Source: a virus | Virus record (IMG/VR): IMGVR_UViG_3300045988_183727 | Direction: 5' to 3' (one strand) | DNA: 64,000 nucleotides | Shown here: in pieces, positions 1 through 64,000 of the stretch | How positions within the stretch are numbered: the first letter of the stretch is position 1 | How the letters are laid out: every line of letters begins with the position of its first letter | Made by a program: the position numbers and the translations under genes | The notes under the pieces: model-generated | Told to the model about the DNA's origin: nothing | What the model saw: only the letters and a program-made list of their open reading frames with translations | Databases searched by the model: none

Positions 1-3000
1 GAACCTATCAAGGCAGCACACGATTATATCTGGGACATGATTAACCAGCAGGCACAGATTCCAAGTTTCGCTGTTGGCAGACCTACTCAGACATATAACG
101 ATTTCGAGTTGGTATGGGACGGCACTTCTTGGTCGTTGACAAGAACCGACACCAACAGAGTCCTGAGAAATTTTGACGACTTCGAGTTCAGCCTGCCCGG
201 TGTGAGCACCTTCCAGAGTGGAAACAATCTTACGATTACAGCCACGCCGGAAGCCGCTAAGAGTATGTTGAACGGCATTGTATCGTACCCCACCGAGGGC
301 AATGTGATTGACCCTGATAGCGTCAACGCTTACCTTCTCGTCGCGGGTGGCAGCAAGCAGGATTGCGTTGCTCTTAACGGCACCCCCGACCCTGTTACTG
401 CCTACGTCCGCGCCAAGGTCACAAAGACTACCGGCGATTTGAACATTGCCAAGACCTCCGAGGATGGCAAGGTAGGCGGCGTGAGTTTCACGGTCACGGG
501 CCCCAACGGTTACAGCAAGACTGTGACCACTGGTGCAAACGGTAAGATTGCCATTACCGATTTGCAGCCCGGTACTTATACCGTAACGGAGAATACACCC
601 GACAATTACATCCCGACGCAGCCCCAGTCCGTAAACATCGCAATCGGCGATTTTAAGACGGTGAACTTCAGCAACGTGCTGAAGAAGGGCGCCGTAAAGG
701 TGACTAAGACCTCAGAGGATGGTCAGATTGCTGGTCACACCTTCCGGCTGTCCGGCACTTCCGCAGCAGGTACGGCTGTCAATATGACGGCTGTTACGGA
801 TGCCAACGGCGTGGCTACCTTCAATAATGTTCCTGTGGGCAACAACTATAAGCTGGAGGAAATCAACACCGCAGCGAAGTATGTTGTTCCTGCGGTGCAG
901 GCTGGCGTGGTGGTTGAGTACAACACCAGCACCCCCGCTCAGTTTGAGAACAAGCTGGCTCGCGGCAATCTGAAAATCACGAAGACCTCCGAGGATGGCT
1001 TCGTGGCAGGCATGACCTTCCGGCTGACCGGTACGTCTATCTCCGGTGCAGCAGTCAATGAAACTGCTTCTACCGACGAGAACGGTGTCGTCATGTTCAG
1101 AGAAATCCTTATCGGTAATAACTATACCGTACAGGAAATCAACACCGCCGAGCGGTACGTTGTTCCCGCTGTCCAGAGCAATGTGACCGTCACGCTCAAC
1201 AACACCACCAGCTTGAACTTCCATAATAAGCTGGCTCGCGGCGCCGTTGAGGTTAAGAAGACCTCCGAGGACGGCAAGGTCGCTGGTATCACGTTCCGCC
1301 TGTCCGGTACTGCTATCAACGGCGAGACGGTGGATATGACCGCCGTGACCAATGACGCCGGAGTTGCCACCTTCAACAACGTTCTGATTGGCAATAACTA
1401 CAGCGTTGAGGAAGTGAACACGGCTGCCAAGTATATCGTTCCCGCTGTGACAAACGGCGTGAAGGTTACTCTGGATAACACCACCCCCGTGAATGTCTAC
1501 AACAAGCTCAAGCGCGGCGACCTGCGCGTTACCAAGACCTCTGAGGACGGCATGGTCGAGGGCATCACCTTCCGGCTGCATGGCACTGCCATCTCCGGCG
1601 ATGCTGTTGACCTGACTGCTACCACCAACGCTGACGGTATTGCCATCTTCAAGGATGTCCTGATTGGCGACAACTACACGCTGGAGGAAGTCGATACGGC
1701 GGTGAAGTATGTTATTCCTGCCGTGCAGACAGGTCTCGTTGTGGAGTTCCAGAAAGTTACCGACACCGCTGTGACTAACGTACTGAAGAAGTGGAAGGTC
1801 ACTGTGGAAAAGACGGACGCCGAGACTGGCAACATCCCTCGCGGCGATGGTGTCTTTGAGGGTGCTGTGTACGGTCTCTATAAGGGTGACGAACTGGTGA
1901 AGGAGTACGTTATCGGCAGTGATGGCAAGTTCACCACTGACGAGTACATCTGCGGCTATGATTACACCATCCGTGAAATCAAGGCGCCCACTGGCTATCA
2001 GATTGATGAGGGCGTGTATCGCGTTGGCGCCGAGCCGGAGAACTACCGTATCGAACACAACGTTGCTCCCCAGATTACCTCTGTCGAGGTCATCAATCGC
2101 GGCACATTCGCCATCACCAAGTTCATCTCCGACGGAACCTCCGGTCCCGCTAAGTTCGAGGGCGGTGCAGAGTTCAAGTATTGGCTGCAGTCCGCCGGCT
2201 CTTACGAGAACGCTAAGGATGACGAGCGCGGTATCCTGACGACCAACGACTTGGGTTACAGCGGCAAGTCTATCGAGCTGCCCTACGGCACCTATGTGGT
2301 GCATCAGACCAAGGCCGGCGATAAGGGTGCGGGGCTCGCGCCTGAGTTCACCGTTCTGGTTGGCGAGGTTGACCACGACCATCACGACTTGGCTGTCAAC
2401 AACGGACCTATTACCGCGTATCTGCGCGTTGTGAAGGTCGATGAGCTTGACGGCGAGGTCATTCCTTGGGGTGGTGCAAAGTTCCAGATTTACGACCCTG
2501 ACGGGAACAAGGTGTCCCAGAAGGTCACTTACCCCACGGTAACTTATATTGATACATTCGAGACAAATGATGAGGGTTATTTTGTGACCCCGCTGGTTCT
2601 GCCTTACGGCGAGAACTATCATCTGGTCGAAATCGTACCCCCGAAGGGTTATGAGCTGATGGATACCCCGATTACCTTCAGCGTTACGCCCGATACCATT
2701 TCTTTGGATGCCGAGACCGGTCTGGTGACTGTGAATATCATCGCCGAGGACGAGGCGGTGACTCCCAAGGTCAAGACTACTGCAACCGACAAGGAAGGCA
2801 ACAAGGAAATCGTTCCGGCCACCACCGTCACTATCGTCGATAAGGTGGAATGCACCGACGTTATCCCCAACAAGACCTATACGGTCGAGGGATATCTGGT
2901 GGTTAAGTCCACCGGCGAGCCTCTGCTGGACGCCGAGGGTAATCGCATTACCGCCTCTAAGACCTTCAAGGCTGAGGCCGACTTCACTGGCTTTGTGGAG

Positions 3001-4800
3001 CTGGAGTTCACCTTTGATGCGTCTCTGCTGGGTGGCGAGTCCATCGTTGTTTTCGAGGACCTGAAGCGCGGAAACCGTGTCGTTGCTACCCATGCTGACA
3101 TCAACGATGTTGACCAGACCGTTGTAATCCTGAACCCCAAGATTGGCACCACGGCCAAGAACGCTGTTGGCGGTAAGGAGTTCATGCCTCTGGCTGATGT
3201 GATTCTGGTGGATACCATCTCCTACGAGAATATGCCCGTGGGTAAGGAGTTCATCGCTATCGGTACGCTGATGGATAAGGCCACCGGCAAGCCTGTTACC
3301 GATGCCAACGGCGACCCCGTCACCTCTTACAAGGTGTTCACTCCCGAAGCTGCCACTGGTACGGTGGATGTGAAGTTCGTCTTTGACGCTTCTAAGCTGG
3401 CCGGCAAGTCTCTGGTGGTATTCGAGCGTGTGTATCTGGGTAACGAGATTGTTCCCGGCGACTCCAATAAACCCGTGTTTGTGAGTCACGAGGATATCAA
3501 CGATGAGGGGCAGACCGTCACCATCGGCGTTCCCGAAATCGGTACAAAGGCCGTGAACAACGCCACCAACGGCAAGACCCTCGACCCCGAATCCCGCGCT
3601 GAAATCAAGGATACCGTGTCCTATAAGGGCCTGATTGCTGGAGAGAAGTACACTGTCTCCGGTAAGCTGATGAACAAGGCCACCAACGAGCCCCTGAAGG
3701 ATAAGGACGGAAAGGAAATTACCTCCTCCGTTACCTTCACCGCTGAGGCGTCCGATGGCACCGTTGACGTGTTCTTCGTGCTCGATGCATCTCTGCTGCG
3801 TGGCCAGTCTATCGTTGTATTCGAGTCCCTGCAGTACAAGGACATTGAAATCGCAGTTCATGCCGACATCAACGATGTTGACCAGACTGTGACTGTCAAC
3901 AGCCCTGAAATCAAGACCACCGCTAAGAACGCTGCTGATGGCAAGAAGGAATTCTGGGCCTACAGCAAGGTCGAGCTGGTCGATACCGTGTCCTATAAGG
4001 GCCTGATTGCCGGCAATAAGTACACCGTAATCGGTAAGCTGATGGACAAGGCGACAGGTGAGCCTGTTCTGGGCCGCAACAACAAGGAAATCACCGCCAC
4101 TACCGAGTTCGAGGCCAAATCCTCTGACGGTACTGTGGATGTGAGTTTCGTGTTCGATGCATCCATTCTGGGCGGTAAGACGCTGGTCGTGTTCGAGACC
4201 CTGACCCGCAATGGCACTACGGTCGCAACTCACGCCGACATCAACGATGTTGACCAGACTGTGACCATCAAGCGCATCCCGACCTATTCCGGTCCGAGCA
4301 TTTCCACCACCGCTACCTTCGATGGCAAGGAGAAGAAGAACTCCGTTGCTGGTAAGAACGTAAAAATCGTGGACACCGTCAACTATACCGGCCTGACTGT
4401 GGGCAAGACCTACGTACTGGTTGGTACGCTGATGGATAAGGATTCCGGTGTTGCCCTCAAGGACAATAAGGGTAATCTGGTAACTGCTACTACGACCTTT
4501 ACGCCCAAGTCCTCCAACGGTGCTGTGAATGTTACGTTCAAGTTCGACGCATCCAAGCTGAAGGACCATGCGCTCGTGGTGTTCGAGACTCTGTATGAGG
4601 GTCGTGCTGAGGCGGGTAATGTCATTGCTACCCACAACGACCTGATGGACGGTGCTCAGACGGTGTATTTCCGCGACAGTGTCCAGACTGGCGATGAGGG
4701 CATCGGCCTGTGGGCCATGCTGGGTACGTTCAGTGCCATTGCTTGCTGCGGCACTGCGGTGTTCATGTTCCGCCGCAAGAAGGAGTATGGCGCCGAGTAA
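1..4800 (+). CDS. Giant cell-wall-anchored adhesin (5' end outside the window): SpaA/Cna-B-like Ig repeats, then VaFE / Thr-Gln ester-bond repeats, then a C-terminal SVQTG sorting signal
   Basis: Frame 1 is open from base 1. The track M at 37 has no signal peptide, so the N-terminus lies upstream. Repeats carry TKTSEDGxxAGxTFRLxGT...NYxxEExNTAxKYVxPAV, and later repeats end in SLVVFExL...ATHADINDVDQTV (HxDxxDxxQ). The tail is SVQTGDEG, a hydrophobic helix, then RRKKE. Confidence 0.9.
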   Translation, partial: EPIKAAHDYIWDMINQQAQIPSFAVGRPTQTYNDFELVWDGTSWSLTRTDTNRVLRNFDDFEFSLPGVSTFQSGNNLTITATPEAAKSMLNGIVSYPTEGNVIDPDSVNAYLLVAGGSKQDCVALNGTPDPVTAYVRAKVTKTTGDLNIAKTSEDGKVGGVSFTVTGPNGYSKTVTTGANGKIAITDLQPGTYTVTENTPDNYIPTQPQSVNIAIGDFKTVNFSNVLKKGAVKVTKTSEDGQIAGHTFRLSGTSAAGTAVNMTAVTDANGVATFNNVPVGNNYKLEEINTAAKYVVPAVQAGVVVEYNTSTPAQFENKLARGNLKITKTSEDGFVAGMTFRLTGTSISGAAVNETASTDENGVVMFREILIGNNYTVQEINTAERYVVPAVQSNVTVTLNNTTSLNFHNKLARGAVEVKKTSEDGKVAGITFRLSGTAINGETVDMTAVTNDAGVATFNNVLIGNNYSVEEVNTAAKYIVPAVTNGVKVTLDNTTPVNVYNKLKRGDLRVTKTSEDGMVEGITFRLHGTAISGDAVDLTATTNADGIAIFKDVLIGDNYTLEEVDTAVKYVIPAVQTGLVVEFQKVTDTAVTNVLKKWKVTVEKTDAETGNIPRGDGVFEGAVYGLYKGDELVKEYVIGSDGKFTTDEYICGYDYTIREIKAPTGYQIDEGVYRVGAEPENYRIEHNVAPQITSVEVINRGTFAITKFISDGTSGPAKFEGGAEFKYWLQSAGSYENAKDDERGILTTNDLGYSGKSIELPYGTYVVHQTKAGDKGAGLAPEFTVLVGEVDHDHHDLAVNNGPITAYLRVVKVDELDGEVIPWGGAKFQIYDPDGNKVSQKVTYPTVTYIDTFETNDEGYFVTPLVLPYGENYHLVEIVPPKGYELMDTPITFSVTPDTISLDAETGLVTVNIIAEDEAVTPKVKTTATDKEGNKEIVPATTVTIVDKVECTDVIPNKTYTVEGYLVVKSTGEPLLDAEGNRITASKTFKAEADFTGFVELEFTFDASLLGGESIVVFEDLKRGNRVVATHADINDVDQTVVILNPKIGTTAKNAVGGKEFMPLADVILVDTISYENMPVGKEFIAIGTLMDKATGKPVTDANGDPVTSYKVFTPEAATGTVDVKFVFDASKLAGKSLVVFERVYLGNEIVPGDSNKPVFVSHEDINDEGQTVTIGVPEIGTKAVNNATNGKTLDPESRAEIKDTVSYKGLIAGEKYTVSGKLMNKATNEPLKDKDGKEITSSVTFTAEASDGTVDVFFVLDASLLRGQSIVVFESLQYKDIEIAVHADINDVDQTVTVNSPEIKTTAKNAADGKKEFWAYSKVELVDTVSYKGLIAGNKYTVIGKLMDKATGEPVLGRNNKEITATTEFEAKSSDGTVDVSFVFDASILGGKTLVVFETLTRNGTTVATHADINDVDQTVTIKRIPTYSGPSISTTATFDGKEKKNSVAGKNVKIVDTVNYTGLTVGKTYVLVGTLMDKDSGVALKDNKGNLVTATTTFTPKSSNGAVNVTFKFDASKLKDHALVVFETLYEGRAEAGNVIATHNDLMDGAQTVYFRDSVQTGDEGIGLWAMLGTFSAIACCGTAVFMFRRKKEYGAE
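454..1732 (+). repeat. In-frame tandem Ig-like (Cna-B/SpaA-type) domain repeats within the adhesin gene
   Basis: About five ~93-aa units, each opening with (T/K)KTSEDG and containing TFRLxGT, GNNY and NTAxKY(V/I)VPAV. Borders are approximate. Confidence 0.7.
2659..4672 (+). repeat. In-frame tandem VaFE / ester-bond (Cpe0147-like) domain repeats within the adhesin gene
   Basis: About seven ~100-aa units, each with TTA(K/T)..., VDTVSYxGL, GxLMDKATGEP, VxFxFDAS, LVVFE and HxDINDxxQTV. Borders are approximate. Confidence 0.7.
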
Positions 4801-4837
4801 GCAGCTCACCATGTGGTGAGTAAACCCCAAAGTGAAT

Positions 4838-4876
4838 GCAGAGGGCGCAGACCTTGTGCCTGCGCCCTCTGCTTTT
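4838..4876 (+). terminator. Rho-independent terminator after the adhesin gene
   Basis: The 13-bp perfect stem gcagagggcgcag / ctgcgccctctgc has a 9-nt loop and is followed by TTTT. Confidence 0.8.
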
Positions 4877-4926
4877 ACAAATATAACAGTAGGGGAGAGC
4901 ACCTCCCCGGAAAGAGAGAAAAGGAA

Positions 4927-5235
4927 ATGAAATACTGTAATAATTGTGGCAAAGAGGTCTCTGATAACGCTGTTGTCTGTCCTTTCTGCGGCTGCGCCGT
5001 GGCGAGCAAGAATGTCGAGGTGGACAAGCCTTCTACCGGTCTGAACATCCTGTCGTTCCTCATCCCGCTGGTTGGCCTGATTCTGTACCTGTCGTGGCAG
5101 AATTCGACCCCCATTAAGGCGAAGGCGGTGGGGAAGTGGGCACTGATTGGATTCTGTGTGGCAGTCGGTCTGAGCATCCTTGGCACCATCCTTTCCGGCG
5201 CACTGATTTCCAGTGCTATCGGAGCTCTCTATTAA
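4927..5235 (+). CDS. Zinc-ribbon membrane protein
   Basis: The internal ATG at 4927 follows gagaaaaggaa. The N-terminus has CNNCG...CPFCG, followed by two or three hydrophobic helices. The part of the ORF upstream of 4927 overlaps the terminator. Confidence 0.75.
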   Translation: MKYCNNCGKEVSDNAVVCPFCGCAVASKNVEVDKPSTGLNILSFLIPLVGLILYLSWQNSTPIKAKAVGKWALIGFCVAVGLSILGTILSGALISSAIGALY

Positions 5236-5293
5236 GAGTTAAAGAGGAGAAGGGGAAACCCTCTCCTCTTTCGACTTTACAGAAAGGTGAAAA

Positions 5294-6016
5294 ATGGGAA
5301 ATAAAACAAAACAAGACAAGGCGTTGTACGACAACAATGAAAACAAGGTCGAGGATGAAACGAGTGTCCTCCTGCGTTTTTTCGTGCTGGCTGTAGTTGT
5401 TCTCGCTGGAATTTTACTTATCCTTTTGGCCGACTGCTATGGATGGTTTGATTTCTTAGAAAAGCCCATGAATGCGGCAGGTCAGTTCTTGAAGGATAAT
5501 TGGATGAAGGTATGGATAGGGCTTATAATTGTAGCACTTCTGCTTTGTTATCTTTCTTTCGAAATAGGCGGTGCAGTTTTCGCCAAGAAGCGTCGTCTTG
5601 AAATTGAGGCAAATGTAGTGGGAAGTGTTCCAATTTCACGTAAAGACTTTCTGCGTGATTGGGATTCCGCGCCCAGCCGGAGGGGGATGAATGCGTGTTC
5701 CAATGGAGCTTTGTTTGGATATAAATATGTCTTCTGTTCAGGTGTGTATGTGATTGCGGAGGTGGATGAATTGAATCGTTGTCTCAATGCGGTTTTCATT
5801 GGTTCGTCCTCCGTCGGAGCGTGCTGCTCACGGGCGTATGCTCATCTTTCGTGCAAGGCTGCAGCTTCTGTCGCTGTGTGTGACGCTGTTCGGGCAGGAT
5901 GTGAGCTTTATGTTGTGTTCGTTCCGTGTCAAGCAGAGTATGTGAACGAAGTGAAAGGCGCTGTTAAAACATATCTTGAGAGCGCTTCTGAGCTCATAAG
6001 ATTTGAAAATAGGTAG
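5294..6016 (+). CDS. Hypothetical membrane protein
   Basis: ATG preceded by aaaggtga. There are two N-terminal TM helices. The C-terminal part (GVYVIAE-x10-VFIGSS) is only faintly GIY-YIG-like. Confidence 0.6.
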   Translation: MGNKTKQDKALYDNNENKVEDETSVLLRFFVLAVVVLAGILLILLADCYGWFDFLEKPMNAAGQFLKDNWMKVWIGLIIVALLLCYLSFEIGGAVFAKKRRLEIEANVVGSVPISRKDFLRDWDSAPSRRGMNACSNGALFGYKYVFCSGVYVIAEVDELNRCLNAVFIGSSSVGACCSRAYAHLSCKAAASVAVCDAVRAGCELYVVFVPCQAEYVNEVKGAVKTYLESASELIRFENR

Positions 6017-6125
6017 ACTCTTTATCGCGGATGACTTTTGGGATAAAAAAGTTTTCGCAAAACACGCTGGTTTTCCGACTTCTCACATGGTAGAATAATT
6101 AAAAACAAAGAAGAGGAGTTTTCAA

Positions 6126-7637
6126 ATGCCGATGGATGCCGATTACGCGCTCTTGAAAAAGTGGAGCAACTGGTTCGACCGGAAAAACGGCAGCGGTTAT
6201 GGGCCAGCAAACATATTGCAGCGGAGAACAATGAACACTGCAATCGTAACTGTGAGTACACTGCAAAATATTCCTTTTACTGAGTTATCTTCTTCGCTGT
6301 ACTTCTTTTGTAGTGATATAGATAGCAAGGAGTTCTCTCGTCTGTATGAGTCTCAGGTGGAGTTGGCCGGTGCCAACCCTGACAAGTTTATCAAGGGCCT
6401 TCACAGCTTTTTCAATTCCATGGCCAAGAGAATCAAGAACGAATCCGAATACGCCCTGTTCTTTGATTTTCTCATGGCTGCATCTCGCCTTCTTTTTACC
6501 GCAAAGGAAGAAAAACAATCTAACATCAACATTGATGTGGTGTACTGTTACTTCAGTATCCTCCTTCAGCAGACGGAATACCTGCGTCCCGATAAGTTCG
6601 ACTTAACCAAAGTCGTCTGCGGTTTGAAAACGACCGGCGAACTGTTGGTCATGGAAGATACCTACCCCTTCTTGGATAAGCCTGCTTTTGAGTTGGAGCG
6701 CCGGAATCTTGATGGAAAGGTTCGTTCCCCCATGGAGCTGGATGCTCAAATCAAGGAAATTTATAGCAAGTGGGGATATGGCTACATCCAAAATAAGGAG
6801 GATTTGGAGCGCTACACGCAGGTAGACAGGATTTTTTCCAACCAAATAGCGGGTATGGCTGCGCTCATCAATGAATACACCTTCGACATACTTCCACAGC
6901 ATTGCTTTTCTGCCATCGCAAATAAGTTCTTTTCCGTTGTTGCGCTGCCTCCGATGCTGCCTGATGAGATGCATGAGCTGCTGCGGACGAAACGAAGTTC
7001 AACGCTTCCTGCCAACGGCGCAGTGTTTGAGTTTACAAGCGACAAAGACATTATCCGGAAGGTCTTGCTCAAGGAAACTCTATACGGCGATTCCATCTAT
7101 ATGCTTTACCGTCTGGACACCTGTGAGGGAGACTTGAGCGGGTACTATGATACTAAGACAGGGTTCTTCTTTTCGGTTTTCCTCGATTCAGAGGACAGAG
7201 TCATCTACGGGAACATAAGGCGGCTCGTTTTAACTCTCTACGCCTGTGCCGTAACGCGCAAAGGCCCAAAACTGCTGTCGCAACTAAGCAGCCATGTCAA
7301 GTATCTGTCCCTCGACAATAAGGGCGTCCGGAAATTTGATGAGGTATCCATAAGCTACTACGGTCGCGGAGGACGCCTCAGGAACGCCTACGACGGCGCG
7401 GAAGCGGCAGGGAAGGATGGATACACCCGTAAGGGCGACGAAGCCTATGAGGAGGCTCCCAGAGCCATTCAGGGCTTTATCCGAAAGGTGGGCGAGGGGA
7501 GAACGCCGTCCCGTGAGGCGGTGGAGTACGCGGAGGCTCTTGGGTACTCCCTCGCGCCTGACGAAACCTATGTAAAGCCATTCATCCGTAGAGTTCTTCG
7601 CCTGAAGCAAAAGGAAGCTGAGAACACAAATGGATAA
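6126..7637 (+). CDS. Hypothetical protein (503 aa)
   Basis: Long ORF with RBS aagaggag. No family recognised. Confidence 0.7.
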   Translation: MPMDADYALLKKWSNWFDRKNGSGYGPANILQRRTMNTAIVTVSTLQNIPFTELSSSLYFFCSDIDSKEFSRLYESQVELAGANPDKFIKGLHSFFNSMAKRIKNESEYALFFDFLMAASRLLFTAKEEKQSNINIDVVYCYFSILLQQTEYLRPDKFDLTKVVCGLKTTGELLVMEDTYPFLDKPAFELERRNLDGKVRSPMELDAQIKEIYSKWGYGYIQNKEDLERYTQVDRIFSNQIAGMAALINEYTFDILPQHCFSAIANKFFSVVALPPMLPDEMHELLRTKRSSTLPANGAVFEFTSDKDIIRKVLLKETLYGDSIYMLYRLDTCEGDLSGYYDTKTGFFFSVFLDSEDRVIYGNIRRLVLTLYACAVTRKGPKLLSQLSSHVKYLSLDNKGVRKFDEVSISYYGRGGRLRNAYDGAEAAGKDGYTRKGDEAYEEAPRAIQGFIRKVGEGRTPSREAVEYAEALGYSLAPDETYVKPFIRRVLRLKQKEAENTNG

Positions 7638-7643
7638 GCGAAA

Positions 7644-7677
7644 AAGACCGGTGGTGAGCCCATCGGTCTTTTTTTTC
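7644..7677 (+). terminator. Rho-independent terminator; an adjacent second hairpin (7683-7707) serves the convergent gene
   Basis: aagaccg / cggtctt stem followed by T8. It is followed by the ggaagca...tgcttcc hairpin. Confidence 0.7.
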
Positions 7678-7766
7678 AAAAAAGGAAGCAACCCTTGGGC
7701 TGCTTCCTGAGAAATACTGTAAGTATCGAATATTTAATTTTGAAATGTATTTGTCTTTGCAGGTTG

Positions 7767-8333
7767 CTATGCGTCCAGCTCGTACACGATAAGCCCAATA
7801 CTATCAATAAACTGATAGTGGTTCGCATATTCACGCTGGATGAATTCCTCTCCCTTTGCCCTGCCCCACTTATTCTCATCACAGATATCCGTAATCATGT
7901 CGGACATGGATTCGTAGATACTGGCGATAGGGGTAACAATGACATTTTCGCGCCTAAACAACCACATCCGCAGCACCTCGCGGGGAGAGAAAGCCCGACA
8001 GAGACTCTGCTCTTCGGGGACAAGGTCGTGCGGCGCACGGGTGCCGTAAATTTCGTGCTGCTTCACAAGAGTCTTGAGGCGAAGCTCTGCCATGTCGAGA
8101 AGCCGCTTCGCTGTTTCGGGGTCGTCCCCTCCAAACTCCATAATGGATATCATCACATCCATAAGGGAAAGAGGGTCGTTGACTGCCATTTCTACAGACT
8201 TCCGGACAGCGTCGCTTGTGCTGCCTGTGAATTGGCAAACGTCATCAATGAGGTCGTCATTATCTTTCTTGTTCTGTTTTTCTTCGTTGCTGGTTCCGTG
8301 TTCATAGATTCTACTGTTCTGTTTTCGCTGCAT
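7767..8333 (-). CDS. Hypothetical protein (188 aa)
   Basis: ATG with RBS gaaggagg. No family recognised. Confidence 0.7.
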   Translation of the reverse strand: MQRKQNSRIYEHGTSNEEKQNKKDNDDLIDDVCQFTGSTSDAVRKSVEMAVNDPLSLMDVMISIMEFGGDDPETAKRLLDMAELRLKTLVKQHEIYGTRAPHDLVPEEQSLCRAFSPREVLRMWLFRRENVIVTPIASIYESMSDMITDICDENKWGRAKGEEFIQREYANHYQFIDSIGLIVYELDA

Positions 8334-8549
8334 TTCCCGTGACCTCCTTCTACGCTGCTACTTTTTCCTTTCTTCCTTTGAAAACGATGACAGTGGCGTG
8401 TTTTGTTCGCCATTCGAGATATTGCTCCCGCGTATTGGGCTGGCAAGAGTACATGGAAATAGCGCTGACAAGCCGCTGCTTCTATGCCGCAAAAGTGGAG
8501 TAAGTGCTTCCTGCGGCAGTGAAAGTCGTCTGCCAGCGCTTATGTTCCA

Positions 8550-8592
8550 TATTCAATATCACTCTACCACGATTACATAATTTTGTCAAGTT
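8550..8592 (-). promoter_or_regulatory. Sigma-A-type promoter (member of the conserved promoter family)
   Basis: The minus strand reads cTTGACAAAATTATGTAATCGTGGTAGAGT, about 220 nt upstream of the 7767-8333 start. Confidence 0.5.
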
Positions 8593-8839
8593 TACGACTT
8601 GTGAAAATTGGAACAATCATGTCTTTCGTGTTGACATTATTCCTAATATAAGCCGTGTTAATTTGTGGGATGTTACAGTTTCGTGTAACATCTTTTAATC
8701 ATTTGTGAAAGGATTCTGCTCGTTTTTGTGCTAAATGTAGATATTCTTACCAAATTTTACGTTTTTAGGCGTTTTGCTTTTCTCCCTTACGGCTTGAATG
8801 ATTTTGGCGTATGAGCCACCCTTTTTACGCCCTGCGTAC

Positions 8840-8869
8840 TTGACATTATTTTATGTTCGTGCTAATATG
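8840..8869 (+). promoter_or_regulatory. Sigma-A-type promoter of the conserved TTGACAttATTTTATGTTCGTG-TAATAT family
   Basis: TTGACA at 8840-8845, TGcTAATAT at 8861-8869. Nearly identical to the promoters at 17260 and 47961. Confidence 0.7.
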
Positions 8870-8890
8870 AAATCGAAGAAATAAGCCCTT

Positions 8891-11206
8891 TTGGGAGCTT
8901 TTAATGCCTGCTGTGAAAGGTCGTGTTTCCACATTAAACTAATACTGGCTGAAAAGAAACAGCTTGGCGATTTGATTGCCCAAGCTATTCCCGGTACAGC
9001 ACATTATGACCGTGGTGCAACCGTGAAAGGTGAATATGTAATCGTCTGTTCGCAAGGACATCTTCTTTCTCTGAAGGAGCCTGAGGACTATGATGTCGCG
9101 TTTGGAAAATGGGAGTTGTCTGCCTTGCCGATTTATTTTCCGAACTGGCAAACAAAGGTGAAAGAGTATAACGGGAGAGGCGTGAATCCCAACGAGCGCG
9201 TTTCGCGCATTGGGGAGCTTTTGAAGCAGTGTTCCTGTGTAATCCACGCAGGAGACCCTGATGAAGAGGGGCAGCTTCTTATTGACGAGCTGCTTCGCTG
9301 GCACGGTTATCGTGGACCCGTTTACCGTTTGGCGACGGGCGACACCTCTATCCCTGCGCTGCAGCGTGCGCTCAATAACCTCAAGGACAACCGTCTCTTT
9401 GAGAACATGGGGTGGTCTGCTTACGCACGGAGCGTTGCCGACCTTATGGTTGGTGTGAATATGAGCCGATATTATTCGCTGGTCAACAATGCTTCGCTGA
9501 CAGTTGGACGTGTGCAGTCTCCTACTCTTGGGCTTGTGGTCGAGCGTGATATGCTTATCGAAAACCACGTAAAAACTAAATACTATGAGGTCTCAGCGAA
9601 GACTTCTATTGAGGGTAAGGTCGTTGAGACGAAGTACAGGCCGAAGAAAGATGACCCGCATCTGACTGATGGGCTTATCTTGGATAGACCTTACGCGGAG
9701 AGCAAGTCTGTGATGATTTCCGGAAAACAGTTCTCAGGGGCTGCCGTTACAAAAAAGATTTCCAAAGAACAACCGCCTTTGCCGTTTGATATGCTGGAAT
9801 TGCAGGGCTACTGTTTGAAGAGTTTCGGCTACAAGCTGGACGACACCATGGAAATCACGCAGTCTTTACGCGATAACTACAACGCCATTACATATAACCG
9901 TACTCAGGTGCGATATCTCCCCGAAAACTACTTTGCGGAAGCTCCTGCCACCTCCCGTACTGTTATCGCAAACATAAACACGGTAGGAAAGGGAAATTTC
10001 AACCCTATTCTTGGTATGGACTTCAAGACGAAGGGGCGGTGCTTCGACGATTCTAAAATTGAAGCGCATTTTGGTATCATTCCTCAAAATGTGAGTCTCG
10101 ACCTCAACAAGATGACGGAGCGGGAACGAAACGTATATCTTGCCATTTGTAAGTATTATCTTATCCAGTTCTTTCCGCCCGCTGAGAAGGAAACAACAAA
10201 GCTGGTTGTCCCGCTGCCGGACGGCGCCACTTTAGAGGCGTCCAGCACTGGTGTGCTGAAACCCGGTTATCTCGTGATGATGCGCGAAGGTGTAGATACG
10301 CCCACAGCGTTGAGTATGATACCCGCCGGCAGTTACGGTGCTTTTGTTTCCGACGCTCAGGTCTTAGAGAAGGAAACAAATCCCCCTCCTCGTTACACAC
10401 AGTACACACTGGCGAAGGATATGAGCCGTATTGCCAAGTATGTTACCGACCCATTCATCAAGAGCACTCTGCTGAAGAAAGATGCCGACGTGGAAGAGAA
10501 TAACGGGGCTATCGGCACCAGCGCAACACGGGACCAGATAATCTCCGGTCTCATTTCAAGAGGGTTCTTGCAGGAAAAGGGGAAGTCCCTTATTTCCACT
10601 CCACTTGGACGCGAGTTGTATCGCATTCTCCCCGATTCCCTTCGTGGACCGGACCTCACCGCCTTGTGGTGGGTCATTCAAGAGGAGATACATGAGGGGA
10701 AGGCGACGCCGGAGAAGCTGGAACAAAACGTTCTGGCTATGCTCAAAGATTTCCTGCAGCAACCGCATCCTAAAGTGGACCCCAACATTGTCCCGACAAG
10801 GAAGGGATTCACGCCGATAGGAGTCTGTCCTCGCTGTGGTGGGAACATCATAGAGGGGAAAATGGGCTTTGGTTGTTCCAACTGGAAGAGTGGATGTAAG
10901 TTTACCATCTGGAAAAAGCCAAAACCGACTCTGTTCCAGCACATCACATTCACAGAGAAGGATGTCAAAAACTTTCTCGCTGGAAAGCCTGTCCATAAGA
11001 CGAAGCTGACCAAGAAGGACGGCGGTACATTTGCGGCAGACCTTGTGATGGATGACAGTCAGCGCAGTGATTGGGGCCCGAACTTTACGCTTCAGTTCAA
11101 CAGCACCAAACCCGCAGGAGCCTCCTCGCGCTCTGGTGGTGGTCGTTCCGGTAGTCGCAGTACGTCGCGTGGTTCTTCGCGGAGTCGGCGCTCTGGACGT
11201 CGGTGA
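8891..11206 (+). CDS. topB: DNA topoisomerase III (type IA) with a C-terminal zinc ribbon and an RS/RG-rich tail
   Basis: Toprim N-terminus (KLILAEKKQLG, DPDEEG), topoisomerase IA core, then CPRCGG...GCSNWKSGC and SRSGGGRSGSRSTSRGSSRSRRSGRR. The start is uncertain: the track uses TTG at 8891. Confidence 0.9.
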   Translation: MGAFNACCERSCFHIKLILAEKKQLGDLIAQAIPGTAHYDRGATVKGEYVIVCSQGHLLSLKEPEDYDVAFGKWELSALPIYFPNWQTKVKEYNGRGVNPNERVSRIGELLKQCSCVIHAGDPDEEGQLLIDELLRWHGYRGPVYRLATGDTSIPALQRALNNLKDNRLFENMGWSAYARSVADLMVGVNMSRYYSLVNNASLTVGRVQSPTLGLVVERDMLIENHVKTKYYEVSAKTSIEGKVVETKYRPKKDDPHLTDGLILDRPYAESKSVMISGKQFSGAAVTKKISKEQPPLPFDMLELQGYCLKSFGYKLDDTMEITQSLRDNYNAITYNRTQVRYLPENYFAEAPATSRTVIANINTVGKGNFNPILGMDFKTKGRCFDDSKIEAHFGIIPQNVSLDLNKMTERERNVYLAICKYYLIQFFPPAEKETTKLVVPLPDGATLEASSTGVLKPGYLVMMREGVDTPTALSMIPAGSYGAFVSDAQVLEKETNPPPRYTQYTLAKDMSRIAKYVTDPFIKSTLLKKDADVEENNGAIGTSATRDQIISGLISRGFLQEKGKSLISTPLGRELYRILPDSLRGPDLTALWWVIQEEIHEGKATPEKLEQNVLAMLKDFLQQPHPKVDPNIVPTRKGFTPIGVCPRCGGNIIEGKMGFGCSNWKSGCKFTIWKKPKPTLFQHITFTEKDVKNFLAGKPVHKTKLTKKDGGTFAADLVMDDSQRSDWGPNFTLQFNSTKPAGASSRSGGGRSGSRSTSRGSSRSRRSGRR

Positions 11207-11219
11207 TGGTGCATCATAG

Positions 11220-11249
11220 TTGACATTTTAACATAGTCTATGGTATAGT
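11220..11249 (+). promoter_or_regulatory. Sigma-A-type promoter upstream of the YdjM-like gene
   Basis: TTGACA at 11220-11225, and TGGTATAGT with TATAGT at 11244-11249. Confidence 0.6.
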
Positions 11250-11279
11250 ACAAGTGTTCTATTTAACAAAGATGTACCA

Positions 11280-11291
11280 GAACATTTGTTC
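11280..11291. promoter_or_regulatory. LexA (Cheo/SOS) box GAAC-N4-GTTC
   Basis: aGAACATTTGTTCa is a perfect Gram-positive SOS-box core, lying between the promoter and the YdjM-like start. Confidence 0.6.
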
Positions 11292-11384
11292 AAGATGCTT
11301 GTTATTTACCTGTGATTTCCGAGATAAATAACAAGAATCTTGTTATTGTGCTATACCCCGTTCAAAACATTAGGAGGTGAACCA

Positions 11385-11933
11385 TTGGACGGGCGAACCC
11401 ATACTTTTGCCGGATACACGGCAGGATTACTTCTTGTGCAGGCACAAATCTTCGGAGCATTTGGACTTCCGGCGCCGGACGGCATTCTTCCGTGTGTCGG
11501 AATGGTTGGACTGTCCATGGCGGGCTCCCTCGCGCCTGACATAGACCTTCCGCGTAGCAGAGCAGGACGACGCAATAGACCCGTGTCCGCTGCCGTAAAC
11601 GCTCTTTTTGGGCATAGGGGGATTACCCATGCGCCCTTCATTTGGGCGGCGCTGTACGCGGCTTTGAAGCTGCTTTTGGGTGCTGAATGGTTGACCTATA
11701 TCCTTGCGTTTGTTATTGGTGGAGCAACTCATATTTTGCTCGACCTTTTCAATAAAGCCGGCGTTCCTTTGCTTTGGCCGATATCCCATCGCTTCTGGAT
11801 ATTCGGTATAAGGACGGACAGTGCTGCTGGTCACGCATTTTCTTTTGTCTTGGCGTGTGTCGCAGTTCTTTGTACCATCAATTTTTTCTACGAAGCCGGC
11901 GACTACTTAAAGGAGGCGATTTGGTTTGTTTGA
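11385..11933 (+). CDS. YdjM-family membrane-bound metal-dependent hydrolase
   Basis: TTG start at 11385, 7 nt after AGGAGG. Multi-TM protein with DIDLPRS and GHRGITHAP motifs. Confidence 0.7.
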   Translation: MDGRTHTFAGYTAGLLLVQAQIFGAFGLPAPDGILPCVGMVGLSMAGSLAPDIDLPRSRAGRRNRPVSAAVNALFGHRGITHAPFIWAALYAALKLLLGAEWLTYILAFVIGGATHILLDLFNKAGVPLLWPISHRFWIFGIRTDSAAGHAFSFVLACVAVLCTINFFYEAGDYLKEAIWFV

Positions 11934-11976
11934 CGCTACAACAACAAAGTCTGAAAACGCACAATGGGGTGAGCGC

Positions 11977-12636
11977 ATGGCGACATATATTGCGCTGATG
12001 CGGTGGAACGGCTACTCTGTGCAGGAAATTGCTGATACCTTTGGCATTTCCCGGCAGCAGGTGTATCTGCATCTGCAGAAGATTCCTTTTCCTAATGATA
12101 AGGCCAAAAGGTATCCTCGTCCCGCACTGAATGAAGAGCAGGTGAGGGCTGTGGTCGGTTTTTTTGTCGCGAATAAGGACGCGCCCATATCCGCTGCTTC
12201 AGAGACAACGGGCATTCCTGTTGCGGATGTTGTGATGCTTTGCAACAATATCCGTGGCGCTCATTCGTGGTATTTCAGCGAGGGTTATCCTCTCATTGCG
12301 GATTATCTGAACAGGGAGGGAGTTACGCTTGATTATCTGGAACAGATGGCTGGCGTTCAGGGACTCGCACAGTATATTTTTTCCACATACCCCTACAAGG
12401 AGATGCCGAAGGCTCGTGCTGCTGCGGTAGCCGCAGTAATTGACGTTCCCGCAGACAAGCTGATGGAGGTGGCTGTTGCGTCCGGAAATATGGCCACAGG
12501 TGTGGCAACATCGGATGAAATGGCATTGGTCATCGGCTCAGTAACCGGACGCGAAGCGAACTCGCGGCTCTTTTTCCGTGGACGCCGTATCAAACCTTCT
12601 TTCTCTGCAACTGGAGGTGGTTCTTGTGGTGAATAA
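11977..12636 (+). CDS. Hypothetical HTH protein
   Basis: The ATG at 11977 is in frame with the TTG at 11926. The N-terminal YSVQEIADTFGISRQQVYLHL is helix-turn-helix-like. Confidence 0.6.
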   Translation: MATYIALMRWNGYSVQEIADTFGISRQQVYLHLQKIPFPNDKAKRYPRPALNEEQVRAVVGFFVANKDAPISAASETTGIPVADVVMLCNNIRGAHSWYFSEGYPLIADYLNREGVTLDYLEQMAGVQGLAQYIFSTYPYKEMPKARAAAVAAVIDVPADKLMEVAVASGNMATGVATSDEMALVIGSVTGREANSRLFFRGRRIKPSFSATGGGSCGE

Positions 12637-13159
12637 ATCTGGACCTGACCTCCAGAGCGATATCGTCGTCGATACTCGCGATTATCCTGAAGCTCTGCAG
12701 CGCCTCACGATGAAGGGCATCTTGATGGCCGGTGCCATTGTGGTTATCCTCATTGCAACGCTTTGCCTGCAGAAGTCCGAATTGAAGGCAATGCTTCCCT
12801 TTGCCGGCGTTATCCTCTTGCTGGCAGGATATGTTGTCTATTCTGCCCTACACTTGCGAACAGAATGGCAGAATGGGGACATCGTGTGTCATATTGCTTT
12901 GTGCCGCTCTGTGCGGTCTCGGTCATGGCCACGGGACAGCAAAGAGGTGGTTTTTGTAACAGGGGAAGACGAAGGTCAAGAGGCCCATGTGTTTAATCTT
13001 CCTGACCGCAAGAACAAAGACCTGTATCCCGGCTTTAAGTACACCATCTATGTTCGTGCAAGAGATAATACGCATCTCTTGGCCTACAAAGAAATCTATG
13101 TGCCTTCCGATGCGAAGGACACCGAAGAAGTCAAGTCGGAGCTTTCTTCAGAAAAGTGA
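12626..13159 (+). CDS. Hypothetical membrane protein
   Basis: GTG at 12626 lies 5 nt after GGAGGTGG and overlaps the upstream stop. An alternative ATG is at 12710. Two TM helices. Confidence 0.6.
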   Translation: MVNKSGPDLQSDIVVDTRDYPEALQRLTMKGILMAGAIVVILIATLCLQKSELKAMLPFAGVILLLAGYVVYSALHLRTEWQNGDIVCHIALCRSVRSRSWPRDSKEVVFVTGEDEGQEAHVFNLPDRKNKDLYPGFKYTIYVRARDNTHLLAYKEIYVPSDAKDTEEVKSELSSEK

Positions 13160-13188
13160 AAAAAGCCGGCCTACGGGCCGGTTTTTTT
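13160..13188 (+). terminator. Rho-independent terminator
   Basis: aaaagccggcc tac gggccgg followed by T7. A second hairpin at about 13196-13230 serves the convergent gene. Confidence 0.75.
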
Positions 13189-13240
13189 GCGTTAAGAAGA
13201 GGCCTTGCCTTGTGGCAAGACCTCTTTCGTGTTGTGAAAG

Positions 13241-13687
13241 TTAATTGAAAAAGAAGGGCCTTCCGATTTCTGCATCCTCCTGAGGTTCAGACTCTTCCGG
13301 AGTAAAGCCGTTTTCCGGCGTATTGGCCTCGTTCACAAGGCCATCATCGCTGTCCTCGTCTTCCGTGGCTTCCGCTGCAACAGGGGATACACCCCAGTTG
13401 AGAATAGCCTCATCCTCCTCGGACAGTGCAATACGCTGCCTTTCAGCGGTATCGCGGATTTTCTTGACCATTTTTTCGCGGAAGTTTTTCATGGCGGACT
13501 GGATGCGTGTCGCGGCCTGTTCATCTACAACGATAGCAGGCTTTTTACGGCTTTTTGCCGATACCGTAAAGGCGTTATCCTTTGCAGCGATATCTAACAT
13601 CGTATTGATGTCTGCGACTGCTTTCAGTCCGTCTGAGACCTGCTGGAGTGCCTGCTGCTGCTTGGAATCACTGATAATTGCGGGCAT
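13241..13687 (-). CDS. Hypothetical acidic protein (148 aa)
   Basis: ATG with RBS aaaggagag. Acidic C-terminus. Confidence 0.7.
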   Translation of the reverse strand: MPAIISDSKQQQALQQVSDGLKAVADINTMLDIAAKDNAFTVSAKSRKKPAIVVDEQAATRIQSAMKNFREKMVKKIRDTAERQRIALSEEDEAILNWGVSPVAAEATEDEDSDDGLVNEANTPENGFTPEESEPQEDAEIGRPFFFN

Positions 13688-13711
13688 GATTTATCTCTCC
13701 TTTTCTTTTTT

Positions 13712-14398
13712 TTAGTTAGCGGGTGAGGTATCTGTCTCAGTATCGGCGCCTTCAATGACCGCGCTCATATCTGCGAGGTAGTAAACATCCGCTGCCTTGT
13801 CGTAGTTGATGTGTGCGATAAAGCTGCCAAGGTCTTCGCCCGTAGCCTTATCACATACGCGGATTGTCAGCGTTTCATTGCCGTTATATCCATCCACAAG
13901 AATGGAGTCCTGCCACGCAACACCGAATTTGTTTACATCGCGGTAGGTCGCGTCAATTCCCAGCACATCGTCATACCAAGTAAAGGCTGCAATACTGTTG
14001 GTATCCATTGTGTAAAAATCTTGCCGCTTGACCGTTGCGTATTCTTCCGGCATAAAGTATAGGGGATATGTCGTACGCTCACACTTGATATAGAACGCCG
14101 CACCGTTGGGGTCGTTGCAGGTGGGGTTCAAGTAGATGGCGTTGACGCCGGCATCCTTATCGCCCATACCCAGCGTGACCTCATAGCCGGATTCCAGCGT
14201 ACAGCTCAACTTGATGTCGTTGCGGTACTTGCCATCCCCGATATATCCTTGGGAGTCCTCTTCACCGTCGGGGATGGGTTCGGGATTTTCGAGGTTGTAC
14301 TGAGGTTCGCCGGTGTCCTCATCTTTATCTTTCTTTCCACATCCCACAATGGTCAGAGCCATAAGCACGGCCAGAGTCAATGCGATGAACTTCTTCAT
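13712..14398 (-). CDS. Lipoprotein
   Basis: Signal peptide MKKFIALTLAVLMALTIVGC with a lipobox. RBS aaggagg. Confidence 0.8.
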   Translation of the reverse strand: MKKFIALTLAVLMALTIVGCGKKDKDEDTGEPQYNLENPEPIPDGEEDSQGYIGDGKYRNDIKLSCTLESGYEVTLGMGDKDAGVNAIYLNPTCNDPNGAAFYIKCERTTYPLYFMPEEYATVKRQDFYTMDTNSIAAFTWYDDVLGIDATYRDVNKFGVAWQDSILVDGYNGNETLTIRVCDKATGEDLGSFIAHINYDKAADVYYLADMSAVIEGADTETDTSPAN

Positions 14399-14421
14399 AC
14401 GGGATTCCTCCTTACTGATTT

Positions 14422-15915
14422 TTACTGTACGGGGCTTGCGTTCTGAGGTGTGGTATCGCCGCAGAGCACACGGTCTACAAATTGGCAGATGTTGAGCTGT
14501 GCGGCGCGTTCGGGAGTGTTGGCTTCCAGCTCCTCCAGCAGCTCCACGGTCGTAACCGTACCGCTTGTAAGTGTTGCATCTGCACCAGTGACCATGGTCG
14601 CGTCATACACGGTTGCAGCCTTTTCTGTCATGCGGAATCTTACGATGGAGGGAACCATTTTTGCGATGCTAACATGGTTCTTCACATACTGTGTCAACTC
14701 GCCCTGCGGGATTGCTCCCAGCTTGGCATAGACATCAAACAGCAGCGTTCCGTCGGCGTTCAGGAGGTCGCTTACCACCGCATTCAGCTTAATGGTTTCA
14801 TGCCTCCGGTTATGCTCGTCCTTATCGCTGATGGTGTACTCGATAGTGGGGTCATCCGCATAGAGTTCCTCGCGCAACGCGGGGTTGTTGTCGTCCACTG
14901 TGCGATTGATGGTAATGACAGCCTCGCGTCCAAACATGAGGAAGCTGGTATCCGTTTCCCACAGATAATCTCGCACATCTTCCTCATCAGCGGCCAGCCA
15001 AGGGTTGACGGCAACTGATGTTCCTCCTGTGCTGTTTACACTAAACTGGTCGATGCGGAGAATTTGACCGGCGCCGATATATTCAGTCGCGTATTTCCCC
15101 ACCACAGTGGATACCATGTCCACATTACACAGCTTGGAGCCAATGGCCACAGCGCAGTTGTAGACGTCGGCGGGAATGGTTGCTACGGCAAGATTATCCT
15201 TAGAGAACTGCGTTCCCGGCAGTATATCGTCTGTGACCTGAATCACCTGTACGCTATCTCCATGAACGTAGGACGTGGAAACTGTCGTTCCATCAGAACG
15301 CTGGAGCGTCGTGGGGTACTGAAACCCGATAGGTGCAGAGCGGTTGGCCAGCGTGGTGTAGACGCAGAAGACAACAGCGGCACCGGCAATGATAGCTGCA
15401 GCAGGATAAACGACCTTTTTCAGAAACCGCTTCCCTTTACTTACAGGGACCATGCTCGTTCCTGCCGCATCACTTGCGGATACGTTCTTTTCCGCCGGTT
15501 TGCGCTTCTGCTGCTTTTTCTGCTCCTTTTCCCGCAGCCTCTCGGCCTTCAGCCGTTCTTCCTCCTGCCGCTTGAGCTCGCGCCAGTCGGGGGTTTCTGC
15601 CGTGCCTGAGCTGGGCGTGTCGGTGCTGTGAGTGGGGGATTCCGTGCTCCGAGAGGCTTCCTTTTTCTCAGGTGCGGAAGGGGGCGCGTCATCGCCGCCG
15701 TTTGCAGCGGGAACAACGATAGTCGTCTGCTTCTTTGCGCTACCAACGCGGCCAGTCAGCTCTCCGTCCTCCCTGCACTCGTAGAAGCGACTATTGGCGT
15801 CATCGAAATATCCGGTACAGATATTCCCAGCACCCAGCTTAAACTGGCGCTTAGGCAGCTTTTTGATTTGTGCGACTTCCTCAGCAGTGAAAGTCCATGT
15901 GTTATCTCTCGCCAT
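14422..15915 (-). CDS. Hypothetical single-pass membrane protein with a K/E-rich linker; the extracytoplasmic part is possibly SAF/CpaB-like
   Basis: 497-aa ORF with a TM segment (VVYPAAAIIAGAAVVFCVYTTLA). The family call is weak. Confidence 0.6.
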   Translation of the reverse strand: MARDNTWTFTAEEVAQIKKLPKRQFKLGAGNICTGYFDDANSRFYECREDGELTGRVGSAKKQTTIVVPAANGGDDAPPSAPEKKEASRSTESPTHSTDTPSSGTAETPDWRELKRQEEERLKAERLREKEQKKQQKRKPAEKNVSASDAAGTSMVPVSKGKRFLKKVVYPAAAIIAGAAVVFCVYTTLANRSAPIGFQYPTTLQRSDGTTVSTSYVHGDSVQVIQVTDDILPGTQFSKDNLAVATIPADVYNCAVAIGSKLCNVDMVSTVVGKYATEYIGAGQILRIDQFSVNSTGGTSVAVNPWLAADEEDVRDYLWETDTSFLMFGREAVITINRTVDDNNPALREELYADDPTIEYTISDKDEHNRRHETIKLNAVVSDLLNADGTLLFDVYAKLGAIPQGELTQYVKNHVSIAKMVPSIVRFRMTEKAATVYDATMVTGADATLTSGTVTTVELLEELEANTPERAAQLNICQFVDRVLCGDTTPQNASPVQ

Positions 15916-15937
15916 AGGGCATCATCTTCCTTTCTGT

Positions 15938-16393
15938 TTAGCCCTCAAATCCCAATGCTTTCATCACCGCTATTGCAGCGATAATTGGGATAATATACAT
16001 AAGAAGTTTTGATGGGCTTGAACTTACATCAGCCTCCGAAAAAACTCTGCCGTTATCGTGGTAAAGAGTGATTTTCAAAGGTGGCATACTATTTGAGGTT
16101 ACAACCTTTTTTGTGTGCAATCCATTAAGCTCATATTCGTATGTGGCTACATAATTTCTTGCACCAGAGCTTTTTTCATAATAACGACATTTTACCTGTG
16201 TTGCAGAAAGCATATGCCCGCTTTCTTTTGCCTTCGCTATTTTTTTCTCGCCGCTCGAAAAAATGATTCCCTTTTTGTATAAAACGATTTCAATAGCAAA
16301 AACAACGATAGCAGTAAAAACTCCTATCCAGACAGCAGGGTCATACGCCAGCAACTGTTCCCACGCTTCTTTGAGTCCAATTTGATTGTTCAT
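15938..16393 (-). CDS. Hypothetical membrane protein (TM, beta-rich domain, TM; DUF3592-like architecture)
   Basis: 151-aa ORF with terminal TM helices. Confidence 0.6.
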   Translation of the reverse strand: MNNQIGLKEAWEQLLAYDPAVWIGVFTAIVVFAIEIVLYKKGIIFSSGEKKIAKAKESGHMLSATQVKCRYYEKSSGARNYVATYEYELNGLHTKKVVTSNSMPPLKITLYHDNGRVFSEADVSSSPSKLLMYIIPIIAAIAVMKALGFEG

Positions 16394-16411
16394 ACAACTC
16401 TCCCAATTCTA

Positions 16412-16843
16412 TCAACCTACAGTCTCATCAGCCTTGGCTGAAACAGGTTTTTTTAAGAATGGGTTCGGTCCGGGAAATTCGCCCTTGTACTCTGTGGCGT
16501 CAAAAGCCAGAATTGCAAGGACGATGAGCTGGAAGAAAATCATCCAAATAAAAAGTTTAGGGGTGTGGTAGCTGGTGCGACCTTGATATTCGACGCCAAG
16601 CATAGGTATGAACTTCACCCATATGATAATCCACATGATGAGGTTTACACCCGGTATGAGCATCAGCCATATATAGCGAAGGTTCCCAAAAACGGAATAG
16701 AATAGGCAAATGATGTTATACACGGGGATAAGCCCCGCCCAAATGGGATACTTGGCCTTTTTAAGAATAAAGGCAAGAAGTATGCAGGTGGCAACGGTTC
16801 GGCCTACAATCCAAAGCAGGCGAAGAGTTTCATAGTGATTCAT
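16412..16843 (-). CDS. Small multi-pass membrane protein (DUF5684-like motif)
   Basis: KAKYPIWAGLIPVYNIICLF resembles the K-x-G-x-x-x-W-x-x-LIP-x-YN signature. Four hydrophobic helices. Confidence 0.6.
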   Translation of the reverse strand: MNHYETLRLLWIVGRTVATCILLAFILKKAKYPIWAGLIPVYNIICLFYSVFGNLRYIWLMLIPGVNLIMWIIIWVKFIPMLGVEYQGRTSYHTPKLFIWMIFFQLIVLAILAFDATEYKGEFPGPNPFLKKPVSAKADETVG

Positions 16844-16898
16844 AGTTTTGTCCTTTCAGTGTGGAGGCGTAGTTGATAGCCTCAGTGGGTTTAGTAGG

Positions 16899-17132
16899 TT
16901 AAATGATGCTCGTGAGCCAACCGAGAACAGTGTAGAAGATGTTCGGTACGAGGAAATAGAGTCCGGCCAGAACAGCCAGAATGGTCAATACAACAGACAG
17001 TCCCTTTTTCACTACTTTCCGCGCCGCATACAGTGCGGCAATGAGAATCAGCAGACTCGCGATTTGTGCGGGGGTAAGGGTCAATACCCAAACTTTGATA
17101 CGTTCAAAAATATTGACAAGTTTTTCAAGCAT
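16899..17132 (-). CDS. Small membrane protein (77 aa)
   Basis: The internal ATG at 17132 is preceded by ggaggtatttt. Two TM helices. Confidence 0.55.
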   Translation of the reverse strand: MLEKLVNIFERIKVWVLTLTPAQIASLLILIAALYAARKVVKKGLSVVLTILAVLAGLYFLVPNIFYTVLGWLTSII

Positions 17133-17259
17133 AAAATACCTCCGTTGGCAGGTTCCCGCCACAGCCACATTCCCTAAAGACCGTGGCGGGACTTGCTTTT
17201 CTACATTTTCTATATTACCATATTCGAACATAATGTCAAGCGAAAAGCACCATGTAGAC

Positions 17260-17288
17260 TTGACATTATTTTATATTCGTGTTATAGT
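17260..17288 (+). promoter_or_regulatory. Sigma-A-type promoter of the conserved family
   Basis: cTTGACATTATTTTATATTCGTGTTATAGT, about 40 nt upstream of the nuclease gene. Confidence 0.7.
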
Positions 17289-17330
17289 CGAATTACGATA
17301 GAAACATAAAAGACTCGAAAGGAAAGCGTT

Positions 17331-18122
17331 ATGGTAAAGAATAATAACAAGAAAAACAACGGCACGAATGCCTTGCGAGGGCTCCTCGCTTTCCTTGTTG
17401 CCCTTGCTGTGTTTCTCGGAGTAGAGCTCATTCCGCAGCTCACAGAGAACCTTGGCCCCGACAACCATCCGTCGTATACAGAAGCGTCTGACGTCTACGA
17501 GGAGAGTTATAAGAGCTGGTTTTCGTTAGATGACATTGTTCCGTTTGAAGGGGAGCCATATGTCGTTGTAAACGGTAATGTTCCTTTCTTTACAGAAGTT
17601 GATATGACCACAGAGCCGTTCGAATTGTTTTCCGAGTTGGATGACCTTGGACGCTGCGGGACTGCCTACGCAAATGTGTGCCAAGAGCTGATGCCTACGG
17701 AAGAACGAGGGTCTATCGGTTCCGTGAAGCCGTCAGGCTGGCACCTGAACAAATACGACTGCGTGGATGGCAAGTACCTCTACAATCGTTGTCATCTGCT
17801 GGGCTATCAGCTTACAGGCGAGAACGCCAATGTCAAGAACCTCATCACCGGAACTCGCTACCTCAATGTAACTGGTATGCTGCCGTTTGAGAACGAGATT
17901 GCTGATTATGTTCACGAGACAAACAACCACGTTCTGTATCGTGTGACTCCCGTTTTTGAAGGCGACAACCTTGTAGCGAACGGTGTCTTGATGGAAGCCC
18001 TTTCTGTGGAAGATGATACCATTGAGTTCTGTGTGTTTTGCTATAATGTGCAGCCCGGTGTCAAGATTGATTACGGCACCGGCCTCAACTGGGCGGACGC
18101 GGAATACTCCGCTGAAAACTAA
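17331..18122 (+). CDS. Membrane-anchored or secreted DNA/RNA non-specific endonuclease (EndA/NucA-like)
   Basis: N-terminal TM or signal segment. NRCHLLGYQLTGENANVKNLITGTRYLNV...MLPFENEIADYV matches the DNA-entry-nuclease family signature. Confidence 0.85.
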   Translation: MVKNNNKKNNGTNALRGLLAFLVALAVFLGVELIPQLTENLGPDNHPSYTEASDVYEESYKSWFSLDDIVPFEGEPYVVVNGNVPFFTEVDMTTEPFELFSELDDLGRCGTAYANVCQELMPTEERGSIGSVKPSGWHLNKYDCVDGKYLYNRCHLLGYQLTGENANVKNLITGTRYLNVTGMLPFENEIADYVHETNNHVLYRVTPVFEGDNLVANGVLMEALSVEDDTIEFCVFCYNVQPGVKIDYGTGLNWADAEYSAEN

Positions 18123-18149
18123 ATTAGAAAGAATAAAGGAGAAAGAACT

Positions 18150-19586
18150 ATGTTTGACCTGCTCTTTGGGAACAAGGCCGTTCTCGTCCCCGCAATTATC
18201 GTGATTGCGGTCCTCATCATCTGTATTTTGGGGTATATCAAGGCGCCGCCCGATATGGCGTATATCATCTCCGGTCTTCGCAAGAAGCCCAAAATCCTCA
18301 TTGGTCGTGCCGGCGTTCGCGTTCCGTTTCTGGAGCGCGTCGATAAGCTAATTGTCCGTCAGATTTCCGTGGACATCAAATCCGATGGCTACATTCCCAC
18401 ACTGGACTTCATCGGCGTTGATGTGGATGCCGTTGCCAAGGTCCGTGTCAGGACAGATGACGAGGGCATTAAGCTGGCTATGCGGAACTTCCTGAACATC
18501 ACTGATGCCCGTGGCTTTGAGCAGGCGATTTCGGACTCTCTGCAGGGAAACATGAGAGAGATTATCGGGACTATAACGCTCAAGGAAATCTGCAATGACC
18601 GTAAGAAATTCGGTGATGAAATCCAGTCAAAGGCGCAGGTTGACATGAATGCGTTGGGTATCGAGATTATCTCCTGTAATATCCAGCGCGTGACCGACGA
18701 GAAGGGCCTTATCAATGCTCTGGGTCAGGATAATATGAGTCAAATCCAGAAAAATGCTTCTATCGCCAAGGCCGAAGCGGAGCGCGATATCCAGATTGCT
18801 CAGGCGGAGGCGGCTCGTCAGGCGAACGAGGCTCAGGTCGCATCCGATACACAGATTTCTATTCGTAAGACCGAACTGGCCGTGAAGCAGGCCGAGCTGA
18901 AGGAAACCTCCGACATCAAGAAGGCTGCTGCCGATGCTGCCTATAAGATTGAGGAACAGAAGCAGCGCCGGAGCCTCGATATTGCATCTACCGATGCCGA
19001 CATTGCGAAGCGCGAGAAGGAAGCAGAACTGGCAGAGCGTGAAATCACGCTGCAGGAGCGTCGGTTGGATGCTGATATTCGCAAGAAGGCAGATGCCGAT
19101 AAGTACGCTGCCGAAAAGAAGGCCGAAGCAGAGCTGTACGCCCGCAAGCAGGAAGCCGAGGCCAAGCGCTTCGAGCAGGAGCAGATTGCCGAAGGTATCA
19201 AGGCCGTCGGTGCCGCAGAAGCCGAGGCTATCAAGGCCAAGGCTCTGGCCGAAGCGGAAGGTATCGACCGTAAGGCTGAGGCCATGAAAAAGTACGGTGA
19301 AGCCGCAGTGGTCGAGATGATTATGAACGCACTGCCCGAAATTGCCAAGAACGTGGCCGCGCCTCTCACTAATGTGGATTCCATCACCATGTACGGCGAG
19401 GGTAACAGTACGAAGCTGATTGAGGACATCGTTTCTTCTACCACTCAGGTTTCCAACGGTATGCTGAACGGTTTGGGTATCGACCTGCGGAGCCTGCTGG
19501 CCGGCTTTGTCGGAGGCAAGGTCGCAGTTCCCGCATCTGCTCCCAGTGTTGAGCCTACCGCCGTCACTGAGGGCGAAGCCGAGTAA
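18150..19586 (+). CDS. Flotillin (SPFH domain, FloT/YuaG-like)
   Basis: N-terminal hairpin helix, SPFH domain, and a long A/E/K-rich coiled coil (AEAERDIQIAQAEAARQANEAQ...). Confidence 0.9.
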   Translation: MFDLLFGNKAVLVPAIIVIAVLIICILGYIKAPPDMAYIISGLRKKPKILIGRAGVRVPFLERVDKLIVRQISVDIKSDGYIPTLDFIGVDVDAVAKVRVRTDDEGIKLAMRNFLNITDARGFEQAISDSLQGNMREIIGTITLKEICNDRKKFGDEIQSKAQVDMNALGIEIISCNIQRVTDEKGLINALGQDNMSQIQKNASIAKAEAERDIQIAQAEAARQANEAQVASDTQISIRKTELAVKQAELKETSDIKKAAADAAYKIEEQKQRRSLDIASTDADIAKREKEAELAEREITLQERRLDADIRKKADADKYAAEKKAEAELYARKQEAEAKRFEQEQIAEGIKAVGAAEAEAIKAKALAEAEGIDRKAEAMKKYGEAAVVEMIMNALPEIAKNVAAPLTNVDSITMYGEGNSTKLIEDIVSSTTQVSNGMLNGLGIDLRSLLAGFVGGKVAVPASAPSVEPTAVTEGEAE

Positions 19587-19629
19587 AAACAATTACCCCA
19601 CCGTAGGCACTCCCTGCGGCGGGGAATAC

Positions 19630-19717
19630 GGAGAGGTGGCCGAGTGGTTGAAGGCACCGGTCTTGAAAACCGGCGATGCGAAAGCATCCGTGGGTTTGAA
19701 TCCCACTCTCTCCGCCA
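19630..19717 (+). tRNA. tRNA-Ser (anticodon TGA), CCA encoded
   Basis: Acceptor GGAGAGG/TCTCTCC, D-arm GTGGCCGAGTGG, anticodon loop CTTGAAA, long variable arm, T-loop GGTTTGAATCC. Confidence 0.9.
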
Positions 19718-19728
19718 AAAAAAAACAA

Positions 19729-19859
19729 GTACGGACGGTATAACCGGAATTAACGCCTGTGGAGATGCATGGTCGTCGCGGAAGCAGGAATACTCTGTTG
19801 GCTGGCAATCACGTGAGAGGTGACGACCAGCACCTTGGGGGAACTGAATACCTGTGCTG
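19729..19859 (+). ncRNA. Omega-RNA-like scaffold, copy A (structured RNA family, 5 copies)
   Basis: GTACGGACGGTATAACCGGAATTAACGCCTGTGGAGATGCATGG...GCTGG-CAA-TCAC-GTGAGAG-GTGA-CGA-CCAGC...GGGGGAAC plus the linker TGAATACCTGTGCTGG. The central hairpin covaries among copies. Confidence 0.7.
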
Positions 19860-20053
19860 GGTATACACCACCCAGAAATAGCAGGGTACTATACCACAAG
19901 ATGCCGCACGTTGAATTTGAGTGGCGGTATACACCACCCAGAAAAAAACAGGGTACTATACCATCTCATTGCACACTGGCATATACCCGTTATCGTAAAG
20001 GATATGTCACGGTTAGGGGTATACACCACCCCGAAATAACAGGGTTGTATACC
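19860..20053 (+). repeat. Hairpin-repeat mini-array A (3 repeats; CRISPR-like layout)
   Basis: Repeats at 19860-19895, 19926-19962 and 20018-20053 (GGTATACACCACCCnGAAATAACAGGGTTGTATACC). The spacers are 30 and 55 nt, and the latter contains a degenerate repeat. Confidence 0.7.
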
Positions 20054-20098
20054 TCGGTATGACGATTATATCCGAAGGAAGCTCATTATCCAAGGAAA

Positions 20099-20117
20099 GT
20101 GTGCAATGATTGCACAC
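20099..20117. repeat. Perfect palindrome GTGTGCAATGATTGCACAC preceding scaffold B (the same palindrome is at 50304-50322)
   Basis: Identical 19-nt palindrome upstream of scaffolds B and C. Confidence 0.8.
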
Positions 20118-20125
20118 TTAAAGAC

Positions 20126-20250
20126 GTACGGATGGTACAGCCGGAATTTACGCCTGTGGAGACGAACTCCGTCGTAGAAGCAGGAACTTCCCATGGCTGA
20201 ACACCGCGTGAGAGGCGGTACAGCACCGAGGTGAGAGCACCTTGGGGAAC
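20126..20250 (+). ncRNA. Omega-RNA-like scaffold, copy B (divergent, no hairpin array)
   Basis: GTACGGATGGTACAGCCGGAATTTACGCCTGTGGAGACG...GCT-GAACA-CCGC-GTGAGAG-GCGG-TAC-AGC...TTGGGGAAC. It ends 30 nt before the ATG at 20281. Confidence 0.65.
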
Positions 20251-20280
20251 AGCTTGAGTATCAAAATCGGTGGAAGGGCG

Positions 20281-20691
20281 ATGATTGTTTGTATGGCTGA
20301 TTACTTCAAAGTCGTATATTCGCGGGAGCTCTCCTCAGAATATGAACCGCGTTACATTGTCATACAGCCCAAGACTGGTGCGGTATTGGATGATGCCCAA
20401 GGTTTCGGCTACACGAGCCGCGAGAAGGCGGCAAAGGCATACACCTACAAGAAGATGCCGCATCCCGAACAGCGGTCTCTGGCGGCCCGCAAACGCCGCG
20501 TTGAGAAGTGGTGTCTGGAACACCTTGATGTGGTAGATGGTTATGCTGACATCTGCTTACAGCATATGAAGGCATCGGGAGATGGACGTATCAGTATGAG
20601 TTCTGCTGTTGTCTCCCGTTATTTGAAGGACTGCGGATACGATAATCTGCCGTTCTCGGCACAGGACTTTATCCGCTACTGTAAAACTTGA
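20281..20691 (+). CDS. Hypothetical protein (136 aa)
   Basis: The ATG at 20281 follows ggtggaaggg. The track ORF starts at an upstream TTG inside the RNA scaffold. Confidence 0.65.
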   Translation: MIVCMADYFKVVYSRELSSEYEPRYIVIQPKTGAVLDDAQGFGYTSREKAAKAYTYKKMPHPEQRSLAARKRRVEKWCLEHLDVVDGYADICLQHMKASGDGRISMSSAVVSRYLKDCGYDNLPFSAQDFIRYCKT

Positions 20692-20713
20692 ATTTTGGGC
20701 GAGGTGAAAGGAC

Positions 20714-22903
20714 ATGAAGAACACCATATTGGGGACGGTGCGCTTTAATGACATCGAGGCATACAAGAATGAGTGGGCGGCGAGAAGCCGTGAATGGCGC
20801 TTTGAAAAAGCCCGACAGGAGGAAACCCACATTATCAGGGAGAATGACAGAGACGATGCAACGCTCTTTTCTGGACTCACAGACCTGTCCAGTCTCTCGC
20901 GAGATAATAGTGACACCAATGAGAGATGGTGGCGGAAACGCATTGAGGACTACCTCAAGAACCTTTCTGAGTTCATCGACTACTGTAAGACCTATGAGCA
21001 GCCTGCCAACGTATATAGCATTTATGAGGGCATTGGTATGGTCGTCGGCCTCGGCAGTCGTAGGTTCTTTCTCTACCAGCCGGACTCTCTGGTGGCGGAG
21101 TATGTGCCGGTCAAGGACTATTCCGCAATGTCCGTGGGCGAGATGCGAGCCCTCGCAACGCACGGCGCTTCATCGACGCTGCCGGCATCCGTGCCTGAGT
21201 CTCTATCGGTCTCTCAGGTGCGCGAAGGTCTGTCCGACCGTGAGGCGGAGCTGAACGCCCTCAAAGCCAATATCGAAGATACCAAGAACGGAACCAGTGA
21301 TGAACTCCGCGCCCTCAAGGAAGAGGTCGAGCGTGCCATGGCCGCCTTGGAGAAGAAAAAGGACAAACTGATGGCAGAGCTGTCCGCCAAACGCGAGGCT
21401 CTGGAGGAACAGGTAGAAATGATGAACAATCAGATTTACCTGTTGGAATCTCAGATTTATGCTATCCGCTGCTACATGGGTGAGACAATCAACTTTACCC
21501 GTATCCGCACTGGCCGGAACGCACCGGAAAAGGAGCCGGTTGTCCTGTTCCAGAAGCTCCGTTTTCTCGATGAAGAGATGGGGCGTCTTGCTTCCATTTA
21601 CAACATGAAAGAAAGCAAGCTGAAGTATTTCGAGGAGTTTCTCGCAGCGTCTCCTGTTGCGCTGGATACCTTTGCTCCCAGTGAGAAGTGCGTGGCACTG
21701 GTTCGTCTCAGCAAGACCGGCAAACATTTCTTTGGGCATGAGATGTGGAGCAATATGCTGGACAGCTATAATATCTACCACGGGAACACCATTGGTATCA
21801 TTATCCGAAACGGAGAAAATGTCTATATCGGTTGGACTGACCCGGAGGAAGTCCATGTGACAGATGACTTCATTATGGAAGTAAATCCCAAGGATTTCCG
21901 CGTCAATACGGAGTATATCGGGCAGGAGGATGAATACCAGCGGAAGCAGCGTGTCAAAGAGGAGCGTTCACAGGCGCGAAGTATGGTCGTGGAAATGGTT
22001 TCCAGAATTTTCCTGTTCAATATCCTGCAGGGTGTGGTGGATAGCTCCAACATCCTTTCTCTGCCGGATGGTGTCAAAATCTCCAAGTCCTCCGAATATG
22101 TCGTGTTTTCCATGGCTGACCGCTGGTTGACCGACAACCGTTATGGCAGCTTTGTAGACATCGTGAAGCGATGCAATAAGCCTGATGCAAAGAAAGGTGA
22201 TAGTATCTTGACCGTCCTTTCTTTGACTCCGGGGAGAGAATACAGGTATAGGCCTTACTGGAATGACCGTGGCAGGGGAGACCGCAACCGTACCCATGAC
22301 TGTTCCGTTGATGACTGCGCCATCTATCCCATCAATCTGGTGGAGTATGACGCACCGGAGCAGCGCACCTATTATCTCTTTAATGGCATTCGCTACTCCA
22401 CATATGGCGATGGCAGTAATCTCGGCGATGACGCTGAAATCATCGAAACCGTTATGGAGACTAAGCCGCATTTCTTCGTATCTGTGGAGAAAGGCGAGTC
22501 CATAAACCGCCGTTGGTATGCTGACGAGGGCAAGAAATGCGCCCGTTCCAACTTCGAGGTGTTCCGCGACGAATATATCAACCTCGCTTTTATGAACTCC
22601 GAGTGGCTGACTTACGCCATCAATACCAAGAACCTCGGTGGATGGATTATCGGCGGTAAGTGCGTGGATTACGCCTACGGTATCAAGTACCTGAATGTGG
22701 CACTGCAGCACATCCGCCAGCGCGAGGCATCCGAGAAAGAGCACCTTGACCGCTCTTGCCCCGGCTTTACGGAGAAGTACCCTTCTTGGATGGTAGACCT
22801 GTCAGAATGGAAGCTCGCCGAAGATGTCCATAGCCTCCATTCCCGCAATGTATCGAGATTCTTAAAATGGTTTGCTGAGAAAGCGGAAAGAGGTGAGGTG
22901 TAA
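20714..22903 (+). CDS. Hypothetical large protein with a central coiled coil (729 aa)
   Basis: RBS gaggtgaaagg. Coiled-coil segment around EAELNALKANIEDTK...LLESQIYAIRCY. No family recognised. Confidence 0.75.
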   Translation: MKNTILGTVRFNDIEAYKNEWAARSREWRFEKARQEETHIIRENDRDDATLFSGLTDLSSLSRDNSDTNERWWRKRIEDYLKNLSEFIDYCKTYEQPANVYSIYEGIGMVVGLGSRRFFLYQPDSLVAEYVPVKDYSAMSVGEMRALATHGASSTLPASVPESLSVSQVREGLSDREAELNALKANIEDTKNGTSDELRALKEEVERAMAALEKKKDKLMAELSAKREALEEQVEMMNNQIYLLESQIYAIRCYMGETINFTRIRTGRNAPEKEPVVLFQKLRFLDEEMGRLASIYNMKESKLKYFEEFLAASPVALDTFAPSEKCVALVRLSKTGKHFFGHEMWSNMLDSYNIYHGNTIGIIIRNGENVYIGWTDPEEVHVTDDFIMEVNPKDFRVNTEYIGQEDEYQRKQRVKEERSQARSMVVEMVSRIFLFNILQGVVDSSNILSLPDGVKISKSSEYVVFSMADRWLTDNRYGSFVDIVKRCNKPDAKKGDSILTVLSLTPGREYRYRPYWNDRGRGDRNRTHDCSVDDCAIYPINLVEYDAPEQRTYYLFNGIRYSTYGDGSNLGDDAEIIETVMETKPHFFVSVEKGESINRRWYADEGKKCARSNFEVFRDEYINLAFMNSEWLTYAINTKNLGGWIIGGKCVDYAYGIKYLNVALQHIRQREASEKEHLDRSCPGFTEKYPSWMVDLSEWKLAEDVHSLHSRNVSRFLKWFAEKAERGEV

Positions 22904-23113
22904 ATGTCTGCGGTAAAGAAGAACAGTTCCGGAATTCTCAAATACGTCGTGTTTTGCAGTGCCTGCGGGCAGACTGCTCCCTTAACTGACAAGGTTGATG
23001 TTGACGGCCATCTTATGTACGATTGGCACCGCCCTTGTCCGCGCTGTGGTAAGGAAGACTGGGCAACTCGCTTCATTGAACCTCTCGGAGCTGCAAAGAA
23101 AACGCAAACTTGA
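22904..23113 (+). CDS. Small zinc-ribbon protein (69 aa)
   Basis: The start overlaps the upstream stop (TAAATG). Contains CSACG...CPRCG. Confidence 0.6.
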   Translation: MSAVKKNSSGILKYVVFCSACGQTAPLTDKVDVDGHLMYDWHRPCPRCGKEDWATRFIEPLGAAKKTQT

Positions 23114-23211
23114 GTTTGCTTATCTCTTTGCTTATTCACCCAATCTCTTAGCTTTTTCCTTGAAATTTAGTTTGGTTTGTCGCAAGTTGGTTGCAACCTT
23201 GAAAAATAAGC

Positions 23212-23245
23212 AAAAAGCACCTCTCAAGAGAGAGGTGCTTTTGTG
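23212..23245. terminator. Bidirectional rho-independent terminator
   Basis: agcacctctc aaga gagaggtgct, flanked by an A-run and a T-run. Confidence 0.8.
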
Positions 23246-23246
23246 T

Positions 23247-24611
23247 TTAGAATTTGAGTTGCTCTTCAGTTATTTTTGCGATTTGCGGCAACTTGCGAGC
23301 TTCTTCGGTACGGAGCTGGAACATATCCAGCTCATAATTGCCGAGCCGAACGCGGTCAAGCCCATCAGCGTCTTTGAAAATATCAAAGAGTGCTTTGACG
23401 CGCAGCGCATCCTGCCTATCCCTCCAGTGTTCCGAGATGAAGTCGTAGCCTTCCTTATCGGGGCGGCAGTGATACTCCATCAGAAACAGAGTGATGGGGT
23501 CCGTATCAGGATATGCTTCCTGCAGCATCCTTGCGCTCTCGCCACCGTGGGTATTATCCTCGGAATCGCTACGCCTGCCTGTGTCGTGATACAGTGCAGC
23601 CTCAATCAGAATTTCCTTGTCTTCCAAGTCCAGACCCTTCATATATGCCAGCAGCATACACATGAATAGGACACGGCCAGCGTGAGCCTTTCCATGCAGT
23701 TTGCCTGCCATCTGGAATGGAACGGCGTCATAGTCAGCAGTCTTCTGATAGAGCCAGAAGTCGTCTATCGCACCGTCATCCGCTGCCTCGTTGAGCCAGT
23801 CGATACCATAGAAGGGGAAGTCTTCAACCTCCTTGATGTCATCGGGAGATACAATAACTTCAGCCTCCACGCCTTCGAAATACTCAATGACAGAGGCTTT
23901 TTCGACTGTAGCCCGATATACCTTTGCATGGTCAGACGGAAAGCGCGTGGCGAAGAACACGGCTACGGCAGGGTCCAGCGTCCAAGAGAACGCTTCCTCC
24001 AGACTTGCGCTTTCATCGCCGGTGCCACGGTAAACCGTCAGTGTGTCAGGATACTTCCTGAGCCCCTTCTCCGTTGCCTGAACCTGTTCCGGCGTTTTCA
24101 TGCTTTTGAGCTTCAGTATACCATCCCGTCCGAGTGCGGAGCATCCGTAATCGGAAAAGGGGTAGACATTGTAGAACAGTTTGTAAGCACCATCAAAGCC
24201 CTCATCAACGAGTTTCTTCAGATACTCTATCCGCATCCGGTCGTTGAGTGCCGTGATGATGAAGTTACAGTTGCCGGAGGCAATTTTCTCCTTCAGTTGC
24301 TCAACAGCCCCTCGGATTTCAGGCGTTTTATCTTCACCGTCGGCTGCCATTGTAAGACTGTTGCAGGGGAATATGACCTTATCCTTATCCCAGTAATAAA
24401 ACGGGGTAAAGCCGCAGCCGTAGTAGAGGTTCTCAATGATGTCGTCGGTTAGATGAAACTTCTTCCGCAGTTCATCGGCTGTATAGGGCGCCATATATCC
24501 GTTCCGACTGGCAACTGCCTTTGATTTCTCTGATGTGACAGATGTAACAGGGAGGAGGTTGTTGAACGATTCAACATTGCGGGACTTCATCACCACATCA
24601 GTGATGTTCAT
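23247..24611 (-). CDS. Fusion protein: ADP-ribosyltransferase-like central domain plus a C-terminal HD phosphohydrolase domain
   Basis: An R-S-E-like triad is present: TVYRGT, FSWTLD, EAEVIV. The C-terminus has HGKAHAGRV...ALYHDTGR (HD motif). ATG at 24611; the track TTG at 24620 sits too close to the RBS. Confidence 0.6.
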   Translation of the reverse strand: MNITDVVMKSRNVESFNNLLPVTSVTSEKSKAVASRNGYMAPYTADELRKKFHLTDDIIENLYYGCGFTPFYYWDKDKVIFPCNSLTMAADGEDKTPEIRGAVEQLKEKIASGNCNFIITALNDRMRIEYLKKLVDEGFDGAYKLFYNVYPFSDYGCSALGRDGILKLKSMKTPEQVQATEKGLRKYPDTLTVYRGTGDESASLEEAFSWTLDPAVAVFFATRFPSDHAKVYRATVEKASVIEYFEGVEAEVIVSPDDIKEVEDFPFYGIDWLNEAADDGAIDDFWLYQKTADYDAVPFQMAGKLHGKAHAGRVLFMCMLLAYMKGLDLEDKEILIEAALYHDTGRRSDSEDNTHGGESARMLQEAYPDTDPITLFLMEYHCRPDKEGYDFISEHWRDRQDALRVKALFDIFKDADGLDRVRLGNYELDMFQLRTEEARKLPQIAKITEEQLKF

Positions 24612-24807
24612 ACTTCTCAATCTCCTTCAATAATTTTTCTATCACATCGGCAGCATCCGCTTCAATGTCGTTGATGTTACAGGCACCGTCCACATCACGG
24701 TACTTGCACCGCTTATCGCCGCAGCCAAGGTTGTCTTCAGCGTCCGTGCCGTAGCAGCGGAGCTTCTTGATAACTCTCAGCGCATCGCTTTTCAGCTTTG
24801 CAGTCAT
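24598..24807 (-). CDS. Small Cys-containing hypothetical protein (69 aa)
   Basis: RBS aaaggagaaaac. Overlaps the downstream start. Confidence 0.6.
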   Translation of the reverse strand: MTAKLKSDALRVIKKLRCYGTDAEDNLGCGDKRCKYRDVDGACNINDIEADAADVIEKLLKEIEKYEHH

Positions 24808-24895
24808 TATGTTTTCTCCTTTCTACGGGTTCTTTTTGCATATCATTATATATTCTTATATGCAGAAACTCAACTCCTTTCTGCAGCAAACAGAA

Positions 24896-25132
24896 TCAAA
24901 GGGTCTCATCGGCAATGACTTCCTTGGAAACCGTGTTATTCCACATCCGCACACTCTTCCTGATACTGCTGGCATAGATTTTTGTGCCGGCATAGGTCTT
25001 CAGGTTTGCGTGGAACGGAAACCCCTTTTTGCAACTCTGACATACAGCCTTACAATCGGGCTTGCCACAGTGGGAATACAGCTTGATTTTGCCACCACAC
25101 ACGGGGCAGGGAGCAATGTAACCTAAATCCAT
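24896..25132 (-). CDS. Lar-family-like restriction-alleviation zinc-ribbon protein
   Basis: CPVCGG...CQSC followed by SIRKSVRMWNN, resembling Lar CPFCGG...AWNRR. ATG at 25132 follows AAAGGAG; the track TTG start lies inside the RBS. Confidence 0.5.
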   Translation of the reverse strand: MDLGYIAPCPVCGGKIKLYSHCGKPDCKAVCQSCKKGFPFHANLKTYAGTKIYASSIRKSVRMWNNTVSKEVIADETL

Positions 25133-25152
25133 AGCATTATCTCCTTTCAAAG

Positions 25153-25179
25153 AGAGCCACCCCGAAAGGTGGCTCTTTA
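25153..25179. terminator. Bidirectional terminator hairpin
   Basis: agagccacc ccgaaa ggtggctct, followed by TTTAA. Confidence 0.6.
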
Positions 25180-25186
25180 ATTGTTG

Positions 25187-27409
25187 TTAGACCTTCAACC
25201 GCTTCTTGACGATTTTGACCATTGCCTTGGGGAAGGTGGACAGGTCAGTAATGTCAAGGAACTGGTCGCCGTAAATCTTCTTGAGGTACTCTTTGTCGTC
25301 GCCAATAGCTGCTGCGACAATCTCAACACCGCGCCGGCGATTGCGGGCTACGATGTCTTTGATGTCCTTCGCCGCAGAATCTCCACCATAGGAATCATCA
25401 TTCGGCTTACCATCCGAAATGATAATGAGGAGCTTCGTGCGCTCAGGTCTCGCATTCAGCAGGTTCGCAACGACCTCCAGTGCTGCACCGTCACGGTTAC
25501 AGCCGCCAGTGGAGAGCTTGGCAAGACGGTACTTGTCACGCTTACCGGCCTTCAGGAAGTCTGTGTAGACGAACAGGTTGACCCTACCATGCATGGTCAC
25601 ATTGTGACCGTACACAGCGACAGGAACATGAACACGCTCTGCAAAGTCATGCAGGAGCATGGTAGCCTTCATAGCGGCGCCCATGCGCTGTCCGTACATC
25701 GAGCCAGACTGGTCAACCAGCACGGAAACTGCCATATCGGGCAGGTCCTGCGGCAACTTTGTGTCGCTGAAGAACCGGCAATCCGGACGCCACATTTCGC
25801 TTGCAACGATATCTCTACCGTACATTCGGTTTCTGCGGACATCGCCGTCCTGCAGGTCCTTCAACTCCTGCTGCATCAACTTTGCCAGACGCTTGGAATA
25901 CTGCGACACATCCTCCATCATTTCACCGTAGAGCTTGATGTTGGAAGGTGTTACTTCAACCTCGCGTTTGACGTCGATGCTATGGCCCTTGTGCGTAGAG
26001 CTACGGTCCATGATGTCAACATCAGCGATGATTTGAGACTTCAAATCCTGCTCCATCTGTGCTTCGGCCATGTTTCCGGCAACGGAGGAAATAATGGTCT
26101 GCAGGACATTCGCCAACATACTGTCGGCTTGCTCCTGCTTTCCGTTTTTATCCTGTCCATCGCCGCTCTTGCCGGCCACAGCAGCGGGGATGTTGCCCTT
26201 ATTGGCATCATTCCCGCCGGAACCACTACCGCTGTCGTTTTTCTTACCCTTCTTCTTGTCGGCAGACTGGGCATCCTTGGTAGCTTGCTTGGCTACGTTG
26301 GATGCCTTCTGGTTCTGAGGCATCTGAGAACCACCTCCATTCTGTGCGCCCTGAGCAATTTGCTGGAGCACCTGCTGAATGGCATTGGCGCTGGGCTGGG
26401 AGATACCTCCGCCGCCCTGCTGGTTCTGACTGCCTTGACCACCGCTGGAAGCGGGCTGTCCTTGCTGCCCGCCCTGACCGTTCTGGTCGGAGCCGGACTG
26501 CTGACCTTGCCCCTGCTGGCCTTGGCCTGCCTGAGAGCTCTGCTGCTTGTCACACTTCTCAATCGCGTCCTTAATGTAAGGCCACATAAAGAGAAGCATC
26601 ACATTGATTTGGGAATACAGCTCCTTCGGGTTATCCGTGTTGGTGGCAAGCTCAATGGTCTGCGAGATGTCTGTCAGCTTTTTGGCGTACTCATTGGTAT
26701 AGAGCGTCTGCTCATCCGCAACGAGAATTTCACCAAATCGTGCGAACTGGAGAACGAGGCTTGTCATAATAGACAGCGGCTCCTTCTTGTTGTTCGTATA
26801 GCCTTCCAGCGTGTGAAGCTGCCCCTGAAGGGAAGATGCTGCCATCTCAATACCACGAGCGACAATGCCGCCGTAGTAGTCGCTCATACGTTCCTCGTCG
26901 TGTGCGTCGATGATGCAGTTGACGAGTTCGTCTCGCAGCGACTTGAACACCTTGCGGTATTCAGGATGCTTCAGCGCCTCCTTCATCTCATCCAGCTCTG
27001 TCTCATCGTCCGGTTCAGGCATCCGTCCATAGAGTGTGCCGTTCTCTTCCAGTTCCTTGTCTGCCAGCGCATCGGCGCGAAAGTCGTGGAATCGGATGTG
27101 GGCCAACTCGTGATAGACAATACCCATGACCGTTGCGAATCGGGAGGAGGGGAGCTTATACCATGTGATGACACTGTTTGCCGTATTCTGACAAAGACTA
27201 TTCCCGTCAGTACAGGCGGTGATGTCGGATTTGGGGTTATGCATCAGAGAAACGGAGATGTGCTTGTCAAGGTCTTTCGTCATCGAATCGACCGTTGCCT
27301 GCACATGACTCCGAAACGCTTCACTGGTGTAGATGTCAGCATCTGTGAGTTTTTCGCTCATTTCCTTGGCGCCTACGCGGATTTGCCTCCAGATAGATTT
27401 CTGGTCCAT
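25187..27409 (-). CDS. CobT-like VWA-domain protein with an N-terminal HExxH motif and a Q/G-rich linker
   Basis: C-terminal MIDAS motif VLVDQSGSM...GGCNRDGAAL...IIISDGKPND. N-terminal YHELAHIRF. Low-complexity GQGQQGQGQQSGSDQNGQGGQQGQ. Confidence 0.8.
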   Translation of the reverse strand: MDQKSIWRQIRVGAKEMSEKLTDADIYTSEAFRSHVQATVDSMTKDLDKHISVSLMHNPKSDITACTDGNSLCQNTANSVITWYKLPSSRFATVMGIVYHELAHIRFHDFRADALADKELEENGTLYGRMPEPDDETELDEMKEALKHPEYRKVFKSLRDELVNCIIDAHDEERMSDYYGGIVARGIEMAASSLQGQLHTLEGYTNNKKEPLSIMTSLVLQFARFGEILVADEQTLYTNEYAKKLTDISQTIELATNTDNPKELYSQINVMLLFMWPYIKDAIEKCDKQQSSQAGQGQQGQGQQSGSDQNGQGGQQGQPASSGGQGSQNQQGGGGISQPSANAIQQVLQQIAQGAQNGGGSQMPQNQKASNVAKQATKDAQSADKKKGKKNDSGSGSGGNDANKGNIPAAVAGKSGDGQDKNGKQEQADSMLANVLQTIISSVAGNMAEAQMEQDLKSQIIADVDIMDRSSTHKGHSIDVKREVEVTPSNIKLYGEMMEDVSQYSKRLAKLMQQELKDLQDGDVRRNRMYGRDIVASEMWRPDCRFFSDTKLPQDLPDMAVSVLVDQSGSMYGQRMGAAMKATMLLHDFAERVHVPVAVYGHNVTMHGRVNLFVYTDFLKAGKRDKYRLAKLSTGGCNRDGAALEVVANLLNARPERTKLLIIISDGKPNDDSYGGDSAAKDIKDIVARNRRRGVEIVAAAIGDDKEYLKKIYGDQFLDITDLSTFPKAMVKIVKKRLKV

Positions 27410-27426
27410 GCGTCAACTCTCCTTTC

Positions 27427-27846
27427 TTACTTTTTCCGGTTCTTGAAAATTTCAACGGTAAATTCAAGGCAGAAGTCTGCCACCTGCAGGCGGTCGGTGG
27501 AATCTCCGGTAAAAATCGGACTGATTCCGTTTGCTGCCGCCATCCGGTTAATGACATTGCAGCTATTGCAAGCAACGTCATGGTAGCATTTACGGAGCCT
27601 GTCGATGGTCTGCAATGCGTCGCGGAGGTCTTCGCCCTCAAGACGGTTGTGAGCAATGATGATGCGGGTCTCACCCATATCAACTGTGTTCACATAGTCG
27701 AGGAAGGCAGAGCATCGCTCTTCAAGGCTCTCAAGCAGCTTATCTGCATTGGGAATACCCTTCTTGACGCATTCGCCGACCTTGGCGCAGAGCGCGTTGT
27801 AATTTTCACGATTGAAAAAGTTGATGTTGTTATAGTTCTGAGTCAT
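27427..27846 (-). CDS. Hypothetical protein (139 aa)
   Basis: The internal ATG at 27846 follows aaggagaaaaaaacacc. The upstream part of the track ORF crosses a hairpin. Confidence 0.65.
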   Translation of the reverse strand: MTQNYNNINFFNRENYNALCAKVGECVKKGIPNADKLLESLEERCSAFLDYVNTVDMGETRIIIAHNRLEGEDLRDALQTIDRLRKCYHDVACNSCNVINRMAAANGISPIFTGDSTDRLQVADFCLEFTVEIFKNRKK

Positions 27847-27922
27847 GGTGTTTTTTTCTCCTTTCTTTCTTATCCGAAAAGAAAGAAAAGAGGCACCATG
27901 CCTCTTTTCTCCTTTCGGACCC

Positions 27923-29788
27923 TTATGCCACCTTGCTGATGACTTGTGCTGCGTTGGAACGAATTTCGTTCTGTTCAACGGGGTCGTTCGTGCATTTCGA
28001 GATGAGGCACGTGTCAATATACTTTTCAAGATTCGCCAGATAGCGGTCATCACACTGCACGCAGCACACGAGGGATTCGAGCTCACAGATGGTGCAAGAA
28101 CCCTCGGTGATTTCCTTGTCCGCACAGTAGCTGCGAATCTGCTCGTACACATCGTAGAGCGCGTACAGGGTTCTGTCATCGCGACTCCAGCCGGTGTTGT
28201 ATTTGATGCGCTCCAGCATGGCTTTCTTCTCGATTTCCGTACTGTCGAAAATCATGCGGCAGCGACGGAGAACCGACTGGTCAATGGGACGGCAGGAAGC
28301 ATATCCGACGTTATCTGTGAATACCACAACGGCGTCCTTCTGCCGATAGGTAAATCCACCATCTACCAGAGGAATCATAGCTCCCGGCAAATCGTACTGG
28401 TTCAGCGCGACCATAACACCGGAATCCTTGATTCGGCTGACCTCCTGAATCTCGCAGATGTATCCGCGAGAAACAGCCTTCACAAAAGCGGATTCAACCA
28501 CTTTCACGGGGGAAGTGCAGCCGGCACGTGCAACCAACAGCTCGGAATACTTTGCAAAGCACTCCTCGGAGGTAATGCCCGTGCCATCTTCTCCTGTCAT
28601 GTTGTTCCACGCGGATTCGGGGTCGAAGGAAATTTCCTCAAAGGAGGGGAGTTCTCCTCGTGCCGCATCCACAGGATTGCAGGGAACGAACTCGGAAATC
28701 AAGTCCTTTGCCAACATATCAGTATGACAGGTCAGCTCCAAACGGGGGGTGTGCAGGATGCACGCCAACACCTTCGTACCGGTAGACTTGCCGTAACCGG
28801 TAATGCCGCGCCACAGGAAGTTGCGGAACGGAACGCGCATATTAGACGTTGCGACGATTTTATCTGCGATTTCGATTACCTCCGGCTGGACCTTGAAGTC
28901 GTCGTCAAAGGTGGGAATCAGCAGTTCTTCGTCTTGCGTCCACGTATGTGTTTTTGTCCATGCAGCATATCTGAGTTTGGCATCCTTCACGGTCATGCTC
29001 TTTTCAGACGAGCCGGTGCTTGAGGCCATGGTTCCACCGATAATGGTCGGGGAGCCAACGATGACGGTGCCATTAAAGGCTCCACTGTTTACCTTCTGCC
29101 GGGTCAGGGTATCCAGATTGCCGTTCTGGATGTTGAGAGGGATTTTTCCGTCTTCACAACCGTAGTAGAGAATGTCGCTGAATGTGTAGAGGAAGTCTCT
29201 TGCATCAGGAATCTCATCCATATGGTTGCCCCAGTCGGCGGGGTACTTGGCACTCAGGTCAAGGATGTCCGTCTGTACCTGCTTGAGCTCCACATTGTTT
29301 GCGACAACAGCCAGTTCAGGTGCGCCGTAATACGTTGCGAGGGTGAACGGGGTCATCGCAAGGAGAGCACCGCTCAGGTCGAGAGTGTCCGACTCCGAGC
29401 CAATAGACGGGGTTCCCGCCCACTGTCCGGAAGGTGCCGCTGACGCAGCCGCCAGCTTACCTACTGCCGGCGCATTCGTTTGAATGACCGTCTTGTAGGT
29501 GAAAAGATACGTCCTCGATTCCGTGGCGTCTCGATATTCCGCGCTCCACAGGTTATCAGAAACCTGCAAAAGAGCGTAGTCATCGACAAAATTGGGAATT
29601 CCCAGATACGCCAAAAGAGCTCTGGTCGCATAGTTGTGAAGGGTAGAATACCCCTTTGCAGAGGGGCGCTTGGGAGCACTCCATTTGGACACCGTACTTG
29701 TGTTTCTATTGGGAAGCGAGTTCAGCCCGTACGGAAGGGTGCTGATATCGAACCCTTTCTTCCCTCGGAAGAGTACACAGTTTGCCAT
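27923..29788 (-). CDS. AAA+ ATPase (CobS/MoxR/AAA_5-like), partner of the VWA protein
   Basis: Walker A RGITGYGKSTG, Walker B YICEIQE. The ~330-aa N-terminal domain is unknown. Confidence 0.75.
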   Translation of the reverse strand: MANCVLFRGKKGFDISTLPYGLNSLPNRNTSTVSKWSAPKRPSAKGYSTLHNYATRALLAYLGIPNFVDDYALLQVSDNLWSAEYRDATESRTYLFTYKTVIQTNAPAVGKLAAASAAPSGQWAGTPSIGSESDTLDLSGALLAMTPFTLATYYGAPELAVVANNVELKQVQTDILDLSAKYPADWGNHMDEIPDARDFLYTFSDILYYGCEDGKIPLNIQNGNLDTLTRQKVNSGAFNGTVIVGSPTIIGGTMASSTGSSEKSMTVKDAKLRYAAWTKTHTWTQDEELLIPTFDDDFKVQPEVIEIADKIVATSNMRVPFRNFLWRGITGYGKSTGTKVLACILHTPRLELTCHTDMLAKDLISEFVPCNPVDAARGELPSFEEISFDPESAWNNMTGEDGTGITSEECFAKYSELLVARAGCTSPVKVVESAFVKAVSRGYICEIQEVSRIKDSGVMVALNQYDLPGAMIPLVDGGFTYRQKDAVVVFTDNVGYASCRPIDQSVLRRCRMIFDSTEIEKKAMLERIKYNTGWSRDDRTLYALYDVYEQIRSYCADKEITEGSCTICELESLVCCVQCDDRYLANLEKYIDTCLISKCTNDPVEQNEIRSNAAQVISKVA

Positions 29789-29855
29789 GATGTTTTCTCC
29801 TTTCTCCCAGCCTGTGATAAGGACTTACGGGAAACCAAAATAAAATGTATATATA

Positions 29856-29992
29856 GAAAAAGACAATCACTGCCCGAAAAGGGAAGTGATTGTCTGAATT
29901 TATGATGTGACTTGAAAAACGGAGATAAAACTCCTTATAAAAATATCTTCGTAATTATACTATTATACTACCACGTTTCGCTATTTTGTCAA
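29856..29992 (-). promoter_or_regulatory. Promoter-leader-terminator cassette 1
   Basis: Minus strand: TTGACA (29992-29987), 16 nt, TAGTAT (29970-29965), then TATAAT-like (29959-29954), GGAG-n6-CTCC GTTTTT, and the terminator AGACAATCACTTCCC/GGGCAGTGATTGTCT + T5 (29895-29856). Confidence 0.75.
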
Positions 29993-30004
29993 CAGCAGCA
30001 ACGT

Positions 30005-30035
30005 AAAAAAAGAAGCTCCCGAAGGAGCTTCTTTT
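30005..30035. terminator. Bidirectional terminator ending the upstream (-) operon
   Basis: A6 agaagctcc cgaa ggagcttct TTT. Confidence 0.75.
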
Positions 30036-30061
30036 GAAATTTAGTTTTTTTTATCTTGCTT

Positions 30062-30703
30062 TTAGCATTCCCTTTTAACCATGCGCTCCTGATACTCCTT
30101 CAGAACCCTTTGGCCGCACCCATCAGCGTCGTTGCGATAATCCAAGGAAAACGCTGCGAAGGCGTCTCGCAGTACGGCGGCGCTTCTGGAAATGGTCTGG
30201 AGCAGTTCATCTTCCTGATGGCTCATTGCGGAGAGCGTGTTGTCGAAATCATCATGGTACTGAGCCGTCCAAGCGGTCGTAAATGTACCATCATCATCCC
30301 AAATCCACAAAGGGTCATTATGCTGCCCTTTTGCCTTGTAGAGTATATCCGTGCAATGTGACACATGGACGATATACTCGCACAGCGCAAAGTACAACTC
30401 GTGGTACGCTTTGATGGATTTCTGCTTACTCTCACAGTCGCTGTGGAACAGAATACCGGAAATCAGGAGATGGGCGTAGTTCTGTTCAACGAAGCCGTAT
30501 AACTCAGCCAGTTCGCGCTTCCGCAGAACCAGTTCCGCCGCGTCTTGCGGCAGGTCAGACAGCTTCGGACGAACCTGTAAGGACGCACCCATCCCGACGA
30601 TTGCGGCAATGGCTTCAGCCGCTTTCTCATAGCGGTTGATATACAGAATGGTCTCTCTTATCTTCGGTATAACAAAATGGCGAATGTCGGAAGTATCCAG
30701 CAT
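30062..30703 (-). CDS. Hypothetical protein (213 aa)
   Basis: The internal ATG at 30703 follows aaggagggacaaacgaaa. The track N-terminal extension overlaps the upstream gene. Confidence 0.65.
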   Translation of the reverse strand: MLDTSDIRHFVIPKIRETILYINRYEKAAEAIAAIVGMGASLQVRPKLSDLPQDAAELVLRKRELAELYGFVEQNYAHLLISGILFHSDCESKQKSIKAYHELYFALCEYIVHVSHCTDILYKAKGQHNDPLWIWDDDGTFTTAWTAQYHDDFDNTLSAMSHQEDELLQTISRSAAVLRDAFAAFSLDYRNDADGCGQRVLKEYQERMVKREC

Positions 30704-30728
30704 TTTCGTTTGTCCCTCCTTTCGTGGC

Positions 30729-31775
30729 TTAAATGGCGCAAGTAAATGTGTCATTGCAGCCAGACTTTTCCGTCTCTTTTTCCCATGCCTCAGTAATCTT
30801 GTTGCTGGGAGCGCCGGATGCCTTCTTCCATACAATAGCATCACCGCTGACTTCCAGCGCATCATCGCAAAAGACAAGCGAATTAAAGGTATGCTCGTCT
30901 TCATAGAGTGCCAAATGCATCGGGTTCAGCATGACTGCGCCTTCCGTCAGCAGCATACGGGCCCAGAGCTGGTATTCAAGCGACCAGCGGGACGTTTCTG
31001 TCGGCAGGTCGCCATACAGCTCGTCCAGCTTTCGCAGGATGGAGGCGCAAATCACGCAGCCTGCGGGAGTTCCGTGATGCGTACCGAGATACGGCAGCTT
31101 GGCGAAGAATAGGGGACTCTCAGCATACTCGTCTTCCGCATAGGCGTAAAACGTTAGCTCCATGTCCGCTGCTGCGAAGAACCGGTCGGGAAGGATATCC
31201 TTCACTTTACAGTTGCTCCAGACAACATCATCCGAAAGGAATCTGAAGCCAAGAGGCTCCGTCCTATCAGGTGTGAGGTACTTCCGTGCCATATGTCGGA
31301 CGAGGGCAACGAAACCCAGCTCATGCCGCAGCGTCGGCACATCGTCAAAGATTCTGTGAATGTTTGCCCACAGCTTCTCTTCGCTTCGTTCCACGCACTC
31401 GAAAAAGAGTTTGCAGGACGACCCGTGTGTGAAAGCGACACTCAGGGTCACGAGCCAAGGTGCGAAATCATCAGGCTTCAGAACATACTCTTTCTGCCCA
31501 GTACAGGCGACCGGCACAAACCAACCACCCGCACGAGCTTCGCTATACGAAGCGTCCTCCGCAGCATAGGCGGTTGTTCTGAAGGCATCGTCGGTGTCCT
31601 TATCAGGAATATCAATGGCATCGCCCTTGCAGATATACTTGAAGGGGACATACATTTCCACCTCTCTAATGCCGTCGCCATCTGCATCATCCGTATCACG
31701 GCAGTAACGCACGATATGGACCAATACGTTCTCGTCGCAATGCAGCTTTCGCTTGTTCGAAATCAGATTATCCAT
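30729..31775 (-). CDS. Hypothetical protein, paralogue of 31793-32830
   Basis: ATG at 31775 follows AAAGGAGAA; the track TTG lies inside the RBS. Both paralogues contain the FFAKLP motif and share a near-identical EYQLWARMLL(T/A)EGAVMLNP block. Confidence 0.7.
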   Translation of the reverse strand: MDNLISNKRKLHCDENVLVHIVRYCRDTDDADGDGIREVEMYVPFKYICKGDAIDIPDKDTDDAFRTTAYAAEDASYSEARAGGWFVPVACTGQKEYVLKPDDFAPWLVTLSVAFTHGSSCKLFFECVERSEEKLWANIHRIFDDVPTLRHELGFVALVRHMARKYLTPDRTEPLGFRFLSDDVVWSNCKVKDILPDRFFAAADMELTFYAYAEDEYAESPLFFAKLPYLGTHHGTPAGCVICASILRKLDELYGDLPTETSRWSLEYQLWARMLLTEGAVMLNPMHLALYEDEHTFNSLVFCDDALEVSGDAIVWKKASGAPSNKITEAWEKETEKSGCNDTFTCAI

Positions 31776-31792
31776 GTTTTCTCCTTTCAACG

Positions 31793-32830
31793 TCAGCCAG
31801 TTACGATGCAGGTAAAAGCCTCATCGCCGGACTCACTCATGTCATTCTCCCACGCCTCGGCGATTACGCTGATAGGTGTTTTGACAGCCTTTGCCCACGC
31901 AATACCGTCACCGCTGTCTTTCAGCATTTTATTACCGAAAGCCAGCGTTTTGAATTCGTAGGCGCAGTCGGGGAGGTCGAGGTGCTTCGGATTCAGCATG
32001 ACCGCACCTTCTGCCAGCAGCATACGAGCCCAAAGCTGATACTCCAGAGCCCATTTTGTTGTGTCTTCAGGCAGGTCGCCGTACATCTCATCCAGCTTCT
32101 GCAGCAGTTCTGCGATTGCAGCACGTCCCTCAGGCTTGTTGTACCGTTCGCCCAAATCGGGCAGTTTGGCAAAGAACAGGGGGGACGCTGAATACTCGCC
32201 GTCGGAATAGGCGAAGAACGTCAGCTCCATGGCAGGGGAATTGAAGAACTTCTCAGAGAGAATGTCCTTCACACCGCACTGGGTGAAGTTTACGCTGTCC
32301 GAAATGAGGCGGAAGCCGAACTGCTCCGTCCACTCGCGGGTAAGGTCTCTCTTCGCCATGGCCGCAACCGTGTCAGAATGCCGCCCGCAGGTGTTTTCCG
32401 GAGCCACACGCGGCTCGAATCTCGCCCGCATATTGTTGACGATAGCTTCAGTATCGTTGAGGACACTCTCAAAAAGCAGCCGGCAGCCGCGCCAATCTCC
32501 TTCGTCGGTGACGGAAAGGCTGATGATATAGGGCGCAAAATCTGCAGGATGGAGAATCAATACCGTCTTGCCAGCATCCTCAGTGACCTTAACAGACCAG
32601 CCGCACTCATTCCCGTATCGCTCGTCCTTCTCGAAAGAAGCATTTGTGAGAACGGAAAAGTGCAGTTCGTGACCGTCGCTGAAGACGCTCACAGAATCGC
32701 TCTTGCGGATGTCCTTGAAAGGAACGAATGTGGTCTCGAATCTGTCGTGCTTAGGGTTGTTGCGGGAGACCTTAACCAGCGTGTTCTCGTCGCAGAAAGC
32801 TGCGGCGGCTTTGATAGATACATTGTTCAT
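31793..32830 (-). CDS. Hypothetical protein, paralogue of 30729-31775
   Basis: The internal ATG at 32830 follows aaaggagaaaaat. Collinear similarity to the downstream gene. Confidence 0.7.
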   Translation of the reverse strand: MNNVSIKAAAAFCDENTLVKVSRNNPKHDRFETTFVPFKDIRKSDSVSVFSDGHELHFSVLTNASFEKDERYGNECGWSVKVTEDAGKTVLILHPADFAPYIISLSVTDEGDWRGCRLLFESVLNDTEAIVNNMRARFEPRVAPENTCGRHSDTVAAMAKRDLTREWTEQFGFRLISDSVNFTQCGVKDILSEKFFNSPAMELTFFAYSDGEYSASPLFFAKLPDLGERYNKPEGRAAIAELLQKLDEMYGDLPEDTTKWALEYQLWARMLLAEGAVMLNPKHLDLPDCAYEFKTLAFGNKMLKDSGDGIAWAKAVKTPISVIAEAWENDMSESGDEAFTCIVTG

Positions 32831-32895
32831 ATTTTTCTCCTTTCTTTTTTGGGAAAGCAGGGGAGAGGCAGAGTGCCTCTCCCGCTGGCTTTGAT

Positions 32896-33063
32896 TTAAC
32901 CGGTTATGACCGCCACAATAACCAAAACAATGGTGAGCGCAATAGTACCAAAGGCAGCCGGAAGCATTTCTGGCTGGTCTGATTTTTTTGCGGCTATGAC
33001 TGAGACGACCATTGCGGCGATGATGAGAACGACATAGGCTATAAACAAGGGGTTCGTCAGCAT
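32896..33063 (-). CDS. Small two-TM membrane protein (55 aa)
   Basis: MLTNPLFIAYVVLIIAAMVVSVIAAKK...IALTIVLVIVAVITG. Confidence 0.5.
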   Translation of the reverse strand: MLTNPLFIAYVVLIIAAMVVSVIAAKKSDQPEMLPAAFGTIALTIVLVIVAVITG

Positions 33064-33083
33064 TTTGAACACGTCCTTCTCCG

Positions 33084-33245
33084 TTAATACCACCGAACAA
33101 GTGCGAACAGTTCCACCATAATAACGCCCACAGAAACGCTGCAGACGATTGGCGGCAAGAGGTCCTGTGTGTCCAGTCTCCTTATGCCAAGGAATATGCC
33201 GCACATCACGAGAATGGTCAGAGCGAAGTAAAGAATAATCGACAT
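33084..33245 (-). CDS. Small two-TM membrane protein (53 aa)
   Basis: MSIILYFALTILVMCGIFLGIRR...VSVGVIMVELFALVRWY. Confidence 0.5.
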   Translation of the reverse strand: MSIILYFALTILVMCGIFLGIRRLDTQDLLPPIVCSVSVGVIMVELFALVRWY

Positions 33246-33250
33246 TAGAG

Positions 33251-33892
33251 TTACTCCACCTCGCTCTTTTCCAGCTCGGAAAGGTTGTCGCATTCAAATC
33301 CGCAGGTCATGCAGTGATATGGACCGTAGGGGTCAGACGACTCGTAGATGTTAGATTCGATTTCGTCGTTGATATTTCCGAGGAAATCTCCCGTTTCGAT
33401 GTCAACCAACACATCAATGTGGAGGACCTGATGACCAGAGAAAGATACGCCACCACAGTTGGGGCAGCAGCGGGTATACACCTTCTGCTCCCGCTCTGAT
33501 GCACCAGATTCGATGTCTTCAAACGCTTCGGCGAGTGTGAGAAGCATCTCATTGATTTCCTTGGCGTCCTCGACAAGCACTGACAGTTTCGGAACGCCTG
33601 ACGTGCCCTTTACGGAAGCCTCCGCAAACAGAGCGACGTGCTCGTCAACGTCGAAGTCCTCGTAGACGCGGCGCACAGCAGCGGCTACTCCATCGCCGAA
33701 ATCATCGTCGGCGTACAGGTCGAAGGAGTAGTCCTCGCCGGCAGGCGACCCCTGTCTGAACGTGAACACACCACAGACCTTGTCCTCGTCGATGACCCAG
33801 CCCAACGCTTCTGCCTTTTCGCGGTAGTTGGCCGGAAGCAGGTCAGGAACACTGGTCTGGACCTCCGCAGCGTTTTTTTGGTTATTCTCCAT
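33251..33892 (-). CDS. Hypothetical acidic protein with a C-terminal zinc ribbon (213 aa)
   Basis: The internal ATG at 33892 follows aaaggagaaaatc. Contains CCPNCGG...CMTCGFEC. Confidence 0.65.
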   Translation of the reverse strand: MENNQKNAAEVQTSVPDLLPANYREKAEALGWVIDEDKVCGVFTFRQGSPAGEDYSFDLYADDDFGDGVAAAVRRVYEDFDVDEHVALFAEASVKGTSGVPKLSVLVEDAKEINEMLLTLAEAFEDIESGASEREQKVYTRCCPNCGGVSFSGHQVLHIDVLVDIETGDFLGNINDEIESNIYESSDPYGPYHCMTCGFECDNLSELEKSEVE

Positions 33893-33914
33893 GATTTTCT
33901 CCTTTCTTTTTTCG

Positions 33915-34694
33915 TTAGGCTTCGGCGCCGAACACCTTTTTGCAGATAGAGTGAATAGCCACGAACTGTTCCTGAAGCTGTGCCGGCACAAGGGAGATGG
34001 AGAGACCGGCATCACGCCATACACTATGGCCTGCGAATGCTTTGTCCCACAGTTCTCCACGTTCGTGCTGGGCCTCCAAGAGCCTCTCATAGCGTTCTTC
34101 TTCCGTCTTTGCAGCGCCAATGTACTGCCGTGTGTACTCGTTGAAGTCTGAAATATTCATCTCCGTCTGGTCGGTGTACTCAAAGCGGGGATATTGGGAG
34201 TCGATGAAAGGGGCCGCTTCTCTGGTGAGATTGAACCCTTTCATGTAGGTACTGCCATTATCGCCCCTGAGGAACAGCAGTGACGCCTGCCAATCACGGG
34301 AGACGATTTCGTAGATTTCAGTGATAACGTCGAGCAGATTTCTCTTCTGCTCTACTGTCAATGAAATCTTCCGTTTCTGCGCCTCCTTCTGCAGAATCTG
34401 TTCCGCAGAGCTTTTGGCGCTATCCGTCATCGTAAAAGACGGCGTCCAGTCGTACATCAGAACACACTTATGGACGACGTTTGCGGCGATTGAAGCAAAA
34501 ACAGGTCTGAGCTCCTCAATATCCTCTACAGACTTCTTGGCGAAGATGATGGCGAGCTGGCAGAAATCGAGCGAGTTGTAGACAGCGTCCACAAAGGACT
34601 TCTGCTGCACTTCCCGAATCTCACTGCCGAGCTTGACCAACTCCCCGATGTCGGTAGAGTTGATGCGCCAAGCATCAAAGATTTTTGTGCTCAT
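33915..34694 (-). CDS. Hypothetical protein (259 aa)
   Basis: ATG at 34694 overlaps the upstream stop (ATGA). RBS aaggaagg. Confidence 0.65.
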   Translation of the reverse strand: MSTKIFDAWRINSTDIGELVKLGSEIREVQQKSFVDAVYNSLDFCQLAIIFAKKSVEDIEELRPVFASIAANVVHKCVLMYDWTPSFTMTDSAKSSAEQILQKEAQKRKISLTVEQKRNLLDVITEIYEIVSRDWQASLLFLRGDNGSTYMKGFNLTREAAPFIDSQYPRFEYTDQTEMNISDFNEYTRQYIGAAKTEEERYERLLEAQHERGELWDKAFAGHSVWRDAGLSISLVPAQLQEQFVAIHSICKKVFGAEA

Positions 34695-35059
34695 TTCAGG
34701 CACCCGCCTTCCTTGAGAATGTCCATGACCTTCTCCAACACGGTCAACGGGGCGTTGAAGCCGAAGTCGCCAACGGCTCTGCGAAGAGCCATGAGCAATT
34801 CCGCCTGCCGGTGATAGTCCTTGGCAGCCTGTTCCGTCTGATACAGCCGGTAATCTGTACTCCAGTACATGGAGTTTTGCTGGAAGTAGGGATTTCTGTT
34901 CGCATCTTCGGAAGGAGCCTTGTAGTATCGACAGTCTCTATTGTCTGTCAGCCACTTGGTTCCAACCTTGACCGTGACCTCATCCACCACCTTTCCGTGC
35001 CGCCGTTCGGCATTACTACCGATAATAGGTACGCGGTAGAGTCTCATCTCAGTGGCCAT
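34691..35059 (-). CDS. Hypothetical protein, tandem paralogue Y2 (122 aa)
   Basis: About 75% identical to the N-terminal 105 aa of 35049-35501. Confidence 0.65.
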   Translation of the reverse strand: MATEMRLYRVPIIGSNAERRHGKVVDEVTVKVGTKWLTDNRDCRYYKAPSEDANRNPYFQQNSMYWSTDYRLYQTEQAAKDYHRQAELLMALRRAVGDFGFNAPLTVLEKVMDILKEGGCLK

Positions 35060-35501
35060 TGTTCTTACTCCTTTCTTCGTCTGTCAGCCCACCATCCACA
35101 GCCATGTCCATCAGCGTATTGAAGACGCTGGTGAGACGCTGTGCGAACGGGGTGTATTTCAGCGTATCCATGACCTTCTCCAGCACAGGCAGGGGAGCGT
35201 TGAAGCCGAAATTGCTCACCGCCCTGCAAAGCGCCACACGCAGTTCCGCTTGCCGAAGGTAATCCTTGGCGGTCTGCTCTGTCTGATACAGTCGGTAGTC
35301 CATGCAGTACATGGTGTTGAGCTGGAAGTAAAGGTTTCGGTTTGCGTCCTCAAGCGGCACCTTGTAGTAGCGACGACCGTTATCGTCCGTCAGCCACTTG
35401 GTTCCGACCTTGACTGTGACCTCATCCACCACTTTTCCACGCTGCCTCTCGGCATTGCTGCCGACAACCGTTACGCGGTAAAGTCTCATCTCAACAGCCA
35501 T
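35049..35501 (-). CDS. Hypothetical protein, tandem paralogue Y1 fused to an X-like C-terminus (150 aa)
   Basis: The N-terminus resembles 34691-35059. The C-terminal YTPFAQRLTSVFNTLMDMAVDGGLTDEERSKNNGH nearly equals the C-terminus of 35491-35700. Confidence 0.65.
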   Translation of the reverse strand: MAVEMRLYRVTVVGSNAERQRGKVVDEVTVKVGTKWLTDDNGRRYYKVPLEDANRNLYFQLNTMYCMDYRLYQTEQTAKDYLRQAELRVALCRAVSNFGFNAPLPVLEKVMDTLKYTPFAQRLTSVFNTLMDMAVDGGLTDEERSKNNGH

Positions 35502-35700
35502 TGTTCTTGCTCCTTTCTTCGTCCGTCAGCCCGCCATCCACAGCCATGTCCATCAGTGTATTGATGACGCTGGTTAGACGCTGTGCGAACGGGGTGTAGG
35601 GGTTCGACAACTCACTGCGGCGCTCCATCAGAATCGCCATAGCAAACTTAGCGTCATTGACGCTCTTCAGCTCTTCGATTGTCCAGCGATGCTTACTCAT
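35491..35700 (-). CDS. Hypothetical small protein X (69 aa)
   Basis: ATG with overlapping operon organisation. Its C-terminus is duplicated in the downstream gene. Confidence 0.6.
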   Translation of the reverse strand: MSKHRWTIEELKSVNDAKFAMAILMERRSELSNPYTPFAQRLTSVINTLMDMAVDGGLTDEERSKNNGC

Positions 35701-36005
35701 GCTCTTTCACCCCCTTCCATAACAGGCCGGTCGGCATAAGCCGACTGCAACGCGAACTCCATAGCGGAGATGACCTGTGCGATTGAGGGCGTAGGCTTAC
35801 TCAAATCGCGGGCATATCCGCACCTGTCGTTCAGGTGGGTAGTCAGGGTGTCCCTGACCTTTCCCTGTATTCCCGTTATTTCCAGCAGCCGCCTCAGAGC
35901 GTCGTTGACGTCTTTTGCGGGCAACTTCTTGCGGGGGTGGAACAACAACTCGTTCCGATACTGAGACAATGTGCTGTCAATAAAGTGCAGCGAAGATGTA
36001 TCCAT
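35697..36005 (-). CDS. Hypothetical protein (102 aa)
   Basis: ATG with RBS agaaaggagaataaa. Confidence 0.6.
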   Translation of the reverse strand: MDTSSLHFIDSTLSQYRNELLFHPRKKLPAKDVNDALRRLLEITGIQGKVRDTLTTHLNDRCGYARDLSKPTPSIAQVISAMEFALQSAYADRPVMEGGERA

Positions 36006-36020
36006 TTTATTCTCCTTTCT

Positions 36021-36197
36021 CTAAATCTGCTTGTAAGGCCCAAGTGTGATAGACAGGTTGTAGATATAATTACCACAACGCACACATTCGTCGTTCTTTC
36101 CCCACAAGCCGCTTGCTTTCATACCGCGCACGCTGCCTGTATAATGGATAGACGGGTGTGTATCGCACTCGTGCTGGGTAAGCTCCTTTTGTTTCAT
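36021..36197 (-). CDS. Small hypothetical protein (58 aa; below the ORF-track cutoff)
   Basis: My own translation is MKQKELTQHECDTHPSIHYTGSVRGMKASGLWGKNDECVRCGNYIYNLSITLGPYKQI. RBS aaaggagtaaacgc. It is the first gene after cassette 2. Confidence 0.5.
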   Translation of the reverse strand: MKQKELTQHECDTHPSIHYTGSVRGMKASGLWGKNDECVRCGNYIYNLSITLGPYKQI

Positions 36198-36235
36198 GCG
36201 TTTACTCCTTTCGTTTTTACTTGTTCTGAATATAT

Positions 36236-36368
36236 AAAAAGACAGTCGTTCCCAAATGAGAACAACTGTCTTGAATATGATGATGTGACTGAAAACGGAG
36301 ATAAATCTCCTTATAAAAATATCTTCGTAATTATACTACTATACTACCACAATTCTTTATAATGTCAA
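36236..36368 (-). promoter_or_regulatory. Promoter-leader-terminator cassette 2
   Basis: TTGACA (36368-36363), 16 nt, TAGTAT (36346-36341), TATAAT-like (36335-30), GGAGATTTATCTCC GTTTTC, and the terminator AAGACAGTTGTTCTC/GGGAACGACTGTCTT + T5 (36272-36236). Confidence 0.75.
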
Positions 36369-36380
36369 CGGAAACGGTAC

Positions 36381-36413
36381 AAAAAAAGAAGCCCCCGAAA
36401 GAGCTTCTTTTTA
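36381..36413. terminator. Bidirectional terminator ending the upstream (-) operon
   Basis: A7 gaagccc ccgaaa gagcttc T5. Confidence 0.65.
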
Positions 36414-36421
36414 AGTTAAGG

Positions 36422-36925
36422 TTATTCGTTCTTTGCAGTCTTATCGGCGATACCATCGAAGATGTTGCCAACAACACGGATTTCGGTGCCGAGCAGCTTA
36501 CAAAACGGAACAAAATGTCCGTTGTCGTAAGCCTCGTCCATCAGCTCTGCTGCCGTTTTTGTTTTCAAAGACTCACTAACCAGCAGGCCAAAAGAACCAT
36601 TTCGGAACACAACCGTGTTCTCGTTGAAGAGAGGAGTGGGGCGGAATCCTTCAAAGGTCTCCACGATGTCTCCTTCGAACACCTTTGCGCCGTCCTTGTC
36701 GATGATGCCGGTGTACTGCGTTACGGTATCCGCGTAGACACCGCAAACGTCGCGGCTTTCAGCCGTGTCGGACAAGTACGTGTAGATGATGGCGAAGTCC
36801 TTCGGGCTATTATGGGGACGTGCGGCGCCCCCGTAGACCCAAATTCCCGGCAGGGGTGCTCCGGTTGCCATGCGAACTTTCTCGCCATGCCGCCGAACCT
36901 GACCACGAAACAGGATTTCTTTCAT
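36422..36925 (-). CDS. YopX-family protein
   Basis: ILFRGQ...GIWVYGG...DTVTQYTGIIDKDGAKVFEGDIVE is the typical YopX signature. Confidence 0.8.
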   Translation of the reverse strand: MKEILFRGQVRRHGEKVRMATGAPLPGIWVYGGAARPHNSPKDFAIIYTYLSDTAESRDVCGVYADTVTQYTGIIDKDGAKVFEGDIVETFEGFRPTPLFNENTVVFRNGSFGLLVSESLKTKTAAELMDEAYDNGHFVPFCKLLGTEIRVVGNIFDGIADKTAKNE

Positions 36926-36946
36926 TGTTTTTTTCTCCTTTCATTT

Positions 36947-37246
36947 TCAATGCAGTCCGTGGAGCTTTTTCCACTGGGCCTTGTCCATCCAAGGTCCGTC
37001 AAAGCTGTCGTCCACACACTCTGTTCTGAGACAGTTAGGGCAGACGAGACAGTCCACAGCCCGCCGGACACGACCGGTCTTGAACCGCACACCATGTTGG
37101 ATGATTTCTTCCTCCTCCACGAAGTAGCTCGGTTCAAGCTCGCAGCCACAGGTGCCGCAGATGCCAAACGGGTTTGCATTGGACTCGTAGGTGCCGTTCT
37201 GTTTTTGGATATTCTCCTGAATCACTGCATGGTAATCCGTCGCCAT
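36947..37246 (-). CDS. Small zinc-ribbon protein (99 aa)
   Basis: Contains CGTCGC...CLVCPNC. Confidence 0.6.
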   Translation of the reverse strand: MATDYHAVIQENIQKQNGTYESNANPFGICGTCGCELEPSYFVEEEEIIQHGVRFKTGRVRRAVDCLVCPNCLRTECVDDSFDGPWMDKAQWKKLHGLH

Positions 37247-37983
37247 CAGAACTTCACCTCCTCAAATTCAATGACCCATACCCACGGGTTTCCGGCCCAC
37301 TTTGACAGGGCCTTGTGTTCGGGAATCGTGCTGTCCCACAGCTCGATAAACTTCTCCTGAAGGGACATGGTGTTCTCGCCGGAGGTACTGTCACAGGTGA
37401 TGCCCTCCTTAGTGAAGTCCTCGTCCTTCATGTCATTCAAATGTTCCAACCGCACATCCGTCACACGCAGGAAAATGCGTGCCGCCTCTTTGGGCATATG
37501 AATGGACGGTGTCCAGTGAATGAGGGAACTCACCTCAGGGGAGTTTTTCAAATCCTCATCCGAATAATCGGCCTTATAGAGCCAGCGGTTCTCGGCGCAG
37601 GCACAGGTCGTTTCGCGAACATACAGGACGTCTCCCTTGTCAAACGGAGCACAGAAGCTGCGAATGACGGTGTTCTCATCAGCGAAAGCGGCCACGAGAC
37701 GTCCGTCTCCGTCGCGATACAGTCCATCCACTTTCTTTCCCGCGAAGTGAAACGCACCACGGCGTGTTACCATCTTGCGCCCCTCGCGGATGGCACGTAC
37801 CATCTCGCCGTTGAACAGGATAGGCTTCGGCTTCTTGTCCTTGAAGATGTCGGGGTCAAAATGGATGCCGGCTTTCTCGCGCAGTTCCTTGCAACGAGAG
37901 CCACGATAGATGTCTGTGTCGCACTCTTTGACAGGACAATGTGAGAGGCAGATTCGCCGCTCATAAGGTTCCTTTCTGGGCAT
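37246..37983 (-). CDS. Hypothetical protein, ASCH-like N-terminal core
   Basis: KPILFNGEMVRAIREGRKMVTRR resembles the ASCH / phage morphogenetic-protein motif. The family call is tentative. Confidence 0.55.
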   Translation of the reverse strand: MPRKEPYERRICLSHCPVKECDTDIYRGSRCKELREKAGIHFDPDIFKDKKPKPILFNGEMVRAIREGRKMVTRRGAFHFAGKKVDGLYRDGDGRLVAAFADENTVIRSFCAPFDKGDVLYVRETTCACAENRWLYKADYSDEDLKNSPEVSSLIHWTPSIHMPKEAARIFLRVTDVRLEHLNDMKDEDFTKEGITCDSTSGENTMSLQEKFIELWDSTIPEHKALSKWAGNPWVWVIEFEEVKF

Positions 37984-38011
37984 ATGTTTTTTCTCCTTTC
38001 TTTTCCGGGGG

Positions 38012-38464
38012 TCACTCGTATTCCTGACAACAAAGGTCGTAGACCTTATGCAGCGCAGCTAACGCCGCCTCAGGAATATCCTGAGTGTCCATATCAAACC
38101 ATTCGCCGAGCAATCCGGTAACATCTCCAAGAAACAGGAACTCGTCGAACACTTCCGACGGCGTACCGGAACCTTTTTTGCTTACCTTGCGCCGCTTATG
38201 TGGTGCAGTTCCGCGACAGGCATCCAGTGCGTCCTGCAGGAGCGATATCGCACCCTTGGGAATTTCACCGGTATCCATTTTCAGCCAATTCGCCAGAGTC
38301 TCGATAACATCATCGAGGAACACATAATTGCACTCGCAGATAATTCTCGCCATCTGCAAGTGTCGAATTGCGTCCGTTGGGATGTCGTTAATGTCACACT
38401 CGGTGAGTTGTCTCTTCAGGTTCTTTACAACCTCATCGCGGGACAAAACCTTGTTTCTTCCCAT
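38012..38464 (-). CDS. Hypothetical protein with three internal repeats (150 aa)
   Basis: The repeating unit is (D/T)xxDIPxxA(I/L)xxLxxA. Confidence 0.6.
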   Translation of the reverse strand: MGRNKVLSRDEVVKNLKRQLTECDINDIPTDAIRHLQMARIICECNYVFLDDVIETLANWLKMDTGEIPKGAISLLQDALDACRGTAPHKRRKVSKKGSGTPSEVFDEFLFLGDVTGLLGEWFDMDTQDIPEAALAALHKVYDLCCQEYE

Positions 38465-38491
38465 GTTGTCTCCTTTCTTTTTTTGCGGATT

Positions 38492-39010
38492 TCAACTGCT
38501 CTGCCTCAGCGTATCAGGCACGGCACCGAAGCTCTGCGCGGCTGGGTAGGCGGGAGGGAAGGGGATAGCCCCTCCTCTCGCTACCTGAGCCACCACGAGG
38601 GTGCTAATGCCGCCAGAGGGCGTTTTGTATTGCTGAACGCTTGGCGTGTAGAGAAACCCATCTACCGCTTGTCTCACGGTCATTGTGGGGTATTTTGGCG
38701 CCCGCCAACGATGCTCCTTAGAATAGTAGATTTCCCTGACCCGACACGTTGCAACTGTGACGGGAATGAGGGGATTGTCTACCGTATGTTCACACACGAT
38801 GGCGATAGATGTCTTTCCAATTCTGGAAGCATCCTCCACCATGCGCTGGAGCGCGAGTCTCTGACCATAAGGCATTGCGGCATTACGATGCTTCACCTCA
38901 AAGAAAACATACCCCTTGTCGTGATACTCAATGAGTCCGTCGATGTCGGTAGGATAACAGTTACCCTTGTTTTCAATAGTCATGCCCGTGAAGCTGACGA
39001 GCTGTTTCAT
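38492..39010 (-). CDS. Hypothetical protein, possible PD-(D/E)xK fold (172 aa)
   Basis: The internal ATG is at 39010. TDIDGLIEY...VFFEVKH suggests a D...ExK motif. Tentative. Confidence 0.5.
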   Translation of the reverse strand: MKQLVSFTGMTIENKGNCYPTDIDGLIEYHDKGYVFFEVKHRNAAMPYGQRLALQRMVEDASRIGKTSIAIVCEHTVDNPLIPVTVATCRVREIYYSKEHRWRAPKYPTMTVRQAVDGFLYTPSVQQYKTPSGGISTLVVAQVARGGAIPFPPAYPAAQSFGAVPDTLRQSS

Positions 39011-39071
39011 CCTTGCGGGAAATCTAATGTAGTCCTTCCTCACGGGAGCCTCCTTTCTGCAGGCATCCCCC

Positions 39072-39404
39072 TCAGCGGGGGATGCCTTTGCCGTTTTTGA
39101 GCATGGAAATGACTTTTGCGGCCAAGAAATCGTCGGCCACAAACTGGTTATAGCCGTTTTTCAGACCGTTGCTGGAGAAATCCTCTGTGTCCTTGGCATA
39201 GCGGCACATGGATTTGTCGGAAATAGGTCCATAGCAAGAGTGCTCGGTGGTTACATAGACGCAACTCTCTCTGCAAGTCACGAAGCCAGAGCAGCCGCGC
39301 TTCTGTCCGTTGACTGTGATGTTCTTCAGGTGCGTGGTAATGTCCATGCCCATCTGTTCTGCCAAAGAGGTAAGTCCGTTTTTCAGCTTTACAGAAAGCA
39401 ACAT
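39072..39404 (-). CDS. Hypothetical protein (110 aa)
   Basis: The internal ATG at 39404 follows aaaggcggtgtaaga. Confidence 0.55.
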   Translation of the reverse strand: MLLSVKLKNGLTSLAEQMGMDITTHLKNITVNGQKRGCSGFVTCRESCVYVTTEHSCYGPISDKSMCRYAKDTEDFSSNGLKNGYNQFVADDFLAAKVISMLKNGKGIPR

Positions 39405-39406
39405 TC

Positions 39407-40159
39407 TTACACCGCCTTTCTTTCTACCCAGACATCGCCCAACTTGGCGCACTCGCCGTGGTAAGGGCAGTCGTGATAGGTTTCGCAACCCTCATCAACG
39501 AAGGTCTGGCAGGTGCCACAGTCCAAATTGTGATGCAGAAGACGCTGGATAACATCCCGCGCATTTTCGGTCTCTACCGCGAGGTAGGAAAAAGCTCTCG
39601 CCTTGACGCTTGCATCGTACTCATCCGTGTAGTAGAGGGAAGACGCACAGAGAACCTTTGCGCCGAACACACGGCGGCACTCCTCATCGGAGAGCATTTC
39701 ACCGGCAAACGGGAAAAGACCGCGTCTGCCTCTGAGCTGGTTGCTGACGTGTGTGTGCGCGTTCTTTGCCAACTTAACGCCCTCACGAGCCTCATCCAGT
39801 GTGTCGAAGGACAACGCACACACATCCACAAGAGAACCTTCGCCGATAGGGGAGTGGTTCACAAAAAGCATCGCGTATCTTCTGCTGGGAAGGGTTGCAG
39901 TTCTCGCTGCATCCTCGCCTTCGAGACACACGTAACGCGCCACTTTGTCGTCCCACACATACTTCTCACAGGAGGTGCAGGTGTTCTCTGCCTTATCACA
40001 TCCGGATTTCGACGCAACGACCTTCAGCTCGGCTGCTTTTTTTTCTGCCTCGCACTTATCCACAGCGGCAAAGCACACTTTTCGTCCCTTTTCCTCATCG
40101 AAACGATAGTGCTCACATAACGCACAGGAACCAGCAGGCTTTTCACAGATATATGCCAT
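39407..40159 (-). CDS. Cys-rich hypothetical protein (250 aa)
   Basis: The internal ATG at 40159 follows gagaaaggagaaaaat. It has multiple CxxC pairs at both termini and is the first gene after cassette 3. Confidence 0.65.
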   Translation of the reverse strand: MAYICEKPAGSCALCEHYRFDEEKGRKVCFAAVDKCEAEKKAAELKVVASKSGCDKAENTCTSCEKYVWDDKVARYVCLEGEDAARTATLPSRRYAMLFVNHSPIGEGSLVDVCALSFDTLDEAREGVKLAKNAHTHVSNQLRGRRGLFPFAGEMLSDEECRRVFGAKVLCASSLYYTDEYDASVKARAFSYLAVETENARDVIQRLLHHNLDCGTCQTFVDEGCETYHDCPYHGECAKLGDVWVERKAV

Positions 40160-40222
40160 ATTTTTCTCCTTTCTCCCAGCCTGTGTTAAGGTCTTATGGG
40201 AACAAAAATGTAGTGAATATAT

Positions 40223-40355
40223 AAAAAGACAGTCGTTCTCAAAAGAGAACAACTGTCTTGAATGTGATGATGTGACTGAAAACGGAGACAAAGCTCCTTA
40301 TAAAAATATCTTCGTAATTATACTACTATACTACCACATTTCCTTATAATGTCAA
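40223..40355 (-). promoter_or_regulatory. Promoter-leader-terminator cassette 3
   Basis: TTGACA (40355-40350), 16 nt, TAGTAT (40333-28), TATAAT-like, GGAGCTTTGTCTCC GTTTTC, and the terminator AAGACAGTTGTTCTC/GAGAACGACTGTCTT + T5 (40259-40223). The post-terminator 5'UTR is shared with cassette 1. Confidence 0.75.
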
Positions 40356-40367
40356 CGGTTTCGACGC

Positions 40368-40400
40368 AAAAGAAAAGAGCCGCACAGCGGCTCTTTTCTT
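40368..40400. terminator. Bidirectional terminator ending the upstream (-) operon
   Basis: aaaagagccgc aca gcggctctttt. Confidence 0.75.
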
Positions 40401-40412
40401 TAGGCTTGTTGT

Positions 40413-41372
40413 TCACGCTTCTACGTAAACTGGTTTAAGATACTGTGCGCTGAGAAATTTGCCTCGCAAGGAAGAAATCTTTGCCTCAGCGTCTTTCTCA
40501 CTGATAAACCTCTGAGCATCATCCACGGAGGACGTGTACTGGAGGTTGTTCTTCACGGATTTCTTCACATACTTCCCTGCGTATGCCTTTTCCGTACACA
40601 TAACGACATAGGGCCGAGGCGCCGTCATCTTGCGCGTTACGGTCTTGAACTCAAGTCCCATTACGCTGATAACCTCTCCCATTGCTGCCGTAGCTGCTTC
40701 CGCAGACGGGTAGTGAATGGCATCTCTGACATCCTTTGTGAAATGCACAGTTATTCTTCCAATCACATTATCAAATGCACGCACATAGCCCGCGTTGCGC
40801 TTTTGAACTACAAGCGGACCCTTTACATCCCGCGCTCTGGCAGGTCGCAGGCGCTCGCCGCGCTGTGTTCCGCTGAACGACATGAAGATGTAGTGGTCCT
40901 TGTGTTCTTTTACCAGTTCCCGTGCCTCATCCAGCCAGACTTCCAGCTCATCCGTTGTTCTGACATACCTCCACAGCAGATGGTCGCCGGACGTATAGGG
41001 CATCAGCCCTACATTCAGGTCGTTGACGCCGGGATTGGCGGCGAGGATGTCCTCCAGCGTGGCGGCATCCTTTGCGGCGCGAGCAAACCATTTCCGTGCC
41101 TGAGAGCAAGTGACCCACTTGCTGTTCATCTTCCAGCACTCATCATCGGTGTCGGGGAAGGTGGTATTCACCTTCGCCACAAATTCGTCCTCAGGAAGTT
41201 CCAGAAGATTGATTCCTCCCAGCAAGAACCAGTGGCGCTCGCGAACCTCTCGCGGCTTGAAATTCCTGTCGTAGATGAACTCGGAGCAGTTGTTGCTGCC
41301 ACCCAAGGCAAGGGGAATGATACCACGAGTTGTCTTGATGAAAGAGCGGGCATCAATGATAGTGTATCCCAT
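40413..41372 (-). CDS. Hypothetical protein (319 aa)
   Basis: ATG at 41372 follows aaaggagatgtaaaa. Confidence 0.65.
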   Translation of the reverse strand: MGYTIIDARSFIKTTRGIIPLALGGSNNCSEFIYDRNFKPREVRERHWFLLGGINLLELPEDEFVAKVNTTFPDTDDECWKMNSKWVTCSQARKWFARAAKDAATLEDILAANPGVNDLNVGLMPYTSGDHLLWRYVRTTDELEVWLDEARELVKEHKDHYIFMSFSGTQRGERLRPARARDVKGPLVVQKRNAGYVRAFDNVIGRITVHFTKDVRDAIHYPSAEAATAAMGEVISVMGLEFKTVTRKMTAPRPYVVMCTEKAYAGKYVKKSVKNNLQYTSSVDDAQRFISEKDAEAKISSLRGKFLSAQYLKPVYVEA

Positions 41373-41388
41373 TTTTACATCTCCTTTC

Positions 41389-41658
41389 TTACATCTCGCC
41401 ATCCTCGGCAGCGGTTATAATACCGAATCTGAGGTTGTTGTTGATGTCGTAGATACTTAATCCGCTATCAAAGTCCTTGCGGAGCTGCGTCGCAGCGGCC
41501 TCTACGGAGTCTTCGCCGTACTCAAACGTCTCGGACTCGACGCAGGTTGCCACAAGCTCCTTCAGCTTTGCGCGGGAAGTCGTCGCAGAAACCAGACGCA
41601 TAGAGTCTGTTGCTTTCCAAGCGTCACAGGCAAACACGATGAAGATAGGATTACTCAT
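41389..41658 (-). CDS. Hypothetical protein (89 aa)
   Basis: The internal ATG at 41658 overlaps the end of the upstream gene. Confidence 0.55.
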   Translation of the reverse strand: MSNPIFIVFACDAWKATDSMRLVSATTSRAKLKELVATCVESETFEYGEDSVEAAATQLRKDFDSGLSIYDINNNLRFGIITAAEDGEM

Positions 41659-42229
41659 TTTCGGCTTGCTCCTTTCTTCTTCCAACGGTGGCTGCGGGGT
41701 ACGGTGTGGCCCGCTTGTTGTTGCTGTCCATGATTCGCATAACATGGACAAGCATCTCGGAATATGCCCTGTGCATGGTTTCATACCGCGCACGCCATGT
41801 ATTATCATCATTGTCGTTCACGCGAGCACTCAGCCCCATGCTGTAGTACAGCGCGGCGTCGATGTCTACCAGCTCCGCTTCAGTCAGGTGGCAGATATAG
41901 GCTCCCAGCTCATTGACAGAAACTGCCATCGGCTGCTCGCACAGTGCTGTGCTGGGGCGGCTCGTGCTCGTGATGAGTACATGGGAGGGCTGCTGCATCT
42001 TTGGAGATGATGTCGTAAATACGACCTCCACTACACTGCTGTAGCGGTTCAGGTCATCCGAAGATACAACGATTGCGGGACGATGCCCTCTGATAACAGA
42101 GCTATTGGAAGGATGTCCGTCTTTATCGCGGAACTGGCTTCCTTCCGGGGCCCAAGGGGAAAAGATTTCGATTTCTTTCGCATTGACCCAAAAAACATCG
42201 CCCCTGCGGATGTTTCCATTTCTACCCAT
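41651..42229 (-). CDS. PemK/MazF-family toxin-like protein with a ~70-aa C-terminal extension
   Basis: RRGDVFWV...GHRPAIVVSSDDLN...VVEVVFTTSS...PSHVLI...STALCEQPMAVSVNELG matches the MazF/PemK pattern. Confidence 0.7.
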   Translation of the reverse strand: MGRNGNIRRGDVFWVNAKEIEIFSPWAPEGSQFRDKDGHPSNSSVIRGHRPAIVVSSDDLNRYSSVVEVVFTTSSPKMQQPSHVLITSTSRPSTALCEQPMAVSVNELGAYICHLTEAELVDIDAALYYSMGLSARVNDNDDNTWRARYETMHRAYSEMLVHVMRIMDSNNKRATPYPAATVGRRKEQAENE

Positions 42230-42437
42230 AGATTCTTGTCTCCTTTCCTTCAGAATTGGTTACACACGACGGAATGCCGAAAAAAGACAGAACCGCTTTA
42301 AGCGGCTCTGTCTCCATGCAGTCGATATGACACTGTTTGTTTTCGTAGGGTGCCTCGACAAATTCTTCGCCAACCTCAATGGGTTCGTGGCAAATGCAGC
42401 ATTCGCCGGCGTAACGAATTTCCTTTTTTGCTTTCAC
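42222..42437 (-). CDS. Small Cys-containing protein (71 aa), candidate cognate antitoxin by position only
   Basis: GTG start after aaaggag. Overlaps the MazF-like start by 8 nt. Confidence 0.5.
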   Translation of the reverse strand: MKAKKEIRYAGECCICHEPIEVGEEFVEAPYENKQCHIDCMETEPLKAVLSFFGIPSCVTNSEGKETRIYG

Positions 42438-42458
42438 AATGAATTTACTCCTTTCTTT

Positions 42459-42662
42459 TCAAAGTTGCCGAGACAGTGTTACGGCTGCCTGCTGGCGTCG
42501 TCTTTCGCAGTTTCTTCGCTGCACTTCGATAGCTTCGCGAGCCTCCGCAATACACTGCTTCGCACGCCTATCCTGTTCAGAAGAGAAAGATGCGTAGCGC
42601 TCAGAGTAGACGGAATCCATACGCTCGGCTCTCTCAATTAACTCATACAGCGGTGTAGACAT
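42459..42662 (-). CDS. Small hypothetical protein (67 aa)
   Basis: ATG with RBS gaggaggag. Confidence 0.55.
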   Translation of the reverse strand: MSTPLYELIERAERMDSVYSERYASFSSEQDRRAKQCIAEAREAIEVQRRNCERRRQQAAVTLSRQL

Positions 42663-42678
42663 AGCTTCTCCTCCTCGT

Positions 42679-42951
42679 TTATTGAATGTTCATGCCTACG
42701 GCGCGAGGACCTTCTTTGGACCAAGTTTCCTTGAGCCAGTGATAGGTGATTGTGCTATCTTCGGGACTCTTGTCTGGGTAGCAGGGAAGGTATGCTGCGG
42801 AGTACAAGTCTCTGCACTGACTGAAGTACACATGATTCCAGTCAGCCCACACATCACCAAGAGAACGGATAGCTCGCTTGAACGACCGAAAGCTCTGTGG
42901 CGTGTGAACTACGATGGCATTTGCTCCGTTCCACTTTCCATTCCACATCAT
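42679..42951 (-). CDS. Hypothetical protein (90 aa)
   Basis: ATG overlapping the upstream stop. Confidence 0.55.
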   Translation of the reverse strand: MMWNGKWNGANAIVVHTPQSFRSFKRAIRSLGDVWADWNHVYFSQCRDLYSAAYLPCYPDKSPEDSTITYHWLKETWSKEGPRAVGMNIQ

Positions 42952-43217
42952 TGCACTTCACCTCCCTGATACGTCGGGCGGCTGCGTCTGTTACGGAACG
43001 GAGGCATCACCGGTGCGGTGTAGCTGGTCAGCTCACCCGTCATTTTGACAGGCACACACTGGAGCAATCCGCGCTGTTTTCGATACTGGTGAGCCAAGTT
43101 GTTGCGAGCCTGTTTCTCAGAAACCGCCATAGTCGTCCCGCCCCACTTATTTGTGGTAATGTCGTCATAGACACGAACGGGTCCGAGATAGCTGAAAACC
43201 ATTTTTGCCTGTGCCAT
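42948..43217 (-). CDS. Hypothetical protein (89 aa)
   Basis: ATG follows aagaaaggagaaaacaca. It is the first gene after cassette 4. Confidence 0.6.
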   Translation of the reverse strand: MAQAKMVFSYLGPVRVYDDITTNKWGGTTMAVSEKQARNNLAHQYRKQRGLLQCVPVKMTGELTSYTAPVMPPFRNRRSRPTYQGGEVQ

Positions 43218-43262
43218 TGTGTTTTCTCCTTTCTTATTGTGTTGTAATGTAAAAAAATATAT

Positions 43263-43394
43263 AAAAAGACAGCTATCCCTGTCTTGGGATAACTGTCTTG
43301 AATACTTGGTGTGACTGGAAGCGGAGATAAGTCTCCTTATAAAAATATCTTCGTAATTATACTATTATACTACCACAATTATTTATAATGTCAA
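43263..43394 (-). promoter_or_regulatory. Promoter-leader-terminator cassette 4
   Basis: TTGACA (43394-43389), 16 nt, TAGTAT (43372-67), TATAAT-like, GGAGACTTATCTCC, and the terminator AAGACAGTTATCCC/GGGATAGCTGTCTT + T5 (43299-43263). Confidence 0.75.
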
Positions 43395-43404
43395 CAATGG
43401 CAGA

Positions 43405-43439
43405 GAAAAAAGAGGCGGCTTTCGCCTGCCTCTTTTTTT
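43405..43439. terminator. Bidirectional terminator ending the RecG operon
   Basis: A6 gaggcgg ctttcg cctgcctc T7. Confidence 0.7.
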
Positions 43440-44610
43440 ACCTTATTTCCTCGGAGTATTGTGCCATCCAGCAGTCGCAAAGGGCTTCCGCTACGACCTC
43501 ACTTCTATCGTTATCGTCAGAAATCATCAGGATTGAAGAAAGGGCTGACCGCATACCTTCATCGAGCGTAAACTCCCTCTCGTTTCCACTTTTATCTGGG
43601 ACATTTGTTCGAGCAAGCAGCGTCGAATATTTCGTATAATCGGGGGAAATGAAATAGTCCACAGCCGTGTCGAGTCCAATACTCAGCATCATAAGATTGC
43701 CGGTCGTTCCCATTGGTTCTTTCTTTCCGGACTTCTTCTCCGGTCTCATAAGAGTTCCGTTCTTGTCAAAGAATATTGCCCTATCTGACTTTTCAAATGT
43801 GTCTACAGGAACGCTAAAGCATCTGATTGCCATGTTCTTAAAAGGAGCACTGGCGTCTTCGCCGAACAGTGAGGAAGCATTACAGCAGTCATTTTCCATC
43901 TTCTCGTTAAGCCGCTTTATATAAAGCTCCTGAAAATCAATGGGAGCACCTGCGCTGTCCGCGTATACGTAGTTTTCTGGCTTTTTGCCGTCTGCCGTTT
44001 CCCTTACCATGTACTGCTCGTACTGCTTGCACATTTCTTTAATCTTAACTTGTATCCGCAAGGAATCGGAAAACGGAACTGCTGAGATTTGGGAGAAAAG
44101 GGAGGAGTAGTTGTGAGGGAGGTGGATGGGCGCACACTCATCTCCGAATAAGACTTTTTCGCAGGACTTGTCAAGGAAAAAGTATGAGGTTTTGTAAAGA
44201 CCTTCAACAGACGCATAAAACCCTTCAGGCAGCCGTCGCGTCTGCTTGCCGTCTGCTGGAGGCGAAATGCGTAACTCAAACGGGCCCACAGAGGTAAGCG
44301 CACCGTCCTCAGGCTCCTTGAGGCGCGACATTTTAGTTGCGTCCATGCCGATTTCTGCGCCAATTTGCTTCACATTCCATTCTCCATAGACACGTGGCAT
44401 TTTGGTAATGGCAAACAGCTCTTCGTACACTCTCGCGGAAACAAGCCTGCGTACCAAAGTGAGCTCATCGCTGAATTCGGCATATATTCCGAGCATTTCC
44501 TTGTAATTCAATTTTTCCGACTTCTCGGCGGAAGAGAACCGCGTATTGAGTTTTGTCGCCCATTTATTGCAGTCGATATATGCGTTGACTGCACTATCCT
44601 TTTTTCTCAT
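43438..44610 (-). CDS. Hypothetical protein (390 aa) with a possible HTH
   Basis: ATG with translational coupling to the upstream gene. VKQIGAEIGMDATKMSRL is HTH-like. The stretch is visibly AT-richer. Confidence 0.65.
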   Translation of the reverse strand: MRKKDSAVNAYIDCNKWATKLNTRFSSAEKSEKLNYKEMLGIYAEFSDELTLVRRLVSARVYEELFAITKMPRVYGEWNVKQIGAEIGMDATKMSRLKEPEDGALTSVGPFELRISPPADGKQTRRLPEGFYASVEGLYKTSYFFLDKSCEKVLFGDECAPIHLPHNYSSLFSQISAVPFSDSLRIQVKIKEMCKQYEQYMVRETADGKKPENYVYADSAGAPIDFQELYIKRLNEKMENDCCNASSLFGEDASAPFKNMAIRCFSVPVDTFEKSDRAIFFDKNGTLMRPEKKSGKKEPMGTTGNLMMLSIGLDTAVDYFISPDYTKYSTLLARTNVPDKSGNEREFTLDEGMRSALSSILMISDDNDRSEVVAEALCDCWMAQYSEEIR

Positions 44611-45575
44611 TTGTTTTCCTCCTTAAAGTGTTCAAGTCTTTCGGAAAACTTTTGCAGCGCTTTTCTAAACTCAATTTTGCAGGTGGTTGACATGAAATAA
44701 TAGGCGGAAACAATATCTTCTGTCGTAGAGTTTTTCGCATAAAGTCGCATTGTGCTTGGCATCCCCATGAGCCAGTGTAAAGAGACGCCAAAGGCAGCCG
44801 CTATATGCGGCAGAATTCTTTCGTTGCTTGTGGAGCAGGAGGGTCTCACCAACATGATATTCGCCAACTCGTGAATGACATCCTTTTGTTTATCATCTAA
44901 TTCAAAATTGCCTTTTCCGGACTGAATCAATTCATCCAAATCGAGAATATCCTGTCGCTTAAATGAACATCTGTGGGAAAAAACGTACTGTACTCGCGCA
45001 GAAGGGCGCAGCAATAAGCTGCGTTTTTTATCATCCCAGAATTGATGTATCCACATCGTATCAATCATGCCGAGAGCGGACTCTCTTATGCATCCGTCTC
45101 TTATCGTTTCTGGAAAGCTATCTACAAGATTATAGACTTCTTGAACATCTGGCGGTAGGCTGCTGAAAGCTGGAAAGTTTTTATCTCCGAATCGAATCAT
45201 TTCCTCGTAAGATATGTCCAACTCGGCAAGAATCCGAAAAACGATTTGCCAGTTAAATCCCTGCCAGCCTATAAATCGCTGTGTTTCTCCGTTTGTAACG
45301 GGAGTTTTATCAAATAAAAGGGCTGGCAGCTTTTCTTCTGGACAATTAAGCTGTTCGGCTAACCGCAGCTTTTTCATTTCTGCCCTGTATGGCGTGGTGT
45401 CTGTGATAATGTTGTTTACTCTTGCCATGTTGCCTGCATCCTCCGCAATTCTTAATTTGCGGAGGAGCAGGACTATAGAGGTATAGACAGTTGTTGAGAC
45501 GTTTTCTCCGTACCTTATATCGTCTCCAGCTCGTGCCGGCTTTGTAGGATTTGTTCTTTTATAAATAGCACTCAT
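44607..45575 (-). CDS. Hypothetical protein (322 aa) with XRE-like HTH segments
   Basis: ILPHIAAAFGVSLHWLMG and FRILAELDISYEEMIRFG are HTH-like. Overlaps the recG stop. Confidence 0.65.
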   Translation of the reverse strand: MSAIYKRTNPTKPARAGDDIRYGENVSTTVYTSIVLLLRKLRIAEDAGNMARVNNIITDTTPYRAEMKKLRLAEQLNCPEEKLPALLFDKTPVTNGETQRFIGWQGFNWQIVFRILAELDISYEEMIRFGDKNFPAFSSLPPDVQEVYNLVDSFPETIRDGCIRESALGMIDTMWIHQFWDDKKRSLLLRPSARVQYVFSHRCSFKRQDILDLDELIQSGKGNFELDDKQKDVIHELANIMLVRPSCSTSNERILPHIAAAFGVSLHWLMGMPSTMRLYAKNSTTEDIVSAYYFMSTTCKIEFRKALQKFSERLEHFKEENK

Positions 45576-47647
45576 TTTCTTGATGCCTCCTTTGCGGTAT
45601 TGTCGGTCTCCTGACCTCCCGCGATTATGGAATCGACCATTTTGCAGGAACCTTTTCCTCTGTTCAAAAGTGTCTTTGCGTCCTCCTTTGCCTGTTCGTA
45701 CTCAGCGGGGTATGCCATCATAAGGGTCATATATCGGTTCCATCCGGATTGTTCTGTGCCGAGGAAATCTCCGGCACCTCTAATGCGGAGGTCCGCCTCT
45801 GCAATTTCAAACCCGTTATTGGTCTGTACCATGGCGTTCAGTCTCTCCATCGCAGCCGGCGTGGGCGACGCGCCTGCTTCCAGCACACAATAGGACTGTA
45901 CGCTGCTCCGCCCTACACGCCCTCTCAACTGGTGCAGACTGGAAAGCCCGAAACGGTCCGCGTTTACAATGACCATCATTGTCGCGGTAGGGACATTTAC
46001 GCCAACCTCCACAACGGTTGTACTGACAAGCACATCTACTTGACCATCCTTGAATCGCGAGAGAATGTCCTCCGTTTCTGTCTTTCCCATCTTGCCTGTT
46101 ACTGTTTCGATGCGGACGCCATACGGCTCCAGAACAGAACGGTATTCTGCGCTGACCTCCTCGACAGACTGTACGCCTTCCAGTTTTTCGCTTCTATCAA
46201 TAAGCGGACAGACAACATAGGTTTGATACCCCTTTTGTTTCTGCAGCAGAATGAAGCGAAAGATTTTTTCTTTACTTGTGGCAATACCGGTAATAACTGG
46301 AAGACGTCCGTCCGGCATCGTTTTAATGGTGTGGAGCTGCACGGTATCCCCATAAATTACCTGAGCCAGACTGCGGGGGATGGGGGTGGCAGACATAGTA
46401 ATAGAATGAACACCGCCTGAAGCCTTTTCGATGAGCGCTGTACGCTGGTCAACGCCAAACTTGTGTTCCTCATCCGTTACGGTTAAGGCGAGATTTTTAT
46501 ACTCCACATCTTCTCCAATGATGGACTGTGTTCCAACAATGAGCTGTGCCTTGCCTTCCTTGATGGCGGCCAAGGCTTTTTTCTTTTCGCTCGTCTTCAA
46601 ATCGCTGCCAAGCCAAACAACACTTACGTCAAACGGTTCCGCCAGAGCAGAGAGGTCCTCGTAGTGCTGACGCGCCAACACCAGCGTTGGAGCCATCACC
46701 GCTGCCTGATACCCATTCTCAGCCATGGTCATCATAAGGCAAAAGGCAACGATGCTCTTTCCACAACCGACATCACCCTGCACAAGCGCGTTGATGCGAT
46801 GCCCGTCTGCTGCAAATTGAGTCATGCTCTCAATCGCGTCCATCTGGTCTTTTGTGAGAGAATAGGGCAGGGACTTCTTAATCTTTTCAATCCAGCCGTT
46901 TGTTTTGACGGAGAATTGGCTACCTTTAGAAATCTTTCGTGCGGCCCATTCGTTAGCCATAGCAAAATATACGAGGTCTTCCTGAAGGAGTCGGGATTGA
47001 CCATCCTTAATATCCTGCTCGGAAACGGGGAAGTGCAGCTTCTTGAGTGAAGTCCAAAGGCTTGAAAGACCTTTTTTGTCGAGGAAATCATTGGGAAGCG
47101 TTTCAATAAGTCCGATAGTTCTGTCGGAAGCCTCCTGAATCTTTTCTCTCAGGTAGGCATCGCTCACGCCTCCGATTTGAGCGTACACAGGACGAATGCC
47201 CGGTGCCTGCCCATAGGCAGGCTCGAAAATCTCCGGTGCCGTCATGGTGTAGTTGTTGTATTTCTCGCTGTATCCGACCTTTCCAGCCACATAAACCTCC
47301 TGCCCTGTGCAAGTGGAAATCTTGCGGAAGAGGTAGTTTTGCCGGAACCATGTAATAACGAGTTTTTCTCCGCTTGGAAGCACCGTGCAGTGTGCGATAA
47401 TCATAGGGACATGAGAGGAAGTCTGCACATAAGAACCCTTATAGCGCAGTTCTTGGCCGAAGGACTTCACTTCGTCTACACGTACAAGACAAGCCTGCTC
47501 CGCACCATCTATGAGATGCGTTGCAAGCTGCCGGTAGTCCTTATAGCTTTTTGGGATATAACGCAGAAGGTCTTCTGCTGAGTGGATACCTTTTTTCTCG
47601 AAACGCTTTTCCTTTTGTGCGTTTACTCCAATGACGGATAGCTTCAT
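45572..47647 (-). CDS. recG: ATP-dependent DNA helicase RecG
   Basis: Wedge domain plus SF2 helicase: GDVGCGKS (Walker A), VTDEEHKFGV (DEEH), QLRGRVGR. The internal ATG at 47647 follows ggaggtgagaacatat. Confidence 0.9.
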   Translation of the reverse strand: MKLSVIGVNAQKEKRFEKKGIHSAEDLLRYIPKSYKDYRQLATHLIDGAEQACLVRVDEVKSFGQELRYKGSYVQTSSHVPMIIAHCTVLPSGEKLVITWFRQNYLFRKISTCTGQEVYVAGKVGYSEKYNNYTMTAPEIFEPAYGQAPGIRPVYAQIGGVSDAYLREKIQEASDRTIGLIETLPNDFLDKKGLSSLWTSLKKLHFPVSEQDIKDGQSRLLQEDLVYFAMANEWAARKISKGSQFSVKTNGWIEKIKKSLPYSLTKDQMDAIESMTQFAADGHRINALVQGDVGCGKSIVAFCLMMTMAENGYQAAVMAPTLVLARQHYEDLSALAEPFDVSVVWLGSDLKTSEKKKALAAIKEGKAQLIVGTQSIIGEDVEYKNLALTVTDEEHKFGVDQRTALIEKASGGVHSITMSATPIPRSLAQVIYGDTVQLHTIKTMPDGRLPVITGIATSKEKIFRFILLQKQKGYQTYVVCPLIDRSEKLEGVQSVEEVSAEYRSVLEPYGVRIETVTGKMGKTETEDILSRFKDGQVDVLVSTTVVEVGVNVPTATMMVIVNADRFGLSSLHQLRGRVGRSSVQSYCVLEAGASPTPAAMERLNAMVQTNNGFEIAEADLRIRGAGDFLGTEQSGWNRYMTLMMAYPAEYEQAKEDAKTLLNRGKGSCKMVDSIIAGGQETDNTAKEASRK

Positions 47648-47770
47648 ATATGTTCTCACCTCCGTGTGGTGGGAAAATGTTAGGGTGTCGGGGTGCTTTT
47701 CGTGAACTACTCGGCAATAAATCACCGAGGATTCTTGCTTACTTCTTATAAAGAGGGCTTACACACCCTT

Positions 47771-47800
47771 ATTATAAACACGAACATAAAATTTTGTCAA
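47771..47800 (-). promoter_or_regulatory. Promoter of the recG operon (conserved family)
   Basis: The minus strand reads cTTGACAAAATTTTATGTTCGTGTTTATAAT. Confidence 0.7.
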
Positions 47801-47960
47801 GTGTGTTAGAGAGAAAATTTACTGGATGTCAACCTTTTTTCTTTTGCATATTCGTTATTATTGCCAACTATTTTTCCGTAAAATACAGCTTGCTTTAGTT
47901 TGCGCGGCACGCTTTGCGGCGTATAAACTCGCGGTATAGCTTTTTTTTCTGATAATTAGA

Positions 47961-47989
47961 CTTGACATTTTTATATGTTCGTGTTAGTA
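47961..47989 (+). promoter_or_regulatory. Promoter of the conserved family driving the leader and tRNA cluster
   Basis: cTTGACATTTTTATATGTTCGTGTTAGTAT. Divergent from the recG promoter. Confidence 0.7.
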
Positions 47990-48300
47990 TAACAGCGTGG
48001 ACAGGGCAAGAAAGGCTCGTTCGAAGGGCTCGTGCCTAAAATGACAATATTCTTGCGATTGTAAGAATAAGCGCCTAAATTGCCCGTCCCGTTTTCTTCT
48101 TTCTTTAATTACACTCATAAGCACAATAAAGTCAGCTCCCTGAGGGAAGTGTGCGGGAGTTGCTTCGACTTTCGCGTTGTTCTCCATGCGGGGAGGTTCT
48201 GGCGGTTCGAGTCCGCACGACGCGCCTTCTGTTTTCGCTGCTTCTATCTTCACCTCCGTCTTTTTAACGAGCAGCGGACACAGAAACATCTCTCAATATG

Positions 48301-48379
48301 ATAGCGTAGCATAACTGGTAATGCCGTACCTCTCTCACAGGTAACGATATGTTGGTTCAACTCCAGCCGCTATTGCCAG
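48301..48379 (+). tRNA. Atypical tRNA-like gene, probable anticodon CTC (Glu), CCA encoded
   Basis: Acceptor GATAGCG/CGCTATT, D-arm GCAT-AACTGGTA-ATGC, anticodon stem TACCT/AGGTA with loop CTCTCAC, T-arm GTTGG-TTCAACT-CCAGC. There is one extra nt between the D and anticodon stems and a 7-nt variable loop. Confidence 0.5.
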
Positions 48380-48484
48380 CCGGCGTTCTACCCACCCCGC
48401 CGACATCAACTCTCTTCGGCGCTGGCGGCCTCCGTGCAGACGGGATTACACGTGATAAGCGGAGGCTGCCAGCACCACCAAAAT

Positions 48485-48560
48485 GCTGGTGTAGCTCAGT
48501 AGGCAGAGCGGCGCACTCGTAACGCGCAGGTCGTGGGTTCGACCCCCACCGTCAGCTCCA
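48485..48560 (+). tRNA. tRNA-Thr (anticodon CGT), CCA encoded
   Basis: GCTGGTG...TAGCTCAGTAGG...anticodon loop CTCGTAA...GGTTCGACCCC...CGTCAGC-T-CCA. Confidence 0.85.
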
Positions 48561-48652
48561 TTCCATACTCATTCTCCTTCAAGTGAAGCCCCCGTGTAAC
48601 AGGTCTTTTGAAAAGTGCTTTCAGCCTCGTTGTGCGGGGGCTTCACGACTAT

Positions 48653-48728
48653 GCTGATGTAGCTCAGTTGGCAGAGCGGCGGATTTGTAAACCGCAGGTC
48701 GGGGGTTCAAGGCCCTCCATCAGCTCCA
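48653..48728 (+). tRNA. tRNA-Thr (anticodon TGT), CCA encoded
   Basis: GCTGATG TAGCTCAGTTGG...anticodon loop TTTGTAA...GGTTCAAGGCC...CATCAGC-T-CCA. Confidence 0.85.
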
Positions 48729-48763
48729 TTAAAACCATGTGCTTTTGTGGTGTTTTTATATGC

Positions 48764-48840
48764 GCGGATGTCGTCTAATTTGGTGAGACACCAGCCTTCC
48801 AAGCTGGTCATTGCGGGTTCGAGTCCCGTCGTCCGCTCCA
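48764..48840 (+). tRNA. tRNA-Gly (anticodon TCC), CCA encoded
   Basis: GCGGATG...anticodon stem CCAGC/GCTGG with loop CTTCCAA...GGTTCGAGTCC...CGTCCGC-T-CCA. Confidence 0.85.
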
Positions 48841-48867
48841 AGGACACCGTAAAGTGTGTCCTTTTTT
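48841..48867 (+). terminator. Rho-independent terminator after the tRNA cluster
   Basis: aggacac cgtaaagt gtgtcct followed by T6. Confidence 0.8.
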
Positions 48868-49229
48868 CTTTATCTGCTTATTTGTCCTGTGTTTTTCGGA
48901 CAACATCGGTGAGCGCAAAAGTCGCCTGAAGCGTGAGAAGCGAGCTGCCTGCATCTGTTTTGCGGGCGGTGGCGTGATAAGGGTGAAACTCTGCGCTTTC
49001 AGTAGCCGTAAGCAGGTGAGCAAAAGTCTCTGCGAACGCCTGCATGGTTCGCGGGACAAGGGAAGCCGGAAAAATAAGTAAACGCGGGCCGAGCGCAGAG
49101 GTTGTTGGCGTATTCCAGACGTGGGTGCTGCCTTTTATGCTGTGCTTGTTTGCGTGGGGTCCGGTGTTCTCGCAGTCTGGATGGTTGCTGCGAGAGGTGC
49201 CAAAACTTATTGCGAAAGGACGGAGTTCT

Positions 49230-50288
49230 ATGCCAACTACATTTCAAGCGTTTAAGTATCGCATTTACCCGACTGATGAGCAGGTCGAAATCATTGAAAA
49301 GACTTTCAAGTGCTGCCGGTTTGTGTGGAACCATTTCCTTGAGCGAACCTCCAAAATCTATGACCGTCGGCAGGAAAAGATGACGACCTTCGACTGTATG
49401 AAGGTTCTCACGGAGATGCGGGAGCGCTGGCCTTGGCTTGCGGACTGCGGCTGTACGGCAGAGAGATATGCCATCATTGATTTGTTTGAGGCGCGAAAGG
49501 CGTTCTTCCGCCGCATTAAAGCGGGGGAGAAGCCCGGTTATCCCAAATTTAAGGGCGCGTCCCATCCGACACAGAGTTTTACGACCGCTGGTACTATCTA
49601 TGTGACGGACGATTACATTCAGGTTCCGTTTGGAGGACAGTATCAGAAAATCAACAAGCTCAGGCGAGGGACGGGGCGCCCCATCGAAGGGTCTCCCCGC
49701 GAGGTCACTATTTCTCGGTCTGCTACCGGAAAATACTGGGCATCTGTCTGCTGTAAAGTAGAGCGAGACACGCTGCCTATTGTGGACGGCGAGGTGGGAA
49801 TCAGTCTCGGCCTGAAGGAGTTGGCTATTGACAGCAACGGCGTTCACTATGAGAACCCGAAGCATCTGAGCAAGTCTGCAAAGCGGTTGGCACGTGAGCA
49901 GCGGCGTCTATCCCGCAAGAAGAAGGGCTCTGTCAACTACGAGAAGCAGCGGCGCAAGGTAGCCGGCGTCCATGAGCATATTGCCAATCAGCGCAATGAC
50001 TACCGGCATAAAATCAGCCGTGAACTTGTCAACGCAAACCAGCTTATTGCCGTTGAGAAGGTGGCCGTTAAGCCCTTAGTTGAGGGCAATGAGCAGGCTA
50101 AAAGCATCCTCGATGCCGGCTGGTCTGAACTTACCGGTATGATAAAGTATAAGGCGGACTGGGCTGGACGCACTCTGGTGGACGTAGATACCGCCACCGT
50201 AGCACCGGAAGCCAAGCATGATGAGGCACTGGCACAGGTCGTGCTGTCCGAAGGTCAGCGCATGGCTTCCGAGCAGAAGCCTGCCTAA
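49230..50288 (+). CDS. TnpB-like protein, predicted nuclease-dead and C-terminally truncated (TldR-like); could alternatively be a decaying tnpB
   Basis: N-terminal FKYRIYPTDEQ (OrfB/TnpB). RuvC-I reads VGISLGLK where the family consensus has GIDLG (D to S). RuvC-II has IAVEKV. The ORF stops after KADWAGRTLVDVD, before the zinc finger and RuvC-III. ATG at 49230 follows aaaggacgg. Confidence 0.8.
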   Translation: MPTTFQAFKYRIYPTDEQVEIIEKTFKCCRFVWNHFLERTSKIYDRRQEKMTTFDCMKVLTEMRERWPWLADCGCTAERYAIIDLFEARKAFFRRIKAGEKPGYPKFKGASHPTQSFTTAGTIYVTDDYIQVPFGGQYQKINKLRRGTGRPIEGSPREVTISRSATGKYWASVCCKVERDTLPIVDGEVGISLGLKELAIDSNGVHYENPKHLSKSAKRLAREQRRLSRKKKGSVNYEKQRRKVAGVHEHIANQRNDYRHKISRELVNANQLIAVEKVAVKPLVEGNEQAKSILDAGWSELTGMIKYKADWAGRTLVDVDTATVAPEAKHDEALAQVVLSEGQRMASEQKPA

Positions 50289-50303
50289 AGCCGAGCGAGG
50301 AAA

Positions 50304-50322
50304 GTGTGCAATGATTGCACAC
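50304..50322. repeat. Palindrome GTGTGCAATGATTGCACAC (second copy)
   Basis: Identical to 20099-20117. It lies between the tnpB-like stop and scaffold C. Confidence 0.8.
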
Positions 50323-50344
50323 ATTGCCAAGGAAATAAAAACGA

Positions 50345-50473
50345 GTACGGACGGTATAGCCGGAATTAACGCCTGTGGAGATGCATGGTCGTCGTGGAAG
50401 CAGGAATACTCTGTTGGCTGGTAGTCACGTGAGAGGTGGCACCAGCGCTTTGGGGAACTGAATACCTGTGCTG
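50345..50473 (+). ncRNA. Omega-RNA-like scaffold, copy C (cognate position 57 nt downstream of the TnpB-like gene)
   Basis: Same family as A, B, D and E. Central hairpin GCTGG-TAG-TCAC-GTGAGAG-GTGG-CA-CCAGC, ending GGGGAAC plus TGAATACCTGTGCTGG. Confidence 0.75.
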
Positions 50474-50563
50474 GGTATACACCACCCGGAAATAACAGGG
50501 TTGTATACCAATTCATGGCGTCTCCTTTTGGTATACACCACCCGGAAATAACAGGGTTTTACC
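50474..50563 (+). repeat. Hairpin-repeat mini-array C (2 repeats, 20-nt spacer)
   Basis: Repeats at 50474-50509 and 50530-50563. The spacer is AATTCATGGCGTCTCCTTTT. Confidence 0.7.
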
Positions 50564-50663
50564 ATTCGTAATTATAGTTCTTCCCTCCGCTGTGTGGAGC
50601 GTTTTGTCGAAATGACAAAACATTCCTCTTAAATTCTTAAAAACAAGAAAGGAAATAAAGAAT

Positions 50664-51242
50664 ATGGAACCTTCTATCAACAGAACTCTCACCGTCAGCG
50701 TCGTCAGCTATGGCGTCGTATCTGTCGTCAATGGAGTCATCAACGTTGACAACCAGAACCCCATCGAGTTTCCCGCCGTGCTGGACGAGGCATCCGCTGC
50801 CAAGCTGCTGAAGAGCAGATACGGCGGCAAGCTGTTCCCCGTGGATGCAAATATCGTCGTGTCTTCCATCCGGCATGAGAAGTGGAAGTTCTCTATGGAC
50901 CTGAGCCAGTTCGTCGCTACCGCTGCCCGCAGCCGTGTGGACGGCACCGCATCCGAGGCCGACGATGCCCCCGCAGAGGACATCCCCGCCACTGAACCTG
51001 CTGTTCCCGCGCCTGAGACGACTCCCGCTGCTTCTCCTACTATCCCCATGCCTCTGGTCTCTGAGCCTGAGGAGGATTTTGCGCCTGCTACTCCCGAAGC
51101 GCCTGCTCCCACCGGTGGTTTCGCTCCTGAGACTCCCACTCCTGCACCTGATGCTCCCGCCAAGGAAGTTCCCTATGGTGGTAACTTCAATTTCCCCTCT
51201 GACTTCGGTGGCGACTTCGGTTCCGGCTTTTTCGGCGGTTAA
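50664..51242 (+). CDS. Hypothetical protein with a Pro/Ala/Glu-rich disordered tail (192 aa)
   Basis: ATG follows agaaaggaaataaagaat. The tail ends ...GGNFNFPSDFGGDFGSGFFGG. Confidence 0.65.
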   Translation: MEPSINRTLTVSVVSYGVVSVVNGVINVDNQNPIEFPAVLDEASAAKLLKSRYGGKLFPVDANIVVSSIRHEKWKFSMDLSQFVATAARSRVDGTASEADDAPAEDIPATEPAVPAPETTPAASPTIPMPLVSEPEEDFAPATPEAPAPTGGFAPETPTPAPDAPAKEVPYGGNFNFPSDFGGDFGSGFFGG

Positions 51243-51248
51243 TAACCG

Positions 51249-51416
51249 ATGGATGTCGTGAACGTTGGACGTGGATGCCTTGATTGCATCAATAAGGAAA
51301 CTCCGACGAATAAAGAACCCTGTAAGAGCTGTTCCCGCTGGAATAGGTGGGAACCTGACGAAAAGTGTAAGGAAAAGATGGCGGTCAAAGCCGCACGTGA
51401 AAGGACGAAGAAATGA
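51249..51416 (+). CDS. Small Cys-rich protein (55 aa; below the ORF-track cutoff)
   Basis: My own translation is MDVVNVGRGCLDCINKETPTNKEPCKSCSRWNRWEPDEKCKEKMAVKAARERTKK. Its stop overlaps the next ATG (ATGA). Confidence 0.4.
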   Translation: MDVVNVGRGCLDCINKETPTNKEPCKSCSRWNRWEPDEKCKEKMAVKAARERTKK

Positions 51417-51730
51417 GCAACACCAATACACCTGAAAAGCCCGTCGTCGTATTCATCAGTAATGACCACGATACCGTCATTGGTGTGATGGTCATTAAGA
51501 ACGACGATGAAAACCTGCAGAACAATCTCGAAATCATTGAGAAAAACTGGGTTGCTGCTCGTAACGAGTTGCTCCAGCGGGCTCGTGAGGACGATAGCAT
51601 TGAAGCAGACGAGGACGAGCTTCACATCGCATTCATCGCACACGAGTTGGGGATGTTCGACGAGCCCTATGAGACTATCGACATCTCCGGCGTTTACTCC
51701 GTCTCCAATGGGAATGTGGACCGCATCTAA
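51413..51730 (+). CDS. Hypothetical acidic protein (105 aa)
   Basis: ATG coupled to the upstream small ORF. Confidence 0.6.
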   Translation: MSNTNTPEKPVVVFISNDHDTVIGVMVIKNDDENLQNNLEIIEKNWVAARNELLQRAREDDSIEADEDELHIAFIAHELGMFDEPYETIDISGVYSVSNGNVDRI

Positions 51731-51754
51731 GTTGGTCTTGGCAGCAGACACACA

Positions 51755-51791
51755 GCGGCGCAGGCCCTACTCCGGCGGCTGCGCCGCTTTT
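51755..51791 (+). terminator. Rho-independent terminator
   Basis: gcggcgcag ... ctgcgccgc followed by TTTT. Confidence 0.7.
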
Positions 51792-51811
51792 CGCTAAATA
51801 CCTAAAAGCAA

Positions 51812-51942
51812 GTACGGACGGTATAACCGGAATTAACGCCTGTGGAGATGCATGGTCATCGTGGAAGCAGGAATGCTCTGTTAGCTGGTTTTCATGTGAG
51901 AGATGATGCCAGCAGCTAAGGGAACTGAATATGCCTGTGTTG
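51812..51942 (+). ncRNA. Omega-RNA-like scaffold, copy D
   Basis: Central hairpin GCTGG-TTT-TCAT-GTGAGAG-ATGA-TG-CCAGC (TCAT/ATGA covaries with TCAC/GTGA). Linker TGAATATGCCTGTGTTGG. Confidence 0.7.
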
Positions 51943-52155
51943 GGTGTATGAGGCCCTGAAATGACAGGGGTGTATACCATATAATCTGTCGCTTGAGGAG
52001 ACAGGCGTATAGAGCCCAGAAATAACAGGGTTGTATACCCCTTAACCGCGCTCCAACTTTCAATCCTAAGGTGTATAAGGGCCTGAAATAACGGGGTGAT
52101 ACCTCAGTTATTCCTTTTAGGTACATAACGGGCTAAAACAACAGGGTAGTGTACC
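51943..52155 (+). repeat. Hairpin-repeat mini-array D (4 repeats)
   Basis: Repeats at 51943-51978, 52005-52039, 52071-52103 and 52121-52155. Spacers are 26, 31 and 17 nt. The 3' arm CAGGGTTGTATACC is conserved while the 5' arm varies but keeps pairing. Confidence 0.7.
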
Positions 52156-52221
52156 AGATTATATATGATATGGGTGTAGGTATTCGTTTAGGACAACTTG
52201 AAGTTGAAAGGAGGTCTCTGG

Positions 52222-52743
52222 ATGGCCTCAAAAAAGATATATAGTTCCCCTGAACTCTATGAGGACAAGTTGGTGCGCGTAATGGCGCGGCTTGGTATCG
52301 AAGAAGGCGACTACAACTACGACTGGAGTCGTCAGGAGTGTTGGGTTGAGTTCAGGTACAAGGGTGAGCTTTACCGCTTCTCCCATAGCGTGAAGAACGC
52401 CCAAGAGCACGGCATCTCCCTGCAGTACGGCTCCGATGCCTTCGCACAGGTCGTGCTTTCTTTGGAAGACCTCGCCCGTATGGTCGAACGTGGCATCTAC
52501 GACCTGTCCACATGGGTGGCCGGAATGAGAGCTCTGCCGGAGCGCTCAAAGTCCTTGGATGCCTGTTTCATTGCTCTCGGCTTTGTAGAGCCGCCCACAT
52601 CCAAAGAAGAAATCACACTCCACTACCGCCGGTTGGCGAAGGTGTATCACCCTGATGCCGGTGGCGATAGCTCCTCATTTGATGCGCTGTCTAACAACTA
52701 TGCGAAATGTATGGAGATTTTCGAGGAGGTTGCCAACAAATAA
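52222..52743 (+). CDS. J-domain (DnaJ-like) protein
   Basis: ATG at 52222 follows aaaggagg. The C-terminal LHYRRLAKVYHPDAGGD carries the HPD motif. Confidence 0.75.
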   Translation: MASKKIYSSPELYEDKLVRVMARLGIEEGDYNYDWSRQECWVEFRYKGELYRFSHSVKNAQEHGISLQYGSDAFAQVVLSLEDLARMVERGIYDLSTWVAGMRALPERSKSLDACFIALGFVEPPTSKEEITLHYRRLAKVYHPDAGGDSSSFDALSNNYAKCMEIFEEVANK

Positions 52744-53252
52744 TGTATATGTCTCAGAAAGAGTTCAACGCTATGATGAAGAAAAACCCCCGCCTCCGTG
52801 TTCACGGTGCAAATAACAATACCCGCGAACATCGCTCCAAAGCGAATAAGGCGGCAAAATATAGAAATGTAAAGGTCTACGAGTATGCCGATGGGCTGGC
52901 TTTTTTCGGTAAGCCCCGCAATAATGGTGAAATCCCTATCGCTGTCTTTGACAGCAAGAAGGAGTACCACCGCTGGAAAGAGCTTCAGATTTTGGAGCGC
53001 GGCGGACATATCCACGACCTTCGCCGGCAGGTGCCTTTGACCATCATTACCGAGTTCGAGTATCGTGGTCAGAAGGTCTCCGGTATTACTTACAAAGCCG
53101 ACGCCGTCTATGTGCGCGACGGCAAGTGTGTGGTAGAGGACGTGAAGCCCTTCGATACCACAACGCAGAAGTATCGAACTACAAAGGATTTCAACCTCAA
53201 GTGGAAGCTGCTCAAGGCTGAATATCCTACTTGGTCTTTTGAAATCTATTAA
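52743..53252 (+). CDS. DUF1064-family protein (phage-type, nuclease-fold)
   Basis: KYRNVKVYEYADGLAFFGKPRN..., FDSKKEYHRWKELQILERGGHI..., ITYKADAVYVRDGKCVVEDVKP... follows the DUF1064 pattern. The start overlaps the upstream stop (TAATG). Confidence 0.65.
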   Translation: MYMSQKEFNAMMKKNPRLRVHGANNNTREHRSKANKAAKYRNVKVYEYADGLAFFGKPRNNGEIPIAVFDSKKEYHRWKELQILERGGHIHDLRRQVPLTIITEFEYRGQKVSGITYKADAVYVRDGKCVVEDVKPFDTTTQKYRTTKDFNLKWKLLKAEYPTWSFEIY

Positions 53253-53258
53253 AAACGA

Positions 53259-53390
53259 GTACGGATGGTATAACCGGAATTAACGCCTGTGGAGATGCAT
53301 GGTCGTCGTGGAAGCAGGAATACTCTGTTGGCTGGTAATCATGTGAGAGATGATACCGGCACCTTTGGGGAACTGAATATGCCTGTGTCG
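53259..53390 (+). ncRNA. Omega-RNA-like scaffold, copy E
   Basis: Central hairpin GCTGG-TAA-TCAT-GTGAGAG-ATGA-TA-CCGGC, whose U-G pair is only allowed on the + strand RNA. Linker TGAATATGCCTGTGTCGG. Confidence 0.7.
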
Positions 53391-53533
53391 GGTATATAGA
53401 ACCCTGAAACGACAGGGTTGTGTATCACAGAATAACTGCGGCAGCGGCATATATGGCTCTGAAACAACAGGGTTGTATACCGCATAAAAAAGGCTATGGT
53501 GTGTAATACCCTGAAATAACAAGGTTGTGTACC
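53391..53533 (+). repeat. Hairpin-repeat mini-array E (3 repeats)
   Basis: Repeats at 53391-53426, 53447-53481 and 53499-53533. Spacers are 20 and 17 nt. Confidence 0.7.
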
Positions 53534-53718
53534 CCATAACATATTGTTTCTGAAAGTGGTGGACGGCAAGTGGAAAATCTGAGCAACATCCGGTGGCGAG
53601 TTCATCTGTAAGACCTGCTACGGTGGAGGGAGCGGTATTTTCCTTGCCTACTTCGACCTCGTGCAGTGAGTGATTGCAGGGCTTTCGACGGTTCCGCAAA
53701 TTTGTTCGTTCCAAGAAC

Positions 53719-53796
53719 TTGACAAAATATCGAATTATAGTAGTATAGAATTATAAGGAAGGACAGTCTAACACAGACTGTCCTTCCGCTTTTTTA
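53719..53796 (+). promoter_or_regulatory. Promoter immediately followed by an intrinsic terminator (cassette 5, + strand, short leader)
   Basis: TTGACA (53719-24), 16 nt, TAGTAT (53741-46), then GGAAGGACAGTCT-AACAC-AGACTGTCCTTCC GCTTTTTT (53757-53796), 25 nt before the TTG start at 53821. Confidence 0.7.
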
Positions 53797-53820
53797 TGCT
53801 CAGAAAGGGGATGACAATTT

Positions 53821-54615
53821 TTGGGAAACACAAGCAAAAAGCACGTAAAATGGGGGATTTTCAAGACTGCACTTTTTACGTTCCTGTTCGTCGCAGTATC
53901 CGTTTTCTACTTTCTCTCCACCAACGTGACACTCGCACAGGCCGAAGAACGCTCGAACCACGAATCACCTCCTGCAGCAGAGGTTGCCGCCCAGATGGAC
54001 GACACCAAGCTGTCAGAAGAAGCGCAGCAAGATGTTTTGGTGCTGAAGGAAGGAATCCTCGACCCGCTTTCCGACATCACGGAAGCAGAGAACTCTGAAG
54101 ATGACCCCGACGCCGTGGAGGAAGTACAGGAAGTCGTTCCGACAGTCTGTTCCTACTGCGGCTCTGAGAACCATAGTTCCTCAATCTGTGCAAAGAGGTC
54201 TATCGCCAATGGTGCCTATGGGCGCTGGGTGATTCCGTCTGTTGGCTGTAATGTAGCGGCCTACTCGTGTAACTGGGATGCAGACCAATCCTATGTTCAG
54301 GAAATTACTGACAGTTCCGACAGTGCAGCTTTCTTGACTTGCGGCGGCGTTGGTGTTCTTGCGGACCACAATAACCAAGGTTTCTGTGGACTTTCCAATA
54401 TTTCTGTTGGCGCAAAAGCCTACATGGATTTTGGTGATGGTGCAACTTACTACGAGTGCTATCAGGTTGAATATGGACACAATACCGGCGAAAAGATGCT
54501 CGATGGAAATGGAAACATAATGAGCTACAGCAACTATTCTTCCGGCACCGTGATTTGCTACACCTGCCTTGACCACTGGACCAACATTTACATCACTTAC
54601 TGGACGCCGGTATAA
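53821..54615 (+). CDS. Sortase-like membrane-anchored protein, paralogue 1
   Basis: N-terminal TM, acidic linker, CSYCGSENHSSSIC. Sortase-type strands are WVIPSVGCNVAAY, LADHNNQGF and VICYTC. No obvious catalytic Arg. TTG start follows aaagggga. Confidence 0.55.
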   Translation: MGNTSKKHVKWGIFKTALFTFLFVAVSVFYFLSTNVTLAQAEERSNHESPPAAEVAAQMDDTKLSEEAQQDVLVLKEGILDPLSDITEAENSEDDPDAVEEVQEVVPTVCSYCGSENHSSSICAKRSIANGAYGRWVIPSVGCNVAAYSCNWDADQSYVQEITDSSDSAAFLTCGGVGVLADHNNQGFCGLSNISVGAKAYMDFGDGATYYECYQVEYGHNTGEKMLDGNGNIMSYSNYSSGTVICYTCLDHWTNIYITYWTPV

Positions 54616-54654
54616 GCGCCAGACACCCACTCTACTCTAAGAAAGGACAAAACC

Positions 54655-55455
54655 GTGAAAACGAAATTCAAAATCCCTCGGTGGGCACTCTTCACCGTTA
54701 TCATTCTGTCCTTTATCGGTGGTCTCTTTGCCATCTCCATGCTGCCTGCTTTCGCATCACGTGAAAGCTCTCCGCCTTTGGCAGTAGCAGAAGCCGCGCA
54801 GAACGAGGAAAAGGACGCAAATTCTGATGCTCAGACTCCCGAAGCAAACGAGACATCCGATGAGCATGGAAGCACTGAAACTCCCGTAGAGGACGAGCCT
54901 CAGGCAGACGATGCTGTCGTCGTTGAAGTGACTCCCTCCGAAGAGCCTGTTCAGGAAACTCCAACCACCTGTTCCTACTGCGGCAGCGTAGAACACACCA
55001 AAGACTACTGTGCCGTCCGTGCCGTGGACAATGGCGCCATTGGACGGCTCCGGATTCCCTCTGTCGGTGTTGACGTGGCTGTTTACGACGTCACTTGGTA
55101 CTCTCTGCAGCACACCACCGAAGGCGATAACTACGCGCAGGCCGTTACAGATGCATGGGACAGCGCCGCACAAATCGTCTATCTCGGCCAGACCGTTATT
55201 GGCGACCATAATAATCAGGGCTTCTCCGCCATCAACAACTGTGCCGAGGGCACTTACTCCTACATCGACATAGGCGACTCTGTCCTGACCTATGTTTGTA
55301 CCGGCATCCAGCATGGTCGCAACCCCGGTGGCTATCTTACCGGAGCCGATGGCGATAGCATCTATACCTCTTACTTCAATCCCAATGGTCTGACGCTGTA
55401 TACCTGTCTCGACCACAACTTCAATGTTGCCCTTGTGACATTCCAGCCTGCTTAG
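54655..55455 (+). CDS. Sortase-like membrane-anchored protein, paralogue 2
   Basis: GTG start follows aagaaagga. Contains CSYCGSVEHTKDYC, LRIPSVGVDVAVY, IGDHNNQGF and LTLYTC. Confidence 0.55.
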   Translation: MKTKFKIPRWALFTVIILSFIGGLFAISMLPAFASRESSPPLAVAEAAQNEEKDANSDAQTPEANETSDEHGSTETPVEDEPQADDAVVVEVTPSEEPVQETPTTCSYCGSVEHTKDYCAVRAVDNGAIGRLRIPSVGVDVAVYDVTWYSLQHTTEGDNYAQAVTDAWDSAAQIVYLGQTVIGDHNNQGFSAINNCAEGTYSYIDIGDSVLTYVCTGIQHGRNPGGYLTGADGDSIYTSYFNPNGLTLYTCLDHNFNVALVTFQPA

Positions 55456-55457
55456 GC

Positions 55458-55489
55458 TATTTAAGATTTGATGTGGGAAACCCACAAAA
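55458..55489. repeat. Left terminal inverted repeat (contains the GTGGG-AAA-CCCAC hairpin)
   Basis: Perfect 32/32 match to the reverse complement of 57153-57184. Confidence 0.9.
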
Positions 55490-55659
55490 AGTCTTATAGC
55501 CACAGCCACACCGACGTGTGTAAGTCTTCTCTCAGGTAGAGGCGACGGATGCACCTGCGGGTTTTCCCAGCTCGCAGCTCTGCCAAGCATACGCCGAGGT
55601 AAGGGAGACATTACCGCCTCCTCCGGAGGCGAGACACTACTGAAAGGAGATGAGCGCAC
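55490..55659 (+). ncRNA. Candidate IscB omega-RNA (HEARO-like) scaffold
   Basis: Non-coding, GC-rich and hairpin-rich (CACAC-CGAC-GTGTG; CGCCTCC-TCC-GGAGGCG) stretch directly upstream of iscB, which is the canonical omega-RNA position. The exact ends are unknown. Confidence 0.5.
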
Positions 55660-57144
55660 ATGACGATGGTCTATGTGCAAAATAAAGACGGTAAACCTTT
55701 GATGCCGACAACTCGCTATTGTTATGTGCGCCTTCTCCTGAAGGAGAAGAAAGCACGAGTTGTTTGCACTACCCCGTTTACCATCCAGTTGAACTATGAT
55801 ACCCCAGACATCACCCAAGACTTGATTCTTGGCATCGACCCCGGCAGAACGAACATTGGTGTCGCTGTCGTCAAGGAGGACGGCCAATGCGTGTTCTCCG
55901 CACATCTGGAGACGCGCAATAAGGACGTACCTCTTCTGATGCAGAAGCGTGCCGGTTTCCGTAAGCAGCATCGCACGTTGGACCGGCGCCGCAAGCGCCA
56001 GCGTCGTGCGAAGGCTGCTGGGACCACCGTTGCCGGGGGTTCTGTCGAGAGATTGCTCCCCGGCTATGAGAAGCCCATTGTGTGCCACCATATCCGCAAT
56101 AAGGAGGCGCGGTTCAATAACCGTAGCCGCCCTGTGGGATGGTTGACACCTACAGCAAATCACCTGCTGCAAACCCACATCAACCTGATTGCAAAGGTTG
56201 CGAAGTTCTTACCTATCACGAAAGTGGTGGTGGAGCTGAACCGCTTTGCATTCATGGCGATGGATAATCCCAATATCCGTCGGTGGGAGTACCAGCAGGG
56301 GCCGTTGTACGGACTGGGTTCCGTGGAGGATGCGGTGTACGCACAGCAGGATGGACATTGCCTGTTCTGCAAGAAGCCCATTGACCATTACCATCATGTT
56401 GTTCCACGCCACAAGGGTGGAAGTGAGACGCTGGCTAACCGGTGTGGGCTTTGTGCGAAGCATCACGACCTCGTCCATAAGGACAAGGCGTGGGCGGATA
56501 AGCTGGTCACACGCAAGGAAGGTATGAATAAAAAGTACCACGCCTTGAGTGTTCTGAACCAGATTATCCCGCATCTCATGGAGTATCTCGGAGGCGAGAC
56601 TCTCTACGATGTCTATGCCACGGATGGTAAGTCCACCAAGGGCTTCCGCGTTGCCAAGAACGTGCCGAAAGAACATTACACGGATGCCTACTGTATCGCC
56701 TGTTCCATTTTGGATGCGAATACGAAGGTCTCCACACCTGCCGAACCCTTTAAGCTGAAGCAGTTCCGTCGGCACGACCGGCAATCCTGCATCCGCCAAA
56801 TGGTTGACCGGAAGTACCTTCTGGATGGCAAGGTCGTTGCAGCAAACCGGCATAAGGCCATTGAGCAAAAGTCCGATAGCCTGCAGGAGTTCCGTGAGGC
56901 TTACGGCGATGCTGCGGTATCGCAGCTCACCGTGAAACCTCACTCGCCCCAGTACAAGGACATGACTCGTATCATGCCGGGGGCGGTGATGGATTTCGGT
57001 GGCGCTGTCGGGATTCTTCAGGGGTCGGAAGGCTTCCATAACGGCAAGCCGGACTACTATAAATCTACGAAAGGAGAACGGGTTTTAACGAGGAGATGTG
57101 CGCTTCTCGCACAGAACGCAGGCATGGTTTTCATTCCCGCCTGA
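55660..57144 (+). CDS. iscB: IscB RNA-guided nuclease (PLMP, RuvC, bridge helix and HNH)
   Basis: DGKPLMPT (PLMP), [14 protein letters not shown] (RuvC-I), Arg-rich [25 protein letters not shown]...[38 protein letters not shown] (RuvC-III). 494 aa. Confidence 0.9.
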
Positions 57145-57152
57145 AAACAAAG

Positions 57153-57184
57153 TTTTGTGGGTTTCCCACATCAAATCTTAAATA
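57153..57184. repeat. Right terminal inverted repeat (contains the GTGGG-TTT-CCCAC hairpin)
   Basis: Perfect reverse complement of 55458-55489. Confidence 0.9.
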
Positions 57185-57199
57185 TCCGGTGCAGCTTTA

Positions 57200-57973
57200 A
57201 TGAAAACAAAGAAAATTTCCCGCCGCGCCGTTACGCTGGCTGCCTTTTTGCTGGTAAGTGCATCATCTTTACATATGGCTTGTGCAGAGGCTTCGGTGCC
57301 TTTCGATTACTTTACTGATGACCTCTCTGTGTCCACTGACGCCGTTGCGAAGGAAGATAAATACCGGCCTCCTGAGTGGTTCACAAAAGAAAATGTTGTA
57401 AGTGAAGTGGACTCAGACACGCCTCCGGGGGAGACTCCTACCCCTGCGGGCGAACCTTCTGTGGCGACCCCCGTGCCTGAGCCCGCACCGGAAACCGCAG
57501 CAGCCTGCAGCTATTGCGGCAGCGCAGGGCACTCGCAGAATAGGTGTGCCGTTTACGCTGTCGAACAGCGAGGTGCCGTTGGGCGTTGGTCTATCCCTTC
57601 TATTGGAATAGATGTCGCTTGCTTCACCTATGTGCTTGGAAGCGATTCCTTCGAGTACGGACAGGCAATTTGTGACGCTGCCGATAGTGCCGGCTACAGT
57701 GCGTATGGGAGCCAGTATCTCATTGCAGACCACAACTATCAGGGCTTTTCTGCCATAGCCAACTGCGCGGTCGGTGCGGTGGGATATATGGATTACGGAA
57801 ACAGTCGAACAGAATATGTTTGTACTGGGGTGGAGTATGGGCACAATGAAGGCACGGAACTGACTGATAATGACGGAAACGATGTTGCGTACAACAACAG
57901 TGGAGGAATTACCCTTTACACCTGTTACAACGGCTGGCAAAACGTCGTCATAGCGTATTTTACTCCGGTTTAA
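57200..57973 (+). CDS. Sortase-like membrane-anchored protein, paralogue 3
   Basis: CSYCGSAGHSQNRC, WSIPSIGIDVACF, IADHNYQGF, ITLYTC. There is no convincing RBS; the IscB element abuts its 5' end. Confidence 0.5.
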   Translation: MKTKKISRRAVTLAAFLLVSASSLHMACAEASVPFDYFTDDLSVSTDAVAKEDKYRPPEWFTKENVVSEVDSDTPPGETPTPAGEPSVATPVPEPAPETAAACSYCGSAGHSQNRCAVYAVEQRGAVGRWSIPSIGIDVACFTYVLGSDSFEYGQAICDAADSAGYSAYGSQYLIADHNYQGFSAIANCAVGAVGYMDYGNSRTEYVCTGVEYGHNEGTELTDNDGNDVAYNNSGGITLYTCYNGWQNVVIAYFTPV

Positions 57974-58066
57974 CCGCTGGCCGCTGATGCTGAAGGATAT
58001 TTGAGGTTGGTTGTGCGGCGGCGCATCCAATCTTACATATCCCAGTTCTGAAAGGAAATGATAAAA

Positions 58067-58255
58067 ATGGCACGTCCCGTTGAAACCATAGACCCCAAGT
58101 TAGAAACGAGCAGATATATAACTGTTGATGGGGAGTATGAAGAACGAGAATCCTTTGCCGGAATGGTTTACAGCGACTCTTTACTGCAATCATTCTTCAG
58201 GAGGACTTGGAAGCGGCTTGAAGACGCCGCAAATGCCCATCAGGATACTCCCTGA
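58067..58255 (+). CDS. Small hypothetical protein upstream of the recombinase (possible directionality factor, by position only)
   Basis: ATG at 58067, 9 nt after gaaagga. The track start at 58058 is too close to the RBS. Confidence 0.45.
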   Translation: MARPVETIDPKLETSRYITVDGEYEERESFAGMVYSDSLLQSFFRRTWKRLEDAANAHQDTP

Positions 58256-58282
58256 TGGGCATTTTTCCCAAGAACTTACGAC

Positions 58283-58311
58283 TTGTCATTTTTTTATGTG
58301 GGTTGTATAAT
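58283..58311 (+). promoter_or_regulatory. Sigma-A-type promoter of the recombinase gene
   Basis: TTGTCA (58283-88), 17 nt, TGTATAAT (58304-11). Confidence 0.6.
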
Positions 58312-58359
58312 ATAGGTGAACGTCTTTGCAGAGGGCGTAACTTATAGGAAAGGGGACTT

Positions 58360-59937
58360 ATGCCTACAGAAAGAAAGAAGAAAACAACAAAAGAAGAAAA
58401 CGCAAAAAATAACTCAACAAAAAACACAATAAAAAAACCAAGAAACTCAACAAGTAACACGAAAAGCAAGAAAGAAAGCAAGTCTCTTTTGGGGTTAAAG
58501 GACCTGATGGAAGATACGTCTCCAGAAAAAGTCGTCGGCTGTTATGTTCGTGTATCTACCGATGCACAGGCGGAGCAGGGATATTCTATACCTGACCAAA
58601 CAGCCAAATTGCAGGCCTTTTGTACCGTAAAAGGCTGGGAGAACGCGAAATTCTACACGGACCCCGGATTCAGCGGCAGCAACTTAAATCGACCGGCAAT
58701 GCAGGAAATGATATCCGATGCGATGGAAGGGAAGCTGAAGGCGGTTGTCGTCTTCAAGCTGGACCGTCTCTCCAGAAGTCAGAAGGATACTCTTTATTTA
58801 ATTGAGGATGTGTTTCTTCCGAACGAAGTGGATTTTGTAAGCATTTCCGAGGCCCTTGACACTACCACTCCATATGGACGAGCGATGATAGGTATTTTGA
58901 GCGTCTTCGCCCAGTTGGAACGCGAGAATATCTATATGCGAACCCGTATTGGAATGATGGGTCGTGTAAGCGCGGGGTATTGGCGTGGCGGCGGAAACGT
59001 TCCGTTTGGCTATGATTATGACAAGACAAGCAAATCCCTTATCCCAAATGCTGACGCGCCAAAAGTGCCACAGGCTTACGACCTCTACATCAAGGGCTAT
59101 AGTTGCCAGAAAATTGCGGATATGCTCGGACTAAGTAGCGAACAGCTCGTGAGGAATATTCTCACCAAGCGCACATATTGCGGCTACATCAACTACAAAG
59201 GCAAAGACTACAAGGGTTTCCACGAGCCTTTGATTGATGAAGAGCGGTTCATGCTCGTGGCTGCAGAAATGGAACGCCGTGGGAAGGAAAACCTCGCAGT
59301 CTGCGGCAACAATAAATATTATCTTCTTACCGGGCTTGTTTTCTGCGGAGATTGTGGCGCCAGAATGCGGTACATGAAGTGGGGGAAGTATATCCGTATC
59401 GTCTGCTACTCGCACACGTGTAAAAAGAACATGGTTAAGGACCCCGATTGTCCAAACAAGGGCGTTCGCGCAGATGAACTTGAGAAGGTTGTTATCTCAA
59501 AACTTTTTGACATTGGTACTGACATTTCTCTCGACGATTTTGACGACACCCACGTGCCTGCAAGTGCAGCAGAAATCCTGACGAACCGGATAGATGAGCT
59601 GAAGGAGTCTCTCAGGCGCCTATATGGGCTCTATGCCGACATCGGAGACCCCATGGTGTACGAGCGCATTGAGGATGTGCGAGGACAGCTCCACGTATTG
59701 CAGAGACAGCTTGCAAGCGAGGAAACGCAGAAACTCAAGGAAGAGCACATCAACTACGTCCGTGAGAAAATTCAGACTATTGGAGACCTCTGGCCCCATC
59801 TTACTCCTATGGAGCGCCAAACTCTTGTTCGTGATTGTGTTGAGAAGGTTATTTTGCATCACAACGGACGTGTTGAGGTTTACTACACTTTCCATACTGA
59901 GAAAGATAGTAAAATTCTCAAAAGGAAAGGCGCATAA
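58360..59937 (+). CDS. Large serine recombinase with a Lys-rich N-terminal extension
   Basis: Resolvase catalytic CYVRVSTDAQAEQGYSIPDQ, recombinase domain, zinc ribbon CGDCGARM...CYSHTC, and a coiled-coil C-terminus. An alternative start is at 58507. Confidence 0.9.
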   Translation: MPTERKKKTTKEENAKNNSTKNTIKKPRNSTSNTKSKKESKSLLGLKDLMEDTSPEKVVGCYVRVSTDAQAEQGYSIPDQTAKLQAFCTVKGWENAKFYTDPGFSGSNLNRPAMQEMISDAMEGKLKAVVVFKLDRLSRSQKDTLYLIEDVFLPNEVDFVSISEALDTTTPYGRAMIGILSVFAQLERENIYMRTRIGMMGRVSAGYWRGGGNVPFGYDYDKTSKSLIPNADAPKVPQAYDLYIKGYSCQKIADMLGLSSEQLVRNILTKRTYCGYINYKGKDYKGFHEPLIDEERFMLVAAEMERRGKENLAVCGNNKYYLLTGLVFCGDCGARMRYMKWGKYIRIVCYSHTCKKNMVKDPDCPNKGVRADELEKVVISKLFDIGTDISLDDFDDTHVPASAAEILTNRIDELKESLRRLYGLYADIGDPMVYERIEDVRGQLHVLQRQLASEETQKLKEEHINYVREKIQTIGDLWPHLTPMERQTLVRDCVEKVILHHNGRVEVYYTFHTEKDSKILKRKGA

Positions 59938-59944
59938 AAATTAG

Positions 59945-59976
59945 AAACGCGCCTCTTCTGAGGCGCGTTTGCTTTT
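59945..59976 (+). terminator. Rho-independent terminator
   Basis: aaacgcgcctc ttct gaggcgcgttt gctttt. Confidence 0.8.
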
Positions 59977-60094
59977 CTAAAAACTAAAATCCAATTCCAG
60001 CAAAAGGGTCGTTTTTTCTCCTTTCCAACACTATGCCGATGGTGTTGTGAAGATGAAAAAACTCTGAGGCTGGTATTCCGAGGAGCGTGTTTTC

Positions 60095-61186
60095 GTGAAA
60101 ACCAAACTCTACCTCCTACAAAACGAAGCATTTGACGTAATTCTTGATTATTTCAAGAACAATTCTAACTCATGTTCTATGAGCGACGACCTCTGCCTTG
60201 CTTTGAAAAAATTGGAGGAAATCAAGCAAAATAACCAGTCCCTTACGTGGAAGCAGCTCGGTATAATTGCTTCTGTTGAGAGCTACCTCGCAAACAGTGG
60301 AGGTAAACCTCTAACGAGGCAAAGTTTCCTTGAAAACCATTCACTTCCGTCTGCGGACGTTTTTAAGAACTCGTTCGATAAGACATCTTTCAAATGGCTA
60401 TTGGAAAGATATCCTTATCATACGAAAAAATCTTCCACAGATTTAATTTATGGTGGAAAGGCGTATGACGATGTGGATGAAGTAAAGGATGCTTTTATAA
60501 AAGAGTATTACAGAATAAGGCCTGCAACGCAGCACGAGTTCAACTCAAAGAAAAGTAAAACTATCCCATACTGGGAGTCCTTAGCCGCACGATTTGGCGT
60601 TGTGTCATGGATAGCCCTTATCGACCTCTTGGAGCTGCCGAGGTACAACAAGCGTGGTGACAATCCACTGAGAGTTATAGAAACTAATTTGTGCATAACG
60701 GACGATAGGGTGTCCTTCGCAGGGAGGAAAAGACCTCATGTGTTTAGACGAACATTTTGGACAAAAGAGCTTATTCGTCAGCGTGTCGAAGGGTTCATTA
60801 TTCAAAATGGACGTATCCCAAGCAGGGAAGACCTCCTTGGCACCCCTGAGTTGCCTTCGCCGGAGACATTCAATAATGTTGTGAAGATGAATTGGCGGCT
60901 TTGGATTAAAGAAACATTTCCTGACTGTGTTCCCGATAACTGGCGATATGACCTGTTATCCAGCAAGAAAATAGACAAAAAGAAGTGGCTGGAACTATTC
61001 AAAAAGGAATACAAGAGAATTAAGCCGTCAACGGGCAATCAATACAATCAGCAACGCACTCAAGGAACGCCAACATGGAACACAATCGCAAAACTCATAG
61101 GAGAAAGCGAACACAAATGGAGCAACATGAAAAAGGTTGCAGGGGTAGAGGATGTTCCCATTTCCAGCAAAAAGCCGTCCACGTAA
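60095..61186 (+). CDS. Hypothetical protein with four homing-endonuclease-associated-type repeats
   Basis: GTG start follows gaggag. The repeated pattern (P/T)xxx(F/Y)...(L/I)PSxxT(F/I)...W... resembles the HNH-associated repeat. AT-rich gene. Confidence 0.6.
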   Translation: MKTKLYLLQNEAFDVILDYFKNNSNSCSMSDDLCLALKKLEEIKQNNQSLTWKQLGIIASVESYLANSGGKPLTRQSFLENHSLPSADVFKNSFDKTSFKWLLERYPYHTKKSSTDLIYGGKAYDDVDEVKDAFIKEYYRIRPATQHEFNSKKSKTIPYWESLAARFGVVSWIALIDLLELPRYNKRGDNPLRVIETNLCITDDRVSFAGRKRPHVFRRTFWTKELIRQRVEGFIIQNGRIPSREDLLGTPELPSPETFNNVVKMNWRLWIKETFPDCVPDNWRYDLLSSKKIDKKKWLELFKKEYKRIKPSTGNQYNQQRTQGTPTWNTIAKLIGESEHKWSNMKKVAGVEDVPISSKKPST

Positions 61187-61218
61187 AAAAAGACCACCGT
61201 AAGGTGGTCTTTTTTTTG
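61185..61218. terminator. Bidirectional terminator
   Basis: A6 agaccacc gtaa ggtggtct T8. Confidence 0.85.
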
Positions 61219-61230
61219 TATTTTGTGGTT

Positions 61231-61782
61231 CTAAATTGACTCGTCCTCCGTCTCATCCAAACGTTTGATGCGTTGAAAGCCATTTGCAGAGACCTTCTTT
61301 CGACTGCCATCTGCTCTATGGAAAAAATCGCCGATAATAATGCCTTCTTCAACGTATCGTTTTGAACTGGGATGGTTTCGAGTTCCGCCCCACACCAAGA
61401 AAGAACAAAGCCATCTTTCAGGAACGGTTCGGTTGTTCTTCACCTGAGACTGTTCCTTCCTGCATTTTTCAACGTCCTCATTGATTCTCTTGTCTGTAAG
61501 AGAAGCAAGATAATCAATATCTAAAGAGTAGAAGTCGGTTCCGTTGAAATACTTGCTCGTATGGTGCCATGACGCATACTGCAGAACCTTTGTCCGCAAG
61601 AAAGAAAGCGGGGCCTGCTTGAGCTTTTCAATGTTGCATTGAAGAGACAGCGTTCCGTTCAAAATCTCGGCCTCGATTGCGTTCAGTATGGCTGCTTTCG
61701 TCCACTTTGAACGCGGTTTTTCGCCGGATTCATAAGCATCCACAGCGTTGTTGCTCATCGAGTAGCCGGAATACCCGGCCAT
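61231..61782 (-). CDS. Hypothetical protein (183 aa)
   Basis: ATG overlaps the upstream stop. Confidence 0.65.
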   Translation of the reverse strand: MAGYSGYSMSNNAVDAYESGEKPRSKWTKAAILNAIEAEILNGTLSLQCNIEKLKQAPLSFLRTKVLQYASWHHTSKYFNGTDFYSLDIDYLASLTDKRINEDVEKCRKEQSQVKNNRTVPERWLCSFLVWGGTRNHPSSKRYVEEGIIIGDFFHRADGSRKKVSANGFQRIKRLDETEDESI

Positions 61783-62717
61783 TACACATTCCCTCCGTCA
61801 TCGGAGATACCCTGCAGAAGCAGGTTCTCGTCGATATATGTAGCTGTTTCATCTGCGCGATGCAGAAGAAAAGCCAGAGGATAGCGCGTAAAGGCCGCTG
61901 AGGTATTCTTATCTGTGGAATACTCTCCCATGTGGAAACGGATTGCAAAAGCCTCCGGCATCGTCAGGCGAATATAGCGTTCTGCAAGAAACACAGATTT
62001 ATCGCCGTGGCTGCCGAACGGGAGCTTCTCGTCATAGGAAATCCAAGGCACCTTCTTCCACTGTCCGGTTTTGGGGTCCTTCACATTTCTGCTGTCCCAT
62101 TTATAGAAATCGGCCTTGCAGATATCGTGAAGAAGTGCGGAGATGGCAATGCTATCATTGACCATCTTCCTCTCCCCCTCGGAAAGCGTCTTTCCATTCC
62201 GCTCAATTTCCGTGAAGTATGTGTCGTTCAGACGCATAAATACGTTGACTGAGTGGTCCAGAAGCCCGCCGCAGTAGCTTGAGTGATACTTAGCACTTGC
62301 GGGCGCCGTGAAGAAATCCGTCTTCTCCAGCAGCCACAGCACAAGGTCTCTGATGCCTTTGCGTCCCGTACTGACAAGTGCGCCAATGAACGCGATGGCT
62401 TTAGATTCATACTCCTTATCGGGAGTTGTGCCGGCAGGGTCCTCTACCGTAGGGCGGTAGTCCCCGCCGTGCGCCGTGTACTTTGCGAGCGCCTGAGCTG
62501 CTGCCCATTTAATGAAGTCTTCCAATCTGTCGGGGTCGCCATTGTTAGACTGCTCGACAGTGCGGGAGAAGGCGTCATAGTCATCGAGGGCAGCTTGGCA
62601 GACGTCATCGTGACAAGCTCCCTTTTCAAACTGTCCGGAAATAGCTATCAACGCAGCTTCAGCACGCTCGTGCAGCTTTTGAATCCTCTCGAATTCAGGG
62701 GGGTAGTTGTAACCCAT
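61782..62717 (-). CDS. HD-domain phosphohydrolase
   Basis: AKYHSSYCGGLLDHSVNV...LLHDICK...HGDKSV (HD superfamily motifs). Confidence 0.7.
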   Translation of the reverse strand: MGYNYPPEFERIQKLHERAEAALIAISGQFEKGACHDDVCQAALDDYDAFSRTVEQSNNGDPDRLEDFIKWAAAQALAKYTAHGGDYRPTVEDPAGTTPDKEYESKAIAFIGALVSTGRKGIRDLVLWLLEKTDFFTAPASAKYHSSYCGGLLDHSVNVFMRLNDTYFTEIERNGKTLSEGERKMVNDSIAISALLHDICKADFYKWDSRNVKDPKTGQWKKVPWISYDEKLPFGSHGDKSVFLAERYIRLTMPEAFAIRFHMGEYSTDKNTSAAFTRYPLAFLLHRADETATYIDENLLLQGISDDGGNV

Positions 62718-62719
62718 AG

Positions 62720-63259
62720 TTATTCTCCTTTCTTGATGAAGTCCTCAGCCCTGATAGTACCGGAAGTCCATGCGCTTGTAGGGAAGCTGATTTCGGGGAC
62801 TCTCTCCAGCATAGCATCCCTCAAAGCGTCTCTATAACGCTCGAAATGCCGTTTCTGGAAGCCGAGAATTCTTTCGTCATACTTTACTTCCTTCTGAAGA
62901 AGTTCAACGGCAAGAGAGTTCTCGTTGTCCTCGACCGCGATGGCGAAAAGCTCGTTTTCCATAATCACCCGCTGTGTTCTGGAAACCCACTTTTCGCCCA
63001 ACACAGGCGTCATGCTGCGGAAGCGGTGTCCCAGTGTATCAACGATACACTCCAACACATCGGCCTCCTCATTCATAGAGCCCTCCTCATCGAATAGCCA
63101 CCGGCAGGTGTCCAGTTCAAAGTAGGGGATGTCGTTCAGCAGACGAACTTCCGGTTCCTCTTTATAGGGCTCATCTTCTCGATAGACATGAAGGAAGCTG
63201 TTGGAAATGTAGTAGACGGCCTCGTAAGGTCCATGAACAGAAACATTACCTTTGCCCAT
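62720..63259 (-). CDS. Hypothetical protein (179 aa)
   Basis: ATG follows aaaaagaaaggagaaacgaatc. Confidence 0.65.
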   Translation of the reverse strand: MGKGNVSVHGPYEAVYYISNSFLHVYREDEPYKEEPEVRLLNDIPYFELDTCRWLFDEEGSMNEEADVLECIVDTLGHRFRSMTPVLGEKWVSRTQRVIMENELFAIAVEDNENSLAVELLQKEVKYDERILGFQKRHFERYRDALRDAMLERVPEISFPTSAWTSGTIRAEDFIKKGE

Positions 63260-63291
63260 GATTCGTTTCTCCTTTCTTTTTTTGCGACCTT

Positions 63292-63483
63292 TCAGGTGCG
63301 GCTGACGGTGTGGAGCTTCTGCTCCAGCAGCTCTGCCTTCTCACGGGTCGCTCCACAGGTACACATCTGCGGACAAACAAGAGGGTCGTAGTAGTCCTCG
63401 TTCTTCTCAGGGAAGAATGGCTTTCCGCCCTCATTTACACGCACCACATTAGGGCGCGGGCAGTTGTGACAGGGGTTATACAT
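63292..63483 (-). CDS. Small Cys-rich protein (63 aa)
   Basis: ATG follows aaaggagaacctacag. Contains CHNC...CPQMCTC. Confidence 0.55.
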   Translation of the reverse strand: MYNPCHNCPRPNVVRVNEGGKPFFPEKNEDYYDPLVCPQMCTCGATREKAELLEQKLHTVSRT

Positions 63484-63498
63484 CTGTAGGTTCTCCTT

Positions 63499-63759
63499 TC
63501 AAATGAGTGTTTTGTGGCGTCCTGTTTCTTTGCGAAAGCGCAAAATACTGAAGTATGCATCAGCAGGGTGCTGTGGCAAATCAGCAACTGCCTTAAACAC
63601 CTCATCAATGCAATGTACGGCGAGTTCACGCTCACGAAGCAGGAAAGAAAGCATCTCCGCTGCGGCCAGCAGTTCAGTGCTGCCGGAGGCAGCACCGGAC
63701 CGCTGAAGGCGGACGACCATTGATTTTACGTCTTCGCTTGGAATGTAGGTCTTTTCCAT
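63499..63759 (-). CDS. Hypothetical protein (86 aa)
   Basis: ATG at 63759 lies 6 nt after GGTGGAGGA. The track GTG at 63789 lacks an RBS. Confidence 0.55.
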   Translation of the reverse strand: MEKTYIPSEDVKSMVVRLQRSGAASGSTELLAAAEMLSFLLRERELAVHCIDEVFKAVADLPQHPADAYFSILRFRKETGRHKTLI

Positions 63760-63776
63760 GTCGTCCTCCACCGCAA

Positions 63777-64000
63777 TTACGGTCTCCACGGTGAATTGTG
63801 GAGTTCTTCATTGATTTGCTTTATTGTTTTTTCCTGCCACCGGTTGACGTGCTTCGTCCTTGTGAGATTAAGCTCACCAACCTTGTGAAGAGTGATACCA
63901 ACTGAGCCAAAGTGCAGCCACGTACCCTCGGAAACGGATACTGTGCAGCCTTTTTTCGCACCCTTCAGCCGCTTCTTCACCGACGCGACCATTGCTTGCG
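63777..64000 (-). CDS. Hypothetical protein, possibly 5'-truncated by the window edge
   Basis: The ORF is open to the window end. The ATG at 63992 has no clear RBS. Confidence 0.4.
   Translation of the reverse strand, partial: QAMVASVKKRLKGAKKGCTVSVSEGTWLHFGSVGITLHKVGELNLTRTKHVNRWQEKTIKQINEELHNSPWRP

What the first reader, a model, noticed from the sequence alone, without database searches (positions are those of the whole stretch)
50345..50473. Five-copy structured RNA family (omega-RNA-like scaffold) with compensatory base changes
About 115-130-nt elements occur at 19729, 20126, 50345, 51812 and 53259, all on the + strand and all intergenic. They share GTACGGAYGGTAnARCCGGAATTWACGCCTGTGGAGA... 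and end in GGGGAAC. A central hairpin has an invariant loop GTGAGAG. Its inner stem is TCAC/GTGA (A), TCAC/GTGG (C), TCAT/ATGA (D, E) or CCGC/GCGG (B). Its outer stem is GCTGG/CCAGC, or CCGGC in E, which gives a U-G pair. These compensatory and wobble changes are only consistent with a + strand RNA. Only copy C is next to the TnpB-like gene, so the other four would be orphan guide-RNA genes for the same protein.
Basis: seen in the sequence. Interest (0 to 1): 0.9.

Follow-up and report, generated by a model that had tools for sequence, protein, structure and literature searches.

The report
Guide-RNA arrays for a dead TnpB
The five repeated RNA elements are transposon-derived guide-RNA scaffolds, four of them each leading a small CRISPR-like array of guides, and a mobile element probably uses them with a nuclease-dead TnpB protein to bind and silence the excision genes of rival mobile elements in gut bacteria.

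Summary
Exactly five + strand copies exist, at 19729, 20126, 50345, 51812 and 53259, and they show compensatory and wobble changes.

The shared 5' core is a true TnpB omega-RNA core. The same structured motif overlaps or abuts the 3' end of active tnpB genes in bacteria, archaea and phage contigs, with strong covariation.

Copies A, C, D and E are each followed by an array of 36-nt hairpin repeats separated by variable spacers. In 119 arrays from the window and relatives the modal spacer is 30 nt. Orthologous arrays share distal spacers and differ next to the scaffold, as CRISPR arrays do.

Fourteen spacers from relatives match integrative elements in Vescimonas, a Clostridiales MAG and 22 human-gut contigs. 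They lie on both strands, 13 of 14 have a 5' G, and most fall in the leader, RBS or start of an excisionase-integrase operon.

The adjacent 352-aa TnpB homologue has lost its RuvC aspartate, zinc finger and third catalytic residue. It co-occurs with the arrays in 25 of 26 contigs.

Best reading: a TldR/TranC-like, nuclease-dead, multi-locus guide-array system for silencing rivals. Repression and spacer uptake are inferred, not shown. It is a new variant of a known kind.

The parts
49230..50288 (+). TnpB-like, predicted nuclease-dead effector (TldR-like), 352 aa. The true start is the ATG at 49230, not the ORF start at 49044.
   Evidence: Pfam finds HTH_OrfB_IS605 and OrfB_IS605, with the TNB domain cut after 24 of 60 positions. 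It aligns to ISDra2 TnpB 8H1J residues 7-326 at E 2e-49. The RuvC aspartate is replaced by Ser (GISLGLK), the glutamate is kept, and the zinc finger and third catalytic residue are missing. Relatives are 87-100% identical, with one copy per contig.
50345..50458 (+). Scaffold copy C (the finding): omega-RNA-derived scaffold with the 5' core (P1, P2, P3) and the GTGAGAG-loop hairpin, ending in GGGGAAC.
50459..50473 (+). Conserved linker TGAATACCTGTGCTG between scaffold C and the first repeat.
   Evidence: It is conserved in copies A, C, D and E and in relatives. It resembles the 3' end of the active paralogue's omega-RNA, GGTTGAATATCC.
50474..50563 (+). Array C: repeat 50474-50509, spacer C1 50510-50529 (AATTCATGGCGTCTCCTTTT), degenerate terminal repeat 50530-50563.
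   Evidence: (family D3). C1 is the reverse complement of a ribosome-binding-site and ATG region that overlaps a relative's spacer.
50585..50621 (+). Two terminator-like hairpins that close the tldR, scaffold C and array unit.
19729..19844 (+). Scaffold copy A, 12 nt downstream of tRNA-Ser.
19860..20053 (+). Array A: repeats at 19860-19895, 19926-19962 and 20018-20053, with spacers of 30 and 55 nt.
20126..20250 (+). Scaffold copy B: it has an extra hairpin and no repeat array, and is followed directly by a ribosome-binding site and an ORF.
   Evidence: Relatives (L025, L026, L032, L046) keep this arrangement.
51812..51925 (+). Scaffold copy D.
51943..52155 (+). Array D: four repeats (51943, 52004, 52070, 52120) with spacers of 25, 30 and 16 nt.
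   Evidence: The spacer order is conserved in relatives.
53259..53373 (+). Scaffold copy E, starting 1 nt after the stop codon of the DUF1064 gene.
53391..53533 (+). Array E: three repeats (53391, 53446, 53498) with spacers of 19 and 16 nt.

Best explanation
Each locus is a + strand transcription unit. It consists of an omega-RNA-derived scaffold of about 115 nt, a conserved linker, and then a short array of 36-nt hairpin repeats alternating with guides (spacers).

Proposed mechanism:
1. The scaffold descends from the right-end RNA of an IS605-type TnpB.
2. Each repeat carries a copy of the guide-proximal end of that RNA (GGUUGUAUACC). It also carries a stretch, AACAGGG(U), that can pair with CUCUGUU in the scaffold.
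3. The single nuclease-dead TnpB homologue encoded next to copy C binds the scaffold together with a repeat-derived handle. It uses the spacer 3' of the repeat as a guide.
4. The complex binds double-stranded DNA that has a G immediately 5' of the target. It cannot cut, so it blocks transcription.

The known targets are the promoter, leader, ribosome-binding site and start region of the excisionase-integrase operon of rival integrative elements in gut Oscillospiraceae and Clostridiales. The system would therefore act as element-borne CRISPR interference in conflicts between mobile elements.

Shown here: homology and covariation of the scaffold, the array architecture, spacer turnover, protospacers with a 5' G, loss of catalytic residues, and co-occurrence of protein and arrays.

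Inferred: how the RNA-protein complex assembles, how the RNA is processed, that binding represses transcription, and how new spacers are acquired.
For: 1. Scaffold is an omega-RNA homologue.
- The core begins inside the 3' end of an active 399-aa tnpB in L020, just after DRDLNAAINI.
- It also sits at the 3' end of tnpB in L060 and right after the stop codon of an active 372-aa paralogue in L011, L055 and L046.
- In at least 19 of 45 testable genome loci from Bacillus to archaea, a TnpB ORF ends within about 40 nt of the motif.
- Covariation on 28 diverse sequences: 93.4% of cells paired against 29-43% when partners are slid; 57 double-change cells against 21 in shuffles, with 0 of 500 shuffles reaching the observed value.

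2. Arrays.
- 385 repeats fall into 119 arrays, and every array is preceded by a scaffold.
- Spacer length mode is 30 nt (120 of 266), and there are 121 unique spacers.
- Repeat hairpin: 85.7% paired against 30-49% when shifted; G.U cells 251 against C.A cells 87, which favours the + strand RNA.

3. Spacer turnover is polarised. An example of orthologous arrays is [27 28 29 17 18 19], [15 16 17 18 19], [51 27 17 18 19], [17 18 19], [19].

4. Targets.
- Fourteen spacers match loci that contain no repeats: MT835962, Vescimonas sanitatis L121, Clostridiales MAG L084 and 22 gut metagenome contigs. Identities are 23-30 of 30 and both strands are hit.
- 13 of 14 have G at position -1, whereas the arrays' own repeats end in C.
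- Most hits tile the leader, ribosome-binding site and ATG of an HTH_17 excisionase followed by a tyrosine integrase.

5. Effector.
- The catalytic Asp is replaced by Ser and the C-terminus is truncated.
- All 25 IMG/VR contigs with the protein have scaffolds and arrays, and 25 of 26 array-bearing contigs have the protein, one gene for up to about 8-10 scaffolds in the largest contigs.
- A 79%-identical homologue keeps the scaffold-plus-array arrangement.
- A 46%-identical truncated homologue is followed by a promoter, a mini-scaffold and a terminator.

6. [quoted passage not shown]
Against: - No expression, binding or repression data exist.
- None of the window's own spacers has a directly observed target. 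C1's target is only inferred from its overlap with a relative's spacer.
- Several window spacers are short (16-25 nt), and the repeats within arrays D and E have diverged.
- The scaffold-to-repeat pairing (CUCUGUU with AACAGGG) is nearly invariant, so covariation cannot support it.
- No cas1 or cas2 was found in the window, so the source of new spacers is unexplained.
- Some relatives also carry an active TnpB paralogue with the same RNA core, which could use the arrays.
- Copy B and the short variant 5' of tldR in relatives look like 5'-UTR elements rather than guide genes.
- Only 64 kb of an element of roughly 80-190 kb was examined.
Confidence: 0.68

Rival explanations
1. The arrays serve a nuclease-active effector, so the outcome is DNA cleavage as in classical type V or TranC immunity rather than silencing. 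Candidates are the active 372-aa TnpB paralogue seen in some relatives, or a host or element Cas12/TranC encoded outside the window.
For: An active paralogue with intact D/E/D residues and zinc finger lies about 1.2 kb upstream of tldR in L011, L055, L023 and L046, and it is followed by the same RNA core. TranC systems with TnpB-sized nucleases and arrays lacking adaptation genes occur in Oscillospiraceae and in phages.
Against: The paralogue is absent from the window and from most relatives' loci. Its omega-RNA has a different 3' domain and no repeats. The dead protein is the one that always sits next to an array and co-occurs 25/25. Protospacers concentrate on promoter, RBS and start regions, which matters for blocking transcription but not for cutting.
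Confidence: 0.15
2. The scaffold is mainly a cis-acting leader: a protein-binding 5'-UTR element that controls the downstream gene or a terminator. On this reading the hairpin arrays are secondary.
For: Copy B is followed directly by an RBS and an ORF, in the window and in relatives. A short variant sits directly 5' of tldR in relatives. In the targeted elements, one or two mini-scaffolds plus a terminator-like hairpin lie between a promoter-like sequence and xis-int.
Against: Copies A, C, D and E are followed by arrays and terminators, not directly by genes. Spacers have foreign targets with a flanking motif. The core is the omega-RNA of active TnpBs.
Confidence: 0.1
3. The copies are decaying right ends of IS605-family insertions, with REP-like palindromes, and have no present function.
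For: The core is an IS605-type right-end RNA. Many genome copies lack a detectable tnpB next to them.
Against: No tnpA was found in the window. The copies stay 83% identical per column with compensatory changes. Repeats occur only downstream of scaffolds. Spacer turnover is polarised and spacers match foreign DNA with a 5' G. Co-occurrence with the dead TnpB is near perfect.
Confidence: 0.04
4. The spacers act as antisense RNAs against mRNAs of the rival element, that is, RNA targeting.
For: Several protospacers overlap the RBS and start codon.
Against: Spacers occur in both orientations relative to xis. u0, u22 and u104 are sense and cannot pair with the mRNA. The conserved G on the DNA flank fits recognition of double-stranded DNA by TnpB/Cas12-type proteins.
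Confidence: 0.03

Closest known systems
TldR (TnpB-like nuclease-dead repressors; Wiegand et al., PMC10705468; Xiao et al., 10.64898/2026.09.22.753285)
   Same: It is a TnpB homologue with a deteriorated RuvC site and a C-terminal truncation. There is no tnpA in the window. A guide RNA with an omega-RNA-type scaffold is encoded next to it. It is carried by a mobile element. Guides match promoter-proximal DNA.
   Different: The TldRs searched in that paper use one adjacently encoded guide RNA; a word search found no mention of guide arrays. Here one gene serves several scaffold loci per element (five in the window, up to about 8-10 in the largest related contigs), most of them leading multi-guide arrays that turn over. 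The targets are rival mobile elements' xis-int control regions, not host fliC or oppA. The protein clade is distinct and known only from metagenomes.
TranC (transposon-CRISPR intermediates; described; LaTranC structures 9jfo and 9jfq)
   Same: A TnpB-sized protein is linked to short arrays of 32-38-nt repeats without nearby adaptation genes. The idea that the repeat derives from the 3' part of the omega-RNA also applies. Both occur in Oscillospiraceae and phages.
   Different: TranCs are active nucleases with a separate tracrRNA. Here the protein is predicted to be dead, and every array keeps a full scaffold fused upstream in the same orientation. Sequence similarity to LaTranC is weak (E 1e-11) compared with ISDra2 TnpB (E 2e-49).
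Nuclease-dead Cas12f systems (Hoffmann et al., PMC13472631)
   Same: [quoted passage not shown] Some members sit next to CRISPR arrays whose guides hit promoters, and their loci mix full-length guide RNAs with repeat arrays.
   Different: Those are Cas12f-lineage proteins of Bacteroidetes, often partnered with a sigma factor to activate transcription, and chromosomal. This one is a 352-aa ISDra2-like TnpB derivative on a mobile element of Firmicutes, with no sigma-factor partner seen.
Type IV-A CRISPR-Cas on plasmids (from my own knowledge, not checked here)
   Same: It is a nuclease-free, element-borne system that silences competing mobile elements and lacks its own adaptation genes.
   Different: The effector is unrelated (a multi-subunit type IV complex with DinG) and no omega-RNA scaffold is involved.

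Membership tests
TnpB omega-RNA (right-end RNA) | Lies at or overlaps the 3' end of a tnpB gene on the same strand | tested here: met
   The homologous core overlaps or abuts active tnpB in L020, L060, L011, L055 and L046, and in at least 19 of 45 genome loci. In the window, copy C starts 57 nt after the truncated tnpB-like gene. The other four copies are detached from any tnpB.
TnpB omega-RNA (right-end RNA) | Conserved secondary structure supported by covariation | tested here: met
   helices P1 and P3 have changes on both sides (57 cells against 21 in shuffles, 0 of 500 shuffles reaching it), with 93.4% of cells paired. One search covers the GTGAGAG hairpin.
TnpB omega-RNA (right-end RNA) | Variable guide immediately 3' of the scaffold, at the transposon boundary | tested here: not met
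   The sequence after GGGGAAC is a conserved linker plus the first repeat. Variable guides follow the repeats instead.
TnpB omega-RNA (right-end RNA) | Embedded in an IS200/IS605 or IS607 element with tnpA and transposon ends | tested here: not met
   No Y1 or serine TnpA was found next to any copy. Pfam and PHROG scans of 59 window ORFs show no Y1 transposase.
TldR | TnpB homologue with an inactivated RuvC site | tested here: met
   Asp is replaced by Ser (GISLGLK), and the zinc finger and third catalytic residue are lost.
TldR | Adjacently encoded guide RNA with an omega-RNA-type scaffold | tested here: met
   Scaffold C lies 57 nt downstream, and the arrangement is conserved in homologues of 79-100% identity.
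TldR | Guide complementary to a promoter region next to a target-adjacent motif | tested here: inconclusive
   This is met for 14 spacers of relatives, with a 5' G and mostly xis leader, RBS or start positions. No target was found directly for the window's own spacers.
TldR | RNA-guided DNA binding that represses transcription | not testable with these tools
   This needs ChIP-seq, RIP-seq and reporter assays.
CRISPR array (type V-like / TranC) | Direct repeats of constant length separated by unique spacers of near-constant length | tested here: met
   Repeats are 36 nt and the spacer mode is 30 nt (29-31 nt in 153 of 266), with 121 unique spacers. Within the window some spacers are 16-25 or 55 nt, and the repeats of arrays D and E have diverged.
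CRISPR array (type V-like / TranC) | Spacers match foreign genetic elements next to a conserved flanking motif | tested here: met
   13 of 14 have G at position -1 on the 5' side.
CRISPR array (type V-like / TranC) | Polarised spacer gain at one end of the array | tested here: met
   Orthologous arrays share distal spacers and differ at the scaffold-proximal end.
CRISPR array (type V-like / TranC) | Adaptation genes cas1 and cas2 in the locus | tested here: not met
   The PADLOC scan of 59 window ORFs shows no Cas1, Cas2 or Cas4 among the 25 best families, and the unlisted families are weaker than E 3e-5. The rest of the element was not available.
CRISPR array (type V-like / TranC) | tracrRNA with an anti-repeat that pairs with the repeat | tested here: inconclusive
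   RNAalifold pairs scaffold CUCUGUUG with UAACAGGG of the first repeat, but the columns hardly vary. The contingency test was uninformative.
Rfam families | Match to any curated covariance model | tested here: not met
   There are no relevant hits at gathering or E <= 10 thresholds.

The most novel reading that the evidence does not exclude
This is a living intermediate between omega-RNA and CRISPR. A nuclease-dead TnpB on a large mobile element is served by several loci, in each of which an intact omega-RNA scaffold is still fused to a spacer-acquiring repeat array. The system works as adaptive CRISPR interference aimed at the excision switch of rival integrative elements. Those rivals in turn carry scaffold look-alikes in the leader of their xis-int operon, as a sensor or decoy for the same protein.
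Probability: 0.3. Interest if true: 0.88.

Novelty: new variant of a known kind. Interest (0 to 1): 0.74.

Why it matters
- It would be a natural example of multiplexed, nuclease-free, RNA-guided silencing built on a 352-aa TnpB derivative.
- It links two recent discoveries that have so far been described separately: TldR repressors and transposon-to-CRISPR intermediates.
- The fused scaffold-plus-array layout shows one concrete way a single fixed guide could have become an array.
- The targets make a testable case that mobile elements fight each other by blocking excision and integration rather than by cutting DNA.
- The minimal 5'-G requirement and the small protein size are also of practical interest for compact CRISPRi tools.

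Tried and rejected
- Rfam at gathering and permissive thresholds: no family.
- Similarity of the locus to GenBank phages: none.
- Single-sequence folding: z-scores of -0.96 on the + strand and -0.79 on the - strand, uninformative.
- Self-targets of the window's spacers in the window and in 76 related loci: only chance-level hits. These included a 13/16 match of C2 to a 4-copy promoter-like repeat, with an expected count of about 0.45.
- Spacers against plasmids: no match.
- Exact-pattern scans for two targets in viral contigs, genomes and metagenomes gave nothing in four attempts. A degenerate pattern then worked.
- RNAduplex search for an anti-repeat: dominated by large interior loops. The contingency test of scaffold position 75 against repeat position 20 gave no signal.
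- Candidate guides directly after GGGGAAC in copy B and in the short variants: no targets.
- An early tblastn used a frame-shifted query because the start coordinate was off by one; it was redone correctly.
- I rejected the idea that the hairpins are plain terminators or REP elements. They lack T-runs, occur only behind scaffolds, and flank spacers that match foreign DNA.

Full report
**Observation.** The repeat finder reports a four- to five-member family at 19720, 20120, 50336, 51803 and 53250 (families D2 and D8). A covariance model of the 5' core finds these five and no others in the window, all on the + strand, at 65-72 bits. No Rfam family matches.

The repeat finder also reports 11 copies of a roughly 36-nt hairpin, GGTATACACCACCCGGAAATAACAGGGTTGTATACC (family D3). 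A scan gives 12 copies, all on the + strand and all directly downstream of scaffolds A, C, D and E. Variable stretches separate them.

An exact-pattern scan of IMG/VR returned 76 loci from about 30 contigs of 5-372 kb, with up to about 10 scaffold matches in the largest related contigs. Across the window and these loci, an HMM of the repeat finds 385 repeats in 119 arrays of 1-7 repeats. Every array is preceded by a scaffold. Spacer length peaks sharply at 30 nt (120 of 266; 153 of 266 are 29-31 nt), and there are 121 unique spacers.

When arrays are grouped by their downstream flank, orthologous arrays share the distal spacers and differ next to the scaffold. One example is [27 28 29 17 18 19], [15 16 17 18 19], [51 27 17 18 19], [17 18 19], [19]. 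This is the pattern left by polarised spacer gain in CRISPR arrays.

**The scaffold is an omega-RNA.**
- In locus L020 an intact 399-aa TnpB carries the motif ATACGG..CCGGAATTGACGCCTGTGGAGA inside its last codons, just after DRDLNAAINI. L060 shows the same arrangement.
- Some relatives carry an active 372-aa paralogue, 51% identical, and the model finds the same core immediately after its stop codon.
- A scan of one genome per species found the core in 57 loci, from Bacillus, Ktedonospora, Lachnospiraceae, Vescimonas, Methanosarcinales and others. In at least 19 of 45 loci with enough upstream sequence, an ORF with the TnpB zinc finger and DRDxNA motif ends within about 40 nt of it.
- On 28 diverse sequences, the three-helix fold (P1 hairpin, and long-range P2 enclosing P3) is 93.4% paired, against 29-43% when partners are slid. 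It has 57 double-change cells against 21 in shuffles, and 0 of 500 shuffles reach that value. P2 is invariant and says nothing either way.

**The repeats.** The 3' half of the repeat (GAAATAACAGGGTTGTATACC) is highly conserved, while the 5' half varies, mostly through wobble-compatible changes. The hairpin is 85.7% paired against 30-49% when shifted, and G.U cells outnumber C.A cells 251 to 87.

The repeat's end, GGTTGTATACC, resembles the end of the active paralogue's omega-RNA, GGTTGAATATCC, which directly precedes that RNA's guide. RNAalifold pairs CUCUGUUG of the scaffold with UAACAGGG of the first repeat. This would be an anti-repeat, but the columns barely vary, so it remains an inference.

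**The protein.** The ORF at 49044-50288 really starts at 49230 (MPTTFQAFKYRIYP). Pfam finds the TnpB HTH and OrfB_IS605 domains and only the first 24 of 60 positions of the TNB domain. Against solved structures it aligns to ISDra2 TnpB residues 7-326 (E 2e-49). The catalytic Asp of GxDxG is a Ser, the Glu is kept, and everything after about residue 326, including the zinc finger and the third catalytic residue, is replaced by a short unrelated tail. It is therefore predicted to bind but not cut.

The truncated clade is narrow: three clusters at 79-99% identity, all from metagenomes, nested among active TnpBs of about 370 aa. In IMG/VR, 25 contigs encode the protein, once each, and all 25 have scaffolds. 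Of 26 contigs with array-type scaffolds, 25 encode it. The 79% homologue is again followed by the palindrome, scaffold and array. A second truncated clade (46% identity) is followed by a consensus promoter, a mini-scaffold and a terminator, which is the classical single-guide TldR layout.

**Targets.** A concatenate of 83 spacers hit one GenBank record, a human-gut 'Bacteriophage sp.' scaffold (MT835962), with several spacers within about 230 bp and no repeats there.

The genome scan happened to bring in two chromosomal copies of the same kind of element: Vescimonas sanitatis (L121) and a Clostridiales MAG (L084). A degenerate pattern then brought in 22 human-gut metagenome contigs. In all, 14 different spacers match, at 23-30 of 30 positions, on both strands. 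In 13 of 14 the base immediately 5' of the protospacer is G, whereas the repeats end in C, which would spare the arrays themselves.

In L121 the hits tile the following features, in order:
- a promoter-proximal site;
- two tandem mini-scaffolds;
- the stretch after a terminator-like hairpin;
- the RBS and ATG of an 79-aa HTH_17 excisionase;
- the following tyrosine integrase.

Hits on both strands argue for DNA targeting rather than RNA targeting. The concentration on leader and start regions is what selection would favour if binding blocks transcription.

The window's own spacers gave no direct hit. However, spacer C1 is the reverse complement of the RBS-ATG segment that overlaps a relative's spacer, and its inferred flank is also G.

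**Context.** tldR, scaffold C and its array are closed by terminator-like hairpins at 50585-50621. No promoter consensus lies directly upstream of the scaffolds. Copies A and E abut a tRNA and a stop codon respectively, so co-transcription followed by processing is likely.

Scans of 59 window ORFs show no Cas1, Cas2 or Cas4 among the best PADLOC hits, no Y1 transposase and no phage structural proteins. They do show a serine recombinase, a topoisomerase, a RecG-like helicase, a MazF toxin, a TQ/SpaA adhesin and an IscB-like protein. The relatives are filed as viral in IMG/VR, but from this window 'large mobile element' is the safer description.

**Comparison with known systems.** TldRs are dead TnpBs with an adjacently encoded guide; a word search of that paper found no mention of guide arrays. 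TranCs are active TnpB-sized nucleases with arrays and a split RNA. Dead Cas12f homologues use a minimal 5'-G motif, and some lie near arrays or mix full-length guides with repeats. The present system combines these traits in a different lineage. It has an ISDra2-like dead TnpB, several loci per element (five in the window), each array still fused to a complete scaffold, apparent spacer turnover without local adaptation genes, and rival mobile elements as targets. I file it as a new variant of a known kind.

**Uncertainties.** Expression, RNA processing, assembly, repression and the route of spacer gain are all inferred. The active paralogue in some relatives could be an alternative user of the arrays. 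Copy B and the short variants look like leaders of genes and may work differently.

Noticed in passing
L121:4533-4689 (minus strand); L078:2082-2146; L157 and L137 (two copies each): The targeted integrative elements themselves carry one or two mini-copies of the same omega-RNA core. These sit between a promoter-like sequence and a terminator-like hairpin, just upstream of xis-int. Some spacers (u11, u81, u82) target these mini-scaffolds. They might act as a sensor or decoy for the TnpB-like protein, or as an attenuator.
   Followed up: partly
window 55660-57144 (+): A 494-aa ORF has a strong RRXRR domain match (E 2e-49), which makes it IscB- or IsrB-like. This is a second RNA-guided-nuclease relative in the same window. 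Its own guide RNA was not looked for, and Rfam HEARO did not hit.
   Followed up: no
window 20093-20117 and 50299-50323; L158:7070-7092: A conserved perfect palindrome, AAAGTGTGCAATGATTGCACAC, lies about 10-20 nt upstream of scaffolds B and C, and also upstream of the scaffold in a relative whose protein is 79% identical. It could be an operator or a processing site.
   Followed up: no
window 29846-30011, 36222-36387, 40209-40374, 43248-43413: A four-copy 166-nt repeat family lies upstream of minus-strand genes. It is adjacent to shared RBS-containing segments (TTTTCTCCTTTCT on the + strand) and contains TATAAT-like boxes. These are probably repeated promoter and 5'-UTR cassettes.
   Followed up: no
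window 19630-19717 and 48300-48840: tRNA-Ser ends 12 nt before scaffold A, and a cluster of four tRNAs (Glu, Thr, Thr, Gly) precedes tldR. tRNA processing could define the 5' end of scaffold A.
   Followed up: no
window 48841-49229; L004:96-195, L005:1152-1251: About 390 nt of non-coding sequence lies between tRNA-Gly and the true tldR start. In relatives whose protein is 87-88% identical, this position holds a short scaffold variant that lacks the GTGAGAG hairpin and sits directly 5' of the tldR start codon.
   Followed up: partly
L011:2442-3750 (also L055, L046, L023): An active 372-aa TnpB paralogue has its own omega-RNA, with the same core but a different 3' domain ending in GGTTGAATATCC. 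It abuts a tRNA-like sequence (GGTTCGAGTCCGC). It is present in some relatives and absent from the window. L016:3345 carries a hybrid scaffold that joins the array-type core to this 3' domain.
   Followed up: partly
L159:362-1520: A second truncated TnpB-like clade (321 aa, 46% identity) is followed by a consensus sigma-70 promoter (TTGACA, 17 nt, TATAAT), a mini-scaffold and an intrinsic terminator. This is a candidate single-guide TldR that uses the same RNA core.
   Followed up: partly
window 37-4800, 54655-55455 and the whole window: There is a 1587-aa adhesin with five TQ ester-bond domains and six SpaA domains, with internal DNA repeats, and a weak sortase-like ORF. No capsid, terminase or tail hits appear in 59 ORFs, although relatives are catalogued as viral. 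The element may be plasmid- or ICE-like.
   Followed up: partly

Follow-up and report, generated by a model that had tools for sequence, protein, structure and literature searches.

Analysis of a 64,000-nt stretch of viral-database DNA (IMG/VR record IMGVR_UViG_3300045988_183727; hereafter the window) uncovered tandem hairpin repeats, separated by unrelated spacers, that follow copies of an RNA scaffold resembling the omegaRNA of TnpB nucleases. We favor the explanation that these modules are CRISPR-like guide-RNA arrays derived from a TnpB omegaRNA, which would be bound by a non-cutting TnpB-like protein (dTnpB) and would silence the integration and excision genes of rival elements, the probable carrier being an element of plasmid or ICE type from bacteria of the human gut. 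A sequence-only reading of the window had proposed a proto-CRISPR layout in which the 3′ module of an omegaRNA is reiterated together with its guide, and this proposal is supported by an omegaRNA-like core and guide-adjacent end, 30-nt spacers, unit-wise turnover at the scaffold-proximal end, and six matches to foreign elements. No description of the system was found in the literature.

The window contains five scaffolds of ~130 nt, all on the + strand, and four of them lead into arrays on the same strand. Scaffold A (19722-19852; nhmmer 4.5e-38) lies directly 3′ of a tRNA-Ser gene (19630-19717) and precedes array A (19860-20053), with repeats at 19860-19895, 19926-19962, and 20018-20053. Of its spacers, the one at 19896-19925 is 30 nt long, and the second, at 19987/19989-20017, matches an external protospacer. 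Scaffold C (50338-50466; 1e-38) starts 50 nt 3′ of the dTnpB stop codon and is followed by array C (50474-50565), in which a 20-nt spacer (50510-50529) separates a repeat at 50474-50509 from one at 50530-50565 whose 3′ end is degenerate; terminator-like hairpins lie beyond it at 50585-50621. Array D (51943-52155), behind scaffold D (51805-51935; 8e-37, with alignment), has repeats at 51943-51978, 52004-52039, 52070-52105 (degenerate), and 52120-52155, with spacers of 25, 30, and 14 nt, so that the interval singled out by the sequence-only reading corresponds exactly to the four repeats after this scaffold. Array E (53391-53533), behind scaffold E (53252-53383; 7e-39), has repeats at 53391-53426, 53446-53481, and 53498-53533 and spacers of 19 and 16 nt. 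The mapped positions reproduce the earlier count of 3, 2, 4, and 3 repeats after scaffolds A, C, D, and E, 12 in total. The spacer lengths first given as 17-31 nt need correction, as the window spacers measure 14-30 nt, plus one 55-nt gap, against a family mode of 30 nt; only three are of ~30 nt, and the remaining ones are of 14-25 nt. The earlier remark that the repeats are too few and too degenerate for CRISPR finders applies to this window only, because arrays in relatives reach 8 repeats. Several of the short spacers (14-25 nt) have no target match. Co-oriented genes flank the arrays, and the next ribosome-binding site is often 30-100 nt downstream.

The 36-nt repeat consists of a loop and 3′ arm (GAAAUAACAGGGUUGUAUACC) that are 80-99% conserved and a 5′ arm that varies within arrays at positions 3-11, which makes these repeats less uniform than canonical CRISPR repeats. 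Changes at positions 4, 7, and 8 are transitions across which G-U pairs keep the stem intact, bearing out the earlier description of a conserved 3′ arm and a varying 5′ arm with pairing retained. Among 97 distinct repeats, 90% of cells are paired on the + strand versus 77% on the − strand. Pairing that depends on G-U indicates a hairpin of RNA, from the + strand, and not of DNA. The conserved half of the repeat is the 3′ half, which adjoins the downstream spacer, and the window hairpins are found only 3′ of scaffolds, in tandem, in one orientation, and at a fixed register and offset. The same G-U dependence bears on a reading in which the hairpins are Frpo/ssi-like and serve a conjugative leading region as single-stranded DNA promoters or origins, folding in the transferred strand to drive early genes. 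Although the element looks conjugative and the modules recur 5′ of small co-oriented genes, the pairing points to RNA hairpins, no −35/−10 mimic is seen, and neither the 30-nt spacers with foreign matches nor the omegaRNA homology would be explained, leaving this reading extremely improbable.

The origin of the scaffold is indicated by an intact TnpB paralog (L011 2442-3560) in an insertion sequence (IS) on sister elements. The region directly after the paralog gene carries the same core as the scaffold: ACGG-hairpin-GGAATTAACGCCTGTGGAGA-hairpin-GAAGCAGGAA is common to scaffold C and to the paralog omegaRNA at L011 3561-3756, and the internal helices of scaffold C covary. In addition, the guide-adjacent end of the paralog omegaRNA, AAAAGGTTGAATATCC followed by the flank, resembles the 3′ end of the repeat, AACAGGGTTGTATACC followed by the spacer. 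These alignments establish the scaffold as a homolog of the omegaRNA of the intact paralog. The segment 3′ of GCAGGAA pairs with the guide-adjacent strand in each of three RNA variants (UCGACC:GGUUGA, UUCCCA:UGGGAA, and ACUCUGUU:AACAGGGU), and the scaffold contains two segments, ACUCUGUU and GGUAUA, that complement the 3′ half of the repeat, so that it could act like a tracrRNA. The predicted scaffold:repeat helices are 97-99.7% paired, with one-sided changes only and no double compensatory change, and this pairing is best regarded as putative. Homology with the paralog omegaRNA also reassigns most of what had been described as a conserved 16-18-nt linker to the 3′ end of the scaffold itself (..GAACTGAATA[TG]CC); the linker proper between scaffold and repeat 1 is only TGTGYYG (7 nt). 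In Rfam searches (HEARO, IS605-orfB motifs, and others) only tRNAs reached the gathering threshold, and the scaffold had no match at E<=10.

Descent from an IS end also invites the null model of the sequence-only reading, in which the hairpins are subterminal palindromes recognized by TnpA and left by stacked, non-autonomous IS200/IS605 (PATE-like) insertions. The scaffold does derive from an IS605-type right end, intact paralogous IS copies exist in relatives, and the repeats are imperfect palindromes. However, the right-end boundary of the paralog IS, mapped from three insertion sites, places the hairpins outside the IS. They have no left-end sequence beside them, no Y1 TnpA was found in ~60 window ORFs, and their tandem, uniformly oriented placement at a fixed offset from the scaffold does not fit stacked insertions. 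The polymorphic unit in relatives is the repeat plus spacer, window hairpins occur only after scaffolds, and no arrays were found in species-representative bacterial genomes. Left- and right-end hairpins bounding a short element 3′ of a TAM were not seen, nor were whole units seen as present or absent at many genomic sites. The null model is thus not supported, and at this point is largely refuted, with only a slight residual probability.

Scaffold B (20119-20250; nhmmer 5e-28) stands apart as a divergent, single-copy, omegaRNA-like scaffold in the 5′ UTR of the ORF at 20290-20691, with no repeats downstream. It differs from scaffolds A, C, D, and E by compensatory changes, and in relatives its conservation stops at GGGGAACA, followed by 11-20 variable nt. 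A 65-nt scaffold core is also found alone in 5′ UTR positions. A palindrome, GTGTGCAATGATTGCACAC, lies just 5′ of scaffold C (50304-50322, no strand assigned) and again 5′ of scaffold B (20099-20117); these two matches in the window compare with 0 expected, and the palindrome, a possible operator or processing hairpin, occurs in 70 of 242 loci. A promoter scan upstream of the scaffolds returned nothing convincing.

The same scaffold and repeat modules were recovered in 221 arrays on human-gut and IMG/VR contigs. Across 81 IMG/VR loci plus the window, a repeat chain lies 3′ of 114 of 141 scaffold copies, which is no chance arrangement. Repeat 1 begins ~137 nt from the start of the scaffold, and repeats most often recur at a period of 66 nt. 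Spacer length is strongly constrained in this family, with 80 of 107 spacer clusters at exactly 30 nt and 98 at 29-31 nt. A repeat pattern search of 185,579 species-representative genomes yielded no arrays and only 12 single chance matches; no similar DNA was found in PLSDB or INPHARED, and exact IMG/VR scans with two window spacers matched only the arrays themselves.

Comparison of related genomes shows that the unit of gain and loss is the repeat plus spacer and not the hairpin pair, and that turnover is polarized, occurring mostly at the scaffold-proximal end. The array D ortholog in five relatives (L011, L029, L034, L035, and L047) has one extra 66-nt repeat and spacer unit, with spacer AAACGGCCACCTTTTGACGAGAAGGGCGAG, between the repeats that are second and third in the window. 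Array C orthologs carry 0-3 differing scaffold-proximal spacers before the same terminal flank, and the array E pattern ‘0 1 T2’ or ‘0 T2’ is kept in 17 related arrays. Other orthologous arrays have common distal spacers behind differing proximal ones (‘116 87 88 T89’, ‘110 87 88 T89’, and ‘86 87 88 T89’). Among 103 array variants, with ~190 spacer and terminal-flank sequences counted, unshared spacers number 548 in proximal, 67 in internal, and 250 in distal positions, a descriptive count in which pairs are not independent; with the same non-independence, the terminal segment is common to 132 array pairs versus 38 for the first spacer.

A search of the spacers for external targets, as the sequence-only reading had advised, identified six that match xis, int, or recombinase sequences of foreign elements, among ~140 spacers. 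Five of these, from different arrays, converge on one 1.3-kb xis-int region of MT835962, where the protospacers lie in the promoter/-10 region, at the ribosome-binding site and ATG, in the 3′ part of xis, and at two sites in int. The sixth is the window spacer at 19989-20017, (CC)GTTATCGTAAAGGATATGTCACGGTTAGG, which has 29-31-nt matches (up to 31/31) in large serine recombinase genes, in MT839899 and, with 21 matches, in the fetched serine-recombinase loci (e.g., L099). A second INPHARED search with 38 new spacers added only a MT835962 int match, and PLSDB contained no spacer matches. The recombinase encoded by the window itself was rejected as a target of (CC)GTTATCGTAAAGGATATGTCACGGTTAGG, having no similar site, and outside the arrays no spacer match turned up in the window or across the 640 kb that the related loci span. 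Four sites that share 11 nt with the flank after array C were likewise discarded, as they proved to be one unrelated, 166-nt promoter-like repeat family. No relatives of the MT835962 integrase were found in IMG/VR, and the targeted xis-int module was not found on array-bearing elements, which had only a 55-nt similarity in the scaffold core. A G precedes the protospacer (position −1) in five of six cases, and no TAM is derivable from six sites; at the paralog IS, left-end flanks differ and the conserved block begins GACTA, which at most hints at a motif other than the protospacer G.

The spacers also argue against an account in which the hairpins are structural or regulatory RNAs (processing sites, mRNA stabilizers, or attenuators) and the spacers are filler from a 66-nt tandem duplication. 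Such RNAs would fit the position of the arrays between co-oriented genes close to the next ribosome-binding site, the lack of a dedicated promoter, the solitary scaffold cores in 5′ UTRs, and selection on the hairpin at the RNA level. But filler would not hold a 30-nt length across unrelated sequences, nor would it give perfect or near-perfect 29-31-nt matches, bounded by the repeats, to foreign xis, int, and recombinase genes, five of them on one 1.3-kb target, and it leaves scaffold-proximal turnover among near-identical elements unexplained. We regard this account as decidedly improbable.

The candidate effector is dTnpB, a 352-aa TldR-like protein encoded at 49230-50288 (+ strand), next to array C. 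The protein has Pfam matches to HTH_OrfB_IS605 and OrfB_IS605, with the TNB domain below the cut-off, and in a phmmer search of the PDB it matches ISDra2 TnpB (1e-49) in an alignment that extends no further than about residue 324 of 408. Its AlphaFold model (pLDDT 87.6) keeps the TnpB fold, with 8EXA as the best PDB match (TM 0.82), and the sequence is 51% identical to the intact IS paralog on sister elements. In the alignment, GISLG places a serine at the RuvC-I aspartate, the glutamate is retained, and 28 aa of the zinc finger are deleted, with the substitution and deletion present across the clade (the window protein, P0002, and P0003). KHDEALA aligns to DRDENAA and may preserve the third RuvC aspartate, so that nuclease inactivation is a prediction only. 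There is no Y1 or serine TnpA beside the gene, no left-end sequence of the paralog IS upstream of it, and it keeps a conserved place beside RecG and tRNA genes. Of 27 IMG/VR contigs with arrays, ~25 carry the gene, as does the contig of P0003, a protein of 79% identity. The array-carrying elements form one lineage, with dTnpB proteins 79-100% identical; the association of dTnpB with arrays is thus essentially one evolutionary observation.

True spacer arrays could also serve a different effector, either an IscB or a host CRISPR-Cas system whose Cas proteins, including Cas1-Cas2, are hijacked by orphan arrays, with dTnpB a mere neighbor. An intact IscB (RRXRR, HNH, and RuvC) is encoded at 55660-57144 and lies beside arrays in ~11 relatives. 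Type II arrays have this geometry, a 36-nt repeat with a 30-nt spacer, and because cas1 and cas2 are absent from the element sequence examined, a host system could plausibly provide adaptation in trans. The orientation of the repeat argues otherwise, since a conserved half that adjoins the downstream spacer fits the type V/TnpB arrangement and an IscB- or Cas9-type crRNA would need the variable 5′ arm. Furthermore, both the scaffold and the 3′ end of the repeat show homology to TnpB omegaRNA and not to HEARO; the IscB has its own HEARO-like trace upstream; the repeat pattern gave no arrays in the species-representative genomes; and the dTnpB gene, present on nearly all array-bearing contigs, lies directly 5′ of an array in every element. 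Service to another effector is therefore unlikely, if clearly worth considering.

For a dTnpB-based system, the most likely function, judging from these sequence comparisons, would be multiplexed RNA-guided DNA binding that silences rival elements. Each module comprises one omegaRNA-derived scaffold (~130 nt) followed by n units of a 36-nt repeat and a ~30-nt spacer, and the conserved 3′ half of the repeat (AACAGGGUUGUAUACC) would be a copy of the guide-adjacent omegaRNA end. The scaffold could act in a tracrRNA-like manner, serving repeat 1 in cis and the repeats after it in trans, while the variable 5′ arm would fold onto the 3′ arm as an RNA hairpin that is probably a processing or protection signal. 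The dTnpB protein would load the guides and bind complementary DNA without cutting, and this binding would silence or block genes that competing mobile elements use for integration and excision, with repression as the presumed outcome by analogy with TldR. No Pfam match to cas1, cas2, or cas4 was found in ~60 ORFs of the window; new spacers may be captured without Cas1-Cas2 or via a borrowed host integrase.

Among known systems, TldRs have the same lesions as dTnpB, bind DNA via an adjacent gRNA, and repress promoters, using a single fixed guide against a host promoter such as fliC or oppF (Wiegand et al., PMC10705468). Like them, dTnpB has a degraded RuvC DED and zinc finger, is borne on a mobile element with no transposase or transposon context, and has an omegaRNA-derived guide RNA directly 3′ of its gene, and two of the protospacers found here lie on the xis promoter and start codon. 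Unlike TldRs, each element carries 4 to >10 scaffold-led arrays with hairpin repeats and 30-nt spacers that turn over, and the targets are in other mobile elements. In type V-U/Cas12f-like loci, serial duplication of omegaRNA segments has been proposed to yield ‘omegaRNA arrays’ without adaptation genes, the RuvC sites being altered in some branches (Altae-Tran et al. 2023, PMC10691335). The window shares with those loci a TnpB/Cas12 relative, a downstream array, and the absence of cas1/2/4. Its protein, however, is still a typical TnpB, structurally closest to ISDra2 TnpB, and every array keeps a complete omegaRNA scaffold upstream, with hairpin repeats whose 5′ arm varies freely. TranC (LaTranC; PDB 9JFO/9JFQ) likewise combines a TnpB-derived protein, an array, and a tracr-like RNA from omegaRNA, but its proteins are 478-575-aa active nucleases that match dTnpB only distantly (phmmer 1e-11 over 80 residues; Foldseek TM 0.69), and its omegaRNA is split, whereas here the scaffold and first repeat stay one unit.

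Cas12m, Cas12k, and type IV systems bind DNA under RNA guidance without cleavage, are found on plasmids or transposons, and have no adaptation module of their own. The arrays described here resemble them in mobile-element carriage, in spacers against other mobile elements, and in the lack of an adaptation module within the window, yet those systems use effectors and repeat families that are either unrelated or much larger, and we know of none that keeps an omegaRNA scaffold before each array. Cas12m and Cas12k are cited as nuclease-inactive systems in PMC10691335. IS200/IS605 PATEs are also non-coding derivatives of IS605-family ends with palindromes, but the hairpins here lie beyond the IS end, lack a left end, run in tandem and in phase, and alternate with spacers that match foreign DNA. 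The arrays have the near-constant spacer length (across the family), foreign matches, and polarized unit-wise turnover of CRISPR arrays. A conserved repeat half stands before the downstream spacer and an array lies 3′ of the dTnpB gene, an arrangement that may correspond to the crRNA layout of type V systems. In place of the active RuvC and TNB/zinc finger of type V effectors, dTnpB has the aspartate-to-serine change and a deleted TNB/zinc finger, and the adaptation genes of CRISPR-Cas loci are missing from the window ORFs.

With its guide-tail arrays and spacers matching the integration genes of rivals, the element looks like a living intermediate from omegaRNA to CRISPR. We advance this tentatively, at slightly less than even confidence: a near-canonical TnpB may have lost its nuclease function while repeated duplication of the 3′ module of its omegaRNA gave rise to arrays that acquire spacers, keep the full scaffold, and silence rivals. 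The origin of type V arrays and tracrRNAs from TnpB omegaRNA has so far been inferred mainly across distant lineages. Sister elements here carry the steps side by side, namely an intact IS TnpB whose omegaRNA has a single guide, a probably disabled copy that is 51% identical to it, scaffolds standing alone, and scaffold-led arrays whose repeats resemble the guide-adjacent omegaRNA end, so that the transition is directly testable. If correct, this would extend TldR from one fixed guide to a renewable multi-guide repertoire against other mobile elements, with a function analogous to plasmid type IV CRISPR; spacer turnover with no cas1 or cas2 on the sequence examined raises the question of the capture route. 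For compact multiplexed CRISPRi, a DNA-binding effector of 352 aa whose arrays are processed naturally would also be of interest.

A phage origin of the element was rejected as unsupported because 10 large ORFs gave 0 PHROG matches; its conjugative appearance comes from TopoIII, a TraI_2-like protein, and an adhesin.

Reading of 51000-53000 together with a whole-window repeat search identified five plus-strand copies of a ~130-nt, omegaRNA-related scaffold. Scaffold A (19722-19852) starts 5 nt past a tRNA-Ser gene and is followed by three repeats, scaffold C (50338-50466) by two, scaffold D (51805-51935) by four, and scaffold E (53252-53383) by three, which reproduces the copy numbers of an earlier sequence-only reading; scaffold B (20119-20250) is a diverged copy without repeats. 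Array D, the chain after scaffold D (51943-52155, plus strand), is the interval flagged in that reading. The 36-nt repeat has the consensus GGTATATAACACCC-TGAAATAACA-GGGTTGTATACC, and its degenerate copies are the distal ones (50530, 52070, 52120), as is also seen at CRISPR trailer ends. A relaxed nhmmer search found no sixth scaffold in the window, and Rfam gave no match to the scaffold even at E<=10, the window yielding five tRNAs only. Scaffold B is immediately preceded by a perfect palindrome, GTGTGCAATGATTGCACAC (20099-20117), and a second copy lies 15 nt ahead of scaffold C (50304-50322); the S-variant pattern of this palindrome is present in 70 of 242 fetched loci, some with 4-5 copies, and it may be an operator or processing hairpin.

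Pattern scans recovered 76 scaffold-bearing and 65 repeat-bearing stretches from ~30 IMG/VR contigs of 5-370 kb, and a further 99 from metagenomic contigs, for the most part of human-gut origin. A chain of one to eight repeats follows 114 of 141 scaffold copies, with repeat 1 always starting ~137 nt past the scaffold start and a dominant repeat period of 66 nt. The scans show a family of scaffold-repeat modules rather than a one-off arrangement in the window, and all carriers of arrays belong to one element lineage. Only 12 isolated chance matches to the repeat pattern were found in 185,579 species-representative genomes, and no similar DNA in PLSDB or INPHARED. By gene content the window resembles a plasmid or ICE, encoding a T-Q ester/SpaA adhesin (37-4800), topoisomerase III (TopoIII; 8891-11206), MazF (41651-42229), a large serine recombinase (58360-59937), a TraI_2-like gene (61782-62717), and a RecG-like helicase, with no PHROG match among ten large ORFs. 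Its relatives are labelled viral in IMG/VR, in contrast with this gene content. Also on the element are tRNA genes for Ser(tga) at 19630-19717 and for Glu(ctc), Thr(cgt), Thr(tgt), and Gly(tcc) at 48300-48840. Two repeat families, one of 166 nt whose minus strand bears TTGACA/TATAAT-like boxes and one of 38 nt (ACTTGACATT..TAATAT), resemble promoters of the element (29846-30011, 36222-36387, 40209-40374, and 43248-43413; also 8838, 17258, 47960, and 58281). Two adjacent paralogous secreted proteins of ~265 aa (53821-54615 and 54655-55455), neither with a Pfam match, have a common C-terminal domain (CSYCGS..H...C motif, DHNNQGF).

The spacer sequences are mutually unrelated, and, with all loci pooled, 80 of the 107 spacer clusters of 26-34 nt are exactly 30 nt long; several spacers in the window are short, at 14-25 nt, and lack a target. 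Orthologous arrays of near-identical elements have scaffold-distal spacers in common and differ in scaffold-proximal ones (for example, '116 87 88 T89', '110 87 88 T89', '86 87 88 T89', and '115 116 117 87 118 T89'). Among 103 array variants, unshared spacers were proximal in 548 cases, internal in 67, and distal in 250, and 132 variant pairs had a common terminal flank versus 38 with a common first spacer, counts that are descriptive only because pairs are not independent. Array D is otherwise identical to the array of five related loci (L011, L029, L034, L035, and L047), minus one 66-nt repeat+spacer unit. The array spacers behave as CRISPR spacers: the comparison of spacer turnover with whole-unit presence or absence, which the sequence-only reading had proposed, shows a polymorphic unit of repeat plus spacer and mostly scaffold-proximal turnover. 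The null model of that reading, stacked insertions of PATEs (IS200/IS605-derived non-autonomous elements) with the hairpins as TnpA sites, is rejected as highly improbable, because the hairpins are located beyond the right end of the IS, are accompanied by neither a left end nor a TnpA in the window, and are tandem and in register, and because the polymorphic unit is repeat plus spacer.

Among 137 distinct repeats, conservation of the loop and 3′ arm is 80-99%, and the 5′ arm varies at positions 3-11; at positions 4, 7, and 8 it alternates between A and G where the partner is U and between U and C where the partner is G, so that pairing is maintained via G-U. The sequence-only reading had correctly described a conserved 3′ arm and a compensating 5′ arm. 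Repeat cells are paired in 90% on the plus strand versus 77% on the complement; the pattern indicates a hairpin of the plus-strand RNA, not a DNA structure. Single-stranded DNA promoters are at odds with G-U-dependent pairing, and we consider them a very unlikely explanation of the hairpins.

An intact 372-aa TnpB paralog occurs on sister elements (L011, L055, L029, L046, and L023) and not in the window; it retains GIDVG, AVEDL, two CxxC pairs, and DRDINAA, shares 51% identity with the window protein, and is found with its own omegaRNA (L011 2442-3756) at three or more different insertion sites. Between its stop codon and right end lies a core in common with the scaffold, ACGG-hairpin-GAAnTTACGCCTGTGGAGA-hairpin-GAAGCAGGAA. 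The right end, defined from three different insertion sites, reads ...AAAAGGTTGAATATCC directly before the flank; the scaffold ends ...GGGGAACTGAATA(TG)CC with only TGTGYYG before repeat 1, and the repeat ends ...AACAGGGTTGTATACC directly before the spacer. These three ends are visibly related in sequence. In all three RNA variants, the segment just past GCAGGAA is complementary to the guide-adjacent strand (UCGACC:GGUUGA in the paralog, UUCCCA:UGGGAA in the B type, and ACUCUGUU:AACAGGGU in the array type, with the partner inside the repeat). RNAalifold on 51 scaffold+repeat-1 sequences independently predicts the array-type pairing, and also GGUAUA:UAUACC. Pairing in the scaffold:repeat helices is 97-99.7%, all changes being one-sided, and internal scaffold helices show true compensatory changes. 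Judged by sequence, the scaffold derives from an omegaRNA, the 3′ end of which is copied in the repeat. The shared core, related ends, three-variant pairing, and RNAalifold prediction lead us to interpret the scaffold as tracr-like, carrying an anti-repeat, and the repeat 3′ half as the reiterated guide-adjacent strand, which is compatible with the data and not proof. The L011 paralog lies inside a tRNA-like sequence with GGTTCTGG on both sides, an unusual arrangement since IS200/IS605 elements make no target duplication. A ~65-nt scaffold core is also found solo at 5′-UTR-like sites, right before the start codon of the gene for the window protein's counterpart in four loci (L030, L005, L006, and L061), and scaffold B is a 5′-UTR-like solo copy preceding ORF 20290-20691.

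The window's own TnpB-like protein (dTnpB; 352 aa, 49230-50288, plus strand), encoded 50 nt upstream of scaffold C, is predicted to be nuclease-inactive. It contains HTH_OrfB_IS605 and OrfB_IS605 domains and matches ISDra2 TnpB (1e-49) up to ~residue 324 of 408, and the best superposition of its AlphaFold model (pLDDT 87.6) is with ISDra2 TnpB 8EXA (TM 0.82). In the clade of dTnpB and its relatives P0002 (88%) and P0003 (79-81%), S replaces the RuvC-I aspartate, the glutamate is kept, a 28-aa zinc finger is missing, and the C-terminal end KHDEALA aligns with DRDENAA; the nearest relatives are full-length TnpBs of 370-384 aa (51-53% identity). TldR proteins, TnpB-like nuclease-dead repressors, have lesions as in dTnpB and still bind DNA with a gRNA and repress promoters (PMC10705468), and at the sequence level dTnpB classifies as one. 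About 25 of the 27 IMG/VR contigs with arrays carry the gene, as judged from fetched pieces, and so does the P0003 contig, with an identical layout; cas1/2/4 and Y1 TnpA are absent among ~60 window ORFs. The GC-rich 390 nt between tRNA-Gly and the dTnpB start (48841-49229), without an Rfam match, read as a 60-aa N-terminal extension (414-aa ORF) in the window and are probably not coding, because they are frameshifted in relatives. The main rival is that the arrays are used by another effector, either a host Cas system or the apparently intact IscB-like protein at 55660-57144 (plus strand; Pfam RRXRR 2e-49, PLMP-like N-terminus, HNH motif, RuvC aspartate present), whose gene also adjoins arrays in ~11 related loci. 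Its upstream region (55455-55659) has only a weak partial HEARO match (55551-55583). The repeat conservation pattern and omegaRNA homology favour a TnpB/type V orientation, leaving this rival unlikely while still deserving weight.

When 99 concatenated spacers were compared with INPHARED by BLAST, two matches fell outside arrays. Window spacer 19989-20017 matches a large serine recombinase gene of MT839899 on its sense strand with full identity (29/29), extends to 31/31 with its two preceding bases in IMG/VR relatives, and has 21 matches in all among fetched serine-recombinase loci; no such site exists in the recombinase of the window itself. In the 14.7-kb record MT835962, five spacers of different arrays match one 1.3-kb xis-int region: one lies on the promoter/-10 region immediately ahead of the xis RBS (27/30), one covers that RBS together with the start codon (29/30), one falls in the 3′ part of xis (29/30), and two match a single site in int on opposite strands (31/31 and ~23/30). 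In different elements, orthologous arrays have two of these spacers at scaffold-proximal positions. The sense strand carries five of the six protospacers, G stands at position -1 in five, and no target-adjacent motif is derivable from the six. About six of roughly 140 spacers have targets, all on foreign elements; PLSDB gave no matches, and exact IMG/VR scans of two other window spacers returned arrays only. Neutral filler between structural hairpins cannot account for these repeat-bounded matches to foreign genes or for the 30-nt length constraint, and seems improbable.

Against these rivals stands a reading to which we give somewhat better than even odds, namely that the scaffold-led, CRISPR-like guide arrays serve the disabled TnpB, the two together providing multiplexed RNA-guided DNA binding that would silence integration and excision genes of competing elements. 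The arrays have the operational features of CRISPR, apart from uniform repeats and adaptation genes linked to them. Closest in concept are TldR, which uses single guides; TranC, which has a split omegaRNA and an active nuclease; type V-U loci and 'omegaRNA arrays' (PMC10691335); and the nuclease-inactive Cas12m, Cas12k, and type IV systems. Full-text literature searches turned up no description of dTnpB combined with scaffold-led arrays, a cluster that supplementary tables of TnpB/Cas12 censuses may list. The ~65-nt scaffold core also stands alone in MT835962 (locus L083, 1147-1201), ~100 nt upstream of xis and followed by a terminator-like hairpin, within the very element that array spacers target.

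Follow-up and report, generated by a model that had tools for sequence, protein, structure and literature searches.

Within a stretch of viral DNA of 64,000 nucleotides (IMG/VR record IMGVR_UViG_3300045988_183727, hereafter the window), a strong-looking promoter is separated from the first gene of the operon behind it by a perfect hairpin and a T-run, which together have the signature of an intrinsic terminator. Such a locus raises the question of whose transcripts the hairpin stops: those that begin at the promoter itself, those that arrive from the genes upstream, or both. The reading developed here, to which we would give about an even chance, is that this promoter-hairpin unit is a compact promoter/terminator composite, the minimal form of a cassette family specific to the element, and that it gates an operon of sortase-like genes. 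The contigs on which the unit and its relatives are found belong to an uncultured human-gut mobile element; the samples behind ERZ27260744, ERZ15610057 and ERZ791830 are among those in which it occurs.

The first-pass annotation had reported at this locus a TTGACA, a 16-nt spacer, a TAGTAT and a perfect 13-bp hairpin that starts 10 nt past the -10 hexamer, with a T-run that ends 25 nt before the start codon, and all of these are indeed present. The parts of the unit, at 53694-53823, are as follows.

53694-53718, + strand: conserved A/T-rich block CCGCAAATTTGTTCGTTCCAAGAAC, 5' of the -35 hexamer and forming the 5' edge of the conserved unit
53719-53724, + strand: -35 hexamer TTGACA, the same in every copy of the unit and in each of 81 unique cassettes
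53725-53740, + strand: -35/-10 spacer of 16 nt, variable among genomes, which have GAATTATA, GAAATATA or ATACTGTG before the final G
53741-53746, + strand: -10 hexamer TAGTAT, followed by AGAATTATAAGG; invariant in cassettes
53752-53757, + strand: second -10-like hexamer, TATAAG, 5 nt past the first -10, at about -1 to +5
53757-53787, + strand: perfect hairpin of 13 bp around a 5-nt loop, expected to span +5 to +35 of the RNA
53757-53769 and 53775-53787, + strand: hairpin arms GGAAGGACAGTCT and AGACTGTCCTTCC, around the loop AACAC
53788-53795, + strand: GC spacer and T6 tract, GCTTTTTT, completing with the hairpin the intrinsic-terminator signature
53803-53811, + strand: RBS GAAAGGGGA, serving the first downstream gene
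53821 (RBS-to-start block 53803-53823), + strand: TTG start codon of gene 1, after the RBS

The two promoter hexamers match the consensus at 10 of 12 positions, with a spacing inside the usual 16-18 nt, and those spacer variants of the unit that end in TGTGG create a TRTG, or extended -10, motif that is invariant in the cassettes. Judged from spacing alone, transcription is predicted to start at about 53753, so that roughly 4 nt of the predicted transcript precede the hairpin; TATAAG may then be a sigma-dependent pause element or an alternative -10. The stem consists of 13 perfect pairs, seven of them G-C, closed by a loop within the 3-8 nt of intrinsic terminators, and the six Ts expected of a U-tract follow, offset by an atypical 2-nt GC spacer that may lower termination efficiency. 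The terminator is directional, because the opposite-strand tail (TTATAATTCT) is poor. With only 25 nt between the T-run and the start codon, there is no room for another promoter at that point.

The promoter-hairpin unit is more than a product of chance. Perfect hairpins of at least 11 bp number nine in the window against 0.18 expected, and that of the unit is the only one of the nine whose stem is not made of A/T tracts. Likewise, TTGACA-N15-18-TAGTAT occurs six times in the window against 0.02 expected, while matches to a generic promoter consensus (7 against 7.2 expected in 8 kb) are not significant alone. The RNA of the unit folds with -31.2 kcal/mol (z = -6.1), a value equalled by none of 200 shuffles; the frequency of the MFE fold is 0.62, and this single-sequence fold has no competing helix.

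Between about -60 and the start codon, the sequence shows next to no variation at 24 IMG/VR loci and about 20 metagenome loci, more than 40 gut contigs in all. Beyond this block the related contigs differ, with at least four versions of the upstream DNA, and the breakpoints of this variation fall at the edge of the unit. The unit is kept in genomes without the repeat array found upstream in the window (L010), as well as in a relative of 82% identity with a different upstream context (L177). In a sister lineage, represented by L108 and L178, the promoter, TATAAGG, the hairpin and T6 lie at the same offset with a different stem (AGGAAAGCAGCG/CGCTGCTTTCCT), and the loop of L108 also differs from that of the unit; three others (L001, L002 and L167) have a single, uncompensated T-to-C change in the hairpin. 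As judged from these copies, the hairpin is conserved in structure and not in sequence. This conservation is weaker evidence than it appears, because the copies of the unit are all close kin, with neighbouring genes at 71-98% protein identity, and hold only two hairpin versions and the one mismatch variant. In front of distant homologues of the downstream gene stands the common order of terminator, promoter and RBS. The proposal made at first inspection, that the promoter-then-terminator arrangement is itself the selected feature, is partly borne out, in that the order is conserved and recurrent in more than 40 contigs and at least four upstream contexts, and is kept both where the stem differs and throughout the full cassettes described below.

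Downstream of the unit lie three genes on the same strand.

53821-54615, + strand: gene 1, 264 aa, a membrane-anchored paralogue of the sortase-like proteins, without a Pfam match of its own
54655-55455, + strand: gene 2, sortase-like, 266 aa; Pfam Sortase at E 0.0035, below the curated cut-off
57200-57973, + strand: gene 3, sortase-like, 257 aa; Pfam Sortase at E 0.0051

The label sortase-like, given to these genes before any database search, thus fits two of the three paralogues at sub-threshold Pfam values (E 0.003-0.005) and extends to the first gene only by paralogy: gene 1 aligns with its two neighbours and has the motifs CSYCGS..H..C, DHNxQGF and YTC in common with them. Its 264-aa product was called identically by an independent gene caller and occurs on ENA and Logan contigs. 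Gene 2 had no significant sequence match in the PDB; the best sortase match of the profile search, made there to confirm the sortase fold, came at a non-significant E 0.3. In the window, genes 2 and 3 are split by an IscB-like gene inserted at 55660-57144; in L156, L159 and L160 they adjoin. Upstream, on the same strand, stands an operon of a DnaJ-like gene, a DUF1064 gene and the repeat array. In every genome examined, transcription that leaves this DUF1064 operon would meet the hairpin as its first terminator, and the scenario in which it serves upstream transcription, which the first-pass annotation had treated as a refutation, is at least partly true.

It is the cassettes that give the unit a wider context. 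The element carries the cassette many times per genome, and four full copies lie in the window.

43267-43394, - strand: full cassette 1; promoter 43394-43367, leader, terminator 43298-43267, gene start 43217
40227-40355, - strand: full cassette 2; promoter 40355-40328, terminator 40258-40227, gene start 40159
36240-36368, - strand: full cassette 3; promoter 36368-36341, terminator 36271-36240, gene start 36197
29861-29992, - strand: full cassette 4; promoter 29992-29965, terminator 29895-29861, gene start 29788

Cassettes were compared in two partly overlapping collections of 60 and 81 unique sequences. A hairpin of 13-15 bp with a T-run stands at +63 to +99 in each of the 60 unique full cassettes; none of 22 unrelated phage promoters that match the same promoter pattern has a hairpin of at least 8 bp. 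The stems of the cassettes and the unit, at 13-15 bp, are long against the average of 9 +/- 2 bp for terminators of B. subtilis (PMC10325885). Of the 14 terminator pairs in the RNAalifold consensus of 14 diverse cassettes, 10 carry compensatory double changes, and the consensus contains no helix for an alternative antiterminator. The TATAAT located around -1 to +5 is the same in all 81 unique cassettes, although the 3 nt before it vary, and both -10 boxes and the TGTGG extension are invariant, whereas the -35/-10 spacer is variable. Between promoter and terminator, the full cassettes have a conserved leader of about 60 nt, TACGAAG(A/C)TATTTTTATAA(A)GGAG..CTCCGTTTTC..AAGTCAC. A separate terminator sits 5' of the cassette promoter, and the downstream terminator can consequently act only on the cassette's own transcripts. 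No terminator follows the promoters of the element's second family (8835, 17255, 47957 and 58278, and on the minus strand 47800).

The unit belongs with this family by its promoter, which reads TTGACA-16-(TGTGG)TAGTATA(G/A)-N3-TATAA, and by a long-stem hairpin and T-run between promoter and RBS of a same-strand gene. The conserved cassette leader is missing, with TATAAGG running straight into the hairpin, and the unit is therefore a truncated relative and not a full family member; it looks like a shortened derivative of the cassette, its minimal form. Unlike the cassettes, it has no separate terminator 5' of its promoter. The assertion that the two are of the same promoter type holds for the general pattern, TTGACA-16-TAGTATA(G/A)-N3-TATAA, and fails for the exact string: TAGTATAGAATTATAAGG occurs once in the window, in the unit only, the window's four minus-strand cassettes read TAGTATA(G/A)TAGTATAAT, and most cassettes in related genomes read TAGTATAGAATTATAAT. 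The further suggestion that the unit has an independent leader has to be given up, as unit and cassettes agree in promoter, second -10-like box and TTATAAGGA-hairpin-G(C)TTTT junctions.

We consider the unit to be probably a transcriptional gate. Host sigma-A RNA polymerase would initiate at about 53753 from TTGACA-16-TAGTAT, the nascent RNA would fold into the 13-bp hairpin at +5 to +35, and most polymerases would be released at the U-tract, at about +40 to +43; the three sortase-like genes would therefore be expressed only by polymerases that read through. Read-through would probably be aided by a putative factor encoded by the element. Lacking a leader, the unit would offer such a factor only what it shares with the cassettes: its promoter and, at -1 to +5, the -10-like TATAA(G/T) box, in the place where lambdoid PR' has a sigma-dependent pause element. 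The upstream same-strand operon would be ended by the same hairpin, which would thereby insulate the sortase-like operon from it. In read-through transcripts, moreover, the 5'-terminal hairpin should give protection from 5'-dependent decay in Firmicutes.

The main rival to this gate, which we hold to be unlikely, is a PeSL-like composite: the hairpin would end the upstream operon, and the promoter's transcripts would start inside the 5' arm by way of TATAAG (at about 53763-53765), lack the complete hairpin and escape termination, so that there would be no gate. The place of the hairpin as first terminator past the upstream same-strand genes in every genome speaks for it, and selection for ending the DUF1064 operon could alone be sufficient to explain the hairpin. 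A start 7 nt past TATAAG would also remove 6-8 nt of the 5' arm; however, TATAAG has neither a usable -35 (TCGAAT, three of six matches) nor a TG extension, whereas TAGTAT lies 16 nt past a perfect TTGACA and is preceded, in several genomes and in every cassette, by the TGTGG extension. T4-type PeSLs are alike in several respects: in these small repeated cassettes a terminator stem-loop and an RBS accompany a strong sigma-70-like promoter (PMC2839356, PMC4122927), and they stand before variable small genes. The many copies of the cassette family likewise flank variable small ORFs and lie at putative rearrangement breakpoints, and the switch of upstream context at the edge of the unit is as in PeSL-mediated shuffling and compatible with a shuffling mediated by the cassette. 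The stem-loop of a PeSL, however, usually lies between the -35 and -10 or over the -10 and stops incoming transcription only (PMC2839356), while the hairpin of the unit lies downstream of both hexamers and that of unit and full cassette lies past the predicted start site, unambiguously so in the cassettes. By its position, 10 nt past the -10, the hairpin of the unit departs from that of a PeSL; there is no sequence relationship, and host and kind of element differ. The full cassettes weigh further against the composite: in all 60 the terminator stands 60-100 nt past both -10 boxes, where their own transcripts cannot escape it, and another terminator is already present 5' of their promoter. Should the hairpin do no more than end the upstream operon, the unit would be a commonplace terminator/promoter junction, if a tightly packed one.

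Doubtful, too, is a constitutive tuning device without a dedicated factor, in which a strong promoter would be damped by a terminator made partially efficient by the GC spacer, and the read-through mRNA stabilised by its 5' stem-loop, the outcome being a fixed, low and insulated level of expression for the accessory genes. The predicted 5' end lies about 4 nt before the hairpin, and 5' stem-loops so placed protect mRNA. In the mRNA decay of B. subtilis, RNase J1/Y are sensitive to 5'-terminal structure. Furthermore, a non-U spacer does separate stem and U-run, and no antiterminator gene was found in the proteins scanned. Such a device nevertheless leaves unexplained the long terminators of 13-15 bp at a fixed distance, the invariant leader and the second -10 box, and a weaker promoter would suffice for simple damping.

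Very improbable is a third possibility, that the unit is the gene for a trans-acting hairpin sRNA of about 40 nt, working by antisense or kissing-loop contact like plasmid countertranscripts, with downstream expression incidental. Promoter, single stem-loop and U-tail are the architecture of many plasmid antisense RNAs, and the cassettes would likewise yield RNAs of about 100 nt with a conserved 5' part. A search of the window for a trans target of the 40-nt RNA nonetheless gave none that convinced, the complementarity (five matches against 1.6 expected) being to the palindrome itself, plus a 2-mismatch similarity to a cassette terminator arm. The downstream genes, moreover, have no other promoter, and the differences of loop and stem in L108 make a shared trans target unlikely. 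That the palindrome acts as DNA, be it as a dimeric-repressor operator over the transcription start or as a recombinase site, can hardly be credited: a perfect 13-5-13 palindrome does overlap +1, a serine recombinase gene does lie 4.5 kb downstream, and repeated early-promoter operators are known from SPbeta (SPBRE/MrpR, PMC10516654) and p576 (EGeRS2, PMC8708921), but L108 and L178 keep hairpin geometry and T-run rather than sequence, as fits an RNA structure, the cassette terminators covary likewise, and the directional T6 tract would go unexplained.

The proposed gate has its counterpart in the PR'-pause-tR' region of lambdoid phages (Q; 6S RNA unit). Both combine a constitutive-looking promoter of the sigma-70 type with a -10-like hexamer in the initially transcribed region (at -1 to +5 in the unit) and an intrinsic terminator shortly downstream, by which the default product is a short RNA and the downstream genes need a modified polymerase; for the unit, we infer this last part. 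They differ in that the terminator of the unit lies at +5 to +43 and that of PR' at about +100 to +200, that one element has many units and not one, and that the presumed host of the unit is a Gram-positive gut bacterium. The -35/-10 spacer is also variable in unit and cassettes, and a lambda-type Q-binding element between the hexamers is therefore not supported. Among about 50 proteins of the window and 187 protein clusters of related loci, most of them ORFans from partly sampled genomes, Pfam and PHROGs revealed no Q-family protein and no N, NusG/LoaP, sigma or other known antitermination domain.

In Gram-positive elements, comparable logic is seen in conAn of pLS20 (PMC8191782, PMC8955417, PMC10325885) and canT of Tn916 (PMC11658703), where genes of the element lie behind insulating intrinsic terminators and need a bypass that the element encodes, as would the genes behind the unit. 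There, however, one antiterminator locus (RNA with or without protein) opens one long operon, whereas the unit, with 4 nt before its hairpin, has no room for an RNA element, and no ConAn1-like or other factor was identified in the element proteins scanned. Stems of 13-15 bp are within the range reported to resist conAn (PMC10325885). The large Firmicute elements SPbeta, with SPBRE/MrpR (PMC10516654), and the plasmids of the pLS20 family, with EGeRS1/2 (PMC8708921), likewise reuse one regulatory sequence before many operons of small genes, and EGeRS1 also blocks read-through from upstream (PMC8708921). SPBRE differs from the unit in being a 15-bp repressor operator, with no terminator mentioned in the paper (PMC10516654); EGeRS1 measures 420-750 bp and has no detectable sigma-A promoter, and EGeRS2 is a promoter and operator (PMC8708921). 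In none of these descriptions does a canonical terminator come after a promoter (PMC10516654, PMC8708921). Being a 15-bp operator for which no terminator is mentioned, SPBRE was set aside as an analogue; it does no more than illustrate that an early-promoter element can be repeated.

A more speculative extension, which we advance tentatively and think rather unlikely, is that unit and cassettes form an antitermination regulon of an undescribed kind: many sigma-A promoters with long-stem terminators, all opened by one putative element factor that would load at the promoter-proximal -10-like box, with Q-like logic, unrelated sequence and a Gram-positive host. If so, the leaderless unit defines the smallest sufficient cis-element, consisting of promoter, pause box and terminator. 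If transcripts from its own promoter stop at +40, the unit is an extremely compact transcriptional gate of about 80 bp. As a gate, it would represent in minimal form a cassette by which much of an abundant uncultured human-gut mobile element is controlled, would reveal which cassette parts termination and its relief require, and would point to a new antitermination or read-through factor in gut Firmicutes; it might also serve as a small insulator or gate part for engineering.

Searches for relatives of the locus were negative within their scope: Megablast of 50300-58300 against INPHARED phages and PLSDB plasmids returned no match, and GTDB representative genomes queried with the 264-aa protein contained no relative. 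Rfam, applied to the whole window at the gathering threshold and to 50250-55700 and 29800-43500 at E<=1, returned only tRNAs and sub-threshold matches driven by terminators. Several further candidates were rejected. A riboswitch or classical attenuator was discarded given the roughly 4 nt before the hairpin, the lack of a competing helix and the lack of an Rfam family at E<=1; a cis-acting antiterminator RNA (put, EAR, canT, conAn2) has no space between the unit's promoter and terminator; and a Frpo-type single-stranded-DNA promoter was dismissed, as no inverted repeat pairs with the promoter region in the unit or in two cassettes. A second promoter, P2, between cassette terminators and genes was likewise rejected as a sigma-A promoter, manual inspection of the cassette sequences (not a formal scan) having revealed no conserved -35 or TG extension at a usable spacing.

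A minor feature of the cassettes may be recorded separately: an ATATA box always follows their T-run.

The sortase-like genes on the + strand are preceded by a compact promoter-then-terminator unit, and every element that the first-pass annotation had named there (promoter, spacer, hairpin, T-run and start codon) is present in the sequence of 53300-54200:

53719-53724, + strand: -35 hexamer TTGACA
between 53724 and 53741, + strand: 16-nt spacer
53741-53746, + strand: -10 hexamer TAGTAT, directly followed by AGAATTATAAGG
53752-53757, + strand: second -10-like hexamer TATAAG, within AGAATTATAAGG
53757-53787, + strand: perfect 13-bp inverted repeat with a 5-nt loop, then GCTTTTTT
53803-53811, + strand: RBS GAAAGGGGA
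53821, + strand: TTG start codon of a 264-aa ORF, also called by independent pipelines

With the transcription start predicted at ~53753 (set 7 nt after the -10), the hairpin would span +5 to +35, with the U-tract at +38 to +43. The calculated RNA folding energy is -31.2 kcal/mol (z = -6.1). Nine perfect hairpins of at least 11 bp occur in the window against 0.18 expected, a 50-fold excess, and this is the sole one of the nine without an A/T-tract stem. The pattern TTGACA-N15-18-TAGTAT is found six times in the window against 0.02 expected; a generic promoter match alone is not significant.

More notable than the minimal unit alone is the cassette family to which it is related. Four minus-strand repeats (family D1) align to it across the promoter. 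Each starts with a bidirectional operon-end terminator and carries the promoter TTGACA-16-TGTGG-TAGTATA(G/A)-N3-TATAAT, a conserved leader (TACGAAG.TATTTTTATAAGGAG...CTCCGTTTTC...AGTCAC) and a long terminator, which is followed after 42-72 nt by an RBS and a gene. Scanning IMG/VR with the promoter pattern returned at least 117 stretches, and the matches listed contain 93 unique sequences, of which 60 are full cassettes from the element's clade, 11 are the minimal unit or variants of it, and 22 are unrelated phage promoters. Among these listed matches, a hairpin of 13-15 bp with T4-8 lies at +63 to +99 in 60/60 full cassettes, and a hairpin of at least 8 bp in 0/22 unrelated phage promoters. 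For 14 diverse cassettes, the RNAalifold consensus consists of the terminator only, with compensatory double changes in 10 of its 14 pairs and no alternative helix. In a second collection (81 unique sequences), gathered through the leader rather than the promoter, every sequence has TTGACA, GTGG, TAGTAT and, as second box, TATAAT; the variation falls in the spacer and in the 3 nt separating the -10 boxes.

Cassette leaders (e.g., 36334-36272, - strand) also contain a small first hairpin that includes a perfect Shine-Dalgarno-like AAAGGAG. It reads GGAG(A)-TTA-(T)CTCC followed by GTTTTC, or, in four related loci (L025, L028, L058, L079), GGAGC-AGAA-GCTCC with TGTTTTTT; the equivalent junction, TTATAAGGA ... 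G(C)TTTT, is where the minimal unit's hairpin sits. An ATATA(T/A) box, accompanied by no conserved -35 or TG extension, always lies 0-2 nt after the terminator T-run in the window cassettes and in all cassettes of related loci L025-L141. Its window copies are:

29851-29860, - strand: ATATA(T/A) box
36230-36239, - strand: ATATA(T/A) box
40217-40226, - strand: ATATA(T/A) box
43257-43266, - strand: ATATA(T/A) box

From CCGCAAATTTGTTCG (at about -60) to the start codon, the minimal unit is essentially invariant across 24 IMG/VR and ~20 metagenome loci, and the DNA 5' of this block takes at least four forms:

form 1: repeat array present
form 2: truncated repeat element (locus L013)
form 3: neither array nor element (loci L010, L011, L021)
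form 4: other sequence, in a relative of 82% identity (L177)

Variation within the unit lies mostly in the -35/-10 spacer, and some variants restore the TGTGG extension of the cassettes. One lineage (L108 from IMG/VR and L178 from a metagenome) keeps the promoter and TATAAGG and, at unchanged offset before a paralogous sortase-like gene, a hairpin with T6, but its stem and loop differ (AGGAAAGCAGCG-GATAA-CGCTGCTTTCCT); this is conservation of structure, not of sequence. Close to the loop, loci L001, L002 and L167 have a T-to-C change that is not compensated. On other gut contigs, distant homologues (25-48% identity) of the gene behind the unit follow the ordinary order terminator, promoter, RBS, with an empty promoter-RBS gap. 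Family and conservation together support the earlier proposal that the promoter-terminator arrangement itself is selected; the accompanying claim of an independent leader does not hold, since the unit falls in the same cassette family.

The T-run and the start codon lie just 25 nt apart, so that a promoter cannot fit 3' of the hairpin; transcription of the sortase-like genes must therefore pass through the hairpin or begin within it. TAGTAT is almost certainly the primary -10, since it has a perfect -35 spaced by 16 nt and, in relatives, a TRTG extension. RNAs initiated from it would carry the whole hairpin and U-tract and stop at ~+40. The full cassettes display this logic unambiguously, having a separate upstream terminator and a second one far downstream of the start, and we infer that the minimal unit is a promoter-proximal terminator gate, regulatory in nature. 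The hairpin very probably has a dual role, also ending the upstream DUF1064 operon, since it is the first terminator after that operon in all genomes examined; this role had been left out of the earlier interpretation.

The minimal unit lacks a leader and has only the promoter and the invariant TATAA(T/G) box at -1 to +5 in common with the cassettes. At lambda PR', a -10-like element in this position halts sigma-containing polymerase close to the promoter, and Q loads at the pause; by analogy, a Q-like promoter-loaded factor would thus be the most economical single explanation covering both unit types. The variable -35/-10 spacer argues against a lambda-type Q-binding site, and the ~50 proteins scanned from the window and 187 clusters of related loci yielded no known antiterminator domain. 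Relief by a conAn-type mechanism seems unlikely: stems of the cassettes and unit are long (13-15 bp), B. subtilis terminator stems average 9 +/- 2 bp, and ~14-15-bp stems resisted conAn antitermination in pLS20 (PMC10325885).

A factor-free alternative, a device for tuning and stabilization, is reasonable; in it, termination is constitutively leaky and the 5'-terminal hairpin stabilizes the read-through mRNA. It is also possible that the unit's own transcripts start at ~53763-53765 from the second -10 and evade termination, as a composite resembling the promoter-early stem-loops (PeSLs) of T4-type phages, but that box has no -35 or TG extension and the cassettes are incapable of working so. 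A gene for a trans-acting ~40-nt sRNA is disfavored by the differing L108 sequence and by the lack of any convincing target in the window. A DNA operator or recombination site is contradicted by geometry conserved while sequence changed and by the directional T-run. The unit lacks the defining features of a classical attenuator or riboswitch, of a cis-acting antiterminator RNA (for which it has no space) and of an Frpo-type single-strand promoter.

Among known systems, the lambdoid PR'-pause-tR' module is closest to the proposed terminator gate in working, but its Q-binding element was not found at the unit, nor a Q gene among the proteins scanned. T4-type PeSLs (PMC2839356, PMC4122927) are structurally alike, yet their definition excludes the position of this stem-loop. 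SPbeta SPBRE (PMC10516654) and pLS20-family EGeRS (PMC8708921) bear a looser likeness as repeated regulatory sequences, although their descriptions lack a promoter-then-terminator pair. A strategy of terminators with an element-encoded bypass would be shared with conAn (PMC8191782, PMC8955417) and canT (PMC11658703), which, however, employ an antiterminator RNA that the unit cannot accommodate. The minimal unit belongs to none of these systems; it is a variant on a known type, the promoter-proximal terminator or regulatory cassette of mobile elements.

The element has a second promoter family, CTTGACA-TTTTATGTTCGTG-TTA.AAT, whose conserved spacer (ACTTGACATTATTTTATGTTCGTGTTA.AAT) suggests a shared DNA-binding regulator:

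8835-8864, + strand: second-family promoter
17255-17284, + strand: second-family promoter
47957-47990, + strand: second-family promoter
58278-58307, + strand: second-family promoter
47800-47771, - strand: second-family promoter

These precede a topoisomerase, a nuclease/SPFH pair, a tRNA cluster, a serine recombinase and a RecG-like helicase operon. None in the window has a terminator behind it, so the promoter-then-terminator arrangement belongs to one promoter class and not to the element's promoters generally.

The window derives from an uncultured human-gut mobile element with related IMG/VR contigs of 31-192 kb and others in ENA and Logan gut assemblies; INPHARED, PLSDB and GTDB representative genomes gave no match. 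Its phage-like genes (four tRNAs, DUF1064, YopX, YqaJ, SSB, RecG-like helicase) accompany conjugative-plasmid-like ones (type IA topoisomerase, TrbC/VirB2 pilin, RepL, thioester/SpaA adhesins, Zeta and PemK/MazE toxin systems, DUF3846, DUF4314, DUF4942) and a large serine recombinase. Conjugation- or plasmid-type genes stand beside phage-type ones on contigs that IMG/VR lists as viral (the window, L025-L154); instead of a phage, the element may be a conjugative element or a phage-plasmid. Downstream of the minimal unit lie:

53821-54615, + strand: membrane-anchored sortase-like paralogue
54655-55455, + strand: membrane-anchored sortase-like paralogue
55660-57144, + strand: IscB-like gene (Pfam RRXRR, E 2e-49)
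57200-57973, + strand: membrane-anchored sortase-like paralogue

Pfam Sortase matches are sub-threshold in two of the three paralogues, and PDB sequences gave no significant match. All three share CCHC, DHNxQGF and YTC motifs; an invariant CSYCGSxxHxxxxC, resembling a CCHC knuckle, precedes the putative catalytic DHNxQGF and YTC. The IscB-like insertion, between the second and third paralogues, is polymorphic, being missing from loci L156, L159 and L160; L157 has a nearby RRXRR gene that is oppositely oriented. The sequence upstream of the IscB-like gene gave no HEARO/omega-RNA match.

A repeated structured element of ~130 nt, with arrays of 36-nt hairpins behind it, separates the same-strand genes 5' of the minimal unit (TnpB, small ORFs, a DnaJ-domain gene and DUF1064); its copies are 81-98% identical:

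19720-20162, + strand: ~130-nt element and hairpin array
49044-50288, + strand: TnpB (OrfB_IS605), stop codon 48 nt before one element copy
50336-50571, + strand: ~130-nt element and hairpin array
51803-52161, + strand: ~130-nt element and hairpin array
53250-53540, + strand: ~130-nt element and hairpin array

Copies sit after a tRNA, TnpB and other ORFs, and presence is polymorphic (absent from L010, truncated in L013). The fold of the element is a closed multi-stem structure showing a few compensatory changes, and no Rfam family matched it. The arrays 3' of it comprise 2-4 degenerate 36-nt hairpins of the type GGTATACACCACCCGGAAATAACAGGGTTGTATACC, spaced 50-66 nt, with a conserved loop GAAATAACA and covarying stems. 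Elsewhere, the minus-strand small-gene region contains a ~442-bp tandem duplication at 34713-35598 (77-84% identity; repeat families D4 and D12).
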